A DNA stretch of 62,761 bases, filler included, from Phoronis australis (Eukaryota; Animalia; Phoronida), in NCBI GenBank assembly GCA_002633005.1. It is 4 parts of 4 records of this genome, joined end to end, with 100 filler letters (N's around TTAATTAATTAA, not from the genome) between each part and the next. Parts side by side here need not be neighbours in the genome. Positions count along the whole stretch, not along the records: positions 25,598 to 49,031 come from NMRA01001286.1; 3 more parts are not named here. One strand, written 5' to 3'. Within the stretch, counting starts at the first letter, position 1. Every line of letters begins with the position of its first letter. Positions 1 to 62,761 of this stretch are shown one piece after another. The notes under the pieces are model-generated. The model worked only from the letters and a program-made list of their open reading frames with translations, searched no databases and was not told the DNA's origin. The translations under genes and the position numbers were made by a program.

Positions 1-1454
1 TCGTTTTGCTCCGTCACAACCTGAAGTCCTCGTGATATTGTACGCATTCATTAAAGTTTCTCATTTCATCAGTTCACGAGTTTTCCATATTTCATAATTT
101 AGTTTCATTTGCAGACTTTTGTCATTAACTCGTTTTTTATTGGATCTTTAACTTTTGCATGTTTTGGGTAACTTATTTTTTGATTTAACTTCGTCACTCA
201 ATGGTTTCAATTAGTCATAGCATTTCATGGATTCGTCAGTTTCATACCATTTCACCATTAATTCGTCACACGTTACGAATTCGTTAACCAATGACACTAA
301 AAGAATTTTCATCAGCCCACCAGGCAAGACTAAACCCAGTTAGCAAGTCTGAATGTAATCCCCGTTGTGTTGTTTCTTCAGTTCAGTAGCAATGATGATA
401 ATCTCTACTCAAATAATACTCTCTGTTGAGAAAACCCAAAGAAAAAGATTCCCCTTTTCATGGGGGAAGACTTTACCCGTTGATTGACATTCTGTCGTGA
501 GAAACTAGAGAGGAAAACTTTACCCTTTTCACGGGGAGGACTTTATCCGGTTAACATGTCCCAATACTCCCCGTTATTTCCCCGGTTATTACTAATCCAG
601 GGACACCTGAGTGACATTCTCCTCATATAAGTGTGAAATGACGAGGTGTAGGGGTAAAAGGGGTCAGAGTACGTTTTTTTAGTATTACGTGTGTGAGTGT
701 TTCGCTGTTGTCATCATCACATTCATGTCTCAGCAAATAGCCCCACTCATCCTAAACATGCCCCCACACACACTCATATTACCTTGTCCATCAATACATG
801 TCAATCATAGGCGCTGATGCTGGAAGTCTGGTTGCTGATGGTAGATATAGACATCCCCCATCCCATCCTCCTCAGTCTTTGCTACAGTGAATGGCTGAAA
901 CTAGGGATTGGTATCCCTGAACACCTTGAGTTCTTTTTATACAACAACGGCATGTTACAACACAGCTCACGGTCTTGAAAGTCATTAAGAATTGCATCAG
1001 TATAGGTGCAGGTTACCAGATGGCAGCCCAGGTTACTTGAACGGTTGGCAGACGACACTACCACAGGAAATCATGCTGAAATAATAATCACCAGAGTTAC
1101 ACTACCCATCTGGCTCCTGTGCAAGTTAAGCCATGCATGGACGCCTAAACAGAATTTTTGAGAGAATCAGGGATTGACGTATACCCGAACAGACAATTTG
1201 CTTGCGTCAGTGACCTCATCATTTTTTCACACAACCATAGTGCGCAACTGTCAATGCATAAACAACGGCGTGCATATTTCTCGACGCATAGATGTTAAAC
1301 ATGTGAACAGTTTACGACGTATACAGCAGAAGTACTGAGACTGAATCAGCAGGAAGTCTAGACCACTGAGAGGTAATTCGGCCATCTTATTGGTGAATTC
1401 TCGATCAATCATCTGATCCCTTTGGTGTGTATTATGCAATCCCTTTATCNTTGG

Positions 1455-1630
1455 AGGGTTAAATGGAGCAATCTGATTGGTCTGTTGAATGAAGGGCTCT
1501 GATTGGTTGGTTGAATGGAGCAATCTGATTGGTCAATTGAATGAAGGCCTCTGATTGGTCGGTTGAATGGAGCAATCTGATTGGTTGGTTGAATCGAGGG
1601 CTCTGATTGGTCGGTTGAATCGTGGGCTCT
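1455..1630. repeat. Minisatellite of alternating ~20-21 bp units (ctgattggTYggttgaat core)
   Basis: About 8 successive copies of (gcaat/ggct)ctgattggtyggttgaatg are visible; the - strand reads as a CCAATCAG array. Confidence 0.9.
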
Positions 1631-4485
1631 GGTTTTATTGTTGATATCTTGGAGATACATCAATTGCTCAGATATTATTAAGTTTTTGCACTATTTCTTC
1701 AATCCCTGAAGCGTTCTACCATTCAAATCTCCGTGCATTCTTTGGGAAGTTTAAGAGAATTCTGATAACAATGGTGTACATAAGTCAAATCGCCCCTTTG
1801 TGATGCTCAAGCTATATGATACCTTAGGGTGCATTCAAAGTCGATTTCATGGGCTCATTCAATTTTCAGAATTTACACATGATCTCCATTAACCTTTGAC
1901 ATTGGTGATGTTTCTTGAAGGAGTTGCACATTGCTACTAACTCGTATTTCGTGGGTCCATTGGTTTTTTGCATTTTCTAGGTTCACTAATATTTAGCATT
2001 TTGCTTCCTCAAAAACGATAGTTAATTTTACAGATTCTGTCAACATGCTATGCCGGCATATTGATTGGGGTATTTTTAGGTGATTATTAATTCGGCAGAC
2101 ATCGTTCTACCATAAATTTGTTCTGCTCTACGAATTCTGAATTCCTTACTTTTCACAAACCAATAATTTCTCACCTTTTAATGGTTTGTCAATTCACCAC
2201 ATATCATGACTTCAATTATAACATTCTCCATTTCCACTTTCATCATTAAGTACATTCTTTTGGTGAATGTCTCGATCGATGCGATTGCAGATTCATTAAA
2301 TTCTGCGAGACAATTTATGTTTATAACTTACAGGTCATTTTTTCTCTGTACATATGTTGACACTTTACATAAGTCACTCAGTTATCGCATTTCACATGAC
2401 TCCATTAACTTGGCCCAATGTTATAGTTCAACTCATAATCCATTACCCCATTCAAAATTCACAACGTTTGGGAGACCTATGGTAACTGTAATATCACTGT
2501 GGCAAGCATTGGTCAAGTCCCTATTTTATTGCACCAGCCTGTTATACAATGGTGTCTGGCACAATTCAACAAAGAAGCACAAGTTGTTTTTCTCACACAT
2601 GCAACACACAATATTACTTGCCAGTGATAAGTATGAATTCCATAATTTGACAATTTGTTTAGAAAGGAGCACAAAATAATTACAGTAAACCCTAATTGCC
2701 TTAACAGATTACCACAGATGGTTAATCCGTCCAATTTCTGGACTTCACTTATGTTTAGTATTTTACAGGTCTTTTATTTTGATGTTCAATTAATGACATT
2801 TTACAGAGTCCGACTAATTCATTTGTACCTTTTCAATGGACTCCACTAATTCAATGCGCTCATTTGTTCAATTTGCGATGCATTACTCAATTCTGACTAC
2901 AATCTTTGGTGGAATTAAAATCACTCTGATAAGCAGAGGTGTACACAAATTGAGTCACCCATTTTGTTGTTCCATCATGTTATACAATGATGTTGGATAC
3001 AAGTTTCTTTCCTCACATATTGGAGACACAACGTTGTTTGTAATAACAATGAATTGCATAATTTTAGAATTTGTGAAAAAGGAACCACCACTAGATGCAG
3101 CACAAAATATTTGTAAACCCAACTAGATGGTAGCAGACCACTTCTCCCACCAGTAAATGAGCATTAAAAAAACGAAAAAATGCTGCGTTGCCCTTTGCCT
3201 CAGGATGGTGAATGAACTTCAGATTCAGCTAAAGCTGGGTTGGGAAGTTATTTTTATGAATACTGTAGTTGTAAAGAAAGCTATGGTTTTGATAGCCATG
3301 TTTCATCAACATGTTCCCTTGGGCTGAATTCAAAGTCAGCTAGCATAATTCAATTCATAGTCTCCTGCTCATTCACCACCCCTACCTTCCTTTTTCACTT
3401 GTTAAACAAATTGTCACATTTAACACACTTTCAATTTGTAGGTTTCCTTTCTTTGTAACATATTTCAGCTGTATTAAGTCAATACTTGTTCATTGCGATA
3501 ATTTTCAGTATTCAACTCAGTGCAAATGATGAGTGCAATCAGTTGTCCCTATTCCATCAACCTTTTGCATTGGCGGGACACGTTTGACCAGCAACTCTGT
3601 AGGAATTCACCCCGACATTAACTCATCTTGATACTTTATGGGCCATTTGGTTTTCGCATTTTATAGTTTCATTTATTTTTAGCATTATACTTCCCTGCAC
3701 TCAACACCTTTGTTGATGTTGCGTGTTCTATCATGCTACACTCTGGTTTTATTGTTGATTTGTGATATCTTGGAGATACATGAATTCCTCAGATATTATT
3801 GCCACACTTCACAAGACTCCATTAAGTTTATGCACTATTTCTTCAATCCATGAAGCGTTCTACCATTCAAATCTCCGTGCATTCTTTGGGAATGTTAAGA
3901 GAATTCTGATAACCAATGGTGTACATACGTCAAATCGACCCTTTGTGATGCTCAGACTACATGATACCTTGGGGTGCATTCAAAGTCGATTCCATGGGCT
4001 CACTCAATTTTCAGAATTTACACATGATCTCCATTAACCTTTGTGATGTTTCTTGAAGGAGTTGCACATTAATTGCTACTAACTCGTATTTCGTGGGTCC
4101 ATTGCTTTTTTGCTTTTTCTAGGTTCACTAATATTTAGCATTTTGCTTCCTCAAAAACGATAATTTTACAGTTTCTGTCAACATGCTATGCCGACATATT
4201 GATTGGGGTATTTTTAGGTGATTATTAATTCGGCAGACATCGTTGTACCATAAATTTGTTCTGCTCTACGAATCCTGAATCAAATCGCCCCTTTATGATG
4301 CTCAGACTACATGATACCTTGGGGTGCATTCAAAGTCGATTTCATGGGCTCATTCAATTTTCAGAATTTACACATGATCTCCATTAACCTCTGACATTTG
4401 CGATGTTTCTTGAAGGAGTTCCATGTTGCGACTGACTCGTATTTCGTGGGTCTATTGCTTTATTTGCACCTTCTAGGTTCATAAC
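1628..4485. repeat. Dispersed/tandem duplicated ~500 bp unit of unknown origin
   Basis: 1628-2140 matches 3741-4280 closely. A partial third copy lies at 4281-4485, with more diverged pieces near 2925-2975 and 3635-3695. Confidence 0.75.
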
Positions 4486-6546
4486 TTTTCTTCCACCGAG
4501 TTATTATTCTATATTCCAGATATAGCTGGTCATTCGTCTTGTGGCGGTTTTGTTTTTTTTGCACCCATACCTCTGTGTCTCCTAAGCCCTCTGAAGTTAA
4601 CAAGAGAAGATGACGACATTTAGATGGATCCGATGAACACTGTGCCCCCTAGTGGTAATTCGTTTTTTTTGTTTTCCTGTGTTTCTGTTAAGTTACTCGG
4701 GAATTTTAATTTAAGTTGGTAAATGGTTTTCTTTTAAAGAAACGATGATGTTCTTTGGTTTTCGGACAGATTTGACGAATTTTTTGCCATCTGCAATGCA
4801 TTCGTGGGTGCATTTCAATGCTCAACGTTAATTGCTCTTGTTTTGTTTGTTTACACGCTGATCTGCATAAAATTCTAAAAGGGATGGAAGCCTGTTTTTT
4901 ATGATGATTAGATTCTCAAGATGGTGGATGTGGCAGACATTTTGTTTCGAATTCGGCTATTATCGAGTGCTGTTTAACTGAAAACTGTTTTCAAAATGGC
5001 AGATCTGATGCATTTTCATTCATTTTCAATCGTGCTGGAGTGTCTTTTTGAGCGGAAAGACCAAATGACGTGAATTTTGCATTTGGATTCTCTAAGCTAT
5101 ACCCTTTCAAAGGAACTGTAACAATTTTNNNNNNNNNNNNNNNNNNNNNNNNNNNNNNNNNNNNNNNNNNNNNNNNNNNNNNNNNNNNNNNNNNNNNNNN
5201 NNNNNNNNNNNNNNNNNNNNNNNNNNNNNNNNNNNNNNNNNNNNNNNNNNNNNNNNNNNNNNNNNNNNNNNNNNNNNNNNNNNNNNNNNNNNNNNNNNNN
5301 NNNNNNNNNNNNNNNNNNNNNNNNNNNNNNNNNNNNNNNNNNNNNNNNNNNNNNNNNNNNNNNNNNNNNNNNNNNNNNNNNNNNNNNNNNNNNNNNNNNN
5401 NNNNNNNNNNNNNNNNNNNNNNNNNNNNNNNNNNNNNNNNNNNNNNNNNNNNNNNNNNNNNNNNNNNNNNNNNNNNNNNNNNNNNNNNNNNNNNNNNNNN
5501 NNNNNNNNNNNNNNNNNNNNNNNNNNNNNNNNNNNNNNNNNNNNNNNNNNNNNNNNNNNNNNNNNNNNNNNNNNNNNNNNNNNNNNNNNNNNNNNNNNNN
5601 NNNNNNNNNNNNNNNNNNNNNNNNNNNNNNNNNNNNNNNNNNNNNNNNNNNNNNNNNNNNNNNNNNNNNNNNNNNNNNNNNNNNNNNNNNNNNNNNNNNN
5701 NNNNNNNNNNNNNNNNNNNNNNNNNNNNNNNNNNNNNNNNNNNNNNNNNNNNNNNNNNNNNNNNNNNNNNNNNNNNNNNNNNNNNNNNNNNNNNNNNNNN
5801 NNNNNNNNNNNNNNNNNNNNNNNNNNNNNNNNNNNNNNNNNNNNNNNNNNNNNNNNNNNNNNNNNNNNNNNNNNNNNNNNNNNNNNNNNNNNNNNNNNNN
5901 NNNNNNNNNNNNNNNNNNNNNNNNNNNNNNNNNNNNNNNNNNNNNNNNNNNNNNNNNNNNNNNNNNNNNNNNNNNNNNNNNNNNNNNNNNNNNNNNNNNN
6001 NNNNNNNNNNNNNNNNNNNNNNNNNNNNNNNNNNNNNNNNNNNNNNNNNNNNNNNNNNNNNNNNNNNNNNNNNNNNNNNNNNNNNNNNNNATAACGTCAG
6101 AAAGACCAAACCTTGTCGGGAGTACAGACTACGGACCGCCTGTATTAGTAGTATTACAGTTTGCAACCTGGGCAGTTCATGAGCTTGACATCGCGATAGC
6201 CAAAAAGGACACTCCGACAGGCTACGAAAAATGCACATCGAATAGTACAACCACAACTTGCCGATTCAAATTTCTCGAACATATCTCTATGTGCACCCAA
6301 TTGTTTGTAACAGAACACAAACCATATCATTCCACATTTACACTTCCACAACTGCCATACTGAGTCATGCCGGTTTGTTTACGTATAAAGCGCTACCTGT
6401 TGACAATTCGACCAGCCAATCAGAACCGCTGGTGAAAAATGTATTTGAAAATGACTTGCGTGTCTTCTTCCCCCTAGCGGGCATGCAGAGAACATGCAAG
6501 TTTGAGGTAGCGTAACTGAGCTCTCTATATTTGTACGAAAGTTTAA

Positions 6547-6808
6547 CAGGGGCGGATCTAGGGTTTTGAGTTAGGGGGGCCAGTTCACAGGAGTAAGCAG
6601 AATTTCGGCAGACGCGGCACCCAGCCTAAACTGCAGGGATGCAGGGGTCTCGAAACTTTGGGTTTGCGGACCGTTTGACTAAGAAAAAACGGTAAACGGG
6701 CTTTGTTCAGGGCCTATGCCCTATGCTTGTTTATGAGCCCCGTGGATGCGCATATATGCTAGTCAGCAATTCGCACCCGAACTGCCAAATGGTATCTGAT
6801 AGCCACTG
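6547..6808. mobile_element. hAT-like MITE (CAGGGGCGGATC...CCACTG), internally deleted
   Basis: Starts caggggcggatctagg and ends gccactg; flanks are tttaa/attaa (4/5 match). Internally homologous to the element at 13916. Confidence 0.65.
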
Positions 6809-8759
6809 ATTAACCAGGTACAAATAAAACGATAGCCCGGCTTTTGGGAAGAATTCTAGTACACTGAACAGAAAATCAGTAATGAAATTAAGTGTGGTGA
6901 TCTCTGCGCCCAGCTTTCTTTATTATGAAAATCGTATTTTTTAAGTCGAAGTTCAATTTCGCCATCTTTATAGTGGCGTTCCCGGAAGATATCGTTACAT
7001 GCGAGCACCCAGCCTTTAATACGGGGGGCTCGAATTTCCGACGATGTGGACCTTTTACCTACAGAAAATCCGAAGGGCTAAAAAAACGGGGTACCACGTC
7101 CAGGGCTGTGAATTGTGCGTTTGCGCTTTTTTAGTGGACTTTTTGTCTCGTTTTCTTCGACATTTTGTTTCTCTGGGGCGGACCTTTTTGTCCACTTCAT
7201 GCTCAGTGATTACTATGAGTGTGCTATTTACCAGCAGTTTGTGCTCTTTACTAGGCGAATTAATGTGAGCTTTGCAAACGATACGAAATATGTCATGGAA
7301 TGAACTGATATAATGCGAAAAAGGGAAACATGAGGCAGAGAAAACTATAAAAACAATAATTGGTTCCAAAGAACGGCATTTGGAGATGTTCAGGGTTGCT
7401 GATCAGGTTTCAGTGAAAGTAAACGGTGTCCACGGCATGATCATGGAGATTTTACCGCCGGACATCATCATTCCTATTACTCAAATGGTAGACGATGGTG
7501 AATATGCCTAGATTATAACTAAAATGATAAATTGTGTCGTGAAATGTTATTTTTGTCCGCCGTTCACGATTTTGTCCTGGATGGCTTTTTTCGCCGCATC
7601 ATAAAATCAATACTGTAAATGTTATGTGTGACTTTGCTCTACAATAAAGTTGAGCAGGACGTCCTTTTTTGCATTTTGCCTAATCTTTCATATATTTTGG
7701 ACTTGAGAGCACTAAATTTTTATTTTCAGCACGAACGGGGTTCAACAATCGTCATATCTCATTTACATTTGAGTCATACAGGACTATTTAAACCTGCAGA
7801 ATGCGATATCTCCAGCAAAAACAATTCTAGACATGGTTGTTTCTATACGATCGGCAAAAAACGAACACTTGAAAACCATTGTGTTGGTTAAGTTAACGGT
7901 TTGCTTGTGATAAAACCCTTTGTCGGGCGATCTGGTCTGACCTAAATCATTCGCAGTATCAAAAAATGTAACCTGCTGCCATTTTTCAGGAACTCGAGTA
8001 AATATTTTGAAAGAGAACTACCGTTTCAACTACACAGCTATAACTAACAACAATGCATCTTAAAGCTATACCCCAATGTTTAGCTGTCATTGATGAATTG
8101 CGAAGCGTTCGGGATTTAAAATATCACAGGCTCATCCGATCTTGAATTGTTGCCGAACAAGTTGGTAAGAAAAACCACAATTAAAGAGAAGGGCAAATTT
8201 ACCACGAACACATACAAAGTCCATATGCAACCACACATTTCAAAACTGTCACTTGTTGCTCAGCTTTTTCCATCATTGCCCAACTTTTTCTCATCTAAAT
8301 GGACAATTGTTGAGGGTCATACCCCAAAAAACCTGTTCCAAGAAGCTGCCACCTGACAAGCTTAAGGGCAGCATCGTGTTTTTTCTAGTCGTCAATCATC
8401 CAAGTTTGCCTGACAACCGTTTTCATAAAAAATAACGTCCACTTAACACACGTTATACAAGCATATAGCACTTACTAGGTAATGGATCCACAGAAGGTGT
8501 AATACCATGCACGGCGGCTCACTTGTTGAGGCACTCCACACAATATATAGATCTCGTATTAGTAATAAGGTTTCGTATATAACAGTAGCGATCGCACGTC
8601 TCTCTTGACCCAGTTGCACTGATTTTCTGGTTTGAATAGCAATATTCAGTTGAATCTCATTGGCGGGAAATACAAAAGTCACGTGACAAGAGACTCAGCG
8701 ACTCNAAAAACCAAGAAAGATCAATTAACTACAAGTCCACAACTACCATACTCGTGATT

Positions 8760-9600
8760 GTTTTTTTTTTTAATTTTTTAATATCCCAGTTCAACATAAG
8801 CAATTACACCCAGCTAAAAGTATATGTGAACTGGATTTTAGAAATACATGTAAAAAAGATACAAGACAGTGTGCACTAGTGTATGCGTATGAAAAAGGGA
8901 GAGAGTATTATGGAGTGATGAAATATCCTTATACATTGCTATTAGATTATGCATTTGTGACCATCTATTTGTAAACTTTTGTATTTCTAAACTTTTTGAA
9001 TAAATGTATATTTCACAGGAGTAATATAGTTCGATTTCTTTTGTCAATATAATTAAATTTGGAGTTGCCATTGAGACGTTGCTCATATAAATGGAACTTT
9101 CAAAGACACAAGATTAAATTTTGAATTGATTGGCTTCTACATCTGTTTCCAAAGCAAACTGTAAGTACACCTGTACCCAGTGAAATATTGGGATTTTTTT
9201 CTAACCTAATCTTCAACATTGTTCCAAAAATTTTGAACACTCACATTGTCTATGAAGCAAAGTCTCGGGTTCCCTCTTACAAAATGTACAGAAGAGGAAG
9301 TTACTAATCCCAATTTTAATAAGATAAGACCTACAGCGGATTGTCCTATGTGGCAGTCTAAAGTGAAACCATCGAAGTTTTACATCAAGTGTAAAGTTCA
9401 CAAAGTAGGCATTTTTCCACCATGATAGTGTCTGGTATAGCAATTAAGTTCTGCCTGCCAGCTAATCTCAGACCCAGGCAAAGAATATGTTTGTGTAGCA
9501 CAAAAGTGATTGGTTAGCTTTGAAACAAACAAGGAAGATGTTCGACTGTGAACAATTTTAGCCATGTCAACATCTTTGCGAACCAAGTTTTGTCTCTACA
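8760..9600 (-). mobile_element. 3' remnant of an L1/Tx1-type LINE with poly(A) tail
   Basis: The - strand gives KLRWFHFRL.HR and the zf-RVT-like FCTFCKREPETLLH..CEC. The T-rich run at 8759-8779 corresponds to the poly(A) tail. Frameshifted. Confidence 0.7.
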
Positions 9601-12600
9601 GTATCAAAATAACGTCAGAAAGACCAAACCTTGTCGGGAGTACAGACTACGGACCGCCTGTATTAGTAGTATTACAGTTTGCAACCTGGGCAGTTCATGA
9701 GCTTGACATCGCGATAGCCAAAAAGGACACTCCGACAGGCTACGAAAAATGCACATCGAATAGTACAACCACAACTTGCCGATTCAAATTTCTCGAACAT
9801 ATCTCTATGTGCACCCAATTGTTTGTAACAGATCACAAACCATATCATTCCACATTTACACTTCCACAACTGCCATACTGAGTCATGCCGGTTTGTTTAC
9901 GTATAAAGCGCTACCTGTTGACAATTCGACCAGCCAATCAGAACCGCTGGTGAAAAATGTATTTGAAAATGACTTGCGTGTCTTCTTCCCCCTAGCGGGC
10001 ATGCAGAGAACGTGCAAGTTTGAGGTAGCGTAACTGAGCTCTCTATATTTGTACGAAAGTTTAACAGGGGCGGATCTAGGGTTTTGAGTTAGGGGGGCCA
10101 GTTCACAGGAGTAAGCAGAATTTCGGCAGACGCGGCACCCAGCCTAAACTGTAGGGATGCAGGGGTCTCGAATCTTTGGGTTTGCGGACCGTTTGACTAA
10201 GAAAAAACGGTAAACGGGCTTTGTTCAGGGCCTATGCCCTATGCTTGTTTATGAGCCCCGTGGATGCGCATATATGCTAGTCAGCAATTCGCACCCGAAC
10301 TGTCAAATGGTATCTGATAGTGGCCCCCTTGTGCGTTTGCGCTTTTTTAGTGGACTTTTTGTCTCGTTTTCTTCGACATTTTGTTTCTCTGGGGCGGACA
10401 TTTTTGTCCACTTCATGCCCAGTGATTACTATGAGTGTGCTATTTACCAGCAGTTTGTGCTCTTTACTAGGCGAATTAATGTGAGCTTTGCAAACGATAC
10501 GAAATATGTCATGGAATGAACTGATATAATGCGAAAAAGGGAAACATGAGGCAGAGAAAACTATGAAAACAATAATTGGTTCCAAAAAACGGCATTTGGA
10601 GATGTTCAGGGTTGCTGATCAGGTTTCAGTGAAAGTAAACGGTGTCCACGGCATGATCATGGAGATTTTACCGCCGGACATCACCATTCCTGTTACTCCA
10701 AATGGTAGACGATGGTGAATATGCCTAGATTATAACTGAAAATGATAAATTGTGTCGTGAAATGTTATTTTTGTCCGCCGTTCACGATTTTGTCCTGGAT
10801 GGCTTTTTTCGCCGCATCATAAAATCAATACTGTAAATGTTATGTGTGACTTTGCTCTACAATAAAGTTGAGCAGGACGTCCTTTTTTGCATTTTGCCTA
10901 ATCTTTCATATATTTTGGACTTGAGAGCACTAAATTTTTATTTTCAGCACGAACGGGGTTCAACAATCGTCATATCTCATTTACATTTGAGTCATACAGG
11001 ACTATTTAAACCTGCAGAATGCGATATCTCCAGCAAAAACAATTCTAGACATGGTTGTTTCCATTACGGGCGGCAAAAAAACGAACACTTGAAAACCGTT
11101 GTGTTGGTTAAAGGTTTGCTTGTGATAAAACCTTTTGTCGGGCGATCTGGTCTGACCTAAATCATTCGCAGTATCAAAAAAATGTAACCCGCTGCCATTT
11201 TTCAGGAACTCGAGTAAATATTTTGAAAGAGAACTACCGTTTCAACTACACAGCTATAACTAACAACAATGCTATACCCCAATGTTTAGTTGTCATTGAT
11301 GAATTGCGAAGCGTTCGGGATTTAAAACATCACAGGCTCATCCGATCTTGAATTGTTGCCGAACAAGTTGGTGAGAAAAACCACAATTAAAGAGAAAGGC
11401 AAATTTACCACGAACACTTGCAAAGTCCATATGCAACCACACATTTCAAAACTGTCACTTGATTGAACTGTTTGCTCACCTTTTTCCATCATTGCCCATT
11501 TTTTTTTCTCATCTAAATGGACAATTGTTGAGTGTCATACCCCAAACACCCTGTTTCCAAGAAGCTGCCACCTGACAAGCTTAAGGGCAGCATCGTGTTT
11601 TTTTCTAGTTGTCAATCATCCAAGTTTGCCTGACAACCGTTTTCATAAAAAATAACGTCCACTTAACACATGTTATACAAGAATATAGTACTCACTGGGT
11701 GATGGATCCACAGAAGGTGTAATACCATGCACGGCGGCTCACTTCTTGAGGCACTCCACACAATATATAGATCTCGTATTAGTAATATGGGTTCGTAGTG
11801 TATATAACAGTAGCGATCGCACGTCTCTCTTGACTCAGTTGCACTGGTTTTCTGGTTTGAATAGCAATATTCAGTTGAATCTCATTGGCGGGAAATACAA
11901 AAGTCACGTGACAAGAGACTTAGCGACTCACTCCCCATTGTTCCATTAGATCCAAACAATGGACAGTGCTGTCAAACACAGTTAGCTCAAAGCTACCTGT
12001 TGTGAAGTCCCCTAAGCACAAACATGCGTACCACATGAACACGTCCTTTTTGATGGAGTTGCCGATGTGCAGCTGAACCATCACTAAAGGCCTCGGGAGG
12101 AGGGAGGGGTGGNGGGGAAACGTTGTCAAGGAAAAAAAGGTGGACAAAGAAGTTCATTCAAATCGTGAAATATTTCAGATGTGACTGAGAGTTTCGAAAA
12201 AAGTGTTCAGTTCATGAGCACTCACCGTCGGTGATAAATTTGCCCTGCGCTTTAACTATATGGATTTTCTTGGCGTTGTTAACTGCCATGATTACACGAG
12301 GTCGGGTCTTGAAAAGATGTATGTTCATACATCTTGGTGATATATGTTGAAATTATTTCAAATTATACAGGCCAGTATTTTTTAAGTTGTAACATCATCA
12401 ATATTTTGGCCCAAAATAGCTCCGCTTTGGTTGAAATATGTTCAGCAAGTACTGTAGTTTTAAAAACGGTTCAAATGAAAGGTAGAGAAAAATGTTTGAT
12501 AATATTTTGTAAAAGCTGAGCCTCTCTATCAGTCTGCATTTTCAAACGGATTTCCGTTAACCTTAACTGTAGCGCCAAAATGCGCTAAATTATGCCTATT

Positions 12601-13915
12601 TTGGGTTTAGCCATTGTCAAGGTGCTTTGGGGGACAATTTGCGGTATGCTGGTGATATTATTTCCTTATCAGTTTTCTGTGTGAATAAGAAAATGAAAAA
12701 TAAAAAATGGGCTTTTTGTTTCCACGCAACAGGCAATACGACATGCCATCTCGTATTTTACAATCCTTGACTACGGGCAGTCGGCAGTTGTACATGTAAG
12801 TCGTGAATCCCATCAAGGGGCTTTATTAATTTTTCTATGGTTACGACAGTGGCAGACCTCACGTAAATTTTTTGATGATCTGATTACTGCTGGCCCCTAT
12901 GGCTGTGCTTTCTATAAATTTCTGTCGTGAAGTTTCATAAATTTGGTTAAATAGTTTCTATCCAGGAAACAGTGCACATGCTGGGGTTTAAAGATGATCC
13001 ACTTATGCCAAATGGCTCTGGGATTGTGCGGATGAACTAAGGAGTAGATCAGTGAAGAGATTTTTGTAACCCCGATTTCGAACTACTTGCGCAAAGCTAT
13101 GGAATGCCAACATTCCAATGCAGAACTTTTGAAGCAGACTAGATGCTATGTTTATCGGCTGTTAAGGTTATCTGGGACCCCAAACGACCTCAACTCTTAG
13201 CCAAATTTCGAAAAAAACGTGTGTTGTCAATCATTAAAAGAATATATTTTCTGAAAGGATTTTGCTTCAAAATGCCTAGTTTTCACGTACCGAGCGATAG
13301 ACAAATAAGGTCGATGTTTTTTATAAAACGTCTTGTTTTTGCGACTTAATTTGGCATAAACCCAGAAATAAGTGAATAGTAAACATTCCTAACAGCGTCA
13401 GTAAACTAAAATTTTCATTGAAAAAGTTCTACTAAAATCCGTTGGAGAGTTATTTTGTTATGAATATATCTTCCTTGCACATGAAATTTTGACTTAAAAA
13501 CGTGAAAATGTAAAATGTGTGCGCATATTGCTTCTATGTTATGCTTTACAATGTGGACCAGTGGCCTTGTAACATGAAATAAATTGATTTTGTTGTGAAT
13601 TTTTAAATTGGAAAACAAAACGTGTTGCTTATTATTATCATAAGCAATTCTCGAAGTCAACCTCGCAGATTTGTGATGAGCAACCGGGGAACATAAGACT
13701 GGGGATCTCATGGGATTTTGGGGTTCAAGAAAATTTCCGAGCTTTATTCGTATTAACGTGTATATTTGGTTAATATTTGAGAGGTAGTAGCTAAACTTGA
13801 AACTCCAAAAATCACTAAATTTTTTGTTTATGTTTGTCAGTGCATTGAGTACCTATCCATTAGACGTCAGTGTAGTCTGTACACGGTCATAAAAACTCTC
13901 AGTCCCAACTGTCTG

Positions 13916-14232
13916 CAGGGGCGGATCCAGGATTTTGACTTGGGGGGCCAGGGCACAGGAATAACCAGAATTTCGGCAGATGCACGCGCCCAGCCTCTAC
14001 CTGTTGACTAAAAAAACAATGGTGAACGGGTTTCTTCAGGGCCTACGCATCGTTTATTCACCCCCTGGTTGCGCGCATGTGCTAGTCAGCAATTCACACG
14101 CAAACTCCCAAATGGTATCTGGTGGAATTTTAGGGGGGGGGGGGGNNNNNNNNNNNNNNNNNNNNNNNNNNNNGGGGGGGGGGGGGGACATGGCTCCCTT
14201 AGCTCCCTCCCCCCCAAAAAAATCCGCCACTG
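13916..14232. mobile_element. hAT-like MITE with 5-bp TSD (GTCTG)
   Basis: Termini caggggcggatcc / aatccgccactg; gtctg lies directly on both sides. Confidence 0.8.
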
Positions 14233-14429
14233 GTCTGTTCGACATTTTCGAGCTCCTCACCAACAGCTAGTACGATATTCAAAAGAAATAACATTTTATG
14301 ATACTGCAGAAAAATGTAACAACATTCTAATGTTAGGAAACCATTGTATTTGTTTTGGACTTAGTTAAATGTTTCATCATTGTGATTGTGAAGTCATTCG
14401 ACATAATTTCGACAGTTTGCCTTCTTTTA

Positions 14430-15140
14430 TTTGCAAAGAATGTTAATCCGGATCAGCGCTGTTCTGTTTCTGTTGGTGACGTCAGAGGGTAGGCACCGGG
14501 ATAGTCTCTGGCCCTCCTCCTTCCAGTATCGCACGCAATGTAAATTTGCAGATGCAACCAAGTTCGTGCTGGTTACACACTCTTCGATCTTTTCCCCTGA
14601 TACGAGTTTTTGCTGCATCTCCGTATTGCCATCCTCGCTCTATGAGGCGCTTTATTGCCCATCTCTCCTGCTGTTGTAAAATCTCGGCATCCTGTCTGTA
14701 CGCGATTCACGCACTCTGGAGATTATATCTGCTGGTGTAAAGAGCAGGTCGGCAATCGGTTCTGCGATGCCTGCAAGCTCATCCGCCTTGACTTTGAATG
14801 AGATTCCACAGTGTCCTGGTATAAACACGTGAAGAGACCATTAATAGAGCTGAACAGAGGGATCCAGGAATCTTTCACATGACCAGATTTTAGCCTGCTA
14901 ATGAGGCTGAGGAGTCTGTAAGTAGAAATGATCTGCCTGTAGGTGTTGTGTTCTGTCACAGTGAAAGCCAGACTAGGGCGTCTTCATATGCTTCACATTC
15001 AGATCATAAAGACGAGGATTTTCCAACCCGTGCTTTTGACTATTCGAAGAGGCGGTGACCCTCACGAGTCCAAGCAACTGCTACCCAAGCCGTAGTGTCA
15101 CCTCTTAGTGAGCCGTCCGTTGCAACAACGATTGTGGGAG
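14430..15140 (-). pseudogene. Decayed RNase H domain and 3' region of a non-LTR retrotransposon
   Basis: Manual - strand translation gives TIVVATDGS...SECEAYEDAL...LLTDS...FIPGHCGISFKVKADELA, i.e. the RNase HI D-E-D-D motifs, interrupted by stops and frameshifts. Confidence 0.75.
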
Positions 15141-15704
15141 ATTGTTCTTCAACTACTAAATTCACTGAAACATCACCATTTCTTAAAAGATTAGCTTCTA
15201 ATTTGCCAAAAATCAACTATGAATCTGTCAATTTTCGTAGATACATAAATATGTAAACCAGAAACCAACGAATGTGTTTAACTTAAAAACGGAATGTGGG
15301 TTATAAGCAAGTTCCTCAGGCATCGTGCTCGCAGAGTTTTGACGGGTAACCGGGTCAACATGGGAGATGGGTCATTCATATAGGATGTGTTTTTACTCAT
15401 TTCAGAGGTATTTATAACGGTTCACGAGTTATACTTGAATTCCAGGTATAGAGGGACATAGGGATAATTCCCACGAACCACCAAAGATGAAAGGCTAAAC
15501 ATCATTAAGCTCGACAGTTCATTCCATCGCCGTGTGACCCTGCAAGAAGTGATCTTCCTCAACATGAAAGAAAGTTGTACGATTTCACAAAAAACAGGAA
15601 AATAGAGGCAATGGATTCCAACATTGGGCTCTCTCGTCATGAGCGGCCTCAGCCTAAGAGTCTGACACTGTAAAAACACGAACGGGTCGGGGTGGCCACT
15701 TGAA

Positions 15705-15990
15705 CATAGGCGAACTTAGGGGGGGTCAGGCCCCCCGGATGATGCAAGCAAAATGAAACAGCAAGAGCGTAAAGCGTGAGGAAATAACGAGTTCAATAAC
15801 TAGGACCGGTATCGAATGAGAGGGGTGGGTGCTCGTGTTCCCGTTTTTTTAGTTTTTTAGTCCACCCGGTGGATAGATTTTCTGGACAGGAGGTCCATAT
15901 CCCCCGCCTGGGCACATGCAATGGCGCTTTGCCCAATTCTTCGAGGCAACATGTTGCCCGCCCCCTTATGGTATCCTAGGTCCGCCACTG
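15705..15990. mobile_element. hAT-like MITE with 5-bp TSD (TTGAA)
   Basis: Termini cataggcgaacttagg / cctaggtccgccactg; ttgaa on both sides. Confidence 0.75.
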
Positions 15991-17560
15991 TTGAATGTCA
16001 TCAATTACCCCCTGCAAGGGCTGGGCCCCTAAATATAAAAAATCCATATTTTCAAAATCATGAAATGCGCAGCAATTGATCAATCTGTCGATCAGGCCAT
16101 CAATTTTTCTCGAAGCTGAAGAAAGCGGAGTTGACGAAATCGTAAACTGCTACTCGTCACATGACAAACCCTTATACCTCTGACGCGACCGACGTTAATT
16201 AAGATGTCTGAGTTTTTTATTGTACATTGGCCAAAACGATCCATCATTGGAAATGTACAAAAACGAAAAAAAATGTCTAAGTTTTTGTAGCAGTCATTGT
16301 TCAAGGTACTTTGTTGACTCGTGGCTTCGTGACTCTAATTGTTGTAATGCTGTCCTCACAGACACCGATTTCCTTGCCGGCGAGTCTACGGATTGCCAAA
16401 TAGTCACAGTGGCGACGCCAATCGCCAGCATCCGTAAATAAGGTTACGCAACGTGAACTCGCAGACGCTTGTGATGTTCCGTAAAAGGAGAGGCATTTTT
16501 GTTACGTCAAATAACAAGCAAATCGCAGCAATAGCATGCCATGCATAAAGCAGTCTGCGAGAGTAGAACCTCTGACGCAAAAGTGATACACGTTGACCAT
16601 TTCAGCATGCACGTGGTAGATAAATGTTTTTATTGAGCTGTCTTACAACACTTCATTTGTCCATCTTATCAGAGATTAGTATTTTTTACCTTACTTATGT
16701 TTAGTCACTACCTATTACTTGTAATTGTATAAGTCATATAACTGACCTTACTTGTAATTGTATTAGTCATAATAAATGACCTTATATCGCCTATATTGGC
16801 TGTACTGACTAGCATCTAATCAAAACCAAAGCGGGCAGAGAAAAAATTAAGAAAATCGTTATAGCGTGCACATAAACTTCTGGTCAAAAGCGCCGATTTA
16901 ATTCTTTCTCCTCTTCCTGCTGTTTATGCTTATGTTTATTTTGATGAAACCTTAAGCACTGTGGCCCATGAGTATTTTCCAGGTTCTTTTATACTTGCAA
17001 AATTAAAATTCAAGTCAGCTGTACACTCAAGTCGCACTGTTATTAAGTAACCACGAGCCCAAATAGCCATGATAATATCAAAATCTGAATGGAATCAGCA
17101 CTATAATAGCGACTTCGTTTTGACTCTTTTAGCGCACATTTTGGGGACGTTAGTGCTTGGCCTCCTATTTCATATGATGATATGAGGCAATGCTTGACCG
17201 GTAAGCATATGCAAGTCTCGCGACACCCAAAATCAAAATATTACTTGTTATTGTAAAAAACAGAAGGTGAGCTTTTTCAGATGTGGACCCCATTCCCCGG
17301 CGACTACATGACTGGAAAATTGGAATACCCACCCATTTATAGAGAGGACTAGAATAAAGGGATATAAATGGCGCATTTTTGGAGAGAGCTTCCATGCAAA
17401 AATTGCCCTCACACAGAGTTGGTCCTGAAATACCACCATTCCATGAAACTGAATTCGCAGACTTCTTGGAAAGATGTCTTTATAACCCAGGATTACCTGA
17501 AACAACACAAGAAGGTGGCACGTTGTCAGTATGTGCCATCATAATGTAGCAGCGTGCACA

Positions 17561-17725
17561 GGAGAACGTGTGGTTCAGTGGTGAGAGCTCTGGACTACTG
17601 TTTGGGAGCATTGCACAGAACTGTCTACTCCTCTGAGCTCGATTTTGCTAGTGAATGTATGCAAGGTAATGAATGAGAACCTGGATATAATGCAAAAGCG
17701 ATTTCTGAGCTGCTGTCATATTTTT
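17561..17725 (+). mobile_element. Possible truncated tRNA-derived SINE
   Basis: ggagaacgtgtggttcagtggtgagagctctggact resembles a tRNA 5' half with an A-box (TGGTTCAGTGG). No clear B-box. Confidence 0.35.
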
Positions 17726-17982
17726 ACAGCATACACATTGCCGGACTCGACACATACTGACGTCCCCTTGGAGGTGACAATACGTCAGTGTCGACGTTGA
17801 CGGCATATGTTGTCGCACTCGGAATATATTGTTGCCCGGACGACAATTGTGTCGCATGCAACAGTACACAGTCATAACACACGTGTCGTATTCCTCTTCT
17901 ATTTGAGTATTACACCATGACTCAGTCAAAACTTTTTCATCACTGTAGCCCCAGTGCTGACCTCGTTCGTAACTCCTGAAAT

Positions 17983-19794
17983 TTAGGGAGCTACATAAGA
18001 TTTACAAAAGCAAAATTTTCTGAGATTAAAATCGTCCGTAATGCAACTAGACGTATCTCCGTATGAATTGATGCGACTGATGTCGCCCATAACTCGGAAT
18101 TTACCATCCTCGTACCGTACGGTTGCTTGGAATTGACCACCGCCAGGCTGGGTCTGAATGGTGATGAGATATAACATAAAAGGCATGTGCATATTATGCC
18201 AGTTGCTGTCGTAACAGACATTCTTCAACGTACAACTTTTGGAGTAAGTCTGGTCGTGGACAGAAGTTGAAGCATCGATGATTTTTGTTATATCTTGTTT
18301 AAGACAAAGGTCTTTCCTTTCACTACTTAACTGATTAATACGGTTCAGTAATGCATTGCTTGCCTGGACAACATTCGAGTCGGTAACTTTTACTTTCATT
18401 TCTTCGCGACATGAGCAAAAATGAATAGGGATGCCGGCATCTGAGCAAGTCCTGTTATTTGGAATGTTTTCAAAAAGACTGATGCCATATTCGCTTGGTT
18501 TGTCATACTCACATCCAACACACAAATCTCGCAACATTTGATGTACGTCAAAAGGTGTCGCCAACATATGTTGGTTTCTTCTTAATGCTTTGTCATAAGC
18601 AGGGTATTTAGTGCCAAACCACGGCGGAAAAGCCATAAAAATCATGGGCAAATTTTCCTCGTAACGACCCACGTATGTCGATCGGATGTCACCATAACGC
18701 ATACCATGGTCTCCGAATATAATAACCACAGTATTGTTGATAATGTTGGATTCCTTGATGTAGCGCACAAATTCTGTATATTCTGCATCAGTTTTACCAA
18801 CTGCGTTGATATCATCGTGCGACACGTAGGTATTAAAAGCAAAACCGAAGAATGAAATGTTTGCCGCGTGGTACGTGGTTGCAAATTGTCTTACATAGTC
18901 CAAAGTCCATTTGTGAAGGCCCTGTCGTCCGCAGCACCAAATTGGACTTATTCTATAAAGAAAAGACGCTTCGAGCTCAAGCGACATCGGTCGGTAATAG
19001 TGATGAGTAGGAAATTTCGAAAATCCTCTCTTCAAATAGTTGAATATCGAGCCATAGGTAGCATCCTCAGCGTACAAACTAGCGTATCGTTTCGACATGA
19101 ACCTTTTCCAAATAAATGGTTGGTCGTCAAAAAATTGCGACATATTCCAGTCTACTTCGCTTATAGCTTTACCCATAGTGAGAGGACATACATTTAAAAA
19201 CGTATTGTCGCCAACCCGGTTGTACCCCTTCAGTTCTATTCCCAGCATATCCTGAAGCATGTATTCTCTAAGCTTTGTAAGTTGCCGGTGTCCGTTCAGT
19301 CTAGACATAGAGTCAAGTCCGATCATGAGAATATTTAATTCCTCGTCAATTTTATTTCTCTTAATCTTGAAGTCTGGCTTAGGCGTGGGCAAAATATTCA
19401 TCCTGTCCTTGTACTTGAAATAATTACCGATGTATGTTTGTGTAAGAAAGTCCTCGTATATTATATGCGTGTCATTACTGCAAGCCACGTACACAAAGTC
19501 TTCTTGCATGTCAACACCTTCATTATAAGATAACGGCAAATAGACTGGAGCACCCCTGACCCAGCTGGAATCGTCATCTCGAACGAAACCGCGCTTTATA
19601 GGGTGATATTCACATTCAACTTCCGATATCATTTGACGAAGCTCTTGTGTCGGTGACAACACACCTTTGTCAAGATAGATAAGTTTCGGGTAGCTCATAC
19701 AAGATAACGGCATGGTCTCTTTCCTAACATATCTCTTGATGGAGGCGTGCCAAGGGTCAACGTCGACAATCCGACAGGACGGAGTGTACACCAC
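17983..19794 (-). CDS. DUF229-family protein (alkaline phosphatase/sulfatase-like superfamily)
   Basis: 603-aa uninterrupted ORF with family motifs GLDSMSR, GYNRVGDNTFLN, SHDD, FGDHGMRYG, EENLP, TPFDVH, NRTCSDAGIPIHFCSC and terminal KFCFC. The true N-terminus is uncertain (GTG start, in-frame stop just upstream). Confidence 0.9.
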   Translation of the reverse strand: MVYTPSCRIVDVDPWHASIKRYVRKETMPLSCMSYPKLIYLDKGVLSPTQELRQMISEVECEYHPIKRGFVRDDDSSWVRGAPVYLPLSYNEGVDMQEDFVYVACSNDTHIIYEDFLTQTYIGNYFKYKDRMNILPTPKPDFKIKRNKIDEELNILMIGLDSMSRLNGHRQLTKLREYMLQDMLGIELKGYNRVGDNTFLNVCPLTMGKAISEVDWNMSQFFDDQPFIWKRFMSKRYASLYAEDATYGSIFNYLKRGFSKFPTHHYYRPMSLELEASFLYRISPIWCCGRQGLHKWTLDYVRQFATTYHAANISFFGFAFNTYVSHDDINAVGKTDAEYTEFVRYIKESNIINNTVVIIFGDHGMRYGDIRSTYVGRYEENLPMIFMAFPPWFGTKYPAYDKALRRNQHMLATPFDVHQMLRDLCVGCEYDKPSEYGISLFENIPNNRTCSDAGIPIHFCSCREEMKVKVTDSNVVQASNALLNRINQLSSERKDLCLKQDITKIIDASTSVHDQTYSKSCTLKNVCYDSNWHNMHMPFMLYLITIQTQPGGGQFQATVRYEDGKFRVMGDISRINSYGDTSSCITDDFNLRKFCFCKSYVAP

Positions 19795-20564
19795 GTACGC
19801 AGTATCAGGAAATATTTCGAAACATCAAAATTACATAAGCCTGACGTTCATTGATACACCTCAACAACCTCTTCACATCGTGTGCGTCAGTGCAATATTG
19901 GTTAGTTTCAGCAAGACGTTATCGTATATATCTACTATGACTGATACCACATTAAGTTTTCATTAAAAGTATGTTAAAGTCTGTTTTGTCCTATTACCAG
20001 ATATCAACAACTTTCCCATACAGCTCTCCAAAAAGAAAATAATGCTCCGAAACATTCGTCAACTTTCAACAGTTTGGAGGAAATTTTGAAATCTTGAAAA
20101 GTCCACTAAATTGCCATGCGTGATATATACGCTTTGGGTGAGATAGAGGGCAACTACAGAAAATAATACCCATCCAGAACCAAAAATATGCATTCTTTGA
20201 CACCGTGACGTGTATGTGTTTTAATTTAATATCACTTTAATCCCCATTCCAGAAAAAAAAAATTCAGCTATGAAGTCATCTGAACACTACTGATCACTAC
20301 TCATCAACAGAAAGTGGTCCATCCAACGAGAAGTTGAAGGCTGTACTTATGATTTTTAACAGCATTATCACCAGCGGTCAAATTATAACTATAACCGATC
20401 ATATCTACTTTCGTACAGCAACTTAATTAAAAAAATTCTAAGACTTATTCCCAAGAACAGTTGAGCTTGGTCTGTTATTGTTTGTGCATTCGAATCACAA
20501 TTTTGTTACGTTTTCGTTACTAAAATTTTTTGTAAACTAGAAAAATACGTTAGTCAAACCATAA

Positions 20565-23500
20565 TGGAGCATACCCCAGAGTCTCCCGAGGTGGGGAGGA
20601 TGAGAGACTCACAACGGCGGATCAAACAGAAACGACTTTGCAACGACCAAAGACGTTGAAACAGTTGTCACTGACAGGAGGTGTTGTGGAAGGAGCAGTA
20701 TGTAGTTGTGGAAAGGTGTGCAAGAACATCCGTGGCTTACGTATCCACCGATCACGGTCGCGGTGTGGTTATCAGGAGAATCAAGAGCAATACGCAGAGG
20801 TCCCCTTTGGCTCTGGTGAGACGTTGGATGTACCCAGACAGGATGAACCCCACAGGGCTCGGAGTCTCCCAGGCGATGAGCCTTCAGATAACGACCCTGT
20901 GTTCCTGGAAGAAGACACGTCAGGGCAAGTTAGAATTCCACCACGCCCAAGAAGGAAGAGAGTGAAATGGCCAAAGGTAGCGGACGAAGCAGCATGGAAG
21001 ACTTTTGATGAGGATGTGCACAACATCATGAAGACAACTTTGATGGGCAGCGTAGAGAAGAAGATTGAGAGTTTCACCAAAATCATATACAACGTGGCTC
21101 TAAAGCGCTTTGGTGCACAGGAAGAGCGAACAAGAGCACTACGGCAGGAAGTCTCCAGGGGTAATAGACGGGAACGGCGTATCAAGGAGATACGATCTGA
21201 ACTAAGATCACTTGGGAAGGCTTTTTGCAGAGCCCAGGAACACGAGAAGGCCGGGTTGCAGTGGCTTGGAGACGACTTACAATATGAGCTCAGGCGCCTG
21301 CAGAATGCAGATAGGTTACGTAGAGCCAAGAAGGAAAGAGCTAAGCGCAGGTCTCAGTTTGTCAAGGACCCCTTCTGATTTACAAAGACCTTACTGGGGG
21401 AAGAGAGATCAGGCGAGTTGCAGTCAAGCAAGGAAGAGATAAAGGGACATCTTAACGCAGCTCATGGAGACGACAGACTAGATGTGCCTCAAGGAGTGTG
21501 CTCGAGAGTGGAGGCTGTTGATAGGCCAGAGAGCGATCTAGACATGAAAGAACCTACGTGGAAGGAGCTGCTGCAGGTGGTGAAGAAAGCTCGATCGGGT
21601 TCAGCCCCAGATCCAAGTGGCATCCCGTACAAGGCCTATAGAAGTGTCCCTTGCTGCTAAGGCAGCTTTGGCTGATTCTAAGAAGAATATGGAGAAAGAG
21701 CAAGATACCAACTGGCTGGAAGGTTGCAGAGGGGTGCTTTGCGCCTAAGGAGAAGGATTTTGCTACGATTGACCAGTTTAGAACAATATCATTGCTGAGT
21801 GTAGAAGGCAAAATGTTCTTTGGGATCCTTGCTAGGCGGATGACATCCTATCTCTTAGACAACAAATACATGCACACATCTGTCCAAAAGGGAGGAATTC
21901 TTGGTTTCTCAGGCTGTGTGGAACATATGAGTGACTTGAGCTTGCTGATTAGGGAGGCCAAGTCGCAGAGGAATGACCTGACATGTGTTCAGCTGGACTC
22001 AGCTAATGCCTATGGTTCCATTCCCCACCAGTTGATCAAAACAGCGTTAGAGTTCTATCACGTTCCGCCTGCTCACAGATTATTTTCGAGGAATTCAGTT
22101 GAGGTTTACTGCAGGTGCCATCATTACAGACTGGATCAAGCTAGAAAGAGGCATAGTATCTGGGTGTAGCATCTCTCTACTCTGTTCATCATGGGGATGA
22201 ATTTTCTGATAAAGACCAGAGAAAGGGAATGTAGGGGTGCGAGGCTACTGTCCGGTATCGTGGTACCAGTCATTAGAGCATTTATGAACGACTTGACAAT
22301 AACTACGGTGACGCACGTGCAAGCTCGGTGGGTTTAGTCAGCACTAGATGACGTTGCAACGTGGGCTGGTATGAAGTTTAAGACCAGGAAGTCGACAGTT
22401 CTGATCATTAGAGGTGGAAAAGTGGTCAACATATTCACCTTGACCATTCAATGCGAAGAAATTCCATCAATTGTTAACAACCCCATCAAGTGCCTAGGTA
22501 AATGGTACGATGATCTCCTGTGCGACAAGAACAACATTAAGCAGATGGAGACCCAGGTGACAGAGTGGTTGAAGAGAATAGATAAAAGTGGTATTCCTGG
22601 CAATTACAAAGCGTAGATGTACTACCACGGCCTGTTACCTCGTGCAACGTGGGGTCTTATGCTGTACGACATCCCGATATCGGCAGTGGAGTGCCTGGAG
22701 GGAACAGTAAGCAAGTGGCTGAGAAAGTGGTTGGGAGTCCCAAGAAGGTTCACACAGGTCTTTACAGCATAACGGCAGAGCTTCATCTGCCACCAGAGTC
22801 AATTACGGAGGAGTTTAAAGTAGGAAAGTGTAGACTGGTACTCACATTACGCGACTCTAGAGATCCGAAGGTGAGGGAGGCAGGTGTCATGACGAGATCA
22901 GGTAGACGGTGGTCAGCAGACACATCTGTGAGCCAGGCGGAGAGTTTGTTACAGATCAGAGATATAATCGGGAGCACTTGCGTAGGACGCCAGGGGTTGG
23001 GGACATCTCTGTTCCAACAGTGGGAGAGGGCGAGTGAGAGGCAGCGGAAGGAGATGGTCCAAGCTGAGGTGACAGCATCAGAGGAGGAAGCCCGGAAAGC
23101 CAAGGCAGTCCAACTGAGCCAGCAGGGAGCATGGACCAGGTGGAATCTTTCAGAGAGGAAGATATCTTGGGCAGACATGTGGAGAATGGAGCCCATGCGT
23201 GTTCAGTTTTTACTTCGCTCGGTTTACGACGTGTTACCATCGTCTGCGAACCTTCTTGGCTAGGGCCTAGTGGACGACCCAGCCTGCCAGTTGTGTGGAG
23301 GAACAGGAACATTGGCCCACATCTTATCAGCGTGCACGATTTCACTTCAGCAGGGCCGATACAGACGGCGTCAGGACCAAGTACTGAAGACCCTTGCAGA
23401 CATTATAGAGGATGAGCGTAAGACAAGAGCAACTCAGCCTTGGGCAAGCAGCCAACACATTCAATTCGTCAGGGCAGGTGAGATACGGAAGAAATCGCGT

Positions 23501-24180
23501 CAGCAGCCTTGAATCCTGGATGGGGTAAGCTGGGAATTGAGAGTAGATCTGGGAAGAAAGCTTGTGTTTCCGAGTATTGTTGAAACATCACTGCGGCCTG
23601 ACATTATTCTGTGGTCGGATATTCATCAGTGTATAGTGTTTATAGAGCTTACGGTGCTTTGGGAGGAAGGATGCGAAGAGGCCCATGAGAGGAAGTTATC
23701 TAAGTATAGCGAGCTGGCGGAGACATGCAGAGCTCGGGGCTGGCGGACGTGGTTGTTTTCTGTAGAAGTGTGATGTAGAGGATTCCATGCAAGATATGTA
23801 TGGTGGTTGCTGGAGAAGCTCAGTGTGCTCGGTGATCAGGAAGAAAACGTGCAATGAGAAGACTGGGTGAGACAGTTGAGAGGACATCTTGTTGGCTGTG
23901 GTATCGTCGGAATGAAGGAAGTTGGAGGCCTCAGTGATGCACAGTGGGTTGGCCGCCACTCTGGACCCACCAGTGGAGACCGTTATGGTTCAGGGTCGAA
24001 ACGAGTCAAGGAAGCTGGATGCCATCTGAAGACATCAAGCTACGGCTTCAACTAGTTAGTGTTCGGCGGGATGAAGAGAATTCTGGTTCAGCTGTTACGA
24101 AGAAGGGGCGACAAGATCTCAGACTGTATAGAAGCCTGACAACTAGTGTGGCAGATAACATCACTGTAAGTACACATAGT
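20565..24180 (+). mobile_element. Degenerate near-full-length RLE-type non-LTR retrotransposon (Hero-like)
   Basis: ORF fragments in order: zinc finger CSCGKVCKNIRGLRIH; RT (FRTISLLSVEGK, QKGG, D..NAYGSIPH, FMND in place of FMDD); CCHC knuckle CQLCG..GTLAHILSAC; PD-(D/E)xK endonuclease LRPDIILW..IELTVLWEE. Many stops and frameshifts. Boundaries are approximate. Confidence 0.9.
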
Positions 24181-25497
24181 TTGTCACCATGCTCAGTCTA
24201 TCAGCGTGCTCAAGTGCTGGTCATTGCTCCTTTCATTTTATCGTCGCGTAATGCCTTTGAACGTTGTTCAAGAATTTCTTCAAAAACTGGTGTCCGTGAA
24301 TGGTTGTTTTTGGTCAAGTCAAATAGCATGTTTTGGTCGAATCTTGGTTTTATCACTCAAATGAGAGGCCAAATTGTACGTTAGCAGGGAGAGAACGAGG
24401 AATGGTATCCTTATAGCATATATTTTCTTATCCATACTTTTCTAGAACTGCCTAACGCAATTTCGCAGTGATTCAACAGGGGCGACGGGGACTACGCTTG
24501 AGAGGCCACGTGAAGATGGCCACTCAAACTATGTTGGGATATAACGCATGGCGAATTTTAATGAAGAAAATGTGAGGGATAAATTCATGTAACAACAACG
24601 TCCCAGAGTGATGCCCCAAGCTAAAAAAGTCTTAGTGTCTAGAATTAGTGAAGAGCGACAAATACGATTAAATGCTTAAACTCTTTCAAAGTATTCTTTA
24701 GACTTAGTACTTTCACAGTGATCGATATCAACTGAGTATCGATCGATAGTCCGTGAAGGTTCATAATTCCCCAAATCCATAAGTAAGTCTATAAACGCAG
24801 GTATTTCAAAAATAAGGCCCGTTAAGTTCCAATGTTCATATATCCGACAAAGCGTTCGATGTTCCGAAACAAGCCCGAAGGTCCACACGTCTGGAGATTC
24901 ACACGTCAGGCTTCAAAAGCCCGAATGTCCAAATTTACGTCCAAATGTTCAAACATCTGACCATAAATCCGAAGGTTCACTCGTCTGACGGTTCCGAAGC
25001 TGTATTTGTCCACAACTGTAAGAAACTTTTTGGATCCTCCGGGGACACTATTGTGTTGTAATAAAGTTCCACGATCTTCAAATTTTTATACCGTCAAGCG
25101 GATAAAACACGAAGTTTTTCAATCGACTAACAACGACATTGCTGTTGACAATACCCATCGCTACACTGCCTAGTCCAACAAGTGTCTCGAGGCGAGGTGC
25201 TCCCGCTGAAAATACACGGCGAAATCTCCAGGAGTCTCTCAAGATCTTTCCTTTCTAAGTAAAAAATGAAAAATTAGGCAATGTAGAAACAAGTGAATTA
25301 AAACACTTTAAAATCCGGTAAAACAGATATTAAAAACACTATATTTCGAGCCTTATGGGCCGGTGCGGCTTTTCATCAAGTAAGGGAACACGCATGTGCC
25401 CCGTCACCCAGAGAATTTATACCTTTCGGTCACAGCCAAATGCCTCCATCCTATATTAACATCCCAAACTTGCCACTGTTTTCCCTGAACCGCCTGT

Positions 25498-25597
25498 NNN
25501 NNNNNNNNNNNNNNNNNNNNNNNNNNNNNNNNNNNNNNNNNTTAATTAATTAANNNNNNNNNNNNNNNNNNNNNNNNNNNNNNNNNNNNNNNNNNNN
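25498..25597. other. Artificial scaffold linker (N44-TTAATTAATTAA-N44); also at 49032-49131 and 53207-53306
   Basis: The same 100-nt pattern, with a six-frame stop 12-mer, occurs three times. Confidence 0.95.
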
Positions 25598-25975
25598 CGT
25601 ACCGTCCTTGACCTCGAGCGGCAACCGATGGACGTGCGCGGGGGTTTTTTGTGAACATTTTTGTTCTTTGACGGCGAATTTCTTACGAAGTCGCCGGAAC
25701 AGGACACCGTGAATGGTATTGGGAGAAAGAACGATTCTTCATGGTTTGTTGAACCCCTGTTTTGTGTAAATTTATTGAGTTTTATGTTTGCTATGGACGG
25801 CTGAAGTGAAGCACCCGTGGAATTTCTAGTCGAGAGTGTCCTACCTTGTAGTATTATATGTAGTGTATTGGTGACGATCAGAAGCTGAGGACGCCTGTGG
25901 TTAATTCCATAAAGTCTGAATACAAGTCAACTATCGATACAAAATTATGAAAATATGATTCTCCTGTAATTCTTA

Positions 25976-26245
<270 letters not shown>

Positions 26246-26295
26246 CTATAGATAGGGACTGCCAACATAGACTATAGTACATGGACCGCGACAGG

Positions 26296-26410
26296 TGTCA
26301 CGGGAAAAACCTTTGCCGGGAAAAACCTTTGCTAAGGCACCTTAGTGCGCATGCGCGGAAATGGGCAAATCTTTTCCCGTCGTCGAGACGGGAAAAACCT
26401 TTGCTCTGGT
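26296..26410 (+). mobile_element. Ginger-like transposon terminus
   Basis: cagg|TGTCA start, tandem 16-mer cgggaaaaacctttgc, GCGCATGCGC, then a third copy of the 16-mer. Same layout as 56270-56372. Confidence 0.45.
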
Positions 26411-26745
26411 TGAGCCTTATTGCGTGTGTTTTAAAATTTAATCAAATGTTAATGCGGTGTTTGTAGATTTAATATTGCAACTATTTACTGCTCTTATGTT
26501 TCAAGTGTTGGCTTATTTTGTGGTAATTTAAGGACAACGAGGGCATATCGTAGTGCTACGGGAGTGTCTCGGGAAATATAGTCAGTGTACATTTGCCATA
26601 TTACGCCTTTACGGCTAGTCAAAGTTCGTTTAATAATAGTGGTCAAGACTGAAGCTCAAGTGTCGGGAAATATCTTTGCTCTGCGAAGTGCATTCTATGG
26701 GCAGCGAAAAGGTTCAAAATAGACAACACTGCCAAATAAACAAGT

Positions 26746-27055
26746 TAGTTTTCAAACAGACAGGTTATTTGGTTCAGTTTTGGCAAATAGACAGGTTATT
26801 TGGTTAAATTTCGACAAACAGACAGGTTATTTGGTTAAATTTCGACAAACAGACAGGTTATTTCGTTAAATTTCGACAAACAGACAGGTTATTTAGCGAA
26901 CGAACAAGTTAGTTGCGCCGAACAGACAGGTTACTCGGGCCGAACGAACAGGTTACTTGTCGAACGAACAGGTCACTTCTAACAAACAGACAGGTTAGTC
27001 ATCGAATGAACATGTTGGTCTTGCCAAACAGACGTAGTAGTCGAACAGACAGGAC
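26746..27055 (+). repeat. Left subterminal repeat array (31-bp units, AACAGACAGGT core)
   Basis: aaacagacaggttatttggttaaatttcgac occurs about 4 times, followed by shorter degenerate cores. Mirrored by acttgtctgttt repeats at 44790-44980. Confidence 0.9.
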
Positions 27056-27202
27056 AGATGGCGCTGTTCCAACTCAAGAAATACGGTTGACGTCACGAAG
27101 TCATGAGCCCCGCAATGAGCACAAAAATTCCAAAAAGTTGTTATTGGTGATCTGTTGCAGTGAAGACTGAAATTCGTTCATAGGACTGTTCTCAATTTGT
27201 CA

Positions 27203-27815
27203 TCGACCATTCTTAAATAAATTTATGGAATCGTGATGCGTTTGCTTGTTTAAACCAAGCTGCTGATTAAAAGTAAATGGTAGATTGAACTGTTTCACGA
27301 CCACGTACATAAACAGGTATTCAAAGCTTTTTTCGGCCACCCCGCCAATTAATCGTTATTCCATAATTTGAAGTCAAACCGTTAATATTATGACCTGCAA
27401 TCATGTGTGATCAGGTTTGTTATTTTGTGATCACGTGTTACTGGGTTATCCTCATCTTTGACGAAAGTTGAAACTGATGTGGTCCTGTATTCGCCGTACA
27501 TTGCGAAGTTAGTTATCGACCATTCTTAAAATAAATTTATGAAATCATGATGCGTGTGTTTGTTGAAATGAAGCTGCAGATTACAAGCAAAAATAGTAGA
27601 ACTGTTTACGACCACGTACTTAAACAGGTCTTCAAAGCTTGGTTCGGCCAGTGGCACCCCGCCAATTAATTGCCATTACATAAAATGTTAATATTACGAC
27701 ATGCAATCAAGTTTGTTACTTTGTGATTACATATTTTATAGGGTTATCCTCTTCTTTGAAGAAATTTGAAATTGATATGGTCCTGTATTCGTTGTACGGC
27801 TATTGCAAATTTAGT
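27203..27815. repeat. Diverged tandem duplication, ~310 bp unit
   Basis: tcgaccattcttaaa...ggtcctgtattcg appears twice (from ~27203 and ~27516). Confidence 0.8.
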
Positions 27816-28203
27816 TTTGCATATACACAACATATTTTGCTACCTTTATTTGCTCCCTTCGCGTCAATAGTACTCTACATGACATACATGTACTGAGGGT
27901 TAACAATCAGATTCGATGCTGTGGCGTTATACCCGCAGAGCCATTACACGATTTTGTTTCATAAGAAATTATAATCTAACGAGTCTCACAGTTAGTTGTT
28001 GGCGTCATTGGGACAGAAATACCTGTCACACAGTTTTCAGCACCCTGCATGATTAATTGCCTGAACACTTGACCGAGTTTATCGGAATGGATCTTATCTT
28101 TCAAATTACGGTTTCCTGGCCAGATCACCACCCACAGTTAGAAAACTGCGGTGAAGGGGCCCCAAAACCGGCTGCTGAAATTTTCTGATAATTTGCCGCG
28201 GAC

Positions 28204-28322
28204 TATAAAACACACCGCCACTTAGACAAGTGATACTTGTGTAATTTTACGGCTAAAGTTCGTGCTCTCCAATTCACTTTCGTCAAGCCTGAGAAGATTA
28301 TATCAGCTTTAACTTTTTAAGG
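28204..28322 (+). promoter_or_regulatory. Putative TATA promoter and non-coding first exon of the HECT cargo gene
   Basis: TATAAAA at 28204-28210, G|GTAAGT donor at 28322/28323, and an acceptor at 28606 three nt before the ATG at 28610. Confidence 0.45.
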
Positions 28323-28609
28323 GTAAGTGTGCTTTTTTATTGTTTTTAACTTTTAAATTCCCAGTCATATAATCTTTAAACGTCAAAAGAATAATAATCT
28401 TTGGCTATATAGCTAAAATATTCGGCACACGAGAAAAGGAATATCGTTTCCGTCCCGTGAACAATGTCATATTTTTGATCTGCTAATGAAAATGGCTGCA
28501 ACTAAATGGGAAAATGGTAATTGTTTACAATCCGAGCCTTTATTTTATTGAACCGTTCTGCAAAAGTTTTAAAATTCAAAAGTTGATACATGTACGTTTT
28601 TTATAGACA

Positions 28610-31600
28610 ATGGCTGAAAATGTCATCTCTCGAATACAATCGTTAATCAACGACTTATCCCAGTCCAGCACAACAAATCCATCCAACCAGCCGTCGACTT
28701 CGTCAACCACACCAGCCCCTGGGATGTCAGCTTCCCGGCCGTCTGCCATTCAAGAACACCGCCGACTGTTTGCACGAAACCAGGTAAGAATGTTGGTAAT
28801 TCAAATGAACAGCCGCCCTTTTTTGTGAGTCATAGCGGCCGGTATGGCGCCGGGTCGATGTTGGACATTCTAAGGAGCCCTTAAAGTTTGGGGGTCGACT
28901 GGCCGGGGTTAATGAAACCCCAGGGAATCGACAGGAAGTCGGCCCTTGGATTGTTGAAAATTTCAAGAGAACAGTTCATTTAAATTCGTTAACTTAAGAG
29001 ATACAAAATTCTATTTGTTTTGCCAAAAATGGAACATTTTGTCAAGTATGCGCGCATCATAGTAAAATATAACAAGCTTGCAGTTATACAGTACATGTAT
29101 TTAAAATTCTACGCGTATGTCACTGCGCCTGGTTGCATGAAACAGTCCCAAATTGGGACTCAACAAAGTTCCCTAAATTTACTGCGTATTTGAGGGTCTT
29201 TGAATACACTGGTTGTCCTGTCTTATGCTGCTTGAGTTGACTAAATCAATTTTATCTTTGATACAAATCGAGAGTGACTTTACGTTGAATTCTCATACTA
29301 TTGAAAATAAGTAGGGTTGTTTTCATGTAACGCGCATTTAAGGACTAAGTCCCTAATTCTTTTGACTGAATTAAGGGCTCAATTTTTAGTTTTATTATTA
29401 GAAAATGCCATTAGTGAAAGAAAAGCTCATAATAAAAATAGAATAATATAACAAATATTACATCTGTGCCTAAAGAACCAACAACGATAAGATTTAGGGA
29501 ACTTAGTCGAGTCCCTATTTGGGACTGTTTCATGCGACCTGACAATGTAACGTAAAAAACAAAAATTCGAAATTGTCGTATAAAAACCATAAAGACAAGA
29601 CAAGAAGGTGTTTGGGTGATCGAGGGAAGTAGTGACAAGTGCCGCTCATGGGGAAAGAATGGGAGAGCACTAAATGGTGACGACTGTGCTTTATTAGACT
29701 AGTCACAAAAACGGGCTCTGGTTGGTCTTTGTGGGCTGGTGGGAAGCATTTTCATTTGGTGCATTGTGATCTCCTCTTTAGATATCCTCACGGTATTAAG
29801 CTATGATTCTAAATAATTTAATTAATTATTCGATTCTGAATAGTTTAATTAATAATTACTTGTCATTTTTTTGTTTATTTTATTTTGGCATTGCTTCTTG
29901 CCTGAGTAGCAGTTTCTAAAATGGAAATCATTAACAGTGCGTGAAATATGCATAACTGCAAGATGATAAACCTATTTAAAATGCACGTCAGAAAAAAGAA
30001 ATGGGACTGTATTTACGGGCTATGTGACGTGTATTGTAAGAGCGTCACGCTGCAAACCGGAGTGGAAAATTAGAAACGAATTAACGTCCATTCAAAAAAA
30101 AAAACAGTGATACTCAGCACGACTCAAGCGAGATTAAGATTATGCAGGATCCTACACAAGTGTCCAAACTTCGTTAATTTCCTAACATCATATCTCAGAA
30201 ATACCTGATCGGATTCATATGAAACTCTAGGCACTGTGCAGTTCTCCCAAACTATGGTGATTATAGCAGTATAAGGACAATGCCCTATGTTTTGTTTATT
30301 ATGTCACTCAGTTAGACCATAATGCCGCCACATATTGGTTGAACATATGGTGGAATGTTTGTACTAACAGGGAGGGCAATCTATGAGGGGAGGTCCGCTT
30401 GACCTGAAACCTTATTTTTATAGCATTTCAAGTTGTCAACAGTCATCATGAATCTTTCGCAGTTGTCATCAGGGCGGAATTAACCTTAAACAGATCAGTT
30501 CATGTCACGGTCCACCTAATCCAAACACTTCTGGACACATGTAAACCATATTAAGGACAAATCAATTAGGCGATTCCTCGGAATACTGCTGACCTGTCAA
30601 AGCCTACAATTGTGAGATAGCTCTGTCTTTAAACTAGATGTAATAAAGAAACAGAAGGCTTAAAGTAGAAAAGGTTTTTAAAGTTAAACAAAGTCTTCGA
30701 ACACGGATACCATAGAGCTTGTGTAGAAAACCTCAGAGCCATAGCAGTAAATGTTTTAGAGAATGGTAGTACTTTTGAAATTAGTTAACTTTATCTAGAC
30801 TTTAGCTTACAGTGTGATTAGCCTTGTATACTTTGTACTGCATATGATACTGGGGACAAATACAATACAAATTTTAATTGTATTACACTATTATTTTACT
30901 GTAGTTAAATGTTTATTATGATTTGTCACATTGGTGGCAATGTCACATGCGACCTCAGCAATTCTGATCGTCCCAACACTATATACATGTACATGTATAT
31001 ACTACAAAAAACGTATGACACTCGGGACTAGGAATTCCACGGGTGCTTCATTTCAGCCGTCAATATCAAACACAAAACCCAATAAAGTACACAAAACAGG
31101 AGTTCAACAAACCATGAGCAATTGTTCTTTCTTTTGATAGCATTTACAGTGTCCTGCTCCGACGAGTTCGCAGCAAATTCGCGGTCAAAGCACCGCTGTT
31201 CACCTTTTGATAGCGCTGTCTTGAACGAACTCAATAGTATTTTTTATAATATTTTTATTACCTCTTTGGCACATTAGACATGATAGGATTACATGTGCAC
31301 TGGCTGTTCTTGACTACAACAAAGGTGATGTCAGAATGACAAATACTTAATCTATGGTGAGGCTAACAAGTTTAGTTATTCAAATACGTTGTCAATGCTT
31401 CAGAATCTTCCCTTCTTCCAAATTCGAGATTCAAGGTTCAGTTAAATTTGATGGCAATTTCTTTAAATCTAAATAATCACGATTCGATTTTTTAAAAAAC
31501 TTTTATACCTTATCTTTTTCATACTATTTTTGCTTATTTTAGACTAGACAACATCCATACAGAAGGAATCCCGCAAGATCTTCGGAATCTCGGGGTAAGT

Positions 31601-34600
31601 TGAAATGCAACTAAAGAATTTTTCAGCATTCAAGTGCCGGATTTTTCTTGTAATTTCGTCGAATATTGACTCGATTTGTTGGCGAACTTAAGCTGTTTAT
31701 TAATTATTTCACTTTGGAAGTGACGATCTACAACTTATTCTTTCAGAATCTCTCTTCACAAGACAGTTCGTGTGTTTGGAGAAAACGGACACCGATCTTG
31801 TCCCAACCACCACGCAAAAAATCTGTTTGGCCCGCTACGGCATGGGAGAGAAAACAATTCAGTTTTCACAAAAGGATGCCGACCATGTCAAGGAAAAATT
31901 GCATGAGTAAGTTTATCTGTCACGTGTGCTTAGTCCAAGGGAATGTGACCGCATATTTTCTTTACGGCTGAAAATAACTATTTGAAAAACCGAGTGTGCT
32001 TCTATTTTGCACACATTTATACCAAAGTCACTAAAATATAATGTTTGAAAATTGTTTATCTTTATTTTAGAACTTTCCCTGCTTTACAAGATGCCGGTGG
32101 TTTTGAACTGCTCATCACCGCAAGTGGTTCGCGCTCCAAATTACAGGTTGTCCACTGCGGATCGTGTGGTGTGGACAAATTGAAACAGTTTGGTTCCGGA
32201 CGAATTTACATTCGACCTATTCAAAGATGCCTCAGAAGGACCCAGCCCCGTGAAGAGGACGAGGACAGAGAAAAATGCGTCAGATGCCAACACGAATTTC
32301 CTGTCTCACGATTACGGGACCATCTGAGACTGTGCACAGTATTAGTAAGTACATGCAACATAAAGCCGAGTGCACACGACGTGTCGATTTGATTTTCATA
32401 TAATAATGTAAAAAGATTGAACCTGCGCGGGCGTTATCACCGTCTCACTGAAAATAGACTAAATTCCCCAATAATCCGGGACTCTCCCCCAAGAGGTTGG
32501 TAGGGAAGTACCCACTCAGACTTCCCGGTATCGCCTCTGATCGATAAGCAAAAATATGGAGGACCGGTTGACTGGTGACTTCATCATTTGGTATTGTCTC
32601 GGGTACCCATATTGCTAGTCGCCCAGGTGTAACGTTGGTCATGATTTTGAAAGTGCGATGGAGTCCTCTTCACAGTCTGTGTAGGGGCGCTTCCTGTGCC
32701 ATCGCCTCTTTCATCACAAGCCGGCATACTTCGTATCCACGTTTATTTAATAACGAGCTTTTGTACTGAAACATATTATGCAGTCGTCGTCAGAGGTGAT
32801 GTACTTTTTAATTGCTACCCTGCCTCCATGGGGGCTCATATTTACCATCACCATAATTATAACAACACTATGAGCTACAAAACTCCGCCGTTGGATAGCA
32901 TTTTGAAAAAGTGCGTAGGCCATTTCACAGGCTTGCACTTGCGGGAAATGCTGAAGGTTGAAGACAACTACATTTTCAAAACTTTTATTTGGCTAAGCAC
33001 AAATAAAAGTGAAGTTCATTATTCATTTTTATACATGATCAAACTTCTCTCTACAGATTGACAGCGAAGACGAGTCTGATGACGAGTTACCTCCCATAGT
33101 ACGTCCTGCTTCCCCACGAGTGGCATCGATATCGAGGTAAGCCTACTTATACGGAATTTCCCGTACATTTAAACTCGAAACAAATTCTTAAACGCGTCCT
33201 CATCTAAACTCGCTTTTGTCTTCAGTCCGAAATTATTCTAAAACGACACATTTTGAGCCAACGCTTTAAGCGGGCTTGGTTAGGGAGTTTTTTATTTGAA
33301 ATTTTCATGGACTGTAATAAATTCAAAGCTGACCTTTACATTTTTGAAATACGTTGTACATGTATATTTTTGTGTATTAAAAGCGTCTTTTTCTCAAAAT
33401 TTAGATTGAAGAAATTCTAATTGAAAAGGAGCATCTTCAGGGTTTTCTAATTTCGTTTGGCTGTTTAATCACCGGATATTACCATTAAAAAATTGTGAGT
33501 AAAACCGTGACAATTCAGGCCCATTTTGTCTTACTTCAAGGACAGCTGTGCGCAATAACAGGAGTATTTACATTCCAGTGATCACGAAGACACTGAACAG
33601 GTTCATGTGTCTCTTGCTGACAATCCGGATGAAGAGGAAGAAAATAGGTAACTTCTTAAGTAAACCATTCCCTTCTTTGCAAAGTTACATGCTTCATCGT
33701 GCAAGGGATATGCACTGTGAAGAAATCAAAACCTGAACACGTGTAAAGTTTCACATTGTAACATTAAAGCATTCCTCTGGTTATTTTCTGCACAAAATTA
33801 TGGTTCACTTACACCTACTTAAACCGTACCGGAAGGGGCTGATCTTTGGTGGTGCACAGTGAAATTAAATTGATGAAGTCACGAATTAGGATCAGACTGT
33901 GGAGTATACAGCTTTAAATAAATTTGGCAGCCCTGTTGCAACTGAAACAAATTTTCATTTATGGACAATTATGGTGAATAATTTTCTCTCAGGATACATT
34001 TACAGCAGTAGGAACGTTTTTGTTGTAGACACGATTCTGGCAAGTTAAACGTTGGGACTATTAATTTAATTACATCCATTCTATTCCCCAGAGAAATGCG
34101 AGAACAGGCATCCTTGGCTGCAAATTTCGATGCTCAAGTAGACGGAAACAGGTATCGTTCGGGTGTATACAAATCTCTTTAAAGTTGTTCATCAAAAGCA
34201 AAAAATTCGCGCAAAGTACAGTGTACAGGATTGTTGGACATGCACAATATATTAACGGGCCTGCAAGCTCATGATAATGGTAGAAAGTTTATATTGTACC
34301 TTCTGATGTGCACTATTGTGGCTGGCTTATTCTTCTCGTGACCTCTCATTAGCGTCCTTAACTAAATTTGCACGTGATGCTAAACGTAGGCGTTTGTTGC
34401 CACACGTCCTCTTTATTTTTACCTGTGTAAAGCACCACCAAAATGCATTGCTTTTCACCTGATGCAAAATCATTTCATTTGTGAACAAATTGTTACGTGT
34501 ATAACGAATAGGTACTTGAATTTATTTATTTCCTTTCAGTGATATTATTCCTGGCACATTTGAAGCGCACCCGGATGTCCAAGAAGTGATTAACAGAATA

Positions 34601-37600
34601 ATACAAGAGACGTGTGAAGCTGAGTGAGTGTTACACTATGTGATGTTAAAAATGCAACTTTTCCCACATATACCTTCCTTCAACACGTATTCAATACGGA
34701 AACAGAAGCAATTTGAAAATGATACTGAAATTATACGCGTAGACGCATGTATTGAAAACGAAAGAAAACGTTGAGCTTTTTGATGAAAAGAAATGTGCGA
34801 GGTCGGCAAAACGATATCAAAACAATTTGCAAAAAAGACAAGTATGGACGATTTCTTTTGAAAACGGGAACTAATAGTAACATTTTCAAAAAAGACGTAT
34901 TCTAGCGGACGACGCCTTAATAGGCACATAAATTCACTTAATTCATAGAGTTATTTCTTAATTGATTTTAGGGAAAGCAGGGAGCCAGTAACAGTTCTAA
35001 AGGCTTACAGAAGTGCGTTCCTGAAAGGACGCGCACTGGATGTTTTAGATATGTCCGCTGTACTGGACGGTGAAGTAAGCGACATATTTATATCTCGTAG
35101 TCGTTTGTGGGAAACTGCAGTGGAGGAAATCACTGCACTAAATAATATTCGATTTCCTCTCCGCGTCAACTTCTACGACGAAGAAGCGGAAGACTTGGGA
35201 GGACCTCGACGCGAGTTCCTGACACTGGCTCTCAAGCACGTGCGAGAGAATCTTTTAGTGTCAGATGAAGAGGACTCCCTGACAGTAAAATCAAACGACG
35301 ACTTGGGATTATCACGCCATCACTACTTTGTAGCCGGAATAATCTCAGGTACATTGCATTCAGGTTTTTACAATGTAACTACGCTGTCGTTATTGACTAA
35401 AAGAAATTCTATTCGAGATCAGAGTCACATTTATTGCATGTCCGGTTTATCTTTTAATAGTCTGCCGTACGTTTGAGCAAGTGCTAGGAAACAGCAGTCA
35501 GCAAAANNNNNNNNNNNNNNNNNNNNNNNNNNNNNNNNNNNNNNNNNNNNNNNNNNNNNNNNNNNNNNNNNNNNNNNNNNNNNNNNNNNNNNNNNNNNNN
35601 NNNNNNNNNNNNNNNNNNNNNNNNNNNNNNNNNNNNNNNNNNNNNNNNNNNNNNNNNNNNNNNNNNNNNNNNNNNNNNNNNNNNNNNNNNNNNNNNNNNN
35701 NNNNNNNNNNNNNNNNNNNNNNNNNNNNNNNNNNNNNNNNNNNNNNNNNNNNNNNNNNNNNNNNNNNNNNNNNNNNNNNNNNNNNNNNNNNNNNNNNNNN
35801 NNNNNNNNNNNNNNNNNNNNNNNNNNNNNNNNNNNNNNNNNNNNNNNNNNNNNNNNNNNNNNNNNNNNNNNNNNNNNNNNNNNNNNNNNNNNNNNNNNNN
35901 NNNNNNNNNNNNNNNNNNNNNNNNNNNNNNNNNNNNNNNNNNNNNNNNNNNNNNNNNNNNNNNNNNNNNNNNNNNNNNNNNNNNNATAATATTATTTTCT
36001 GGCACCAAGCACATATTTTCAAAAAGCCTTAAACATTAAAAACAATGGACACACATGAACACCGACATCGGAGCCTTGAAATGTGTTGAGAAATATTCAG
36101 CTTACCAACGTTTTGGCACATTAGCGGAGAAACGGTTGGGCAACCGACGCAAAACGCCTGTAAAGAGCAACATCCGGCAAACAAGAGTTTTCAAATTTGT
36201 AAAGTTTCAAAAAACGGTAATAATATGGAGGTTTTGTTTGAGTCTGATAATTTGCCCTGTCCACAACGGGGTGTTTTCTTAGGACTGTTATCAATTTTTG
36301 CCACAATTTTGCCATTTTACCCGACAATGATTAGCTTTTGCGAGCTGTTCGGCGTTAAAATGTGTAGCAATCACCATCCTCCCTAACTAATTCGCTCGGT
36401 ACTCGAAGTTCACGAAAAGATATTTATGTGAATTTCTTTTCATGGATGCAATACAATGTTAAAGCTCAAAGTGTCGCTGAATATTACTTAATACAAGGAT
36501 TAAAATTACCTTTTGAGAGCTGGTTCAATTTATTCCGCCAAAAAAAATTGATTGTTTCTTGTTTCTTCATGTAGTTATTGGATGTGTTACTATTGGTCTT
36601 TCCGATATTTTGTATCTTTAAAACATCCCCCTGCTAGACTTTAAACATTTCACAGCTTTGATCATTGTTCGAAACACTTCATAACCTTGATCACTGTTCG
36701 ACTTGTCTAACATGTTAAAACATAGTTTGGGTTGGCTTATAGACTTGCCCCTCACTAATGCATTACGCACGTGAAGTAATCCCAAGTTGCGGTGTTTCAA
36801 ATAAGACTAAGAGTATACTACAAGAAACAACAGCATTCTCATGTAATACAATGTATTGGGGCCATATCATGTCTGTCTGCCAAGGCATAACAAAAGTGCA
36901 TTATTCAAAGAAGCGCTGAGCGAATACTCTGGCGGCTAAATAACGGCTAGTGTCCCAAGCGTGTACTAATGAGATGGCTTCTATGTGGTCATTCAACAAC
37001 ACCATCTGTTCTTCAGTTAAGGGACTTTGAATAGTCTGTACAACCACACCTTCTTCATTGTTGTGTGGCGCAGGCGGTGTAGTAGGGTCGATACCAAATT
37101 CTGAAACTCCAGCCTGTCAAGAAATAAATTAAGAAACTCTTACCAAAGCTGAATCTATTNAGGCTCACGAATGACCCATTTAGCTGCTGATGTATATGAA
37201 GTACAGCCAGTGAGTCAGAGCTCCCAATGAATTATTCACTACACACGTCCAGCCACACTTCCATAAATAAGAATCAATTCAAACTTGAAGAAATGGCAAT
37301 AATAACAAAAAATTTAAGATAAGCGATGGTTTCTAGAAATACAGTATCTATTGAAATATATATTGTTTGCTTCTCTTGCAGCTGGTCGACGGGGTGATGT
37401 CTCGCTGAAGTCTATTCTCCGTTTTGTCACAGGGTTGGAAGTAATGCCAACTGTAGATTTTGCGGTGCATCCTTCCATTTCGTTTGTGCCTGTGCATGGC
37501 AATCAGACGTTTATCCCCACGGCCTCAACTTGCTCTAATCTGTTAAATTTGCCTGTGGAGCCATTGCCACCGCTCAGAGCACATACCCCAGGGAACTTGT

Positions 37601-37650
37601 TCGACCTGTATGATATGGCGTTTTCGAATACATATTTTGGGATGAAGTAA
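28610..37650 (+). CDS. Transposon-borne HECT-domain E3 ubiquitin ligase (G2E3-like HECT) with C2HC zinc finger; spliced
   Basis: Phase-compatible GT-AG exons: 28610-28783, 31543-31594, 31747-31906, 32071-32344, 33057-33136, 33579-33647, 34092-34151, 34540-34623, 34972-35348, [gap], 37382-37650. Motifs: FVCL..TD.VP..GMGEKTI, FPALQDAGGFELL..IYIRPIQ, CVRC..F....L.DHL..C, VNFYDEEAEDLGGPRREFL, ILRFVTG, PTASTCSNLLNLP, terminal YFGMK*. Confidence 0.85.
29126..29545. mobile_element. MITE with ~50-bp imperfect TIRs in an intron of the HECT gene (possibly PIF/Harbinger-type)
   Basis: ggttgcatgaaacagtcccaaattgggactcaacaaagttccctaaat at ~29131 and its reverse complement ending at ~29540. Confidence 0.75.
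35987..37159. repeat. Gap-adjacent duplicate of 37873-38425 plus 39148-39765 (probable allelic/mis-placed contig)
   Basis: Near-identical sequence and ORFs (MNTDIGALK..., MKHRNLGLL...), bounded by an N-gap and a single N. It lacks the ~720 bp at 38426-39147. Confidence 0.85.
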
Positions 37651-39506
37651 AAAGGCGTAACGGGCTGAAGGGTTGTTTGACGATACTTGAACGAAAATGA
37701 GCAAGTCTCTGGGTTTATGTCAGCAATTTTACTAACATTACGGTATCTCTAGTATAGGGGACTTGATGTCACCTGTTAGGTTTATTACATTGTTTGTTCG
37801 CAATATAGATCGATATACTGCAAGAATGTTTTTCTTCTGTAATCCTCGTTTCCACTGATAAAATAGAAGTATAATATTATTTTCTGGCACCAAGCACATA
37901 TTTTCAAAAAGCCTTAAACATTAAAAACAATGGACACACATGAACACCGACATCGGAGCCTTGAAATGTGTTGAGAAATATTCAGCTTACCAACGTTTTG
38001 GCACATTAGCGGAGAAACGGTTGGGCAACCGACGCAAAACGCCTGTAAAGAGCAACATCCGGCAAACAAGAGTTTTCAAATTTGTGAAGTTTCAAAAAAC
38101 GGTAATAATATGGAGGTTTTGTTTGAGTTTGATAATTTGCCCTGTCCACAACGGGGTGTTTTCTTAGGACTGTTATCAATTTTTGCCACAATTTTGCCAT
38201 TTTACCCGACAATGATTAGCTTTTGCGAGCTGTTCGGCGTTAAAATGTGTAGCAATCACCATCCTCCCTAACTAATTCGCTCGGTACTCGAAGTTCACGA
38301 AAAGATATTTATGTGAATTTCTTTTCATGGATGCAATACAATGTTAAAGCTCAAAGTGTCGCTGAATATTACCTAATACAAGGATTAAAATTACCTTTTG
38401 AGAGCTGGTTCAAATTATTCCGCCAAAGGTGTATTGAGTAAGACGCTCGTGCAACACATATGTAAACAGTACTTCATGAAACATTGCCATCGTCGAAATT
38501 CGACAAAATTCGCGGTTCAAAATCAAGAACAAATATCCATTCGTATACTTGTCTATGATTCGTTTCAACTCTGGATAAATCTCGTGTTGCTCTACGCACT
38601 TTAGCGACGCACCTGTAAATGATTCGGCACATACGCGTGCCCATGCAAAGACATCTCCAGTAACAAGTACGTTGAAAAATCCGATTGAGTTTCTAAATGT
38701 CGCAAACTGTGACAGCCTCAACAATTCAAACATTTTTCACATGCGATTTGTTTGAACAAGTTCAGTATGATGAAAACAACAAAGTAAATTTGGGAAATTC
38801 TTGAGCAGACTTTGATAAAGCAACGTAAAAACTGTACCGTGAAAAACAGCTGCATTTCCCCGCTTAGTTGTCTAAAATCGAATATTCCTTACTTCTGATT
38901 CCATGAAATCAAGTGGGATGTGTATGTTTACACACGCCATTTTCGAAATAGGAGTGGCCAAATCCAATAAACAATGACGTGTTACTTGAGTGAATGATGG
39001 TTTCGATGTTCTTGTTGATAATGGAAAAGAAATCCTGAATGAAAGGGATCTTTAAGATACCGATTTAATGAGAATAGGACAAAATGCAGATCGAAAAAAA
39101 TATATTTTAAAATCTTGGTACCCAGGTTAAAAATTGGAAGCCAAGGGAAAAATTTGATTGTTTCTTGTTTCTTCATGTAGTTATTGGATGTGTTACTATC
39201 GGTCTTTCCGATATTTTGTATCTTTAAAACATCTCCCTGATAGACTTTAAACATTTCACAGCTTTGATCATTGTTCGAAACACTTCATAACCTTGATCAC
39301 TGTTCGACTTGTCTAACATGTTAAAACATAGTTTGGGTTGGCTTATAGACTTGCCCCTCACTAATGCATTACGCACGTGAAGTAATCCCAAGTTGCGGTG
39401 TTTCAAATAAGACTAAGAGTATACTACAAGAAACAACAGCATTCTCATGTAATACAATGTATTGGGGCCATATCATGTCTGTCTGCCAAGGCATAACAAA
39501 AGTGCA

Positions 39507-42500
39507 TTATTCAAAGAAGCGCTGAGCGAATACTCTGGCGGCTAAATAACGGCTAGTGTCCCAAGCGTGTACTAATGAGATGGCTTCTATGTGGTCATTC
39601 AACAACACCATCTGTTCTTCAGTTAAGGGACTTTGAATAGTCTGTACAACCACACCTTCTTCATTGTTGTGTGGCGCAGGCGGTGTAGTAGGGTCGATAC
39701 CAAATTCTGAAACTCCAGCCTGTCAAGAAATAAATTAAGAAACTCTTACCAAAGCTGAATCTATTGGACGTAACAAAGACAACAGTCACAGTGTTTGTTA
39801 AGCTGACGCATATGCATCATCGTTAGCCGTAAGTGATCATTTATTTTTAAACTATTAAAGTGCAAACGTAGATGTGACTTGAACACTGGCAGATTGACAC
39901 CGTGAACGATGTCTTCAAGGAATTTGTGATGTCTAAAATGGCAACGAAAAATAAAATTGTTGCACTTTTTTGCAGTGCACGAAAAAAAACCCTACATTTT
40001 AGCTACAGAGCGCAAACGCATCTGCACCAATTAAAAATATAGGTCATGATGACTTTTATTCTCACCTCAGTCAACATTTCAAAGTACTCATTTGGAATCA
40101 AGTCGTTGACTTCTCTCATTCTGTGCAGACCACTGATGAATAGCTGAGTTGGGGATTTATTGTTTTCTGTTCGAATGCTGTGGTTGTTCCAAGACTCAGC
40201 GAAACAGGACAGCGCACGCTGAATGTTCTTCCCAAAACAATGATGTAAAAAAAAACAAATCGGTCTCGTCATCCGGACTCAATAAATCTTGTGACTCAAG
40301 CAACATGAAAGTATCGTAATATAGCGACGTAACGTTTTGCGTAACATCACGCCACAAACGCTCAATCCTAGAGTTGTGAACACTCTTGCCCGTAATGAAA
40401 CTTCCCCTTCCTGGACCTCTGTTTTGGTGGTTGAGCATGTAGTGGGCTACATCTCTATTCTCAACCCCTTTGTCCGCGCGCACTCGTGAAGGCAAACCCC
40501 ACCTTCTGGTTGCTTTGAGAAAGAGTTTAAGAACTGTACTGGACTTGTTGTTGCTGCTAACATTCAAGTAAAAAATAAGCCGTGAGAAGCCATCGATGGC
40601 GCCATGAATGACAAACTTCCACCTGCAAATATAAATAAGTTCACAACTTGTTAGCAATGCATAGTTTTGTCCAAATTTGCACACAAACATTCTACATACA
40701 CAGTTACAGAATTATTTGTCATTATTTTTGTACATTTTACAATCATTTGGATTTAAATGCTTTCGTTTTCCCAAGATCGATATATAAACGTAATTCACCT
40801 GATCAGCTTGTGATTGCCGTCAATATGAAGTAGGCTCAAAGGTGACTGGACGCTGTACACGCGCCGTCGTGTCGTACGGATTTTGCGGCAAATCACTCCC
40901 ACTGTGTCACATCTCCGCAAACAGTCTCTCAGACGATCGCGCTGAACTTTTAAACCCATTTCCTTGACAAGAATTCCTTGTATTATCTTGAAACCTAAAA
41001 AAGACAAATGCTTTAAGAGTATTTGTTCGTGATTATTGCTCAACTGCAACAAACAATTTTGTAATGCTCTTTCAGAAGCAATGACACAGGTGGCAACATA
41101 CCCCACCTCACCTGATGTTATTTAACAAGATTTTAATTAACATAAATAACCAGGCTCGTAATTGAAAATAAAATTATTTTACCGTTTTTTCAAATTTTGG
41201 AAAAATATTTAAAAACAAGTACAGCCCCAGAAATCGCTTTCGCATTATATCCAGGTTCTCATTCACTTGCACAGAATCACAAGTAATTATTTGACCATCA
41301 ATTCAGCTTTCTTGGTGTTAATATTCTTACGTCTATTTCATGTGTAATGTGTCAAATATCAATCTGAACCCAGTGGTGGATTTAGGGGTGGGACAAGGGG
41401 TCCATGCCCCCCTAAAATTCTCCCAGATTCCATTTGACAGTTCGGGGGTGCAAATGTCAGGAGGGCAAAATCCTGGCCAATACTATGGCCCTGGTTCCCC
41501 CTAACTCAAAATCCTGATTCCGCCCCTTGGACAAAGTTGAATTTTAAAATTAAAATATTTAATTCGTTCGTCCAAAGCATAACCTCGTTTTAGAGCTCAA
41601 TTTCAGTTAATTGCACAGAGCAAGCATAGTTATGATGTTTCTTCGGGGGCCTCGTTCATTCGAGGGGAAAGGTGCCTGTGCCTTCTGAGAGGCGACTTTT
41701 TCGTCGAGTGTGAGGAAAACCGTACCACCGGATCATCATCAATAGCAACCCCACCCTGTTGCAAGCTCTCATAGGCTGTGTCTGAAGTACATGTAGCATT
41801 TTTTGCTCTTTCAAATAGTCACCTGTTTGGATACATGTGGTTTGAACTACGGAGAGAACTTTACAATAACTAGGGGAATTTTTAGTCCTCGTGGGGGAAT
41901 TTCGGGGTATTTTTCAATATTTTTGAGAGGGGAATAGGGCCGATATTCGGCCCCAAAATCGATTGAGGGCCTTGTCCATTTTGGAAAGAAAATTGCATCA
42001 TCCTCCAACCCGTAGTCATGAAAGTACAGCGCCTGGCTAGCCGAAAATTCTCCGGTCGTTGCTATGGTGATCGGCAACCGAGATGCGACAAACTTTGGTG
42101 TAACTTTTCGAAAATATTCATAAATTTTACACGACCCAGATTTTGGGGCGTCAGCAGTACAGCTATGATACGCAAGACGTTCCAACCTGTTACATGAGTT
42201 TACTCAGGGGTGGAAATCAGAGTATCTTACATCTCTTCGCGAGTATCACAATATCAAATCTGGTTGCCAATCCGTGAACATAAGTTGTGGTGACATCGTT
42301 CTTATCAGTGACGAAAATACCCACGTGTCATGTGGTATGTGGGAAAAGTGGAAAAACTCAATCGCGGTAATGATGGACATGTGCGTTCTGTGGTTCTCAA
42401 AACGAAAAACGGACTAACCAGTAGACCCATTAAGAAACTACCCCTTGGAAACGTCAGCATAAACTGCACAATACGGACTCTATATAACTTACTCGATTGT

Positions 42501-43920
42501 GACTTATATATTTTGTTTACTATTCCTATTGTCTTGTTTCACATTTGTTTGCTGTTTTATTTCAGTATTGCCTTATTTTATGTTTGCCTGATTTATTTAT
42601 CGTTTCGATCATTTCCCGTTATTTTCACCATTTTTCGCGCCCGGGGAGAATATTGGAATGTGTTTATGACAGATTTTCATGGTTTATTAGCTTAGGTATT
42701 TCCTGTACATGTTCAGTTTAAAGTTATTATTGCTACCTCTTGACATATAATTACAAATCGTCCCAGCCCAAGCTAATCTTTCCCATTGGTTAGTTTTGTA
42801 TTTGGAGCACATTCTGATTGGTCGAACAGGTTCACTTGTATGTTATATGTTATATCTTAATACTATAACACCAGAAACTTTTAATGCATCATATCGAAAA
42901 AGTATTTTTCTCAACGAACCACCTCGGATTTTATCCTTGTACTATAAAAACCCACATCTTCCGAACCTCAACATCCCCAGGGATTATAAAACAGACATTT
43001 GAGAGTGCGTATTTTTTCTAGCCGTTCGAGCAACGCAGAATACAACCAGTATGCCGATAAGCCATCTGAGCTGTCGTAGCGAGCCTCGTTTTGGAACGCG
43101 ACTCCCGCACCAGGAGTTGGACAAACTACGTAACTTTTCAGTGATCCTGTTATGACTGAGGAATCTTCCTGTGAACACAAAACACGCAAATAACTTTTTT
43201 AACGTATTTGCCTTTTTGATTTTAATTGAGACACAGTCCGGTTTCCTGCGCCTGTATCATGCATGTTGTGCCCTAGTTAATAAGTAAAGTTGTGTTAGTC
43301 TCGAAATTCTTCTGTGATAAAAACGAAGTAAACTCTCAGAAAAAGGCAGTGTTTAAGTATATACTCTGAGTAGCAGAACATTTGAAACTACCTAACATAG
43401 TGGCACGTACCCATTTCATTCTTGGGCACCACAGCCTGATTGGAAAATGAAAAAGTGTTCTGTCGCACTGTTTTTTGAGGAGTTCTTAAGCAATCGCGTC
43501 ACTGTCTTTTTATGGCCCGTTCATACCAATAGCAGCAGCGACTACGGATTTCATAGGAATTTCAGGCGGTCTGGGATTAAACAAAATACTGCACCACGGC
43601 ATCATTTATAATAAAAGCGTTGGACGAGAACCAATTTGGACGAATTTTCAAAGGAAGTGAGGCAGTAATGCAACCAGGTACCGCATTACTGGGAGTCTAA
43701 ACACGACTCCCGTTTGGAACACCAGAGTTAGTAACTTAAAAGATTTAAGTTTTACCTGATCTTGGAAAATTGAATAGAATTCTGGTGACATGAGTATCCA
43801 GTTCCTCATCTGATATGTTAGAGTATTCGCTTCTGATGTTGAAGTGTCGCAATCGTCTCTTAACGGTGCTGACACTAACACCCATCATCTTAGAGATATC
43901 CAGAGCAGTGAAATTGTGCG
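39507..43920 (-). CDS. IS3-like (IS3EU) DDE transposase, spliced; 5' exon(s) probably in the gap; one apparent frameshift
   Basis: Exons 43920-43756 ([30 protein letters not shown]), 40994-40799 ([22 protein letters not shown]), 40622-40066 ([51 protein letters not shown]) and 39719-39507. A +1 shift falls in the A9 run at 40247-40255. Confidence 0.9.
41371..41530. mobile_element. Short hAT-like MITE in a transposase intron
   Basis: cagtggtggatttagg ... cctgattccgcccct; same terminal type as 13916 and 15705. TSD not clear. Confidence 0.55.
42133..43380 (+). mobile_element. BEL/Pao LTR retrotransposon 3' remnant (DUF5641-like C-terminus, PPT, 3' LTR)
   Basis: [23 protein letters not shown] / [23 protein letters not shown]...RPIKKL; polypurine ggggagaa at 42643-42650, then a putative LTR ~42651-43380 ending in ACA. 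Confidence 0.8.
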
Positions 43921-46429
43921 CTGTAAAATTACATACAATGTATGGCGGATGAGCTCTGCAAGTTATTTTAGAGTCAGACTGATCCACTATTTATGAAGTA
44001 CACTTCATTTNNNNNNNNNNNNNNNNNNNNNNNNNNNNNNNNNNNNNNNNNNNNNNNNNNNNNNNNNNNNNNNNNNNNNNNNNNNNNNNNNNNNNNNNNN
44101 NNNNNNNNNNNNNNNNNNNNNNNNNNNNNNNNNNNNNNNNNNNNNNNNNNNNNNNNNNNNNNNNNNNNNNNNNNNNNNNNNNNNNNNNNNNNNNNNNNNN
44201 NNNNNNNNNNNNNNNNNNNNNNNNNNNNNNNNNNNNNNNNNNNNNNNNNNNNNNNNNNNNNNNNNNNNNNNNNNNNNNNNNNNNNNNNNNNNNNNNNNNN
44301 NNNNNNNNNNNNNNNNNNNNNNNNNNNNNNNNNNNNNNNNNNNNNNNNNNNNNNNNNNNNNNNNNNNNNNNNNNNNNNNNNNNNNNNNNNNNNNNNNNNN
44401 NNNNNNNNNNNNNNNNNNNNNNNNNNNNNNNNNNNNNNNNNNNNNNNNNNNNNNNNNNNNNNNNNNNNNNNNNNNNNNNNNNNNNNNNNNNNNNNNNNNN
44501 NNNNNNNNNNNNNNNNNNNNNNNNNNNNNNNNNNNNNNNNNNNNNNNNNNNNNNNNNNNNNNNNNNNNNNNNNNNNNNNNNNNNNNNNNNNNNNNNNNNN
44601 NNNNNNNNNNNNNNNNNNNNNNNNNNNNNNNNNNNNNNNNNNNNNNNNNNNNNNNNNNNNNNNNNNNNNNNNNNNNNNNNNNNNNNNNNNNNNNNNNNNN
44701 NNNNNNNNNNNNNNNNNNNNNNNNNNNNNNNNNNNNNNNNNNNNNNNNNNNNNNNNNNNNNNNNNNNNNNNAAGTTGAGCCTACCAGGTTACTTGTCTGT
44801 TTGGTAACCTACTTAATCATTTGCCAACTTACTTGTTCGTTCAACAGTAGGCACTTGTTTATCCGACAGAATCTGCAAAGTTGTCTTGTCTGTTTGGAAA
44901 ACCATAGCATTCTTGACCTGTTTATTTGACGAATCACTTGTCTGTTTAGCAAACCACTTGTCTGTTTGTCAAACCACTTGTTTATTTGGCAGTGTTGTCT
45001 ATTTTGAACCTTTTCGCATAGATGTCATTACCAGCAATTCGTAAACTAGGTCATCCGCCAGGTTCTCTGCGAAAACTAGGTCATCGCTTATGGACCAGTT
45101 AGCTCTTCACTCTCCGCGTGTCCGCTACTGGAGAGAAGCACCAGAAAGGTTGTTCTACATTTTGTAGCCCAAAATTACCAAAGTTCAAATATATTCCGTT
45201 GAAAAGGAAAGACAAAACATACTATTACAGATGTCTGGCCAATCATGAGTCACTACTCGTAAGCAAATCAAAGCTGTCCTTACTCGTTGCCTTGTCTCGC
45301 ACTACCCGTCAATCGACTAACAGTTTTCAGTTCGCAATGCAACAATACAATTCTCATAAATTCAACTTGTAATGACCCCTTTCAATTTTAAACCATGCCC
45401 GAAGTACTCGGAAACAAATTATTGTTAGGTACAACGAGGTTTTTTCTCTGAAGTGGATCGTAAACACCTCAGGTGGCTGAGTTTTCCGCACATAGCTACT
45501 TTGGCCTAGAGCTGAATTCTTAGTCCCGCACTATAGGCCGGACCGGTCAAGGGCTAATCCCTGTTGTACGCACTACTTAAGCATTGGAATCAAATTGTTA
45601 TATACAGAGAAAACGTTTATTAGTATACTGGTGTGAATATTATCAGTGATTTAACCAAAAACTTCGAATTAACTAGACCCACTAATGATAGTCTATGACG
45701 ATAAACTGATATCAAAAGGCCAAAATTGGCAATTTTCGGCGACCCCATGTTAAATACAAAATTTTGTCTAATTTTCTTCAAAATCCTACATTTCAATCTT
45801 GATTATACTGACATCTGTTGGGTCTATCGGCAACTAACCGCACATGAAAGGCTTGGTCGAAAATTATCGTTTTCTCACATGCACTTTCGGGTTTTTAGCG
45901 GCGATTCCACTGATCGAAGCGACAAAATAAGCCAAAACTTTGGCCATACCATGTTAAACATAAAATTTTTTCCAATTTTGCTGAAACTTGGCCACGTTTT
46001 TAACAAAATACTTATCTATGTCATGTGCTATCGGCAAATGTGATTGATTCATAAATAAGACCCTCACGCTGTGTTTTCTGCGAATCCCATGTATTCTGAA
46101 GGGGGCTGAGTGATTTTCGCGCATGCGCAATTCACGGTTTCAATAATGCTGGTAATGGTACTTGCAAGAAGTTAGGATTGCCGTACTCGGTTGCACGTGG
46201 AGAATGCCGTGGTTTTAGCTGCAGCAATTTATTCTTAGTTGACAGAGATTAGTTGTGTAAATACTGGTTGATTGTGTATAGATTCACTAGCATTTACAAC
46301 TTACTGGAAGTGACACAGACAGTGTGGATAGATCACTGAATTAATTGCAGAGAGTTACTTTCAATACAGCACATTTTTTCAGGAGTCATCCTTCAGTCCA
46401 AGCAAACCGGATGTTTTTTACCCAAATAA

Positions 46430-47230
46430 GTTATTCGTTAAACCATCTTGAAAATGGTTGTCCTAATCATCAGGAGCCAGACAAAAATTATTGTAATGGA
46501 CGTGCTAACCTAAAAAACTCGGGATATGGCGTGTCTCTGGAATCTGAAGTTCTTACACGAAGCAACTAGTTGGTGGCCATCTTAGAAAATGGTGGAGGTA
46601 ATCAGAGCCAAACGCAATGAGTCTAAATATGGACTAGTCGACCCAGAAAACCTGTGATACAATGTTTGAAGCAAGACGCACTAATCTGTTTGTGCGATGT
46701 TGGGCGATTCGAAATAGTTTTGGAGGCCATCTTGGAAAATGGCTGATGGTGTCACCACAGCCATGCAAAACTTTTCCAGTGGATTTGTTGACCCACAAAA
46801 TATAGGTAACCTTTTTGAATTTTTACTCTATCACATTCCACTCTCGAGTTATAATGATCATCTGCAAATCTGGCGGCCATTTTGTCCGCCATCTTGGAAA
46901 TTGTGGAAGTAATCATTAGTGCCAAATGCATAGAGTCTCAAAGAATTAGTCGACCCAGAAAACCTATGATGCGACGTTTGAAGCAAGGCGACACACTAAT
47001 CTGTTCGTGCGAAGTTGTGCGACTCGACAAGTAGATTTGGCGGCCATCTTGGGAAATGGCGGACGGTGTCACCACAGCCATGCAAAACCATCTCCAATGG
47101 ATTTTTTGACCCACAAAACATAGGTAAACCTTTTTGAATTTTTATTCTATCATTATCCACTCTTGAGTTATAGTGAGCATCAGAAAATCTGGCGGCCATT
47201 TTGTCCGCCATCTTGAAAAACCAACTTCCG
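46430..47230. repeat. Tandem ~312-bp repeat rich in GCCATCTTG/AAAATGGC motifs (probable TE internal repeat)
   Basis: agtcgacccagaaaacct at ~46636 and ~46948; ggcggccattttgtccgccatcttg at ~46872 and ~47191. Confidence 0.8.
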
Positions 47231-50200
47231 CCACTCCGATTTCGGTAGACTTTTTTTCCCACTAAGGGGTGTGAAAGGATTTGATTTATGCAATAAAACC
47301 TTCTGTTGCAATTTTTTCCGGGTTATCCATAGAATGACTGGAATAACTGGGCGGGCTGTTGTTTTCAGTAGGTAAGCCTGCGCCACTGCGACTAACATCC
47401 GAAGTATTGTGCATTATTGTATGGGAGTGTTCCATTCACATATTACTTTAGTTATAGGGTTACTAAATGTGGCAATTACTGTCCACGCCTTTTTGGACTT
47501 TTGACTACTGCTGTGCCCCCTAGTGGTATTCTTAGTTTCTACGTTTGCCTTTCTGTCCATGGATTTTCATGAATTTTGGCAGTTTTGTAGAAGAGAGGAA
47601 GCCTTTCCTATTTCTTACGGGTTCGACGTATTCTGCGCCATGTAATGGTTACCTTTAAGATACCACAACACACCTTAAAGTACAGTTTACGGTGCAGTAG
47701 TGGGTGCATTTCAACCCTCCGCGTTGCTCTTTTCAACAATTTCGACTTCTGTTACTCTATAGCCGCTAGTTCAGTCAATAGCTCAGCCCTTGCCCTTGTT
47801 ATCAGCTCTGCACAGTTCACTGGAGGTATACAGCTCAGCTGTAGGCTGGTCTTTACAGACAGGTTAGCTATCAAACATATCTGTGCTGGTCCATAGTTAG
47901 CAGTACCATGAGCATCTAACAGAATCAACATATAAAGATTGAAAATGTTTATTTTCAAAATGTCCAACCAGAGGTTACAACACTCCTCTCAGATTAACTA
48001 CTTTAACTGCACAAATCAAGTCGTCAAACTGGAACAAGTGAATTTGGGAGTAAATACTAAAATGCAACGCAACCCAATACATGTAGGCGACAACTGAACA
48101 TATTCACAAAAATAGAATATATTTAAGTCAGGTAGTATATATAGGTATGTTTCTGTAAAAAACTGCATCACCCGTAAGCAAATGTGACATGGTAAAGTGT
48201 GCAAAGTGGATAACCCAAAAGGCTGCGAAATCCCCGATTGATTTTTTTAAACATTTTTCAGATTTTGCTATTTTTTTGTACATTTTCCTTTCCTATTTAT
48301 CCTTTTTTTGAATAATTTCCTTTTTTCTATTTTTAAACAATATACGCAGGTGTATGCTTACAAAATGTCGAGAGCACAAAGTCTCGTCTGCAAAAAGAAA
48401 GATGATGTGGCTTTTTAGCTGTTGATTTCTTTCAGGTTGGCTACCCTTGTCCCCAACTCCATGGCTCACTTGGTCTGCTCCTTGGCTTGATGGGCCTGCA
48501 AGACAGTCACAGCCTCTTCCACCTGCAAGCAACGATCAATGGATGAAAGCCCAACCAACATTCACAAAGAATTGAAAGATATCTGAGTAATAAGACAGAA
48601 CATATATGTATATATTATATTAATGACATTTACACTCAACAGCCTAACCAATAATGAATTTTCATATTGGCGTTCTCAAAAGTATTGAAAGCGAGAAAGC
48701 AACTTCTGCTTGATCCCAACTCAGATTCAGTGGGCCGAAGTTCAGTACTATACATAGTGGTTCATTAATTTTAACAATTTTAACACACTCATTGTCAGCC
48801 CTTTGTTTAGGTAAAGTTCACTAATTTATTTTAACGTTTTGACATCAGCTAGGATCACAATTCTCCTGCTTTACTAGCAGTCGCGGCTGCTCACTATGCA
48901 GCGGTGAAATTTTCTATGCAGTTGGAAATGTATGGGACACGATGTCCTTCATCCGTGGATATGTCAAGAGGTTTGCCATTTTCCAGAAGCCGTTAGTACA
49001 TACAATAGCATCAGTAAAAACTTGCCAGCCTNNNNNNNNNNNNNNNNNNNNNNNNNNNNNNNNNNNNNNNNNNNNTTAATTAATTAANNNNNNNNNNNNN
49101 NNNNNNNNNNNNNNNNNNNNNNNNNNNNNNNCATGCAGCTGTTTTCTGCACAAACGTTTGTGACACCTCTTCTTCTTTTTGATCTACTGATCTACAGAGT
49201 TCCACAGTCAATCAGCTTTCGTCAGGAAGCTTTCCTAAGCTTCTTTAGGCTCTGACATCACAATTTTGTGCTGTTTGATAAACCTTGAATTATACAGACA
49301 TCACATTCCATGGGAGCAGCCATATTGAAGTAACTAAGCACAACAATACAATCTGGCTCTCTGATTGGTCAATTCACTAGAAAAGCGCCATCAAGTGGCA
49401 GGAATATGCATCATATTTTGTGCAACAAAAACACCTTTTTTTAAAAAAATGTGCAAGTGTAGACGTGGGAACTTTTTGGAATTTGATTTTTAGTTATATT
49501 ATCTAGCCACATAGAAAAAACTAGGTTGCCCCCCCAAAGTACTCACAAGGGTGAACGCTATGAGATTTGGCCCACCGACTATGAGCTGGGAACGCGCCGT
49601 GGAGAAACTAGGCTGTCAAACCCAGGGGATTTATTAACTTGCCACTGGCCGTAACCCAAAGAATTAGAGAAATGACCCATGACAAAATCTTTCGTACCCC
49701 TGAATTCAAGCTCATGATATTATACGATTTTAGAGGAAAGCAATGTAAGAAATTTTGGTAACTTGAAAATCTCACCCAAGCGACCCTATTTGCGCAGAAA
49801 GTGATATTTTCTTATCCCAAAGTCCATTCGGTACAGACACGTAAAAGTGTTGAACAATTACTATGAAAGTAGTTCTTTATCCTCGTCGCCAATATTGTTG
49901 CATGTATGTAGACGGTAACGCGGTGATTTGATATAACACATACATTGGTTGATGATAATATTGGAATACTAACAAATAGGTCTGTGTAATATAGTTAGAG
50001 AGTCTTTTACTACACCGAGTAAAGAGTTCAGATGAATCGTATAAACAAACAGCACATGGTTTTAAGGTGTGGTCGGCACACCAGTACAGCAGACAATAGA
50101 TCGACACTAAGCTCCTCCCACTTGACAGCCAAGTTCGAAAAATTGATTAAGATTACGCTGTAAACAAACAGGTATGTCACATTTTCTAAGCATGAAGTAA

Positions 50201-50769
50201 ATATCAGCTTTATTTCTAGTACTTCAACAAAAATTGGAATATAATGACCACGCATTCTGAACGAAATGTGATCTCAAGTGGCAATCGATGACCGCTTAAC
50301 TTAAACGCCGTTTTTCTCGGCTCCTGATTTCAGGATAGTGACAAGATTCTCGGAACTATTTTTCCGCAACACGTGGGTCAATTTTTACGAATTTTGCAAA
50401 TTTGAAATCCTCTAGGACTGAAGTAAAATCGCGTGTCAGGGTTTTTTGATACATGGACCAGATTTTTAGACGGAAAGTGACCAAATGACAAAAAGTGGCG
50501 TGCTTGTCCCAACTCATACGCAAAAAATGCCGCAAAATCAAGATCATAATGATTTTGTACATATATTTGGTATGGATAAGTAGAATATTGCGTAAGGAAA
50601 CAGTTGATGATAATCCCTGTGCATTTTGAAAAAAAATTCGATGTGAAATTGGATTTTTTGAAAATTAAAAAATGCGATTTTTAAAAAAAACGAACTACAA
50701 AAAACTTTTTTTTCGATTTTTGTCACTTTCAAAGTCAAGTCTATCTAGTTAAAACTCTCTTTTTACTCG

Positions 50770-51600
50770 TGTTAGTTAGGAACCTGGAGATTTGATCAGT
50801 GTATACACCTACCTTAACAAGATAGTGTGGTCGACGGTGTCAAATGCCTTCTTTAGACCAATAAAAACAGCATCAGTCAATAATCCTTGATACATATTGT
50901 ATAAACATGGTCAGTGTTAGTTTTTAGTGCTGAATGGAGTGGTCGGAAACTAGACTGGGCATCAGACAAGAGGTTGTTAGTTTGGAAGTAAGAATGAAGC
51001 TGTTTGTGGACCCATTTTTCAAGGGTTTTTGGTATAGATGGCAGGATTGGAATGGTTCTGAAACTTTCACAGTATGATTTGTCACCGTCTTTGAAAAATG
51101 GAGTAACAACGGACAATTTCCACTCTGGTGGTATGGTTGATGTTTTCAATGATAAATTGATCAGTGAAGTAATAGGCTGAAAGATTGTTTCAGCAGATAT
51201 TTTAAGGGTTTTAGTACTTATGCCATCAATTCTAGTAGCAGAATTGCCATCCATTGATTTAAGTTGCTGGCAAACAAACTTAGCGTCAACCTCATTGAAT
51301 TTAAAAGTTATATCTTCGCTGACCTGGGGTGCAAATAAATGACTAGTGTTTCCAGATTTTCGGGCTAGGTTATAGCCAATATTCGTGAAAAAGTCATTAA
51401 AGGTATTAGCCATGACTGCGTTACCAGATGTCATGCCGTCATCCGTATTCAGTTCAGCGATATTAGTATTTGGTTTCCCTGGCAAAACAGACTTTATAAT
51501 TTTCCATAAAGATTTACCATCTGATTTGTTGTGATTAATTAATGTATTATAATAATCTGCCTTGTCCTGTTTTGCTGGCTTATTTTTTAGATGATGCACT
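50770..51600 (-). mobile_element. CR1-group (L2/Crack/Daphne-like) LINE reverse transcriptase fragment
   Basis: KSLWKIIK, ANTFNDFFTNIG, WKLSVVTPFFKDGDK, FRTIPILP, QSSFRPLHS; continues after a shift as VFIGLKKAFDTVDH. Confidence 0.85.
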
Positions 51601-51656
51601 GTTTTGAATTTGTTTTAGTCACAAGTATTACGCGAACGTTGAGCAATACGTTTAAG

Positions 51657-53206
51657 ACTAGAAAGATTAATGTCACGGCGTGACAATAACGGACTCTGCG
51701 CGTGCGTATTACTGGAATAATTTGGGGAAGTTACTGACAGCAACCCGTTTACCAATATGAAAAGAAATTCTTTAAAATTGTAGGAGAAATTACATATTAA
51801 ATTTTTGATGACCTTTCCACTAATTGACCTCTTCCGGTGCATTATGAGCCCCGATGAGGGAATAATTGTTAACTCGATTGAAAGTGTGGTTAATGCTAAT
51901 AATCACAGATATTTTACTTTAAGCACTTCAGAATACAAGATGAATGAAGTGGTCAAACTTTCAGATGAAAAATGCACCAAATGACCCCATGGGTGCACCA
52001 AATGACCTGAAAATTTAGAATTCAAACTCAATCGCACTTAGTAAACAGACACTTAATTCTGAAGTCTCTAGCTCAAAATTTTAGTTTGCACTCAATGACC
52101 TTTGACCTATTTTTTCTGATTGATTAGGCCTAATTCGAAGTAAAGTAGGGTATTCAATTGGTATGTTGACTTACACCAGTGTGCTGAAATTGAAAAGAAT
52201 TCCTTGAAAAACGTAAGAGATATAACATTTTGAACGTTACATGATCTTTGCACTAATGGACCATATCCGGTGCATTTTAAGCATCTTTAGGATAATTATT
52301 GCAAAGCCCATGGAAAATGTGTTTAACGCTGAGAATCACAGTTGTCTAACGGTTGACACATCAGAATACTTGCTGATTGAAAAGGTCAAATTTTCATAAG
52401 AAAAATGCACCTAATGACCCAATGTTTGCACTAAATGACCTGAAACTTTGGATTCCGATTTGATTTTCCTGTGGCAATCAGACCTGTCAATTTGAAGTGT
52501 CTAGCTTAAAATTTTAGTTTGCATCTAATGACCTTTGACCTATTTCACCTGATTGGATGACCCGATTACTTAGAAAAGTGATTTTTTGAAATGTCGAGTT
52601 GACTTATACCTGTACACCAAACTTGAAAAAGATAGCTTTAAAACTGAAGGAGGAGTAGCATTTTGAAAATTATATGACCTTTGCACCAAACGACCTCTTC
52701 CGGTGCAATATGGAATATGATTTTAGAACCAATTAAAATTTATATACTGTCAAAAGTCATATGCTGAATTTAAAGACCGTACCTGCACCCAATTTGGAGT
52801 TATTAAGCCTCGAATTTGGTCGAAGAAGAATAAGAAGAACTAGAAAGATTATTGTCACGGCGTGACAATAACGGACTCTGCGCGTGCGTATTACTGGAAT
52901 TATTATGGGAAGTTACTGACAGCAACCCGTTTACCAATATGAAAAGGAATTCTTTAAAATTGTAGGAGAAATTACATATTAATTTTTTGATGACCTTTCC
53001 ACTAATTGACCTCTTCTGGTGCATTATGAGCCCCGATGAGGGAGTAATTGTTAACTCGATTAAAAGTGTGGTTAATGCTGATAATCACAGATGTTTTACT
53101 TTAAGCACTTCAGAATACAAGATGAATGAAGTGGTCAAACTTTCAGAAGAAAAATGCACCTACTGACCCCATGGGTGCACCAAATGACCTGAAAATTTAG
53201 AATTCA
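51657..53206 (+). repeat. Tandem ~1.18-kb unit resembling a Helentron-derived non-autonomous element
   Basis: Units start actagaaagatt at 51657 and 52839, with a hairpin ttattgtcacg-g-cgtgacaataa, internal ~430-bp subrepeats containing tgacctttgacc, and a GAA microsatellite at the junction. Confidence 0.55.
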
Positions 53207-54430
53207 NNNNNNNNNNNNNNNNNNNNNNNNNNNNNNNNNNNNNNNNNNNNTTAATTAATTAANNNNNNNNNNNNNNNNNNNNNNNNNNNNNNNNNNNNNN
53301 NNNNNNTGGACACGACGTATGCTGCTGACTCCTCTTGCTTTGACGACGTTGAGGACAGACTGCATGATGGATGAAGCTACAGCCTATCAAAACAATTCAC
53401 ATGCATAAATACAAATAATAGATATTCACACATACCTTAGCGGTCATACAATTTGGTGGTGTAACTCCTTAAAACACATGTACAACAAAAACACATAATC
53501 AAAACTACGTGACTCATCATTATCACAGTCAGATGTTCCATTTCAATTACCGCAAAATCGCGGGTTAACGCCCATGCCCGTGTAATCGCCCATCCCGATT
53601 TTTGGTCAATTTCAGTTTAAGCGCCCACCGCTTGGGTAATCGCCCATCCCTTACTTTGTGCTAATTTCCACGTAAGCATCCATCTCTCGGGTAATCGCCC
53701 ATCCCCAACATACCGCTTACAGAACTTACACTCAAACCCATGCGGATACGGAATGACATTCAAGCTCTGTGGTATGACATTTTGCAGCATGCTGTGGTTG
53801 TTAGATCCTGCTGTTTGACCAAACATACAAGTTCCGTGCTTGAATGAACAATCCACAAACTTCCCCAGTTCTGCTAAAACTTGGACATATGCGGTCACTG
53901 TTTGGGTAATTGCCCACCCACGACTTTTTGCCAATTTTTCTGTTTAAGTGCCCACTGCTTGGGTAATGGCCCACCCCCTTTGTCTAAGGGTTTCCCAATT
54001 TAAGCGCACAGGGTGTTAACCCGCGGGTTTACGATACCTTCTTGTGGGAATAGCCAGCCTGTCAGTGACATTCGAACCAAGTAGTTATAGCAGGCGGATA
54101 TGCTCATTTCCAATCCACCACTTGATTTTGGGAAAACTGACTAGGCCGTATGACCCCTCCTCACCTCTCAGCATTTGAATCATTTTTGACACTTTTTATC
54201 AGAGATGTCACGGCTATTCTTGGATTGATTGCCGCTTCAAGATCCTTCTCCATATGCTTATGATGAATAGTATNNNNNNNNNNNNNNNNNNNNNNNNNNN
54301 NNNNNNNNNNNNNNNNNNNNNNNNNNNNNNNNNNNNNNNNNNNNNNNNNNNNNNNNNNNNNNNNNACAAAAACACATAATCAAAACTACGTGACTCATCA
54401 TTATCACAGTCAGATGTTCCATTTCAATTA

Positions 54431-54915
54431 CCGCAAAATCGCGGCTTAACGCCCATGCCCGTGTAATCGCCCATCCCGATTTTTGGTCAATTTCAGTTTA
54501 AGCACCCACCGCTTGGGTAATCGCCGATCCCTTACTTTGTGCTAATTTCCACGTAAGCATCCATCTCTCGGGTAATCGCCCATCCCCAACATACCGCTTA
54601 CAGAACTTACACTCAAACCTATGCAGATACGGAATGACATTCAACCTCCGTGGTATGACATTTTGCAGCATGCTGTGGTTGTTAGATCCTGCTGTTTGAC
54701 CAAACATACAAGTTCCGTGCTTGAATGAACAATCCGCAAACTTCCCCAGTTCTGCTAAAACTTGGACATAAGCGGTCACTGCTTGGGTAATTGCCCACCC
54801 ACGACTTTTTGCCAATTTTTCTGTTTAAGTGCCCACTGCTTGGGTAATGGCCCACCCCCTTTGTCTAAGGCTTTCCCAATTTAAGCGCACAATGTGTTAA
54901 CCTGCGGGTTTACGG
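54431..54915. mobile_element. Tc1/mariner-pogo-type MITE with TA TSD (second copy 53550-54034)
   Basis: ta|ccgcaaaatcgcgg ... gcgggtttacgg|ta, with internal repeats of gggtaatcgcccatcc. Confidence 0.75.
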
Positions 54916-54918
54916 TAC

Positions 54919-55115
54919 CTTCTTGTGGGAATAGCCAGCCTGTCAGTGAAATTCGAACCAAGTAGTTATAGCAGACGGATATGCTCATTTCCAATCCACC
55001 ACTTGATTTTGGGAAAACTGACTAGGCCGTCTGACCCCTCCTCACCTCTCAGCATTTGAATCATTTTTTGACACTTTTCATCAGAGATGTCACGGCTATT
55101 CTTGGATTGATTGCC
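54919..55115 (-). pseudogene. Decayed exon resembling the N-terminal region of Ginger2/KRBA2/NOL4-type integrases
   Basis: SKNSRDISDEKCQKMIQMLRG....FPKIKWWIGNEHIRLL*...DRLAIP, then an AG|GT donor. Resembles the NOL4 segment TVTRKKYERIVQLL...KFKFWVK (recalled, not aligned). Confidence 0.45.
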
Positions 55116-56043
55116 ACTTCAAGATCCTTCTCCATACGCTTATGATGAATAGTACCCATGGTGCGAAGCCAGAGAACAGATGAAACGCAGTAAAACTGAA
55201 AAATAAATTGAACGATTGAAAACCTGAATAACATTGGCCTTCAAAACTGCTCAGTCCGCTCAATTCAAAGAAAAAAGGAAACACTAACAGTGACAATAGA
55301 AGTCGAGATTAATAGTACCTGACTATTTGCAAAGTATGCAAGAAATTTGCACGCAAAATGAGAATATACAGAGCCCTTACACAAATGGCCTAACCACAAG
55401 CACAACTATGAGCAAAACGGCCGTATTCCAATACGCAACATTTCTAGGTTCACGCTAGAGTTTTAAAGGTATTAAACCATTTTCAAAATTATTGGCCAAG
55501 TACTTTCTCTTAGATGCGTACTAAATGGCACAAAATTCATTAACTCATAACAGTATATGAATGCTGAATAATACTGTACAATATTCTCTATGAGAACTAG
55601 TAACAACCAACTTAAGTGTTTACTTTAGTAAGAGCTTAAACACGGCAGGGCTTGCCTGTTAGTTTTTACTCAAATTGTTTGTTCTAATCTAGATAATTTA
55701 GAAAACTCGTAACAGGTTTTTTGTGATTTTACCTTTATTTAAATCAAACAATACATGGTCGCATTACTCAGCTAATTAATACCACACAGAAAATACACAG
55801 ACTAAAATGAAACACTATTGACTTTCAACAATTAAAAAATATATCATTCCCAGAGTGTCTACTAGGTTGGAGTAATCTGTAAATATTTTGGCTAAATGCA
55901 GAGACTAGTACAGTACTACAGCTGCAGGATTTGACTTACGAATGACATGATAACCTTGCTTAACAACAACAAACATACTTCAGTTTTATTATAGCAAATG
56001 TAGGCTCATAATTGCAGTAGGCCTATCACTTTAGTCGACTTAC

Positions 56044-56372
56044 CTGACCAAAACGGCGAAAGTCCTTGGGCCTTGGCACAACTTCGTAAAGCCTTGCGCT
56101 GACTCTTCGTCAAAGTCAACGGATGGGATCCATCCTCCAAAAACTTCTTCACGTCACTCTCACTGTACTTGAGATCATGCATCTTTGCAAAAAAAAACGT
56201 CTGGAATATTCGTGTTCGTAGCAGATAACGACTCAACTGTCTCACAGTAGCGTACAGAAGTGCCCTGGGAAGAAATTTCACGCTCTCAAGACCGGATGCC
56301 AACCTGGCCAATCTGCGCATGCGCAAAGTCGGATTGGGAAGAAATTTCACGGGGAAGAAATTTCACGCGACA
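56044..56372 (-). mobile_element. Ginger-like transposon left end with first coding exon (56182-56044)
   Basis: The - strand reads CCGG|TGTCGCGTGAAATTTCTTCCCCGTGAAATTTCTTCCC. Exon MHDLKYSESDVKKFLEDGSHPLTLTKSQRKALRSCAK...SG ends at a G|GTAAGT donor and resembles GIN1/Ginger N-termini (YL..G.YP.....KR.LR..A). Confidence 0.6.
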
Positions 56373-56654
56373 CCGGCACCATCTCGTTTTTTTACAGCGT
56401 TGCCTCGTTTTGATTTTCCGATAGAGGGTGCAATTTAGACTCAGCCCAAGTTGGCCTGAAATGGACGATTGCAGAAATCGGTTATAACAGTTGAAAACAA
56501 AATCTTTTTCCACAATGAAATCATCTCATTGAACTGACAATATGTCACAGTTTCATTTGTTTAATTTGTTTTTAAACTTAAGTCAAACCCCTACCGTGCA
56601 CGTGCGTGTGTCATATCAAGAAGGCAAAGAGATACTAAAAACTTCACTGAGTTT

Positions 56655-57140
56655 GCACGTGCACGACCTGTCTGGCCATTTTCCAGTTTAGAGCCGTCCG
56701 TATAACAAACCACCTCATTCTTGTGTTCTGCGGTAGGCCATCCATCGCCAATTTCCGTGAAGAAATTGTTTTTATGATTTAAAGTTGTGACCTGGACATC
56801 ACTAGGCATGTTCCATAGTTGCCCAGTCTTGGCCATTAGCTTATTGCAAACATTCCTGTGGCTTCTGTGTGCAACGGAGTCAGGGATGTTAGTTTTCACC
56901 CACTGACCATTATATTTGAGACGAAGTGCAGCAGATGCAGCTTCACCCTCAAGGTATATGTTCATTGGTGGTATACCGATTAGCATTTCTAGGGCTGCAG
57001 AAGGCGTTCCTGGAAAAGCAGAGGTTATGCACAAACAAGCTAGACGTTGCAGCTGCCTAAGTTTGTTGATAATTGTAATCTGTTTTAATGCCGTTACCCA
57101 TATCGACGAAGCATAGGACATTATAGTACTGGCTAATACT
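56655..57140 (-). mobile_element. Non-LTR retrotransposon fragment (RT thumb to RNase H start; R1/LOA/I-group-like)
   Basis: YASSIW...LRQLQRLACLCITSAFPGTPSAALEMLIGIPP...CYTDGSK. Confidence 0.8.
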
Positions 57141-58434
57141 GATTAATCCAAGCCTGGAACATTTCACAGTGCTAGTACTTGTATTTGTTTTGTTGTGGAC
57201 TAACCTTGGTACAAAACTGTTGACTTAATACATAGCTATATAAGTTTGTAGCTTTGTAGCAATATATGTAAAATGCTAACCCAGTAAAATATGACACAAA
57301 ATTAATGTCATTATAAATTCCACTATTTGTATAGTAAACTAAATTAGTTGTCGGTGCTACAAAATCACCGTTCTACTAGTATTCTGCTCCTAAATTTGTA
57401 GAGCAATCTTATCAATATGCATATTTCTGCTTCATGAAGTAGAGGGTCACCTATTGGCTGATTTCTTTTTTGTTATGTCTTCAATCAACTGTTTTTCCAC
57501 AAGGTTGTATGTATGTCTACATCGGAATTGGTTTCATCTCTTGTTTCATTTGTGGTATTTAATACTAGTGAACCAGATTTCTGAGCAAATTTTGTCTCTG
57601 TGAAGCTGTAATCATCTCTTGAAGGGTGTTGCAAAGCATTGACAAATGATGCGTGCATCTGTCCCGAGTGTTAGTACTGTTGCAGTAATATACTCAAGAA
57701 AAAGTGTATTTTTAATAATACTTTTGTATCAAATTTTATTTTGCTCACTTTTTACTGACAGATCTGTCCATAGATTTATGTTTGTTTGATACCATTGGAG
57801 CTTGTGCCGCTGGCGTTTTCTCTTTGTTTAAAATTTGAGCAGTTCAGCAGTGTGACTGGAAGTACAATGTTATGAAATCTGCTTAGCCAATTGTCTTTAA
57901 AAGAATAGAAATTAACTCTAAAATTATATATTTTCTATAAGTAGAAAGCAAACAAACTTTGTTTTGTATGTTCACATTATCAATAATTGGGTGATTTGAT
58001 CATGTATTTATAGTAAAAACCAACAAAAAGGTAACGTACATTCGTTGAAGATTTCATTTGTTAGAAATGCTGAAGATGAAGTCACAAAAATGCTGTCAGT
58101 TTTTGGAAACATTTTGTTATTTTAGTTTTTTATAAAAATCAAAAATGTCTTATTTTCATAGCCCTGATAGAAAAGTGCAAGGTTTTAAAAGCATCCATAA
58201 AACTGCTTACAGAATAGTGCATAAAGCATAACCAATGTATTCTTAAGTAGAGATGCACTTGTCTGTATTAGTGGAATTGTGGAAATTATAAAGTAAAAGA
58301 TAGCTTGCTTGTTCTCAAATTAATACATCAACTCAGTGAAATTTATCAGTTGTAATCTTGTAGACCTACTTTTTGATTGGGCTGTAGGATTTGGTTGGTG
58401 GACTTGTTTTGAACCTGTAAAAGTGATTTTAATC

Positions 58435-58517
58435 ACCTTGAGGCATTCCAAGTTCTGAAAGCCATTCAAAGTGCCTTTTTAGAATAGCTTTGATCAGAAC
58501 TTGGAATGCCCTCAGGT
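58435..58517. other. Long imperfect hairpin upstream of the GTF2E1 coding exon
   Basis: ggcattccaagttctga pairs perfectly with tcagaacttggaatgcc, with further imperfect pairing on both sides. Confidence 0.7.
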
Positions 58518-58580
58518 ACATTTTGGATTTGCAGACAGTTGTTAGACAATTGCTAACTGAAAATGCTTGTTGTTTTCAGA

Positions 58581-61049
58581 ATGACTTCAACACCAAGGTC
58601 AACCCCCTTTGAACCTGAATTGCTGACTGAAGTGCCTTCCGTTTTGAAGAAATTGGTACGCTACATTCTACACGGATTTTACGGAGTAGAATTTGCTGTT
58701 GTCATGGATATGTTGGTTCGCAACCCGTGCATGAAAGAAGAGGACATACTAGATCTGCTCAAGTTTGAACAGAAACAACTTCGTTCGATTCTAAACAAAC
58801 TCAAGATGGAAAAGTTCATCAAACAGCGAATGAGAGTAGAGACAGATAAGGAAGGGAAGACAACGAAACACAACTATTATTTTATCAACTACAAAATGTT
58901 TGTCAACGTTGTCAAGTATAAACTCGATCACATGCGTCGGAAAATCGAAACGGAAGAGCGAGACGCGACCAACAGGGCATCATTCACTTGTCCATCCTGC
59001 GGGAAATCGTACACTGATCTAGAGGCAGACCAGTTGTATGACTTCGTCTCGCAGACGTTCAAGTGTATGTTGTGCCTTGTCGAGGTGAAGGAGGATGTTA
59101 GCGCAAAGCCTCAGATTGACGCGCGGACGTTTTTGGCCAAGTTTAATGAACAGATTGAGCCGGTGTACGTGATGTTGCGGGAGTGTGACAATTTCAAACT
59201 CGCCCCAGAGTTGTTAGAGCCAGAACCAACTGACATGAAGAAATTATTAAAGTATGTTGTCCTATTTCGATGAAATTTCTTCTTGTAACCTGGCAAAATT
59301 TCAAAGTGTAAATTTATGCCAGTTTTCAAAGGATTTTGTGTTTTTGTCTGAGGTTCTCAGTTTTTGACATAAGCTCAACAAAATTAAACTCATTTAGCCA
59401 ACAAACATACTAATTTTAAGGATATTCAATTGAGGAAAGACTAAGTTATGATCAAGCTTATCCACTCTCCAGACATTTTTTGTCAAAAGATTATTTTATT
59501 GCACATGCCAAAATGATGCTCAGTGTGCAGACGTGTGTACAGATCCATCTTAAGCAAATAGTCATAGTTTGCTCTACATAATCATCATTTATTACTGGAC
59601 GATATTTTTTTGGCAATTTGTGATGTGCCGTTGACTTTGGGGAAAGCTATGAGGAGCTTTTCATGTTCAAATTTTCCTTTAAGTTTCAAATGTTACGAGC
59701 AAAAATATGCTTGTGAGATAAGAGTGTAACTTTTTTCTTTTTGACTGTTTTAGGTCCTCTATTGGTACATTGTTACACATTGTGTTAGGAAATGTTGTTG
59801 ATAGTCACTCATACTAGCTGCAGTTCTGCGTCGTTAGAATTTTATTTGTTTCTATTCAACTCCACTTCACCTGTTCTAGATCTGCGGGTTTGACAGAGAG
59901 CTCTAAGAAAACACTTGGGGAACGTACAGTATGGTCTGGGGATGCGAGTAAAGAGCGTACATATGGTTACAATGAGAGTACGGTCACTATCAACATGGGC
60001 GACCAGGTCAGTAATGCACCAGTGGATGAGCGACCAAAGAAAGAACAACCCATATGGATGTCACAGAGCACTGTAGATGGCGCTGTGTCAGAGTCAGTGT
60101 TTCAGGTACTACCAAGATATTGCACTTATTTTCTTGCTTCAGTTATCAACGCTATTTTTTCAGAACAAAATAAATATTTTCTGCCTTGCTTTATTTTTGA
60201 ATATAAAAATCACTCTGTTACACTGTTACAGATTTTAAACTTTGTATCAGCTTCTTTTGTCTTGTGGTTTTATCAGAATTATTGATGTTTGGCAGGAACT
60301 CTTTATTTTTACCCATTAAGTTGCTTGTGATGGTGGGTTAGTTTCAGTTGCCTATGCAGTATGGCCATCCAAGGAATGACTGTCAATTTATTGTGAATCA
60401 ATTTTAGATCAAAAGTTTGTATCTGAAATTGAATTTGAACTTGTTTTTGACACTTTCCATTCTGCTTTAGTACAGGGGCAAGGTAAGTGTGTATTATTCT
60501 GTGCTGGAATATACATGGATGACTGTCTAATCATAGTGTGCACTTGATGACCCGAGCATTAAAGTTATAAGCTCAAGTCTGAACTCCAAATCTAAAGGTT
60601 CTAATTGAGTTTATAGCTGGAATTTAGGCGTCACTGAGTGCAAACTTGGACTTGAGTTGGTAACAAAGTAAAATGCAAAATGTCAAAAAATAATTTCCGA
60701 GATCAATTCCATGTGTTAAGATAAGCACACGAACACAGAACATTGTCTTGGACCTTTGTCCAATTAAGTTGATCAAACAACCTTCTTCCTCTATAAATCC
60801 TATCTACGTGTATTCTTTAACGAATACCCCAATAACGATCTCAAGGTGGATTTTTGATGAATTTCCAGCCTGTTGATCAACCTGGCACATCAAAGACAGT
60901 TAAAGATCCCATGGCTGTGGAGAACAAAGAGATTATTCAGACATTACTTGTGCACGAAAAGAAGGCCCCGGCTGTACACGTACCGGCGGGGAGTGACGAG
61001 GGCTCTTCAAGTAGCGAGTCAGACGACGAGGTTAAACCTGGGAATGCAG
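58581..61049 (+). CDS. GTF2E1: General transcription factor IIE subunit 1 (TFIIE-alpha), 3' end not seen
   Basis: Exons 58581-59251, 59880-60105 and 60869-61049 are phase-compatible. Motifs: [40 protein letters not shown], zinc ribbon CPSC...[33 protein letters not shown]. Confidence 0.96.
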
Positions 61050-62761
61050 GTAATTGCATGTTGATTAAAAAGTTTATTTCGTTCATTTTAAAAATGATTA
61101 AATACAAAGTTTACTCATTTTGGCTATGGTTTGTGTTTATTTCTAAAAATGCGTTTCTTTCAAAGAACCTGTCCTGACCAGATGGTCATTTATGGACAAT
61201 GAACACAGTTGAATCGGAGGACGTACCTGGTGTGCGCGGTAGATGCGACAACTTGAGATAACGCAAGATCACGCAAGACCTCGTTAGATATTGCCATGTG
61301 CTACATGCAAAGCGTGTGAACACACTTGCTTCTGCGGCGAGATTCTTGTTTCTACGGAACTCAACCCGGGTTGCACTGATAAGGATTTATTTTGGGGCTA
61401 ATGATTTGTCCAGCCACAAGTCCTTTTTGTGAACTGTAATTACAAGTGCAGACTTAGCCCACTACCCAAAAGTACTATTTAGTGAACAACTAGTATATTT
61501 TACTGTGAATTATTTGTTAATAGTAAGAAATCCAAAATAAACCAAGGAACTTGTTATTCACGAATTAAACAGTTACTTGAATGGTCAATATTGTTATGGA
61601 TTGAAATCAGTATTAGTACACGTTTATTTGCAGTAACATTTATTGAGTAATATAATAGCGTATACACTTAGTGTCAAGCTTACTCAGTAATAAAAAATTG
61701 ATGTGAAATACAAGTTACGGTTCTGATAAACACTGTCAGATGGTTATGTCAAATGGGTCGTATTTAAAGGCAGAACAAGTATTGGGAACTGTGATTTTGC
61801 AATGAACATTAAGATATGGAGATTACACCTAGTTGGTGGTGTAATTTCAATATTTTAATGATATTGGTTTGCATTACAAAATCAACGCTGGGGAAGACCA
61901 ATAATAATTTGTTCCGAGTGTTGAAAGAAGGAAGAAAACCTTCAAAGGTATCCTTAGGCTATCTTTGTGCTCATTTCATCTTTCACTTTGACACCAGGTG
62001 GCACTAGTAGTTAGCTCTGGACAACATTTTATCATTCTTTGGTAAACAAATCAAGTTCTTTTTACAGATGATTAAATTTATGTGTGACGGGTTTCCTGTC
62101 CTTTTATCCATATACTTACATGCACTTGATTGTGCAGTATAAATAAATGAGACTGAATAGATTGCATGAAATGCCCCACTTTTGGGGCCGAATATCACCC
62201 CAATTATCGATAAAAGCTATTTATAAAAATCATGTAAAATTGACCTCATCAAGCCAAATTTTCAAAGTCTAATGATTTATAAATTACACTTAAGGTTTCC
62301 GTTAGAGTCACTTCTGCAAAATGTTAGTCTTAGCTACTTGAGGCATTGCCAGTGAGGTTTGGTGACAAGGGAGTGGACTCTGTGGTAATGGGGGAGGGTG
62401 ATTTTGCTATCAACCAAAAAGTATGTTGGAAGCATACTACATTACAGAAGTTTTAAAAAAGTTGACAAAAAATTCTTCTTTTGGAAAATAGGCAAAGTTT
62501 CGAAGCAAAACATTTTGGCCAATTTCCAGAAGAAACAAACAGGCTAGTGCTCTCAATGATCATTAGGTGTCTCTAGTGATGTGCACTTACTGCTAATTTT
62601 CAAATGAGATAAACAGATGCACTTGTAGTGCTTTTGACGTCTGTTAAATATCTCTAATGATATGCGAGCAGGTACAGGTGTAGTGAACATCAGATGTCAC
62701 TAGTTATGTGCATTACTCAGGACAGTGCATGAACTGAATTCCTGTATTTACCAATTACCAG

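Follow-up and report, generated by a model that had tools for sequence, protein, structure and literature searches.

The closest described systems are the IS3EU and GingerRoot DNA transposons (Repbase; PMC10045372; PMC6839031), which, in the available portions of these sources, possess an integrase-like DDE core whose motifs recur in the locus described here. Fungal IS3EUs are reported to have TAYGG..CCRTA ends and a 6-bp duplication, and to carry an alpha-kinase gene in opposite orientation to that of the transposase (PMC12730594, available text). The second gene of these fungal elements is thus a kinase (plus a dioxygenase), whereas that of the element in the phoronid Phoronis australis is a ubiquitin ligase. 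A HECT or ubiquitin gene is mentioned nowhere in the accessible parts of PMC10045372, PMC12730594, PMC11934779, and PMC6839031, and no link between IS3EU and HECT was found in a search of the accessible literature.

The DNA analysed (hereafter, the window) is a stretch of 62,761 nucleotides, filler included, from P. australis assembly GCA_002633005.1, of which positions 25598-49031 derive from NMRA01001286.1. The region at 26696-45020 is likely a decaying copy of an IS3EU cut-and-paste DNA transposon. Like IS3EU and GingerRoot elements, it has, at its left end, a TA terminus with the TAYGG motif, and it has subterminal repeats; its relatives possess 6-bp duplications. The left terminal inverted repeat (26696-26745, plus strand) starts with TATGG, and its core at 26704-26745 is a perfect 42-bp inverted match to 44976-45017, as the preliminary description had it; extended to 68 bp, the match is 88%, so the repeats exceed 30 bp. 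Immediately inside lies a subterminal array (26746-27057, plus strand) of ~31-bp and shorter units that are likely, putative binding sites for the transposase. Subterminal repeats had also been claimed for both ends, and a single loose motif indeed recovers 12 units on the left and 7 on the right, the latter within the right subterminal and terminal repeat (44772-45020, minus strand).

The outer right end is abnormal: it either reads TATG and then misses five bases that the left terminus has, or is truncated at 45017, and a very high-copy repeat lies directly outside it. A displaced outer piece of this end was sought downstream and none was found, nor was there any end that pairs with the repeat at 45018. 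Because of this defect and the differing flanking hexamers (GCATTC versus GATGTC), the Phoronis copy has no target-site duplication, unlike usual IS3EU and GingerRoot elements. We read this absence as damage to, or mis-joining of, the copy, which is classed as a damaged IS3EU member since a 6-bp duplication is a “usual” feature and is present at the family level. At 18.3 kb, the copy is also longer than most complete relatives, which measure 6.6-7.5 kb, and a DNA comparison of its terminal repeat with 95 related loci gave no match.

The multi-exon transposase gene lies on the minus strand, with a PF24764 match of E 2e-50 and an intact D-D-36-E triad. A helix-turn-helix exon at 43756-43990, whose 5' boundary is not fixed, is followed by an intron (40995-43755) occupied by high-copy repeats together with a plus-strand DUF5641 fragment of BEL/Pao type (42169-42440). 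The exon at 40799-40994 encodes the first catalytic Asp (40819-40821), the core exon at 40066-40622 encodes the second Asp (40472-40474) and the Glu (40361-40363), and the last exon, at 39507-39719, is supported by an X5 contig that joins 40065 to 39718. The first exon is absent from the window. An apparent +1 frameshift occurs in a run of nine A's (40247-40255) in the core exon; over 40104-40578, an X1 contig is one base shorter than the window and the X5 contig is not. The proposed IS3EU identity is upheld by PF24764, the triad, and motifs that, compared by eye, match those of Repbase IS3EU cores. The nearest elements, again by eye, are IS3EU-1_CVi, IS3EU-4_DR, IS3EU-1_SK, and IS3EU-3_CGi.

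Two gaps had been reported within the element, and there are in fact three N breaks: 35507-35985, a single N at 37160, and 44011-44771, the last between the transposase gene and the right end and bridged by no contig among those listed. Between the first two sits a 1.2-kb duplicated block (35986-37159), which repeats 37871-38427 and 39148-39765 at 99% (four mismatches each) and includes the last transposase exon. It is likely a misplaced haplotype; X1 depth over parts of its originals is ~46, similar to that of a PABP exon. Gap-free linkage is confined to two contigs, one with the left end and HECT exons 1-8 (25598-35506) and one with the HECT last exon and the transposase (37161-44010). The element's ends likely occur in tens of copies. 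Contigs over both ends are of high depth, there is a transposase paralogue at 92%, and one X5 contig departs from the window sequence at 45017; over the left end, depths are ~3050 (X1) and 350 (X2), versus 42-61 and 5.6-7.3 for PABP-exon and intron contigs. The earlier picture of one element bounded by terminal inverted repeats therefore stands in part: the repeats and both genes are there, whereas the missing duplication, abnormal right end, three breaks, duplicated block, and apparent frameshift leave a single intact insertion unproven. We infer that both ends nonetheless belong to one insertion.

The second gene runs on the plus strand and is convergent with the first, the 3' ends of the two facing each other, in keeping with the claim of a convergent DDE transposase and HECT pair. 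It comprises eight exons with canonical intron ends that together form an open frame of 423 residues (28610-35348), plus a last exon at 37382-37650. Exon 1 (28610-28783), with the ATG, aligns to the relative P0297 from residue 2. Exon 3 (31747-31906) encodes the first half of a ubiquitin-like domain, and exon 4 (32071-32344) its second half together with a C-x2-C-x11-H-x3-C zinc finger (32276-32335). Four other exons are defined by the gene model only, namely exon 2 (31543-31594), exons 5 (33057-33136) and 6 (33579-33647), which encode an acidic linker, and exon 7 (34540-34623); a more upstream acceptor for exon 6 was dropped since it gave stops or broke the frame. The HECT N-lobe starts in exon 8 (34972-35348; 46% to P0001), while the last exon encodes the C-lobe (Pfam HECT, E 9.7e-7), with its catalytic cysteine codon at 37531-37533, and the stop. 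A stretch of ~104 N-lobe residues, or ~180 if the protein retains the segment that its short-type relatives lack (see below), is absent from the window's sequence and likely falls in the gap at 35507-35985. The protein thus joins a HECT domain that has the conserved cysteine to two N-terminal parts that had escaped the preliminary description, a ubiquitin-like domain and a C2HC finger, and no chromatin-reader domain was found in it. RNA reads over the ligase exons are few (depth 1-3) and mostly antisense, and none of the 15 splice joints listed, out of 189, belongs to this gene.

That the HECT gene travels with the transposase was confirmed in related loci. A metagenome scan, of which the best 80 of 477 relatives were kept (from 31 of 64 parts), contributed to this comparison, and an independent HECT profile was derived from 16 proteins whose discovery did not involve the loci. 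Applied to 95 loci, this profile placed a HECT gene downstream and opposite in 28, from 17 assemblies, downstream on the same strand in none, and upstream in one; profiles iterated on the loci themselves raised the first count to 43/95, with one in each other class. The pairing is not due to chance. Where at least 5 kb of downstream sequence was available, the ligase was present in 20 of 30 loci and absent in 10. Paired TAYGG ends occur in 13 of the 95 loci, all with HECT sequence inside, and nine of these have perfect 6-bp duplications. The nine represent eight distinct insertions with TATGG ends that enclose both genes, which bears out the prediction that the pair recurs between terminal repeats with target-site duplications elsewhere; seven of the eight come from one assembly and none is of the short-HECT type described below. 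The ligase gene is thus very probably an integral part of this IS3EU transposon lineage.

Matches beyond animals were also considered. Seven pattern matches in viral contigs included no relative, while 15 matches in prokaryote contigs came from assembled metagenome bins, mostly of animal-associated taxa; given this origin and the multi-exon element at L084, they are read as host DNA. The earlier remark that automated annotation would probably label the ligase “G2E3-like” is plausible; in the databases, ligase relatives carry names such as “hypothetical”, “HECT domain-containing”, and “HECT-type E3”, and a full-length relative used as a query returned clusters named only HECT or hypothetical.

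A comparison of HECT and transposase phylogenies gave a mixed answer. Trees and a Mantel test were run on 27 of 42 pairs, after four that were too short or contained stops and 11 near-duplicates were dropped. Distances correlate across these 27 non-redundant pairs (rho 0.31, p 0.002, with host kinship uncontrolled), and the Phoronis copy shares a clade with L005 and L007 in the transposase tree as well as in the HECT tree (98/87 and 100/99). On the other side, L009 pairs with L053 by transposase and with L024 by HECT, and such partial conflict suggests that ligases have been swapped and that their target may not be partner-specific. Loci in which a ubiquitin-like domain was found are not clustered in the transposase or the HECT tree, probably owing to the short length of many contigs.

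A loose motif recovers the catalytic cysteine in 40 of 41 C-lobes, and its column is visible in the alignment; through the profile, it aligns with the cysteines of AREL1, Smurf1, and HUWE1. The relative P0125 has a Tyr at that position. Between diverged copies, the C-lobe shows a lower per-site rate of amino-acid changes than of silent ones. Among 14 pairs with an unsaturated transposase, four with transposase dS of 0.06-0.26 have C-lobe dN/dS values of 0.42, 0.16, 0.32, and 0.13, the L003/L005 value being 0.42, while near-identical pairs fall at 1.1-1.5 (three) or ~0.5 (three) on small counts with no significance test. An unusual feature lies in the N-lobe, where ~77 residues are cleanly deleted in all five short-type relatives aligned (P0297, P0126, P0123, P0124, and L070), as scored against L044 and P0287, in which the segment is present, and for L070 through an unbroken reading frame. 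From HECT structures, we take this segment to be the E2-binding subdomain. Smurf1 and HUWE1 show an insert of 65-70 residues relative to the family profile. The Phoronis copy, in which that stretch falls in an assembly gap, presumably shares the deletion. The short type retains the cysteine along with the motif around it and the FG tail, and the predicted model of a short-type relative, P0122, is still a two-lobed HECT (Z 23.1, rmsd 3.5, 289 aligned).

The ubiquitin-like domain is predicted to adopt a beta-grasp fold (L009 homologue model, pLDDT 94), and nearly all of its top structure matches are ubiquitin-like. The best has Z 7.2 and rmsd 2.4 over 75 aligned residues, and the best Foldseek E is 1.3e-3, middling scores that point to no specific family. 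The domain family spans 2,745 clusters at 50% identity and has no Pfam match. As for the finger, Pfam zf_C2HC_14 is detected in five of nine members (best E 2.4e-6), the finger weakly matches several families, and its best match is the C2HC finger of RNF125 (E 0.17); a ubiquitin-binding (UBZ) reading was rejected, being found in just two of nine members at E 0.04. In the RING ligase RNF125, the C2HC finger is required for E2 binding by stabilising the RING domain (PMC4944129, available text), and SMURF ligases are reported to depend on an adaptor for holding E2 (PMC6457168, likewise). The RNF125 finger works through a RING, and the Phoronis protein has none in its visible exons, which counts against a direct analogy. 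N-terminal parts vary among relatives, with a TDP-43_N-like part in P0123 and a RING-like finger upstream in L044.

The leading explanation is that the ligase ubiquitinates the transposase of its own element, a tentative reading to which we give a probability of roughly 0.45. Ubiquitination would remove the transposase from the DNA once integration is complete, or keep its amount low, and a charged E2 could conceivably be brought in by the transposase complex, or else by the ligase's own finger or ubiquitin-like domain. The alpha-kinase opposite the transposase in fungal IS3EUs suggests that this slot takes protein-modifying enzymes. The main rival, which we regard as somewhat unlikely, is that the ligase manipulates the host, ubiquitinating a chromatin, small-RNA, or DNA-repair protein and easing escape from repression or integration. 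Such anti-silencing would accord with the TET/JBP dioxygenases that fungal IS3EUs also bear and that are thought to counter methylation (PMC12730594, available text), and both the partial tree conflict with varied N-terminal parts and the great diversity of the ubiquitin-like domain family would fit substrate-recruiting modules that track the host; yet ligase distances correlate with those of the transposase, with clades in common, the Phoronis protein has no detected chromatin reader, and the reads over its exons are mostly antisense.

The N-lobe deletion invites a different proposal, namely that the protein of the Phoronis clade no longer works as an E3, being unable to bind E2, and serves instead as a scaffold, a ubiquitin-binding adaptor, or a targeting factor for the transposase. 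The Smurf1/HUWE1 insert, the cysteine-less P0125, and the precedent of human G2E3, whose HECT is reported to have no catalytic activity (PMC12511632, available text), all lean that way, whereas the retained cysteine, motif, and FG tail, the two-lobed model, and the L003/L005 dN/dS make it doubtful. It is highly improbable that the HECT gene rides along neutrally or is an adjoining host gene, or that the 18-kb unit was stitched by the assembler from different copies. GingerRoot elements do acquire host gene fragments (PMC6839031, available text), and the breaks, duplicated block, unlike flanks, missing end duplication, and likely tens of end copies speak for such readings; however, one gap-free contig joins the left end and the ligase, another the ligase and the transposase, the same layout recurs in the 28 loci of 17 assemblies, eight insertions with duplications enclose the pair, and a duplication is also lacking in three of 12 scorable paired-end relatives. 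Stitching could touch the Phoronis right end and not the family-level result. Returning to the ligase as a modifier of its own transposase, a distinctly improbable extension is that a large animal IS3EU clade carries minimal HECTs that are devoid of the E2-binding subdomain, retain the catalytic cysteine, acquire charged E2 through the finger or ubiquitin-like domain, and ubiquitinate their own transpososome for post-integration disassembly, with many “G2E3 expansions” being transposon bursts.

With canonical HECT E3s (NEDD4/SMURF, HUWE1, UBR5, AREL1, and E6AP), the transposon ligase shares a two-lobed fold and the C-lobe cysteine; it differs in being mobile, in its non-Pfam N-terminal ubiquitin-like domain and C2HC finger, and, in its nearest relatives, in the loss of ~77 N-lobe residues. 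A natural HECT devoid of a subdomain thought essential offers a direct test of HECT ubiquitin loading, and E2 recruitment by the finger or ubiquitin-like domain, if true, would be a new E3 mechanism; the latter domain also defines a family outside Pfam. G2E3 is likewise a divergent HECT, and in one related element, L044, a RING-like finger lies upstream; by description, G2E3 belongs to the host and has catalytic domains of RING-like type, whereas the visible Phoronis exons encode no RING. An orthologue of G2E3 was rejected, with no RING/PHD-like domain in the 423 visible residues or P0297 (the Pfam run covered three exons), as was a single-copy host G2E3, since in relatives the ligase sits inside terminal repeats beside a transposase. 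In the available texts, “G2E3” is listed among copy-variable repeats (PMC5638112) and as expanded to 20 copies, read as adaptive (PMC9700323); it is conceivable that such multi-copy HECT or “G2E3-like” animal genes are parts of transposons.

The second gene of IS3EU elements in animals, which has received very little study, thereby gains an identity and a candidate job, and a DNA transposon lineage is seen to be plugged into the ubiquitin system. A dedicated second protein that aids transposition or survival is a likeness to several classical systems: PIF/Harbinger is a two-gene transposon with a Myb-like partner protein, VANDAL encodes the anti-silencing accessory protein VANC, and Mu transposase is disassembled by ClpX. 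To our knowledge, no two-gene transposon of this kind uses an element-encoded ubiquitin ligase, and the Phoronis lineage, in the improbable case that its ligase does take the transpososome apart after integration, would provide a eukaryotic parallel, encoded by the element itself, to the disassembly of transpososomes by proteases.

The significance of the element rests on the family-level pairing of transposase and ligase and on a trimmed HECT domain, not on the gapped window copy. The pairing was followed through 95 loci with a related transposase, comprising the 80 best of 477 relatives detected on metagenome contigs and 15 from genome bins; viral contigs accounted for 0 of the 95. A HECT profile of 16 proteins, found independently of these loci, matched downstream on the opposite strand in 28/95, downstream on the same strand in 0/95 and upstream in 1/95, the 28 coming from 17 assemblies, with 10 from a single one (counted by contig names). 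Profiles iterated on the loci raised the downstream-opposite class to 43/95, with 1 match per other class, and among loci with at least 5 kb downstream these profiles found HECT in 20 of 30 and no match in 10. Paired TAYGG ends occur at 13 loci, nine with a perfect 6-bp duplication, three with none and one at a contig edge; the nine correspond to eight distinct insertions, seven from one assembly. Because HECT sequence lies inside all 13 (broken in L072) and most have duplications, the ligase gene belongs to the mobile unit. The preliminary description had proposed looking for the pair between terminal repeats with target-site duplications, and there it recurs. The three loci lacking one further indicate that an absent duplication, as at the window copy, is not rare.

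Several observations accompany this survey. IS3EU transposases were also encountered on contigs of archaeal and bacterial GTDB genome bins (L081–L095, including L084, a complete multi-exon element), and these are likely host-animal DNA inside prokaryotic bins. In another complete element, L062 (14237–14530, minus strand), the C-lobe of the ligase is closer to the canonical form, and its N-terminal exon is unrelated and lacks a Pfam match; L062, L042 and L052 make up a HECT clade of their own, which may reflect a second capture. At its N-terminus, the transposase of locus L070 (401–1819, plus strand) weakly matches a SAM domain (E 0.009), and Atlas clusters include HECT and SAM combinations. 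Finally, two ligase relatives from Tegillarca granosa, P0001 and P0318, are HECT genes of almost the same sequence, each with its own hypothetical-protein annotation and each on a contig of equal length, which fits what is expected of mobile copies.

The transposase core motifs match by eye those of Repbase IS3EU transposases, e.g., IS3EU-1_CVi and IS3EU-4_DR (PMC10045372). A protein search returned 698 relatives, the named ones all from animals (bivalves, corals, nemerteans, a brachiopod, echinoderms and a sponge). According to published accounts, IS3EU elements have TA..TA ends and usually 6-bp duplications (PMC10045372), or more fully TAYGG..CCRTA ends (PMC12730594); fungal members carry an alpha-kinase gene opposite the transposase (PMC12730594), plant members hold captured gene fragments (PMC6839031), and structure and function are largely unexplored (PMC11934779). 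A literature search, thin on subscription papers and run without the main review or Repbase, found no link between IS3EU and HECT, and term searches of the available text of PMC10045372, PMC12730594, PMC11934779, PMC6839031, PMC5718144, PMC9587614 and PMC5751038 did not return "HECT"; Repbase may already contain an annotation of the second protein.

Within the window, the two convergent multi-exon genes claimed earlier, a minus-strand DDE transposase and a plus-strand HECT gene, are both present. The transposase has four visible exons, a PF24764 match (E 2e-50) and an intact D-D-36-E catalytic triad, and in the assembled sequence its frame is shifted after the catalytic Glu by a run of nine A's; over this span an X1 contig is one base shorter and the X5 contig is not. 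A contig from X5, presumably RNA, places 40065 directly next to 39718 and differs at 9 of 827 bases; this joint matches the predicted transposase intron. Transposase reads from runs X6 and X8 come from a 92% paralogue and not the window copy; at 40330–40626 the paralogue has about three times the depth, with 5/5 and 11/11 reads, respectively, at 40426. The ligase gene has eight exons with GT-AG introns and 423 open codons, its exon joints being modelled without read support, and beyond these eight a last exon holds a Pfam HECT match and a cysteine codon at 37531–37533. Its relative P0297, 636 aa in a single reading frame, aligns at 34% over residues 2–422 of the model and at 47% with the last exon, so that 104 residues would fall in the gap in the window ligase. 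Few RNA reads fall on the ligase exons (31558–35506), at a weak depth of 1–3, and by the strand rule from the PABP exon most of them are antisense. Convergent transposase read-through could produce double-stranded RNA over these exons.

The perfect 42-bp terminal repeats of the preliminary description were recovered: no longer perfect inverted match links the element ends than 26704–26745 and 44976–45017, and arrays of short subterminal repeats lie inside both. The element contains three N breaks, where that description mentioned two gaps. One gap-free contig joins the left end to ligase exons 1–8, and another joins the last ligase exon to the transposase. The block at 35986–37159 copies 37871–38427 plus 39148–39765 with 4 mismatches each, and is likely a misplaced haplotype, since parts of the original segments have an X1 contig depth of ~46, similar to the PABP exon. 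The left terminus is TATGG, from 26696, whereas the right end reads inward as TATG and then directly the core, 5 bases shorter. No target-site duplication was found at the window copy, where the left and right flanking hexamers are unlike, and a search for a displaced outer piece of the right end found none. An X5 contig equals 44772–45017 with 0 differences and then runs into 797 unlike bases, which fits a normal end at another site and a damaged end in the window copy. Contig depth at the ends, not a measure of copy number, is ~50x the interior in X1 and X2 and points to many short copies. Adjoining the right end, 45018–46500 is a very high-copy repeat (contig depth 7,000–10,000) for which no ends or family were identified. 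The window copy is a real IS3EU copy that is probably decaying.

Beside the element lies a highly expressed PABP-like exon with an RRM_1 match (26011–26241, minus strand), from both ends of which RNA reads splice into sequence absent from the window; the element may therefore lie in the first intron of a PABP-like gene, or the scaffold may be mis-joined at this exon. Host genes include a TFIIE alpha subunit exon (58557–59270, plus strand) and an intronless DUF229 gene (17986–19824, minus strand). Decayed non-LTR retrotransposon reading frames occur at 20554–23260, 50880–51614 and 56594–57142, with weak RVT_1 matches at 21642–22166 and 50880–51614. Near-identical tandem duplications around gaps (6091–8704 versus 9609–11929; 51657–53238; 53485–54857) are likely assembly haplotype duplication, like the element's inner block, and the identical N44-TTAATTAATTAA-N44 linkers (25498–25597, 49032–49131 and 53207–53306) are scaffold joins, not biology.

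The conserved N-terminal domain of the ligase has no Pfam match, is modelled confidently (pLDDT 94) and resembles ubiquitin-like domains with middling structural-match scores; its profile gathers 2,745 clusters at 50% identity. A C-x2-C-x11-H-x3-C finger follows it in 11 locus segments and in the window, with an RNF125-type C2HC finger as the best, though weak, match. In RNF125 this finger is needed for E2 binding, through RING stabilisation (PMC4944129). The relative P0231 holds N-terminal domain, finger and N-lobe within one reading frame. The nearest HECT relatives span 190–211 residues between the GG motif of the N-lobe and the cysteine, against 277 in the long-type locus L044 and ~282 in Smurf1, and short and long types differ by one clean block of ~77 residues. 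This block, which we take to be the E2-binding small subdomain of the HECT N-lobe, is also absent from the unbroken genomic frame of L070, which rules out a skipped exon as the cause of the short type. Predicted structures still render the short type as a HECT fold, and the window copy, judged from its relatives, would share the deletion. HECT N-lobes hold the E2 site, and SMURFs use an adaptor (PMC6457168).

The ligase gene is conserved, under selection and co-mobile with the transposase. In descriptive ratios for 14 pairs, four pairs of diverged copies give dN/dS of 0.13–0.42 for the C-lobe versus 0.02–0.19 for the transposase, and near-identical pairs, with very few changes, give 0.3–1.5. 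Ligase and transposase distances are correlated (rho 0.31, p 0.002; 27/42 pairs, host kinship ignored). The proposed comparison of the two phylogenies gave a divided answer: L005 and L007 are the partners of the window copy in the transposase tree and the HECT tree alike, and other pairings conflict, a picture of long co-descent with some swapping. It is highly improbable that the ligase is a passenger or the element a product of assembly stitching.

An inactive scaffold is also conceivable and seems doubtful; the short type lacks its N-lobe block, and a loose motif test finds the catalytic cysteine in 40 of 41 C-lobes overall. That the ligase serves as an anti-silencing factor is a possible, if unlikely, reading of the same selected and co-mobile gene. 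The reading we favour, at a probability of about 0.45, takes the transposase itself as the target, by analogy with ClpX, which acts on the Mu transposase complex. The transposase would bind the subterminal repeats, then cut and integrate with a 6-bp stagger; the ligase, expressed from the opposite end of the element, would ubiquitinate it, and the post-integration complex would be removed or the enzyme level capped.

Among known host proteins, G2E3 invites comparison. At L044, where the contig ends, a RING-like finger (5616–5816, minus strand; E 7e-8) precedes a long-type HECT without introns, a layout reminiscent of G2E3. In the literature, the G2E3 HECT is described as inactive (PMC12511632), G2E3 matches appear among copy-variable repeats (PMC5638112), and 20 G2E3 copies have been read as a deep-sea adaptation (PMC9700323).
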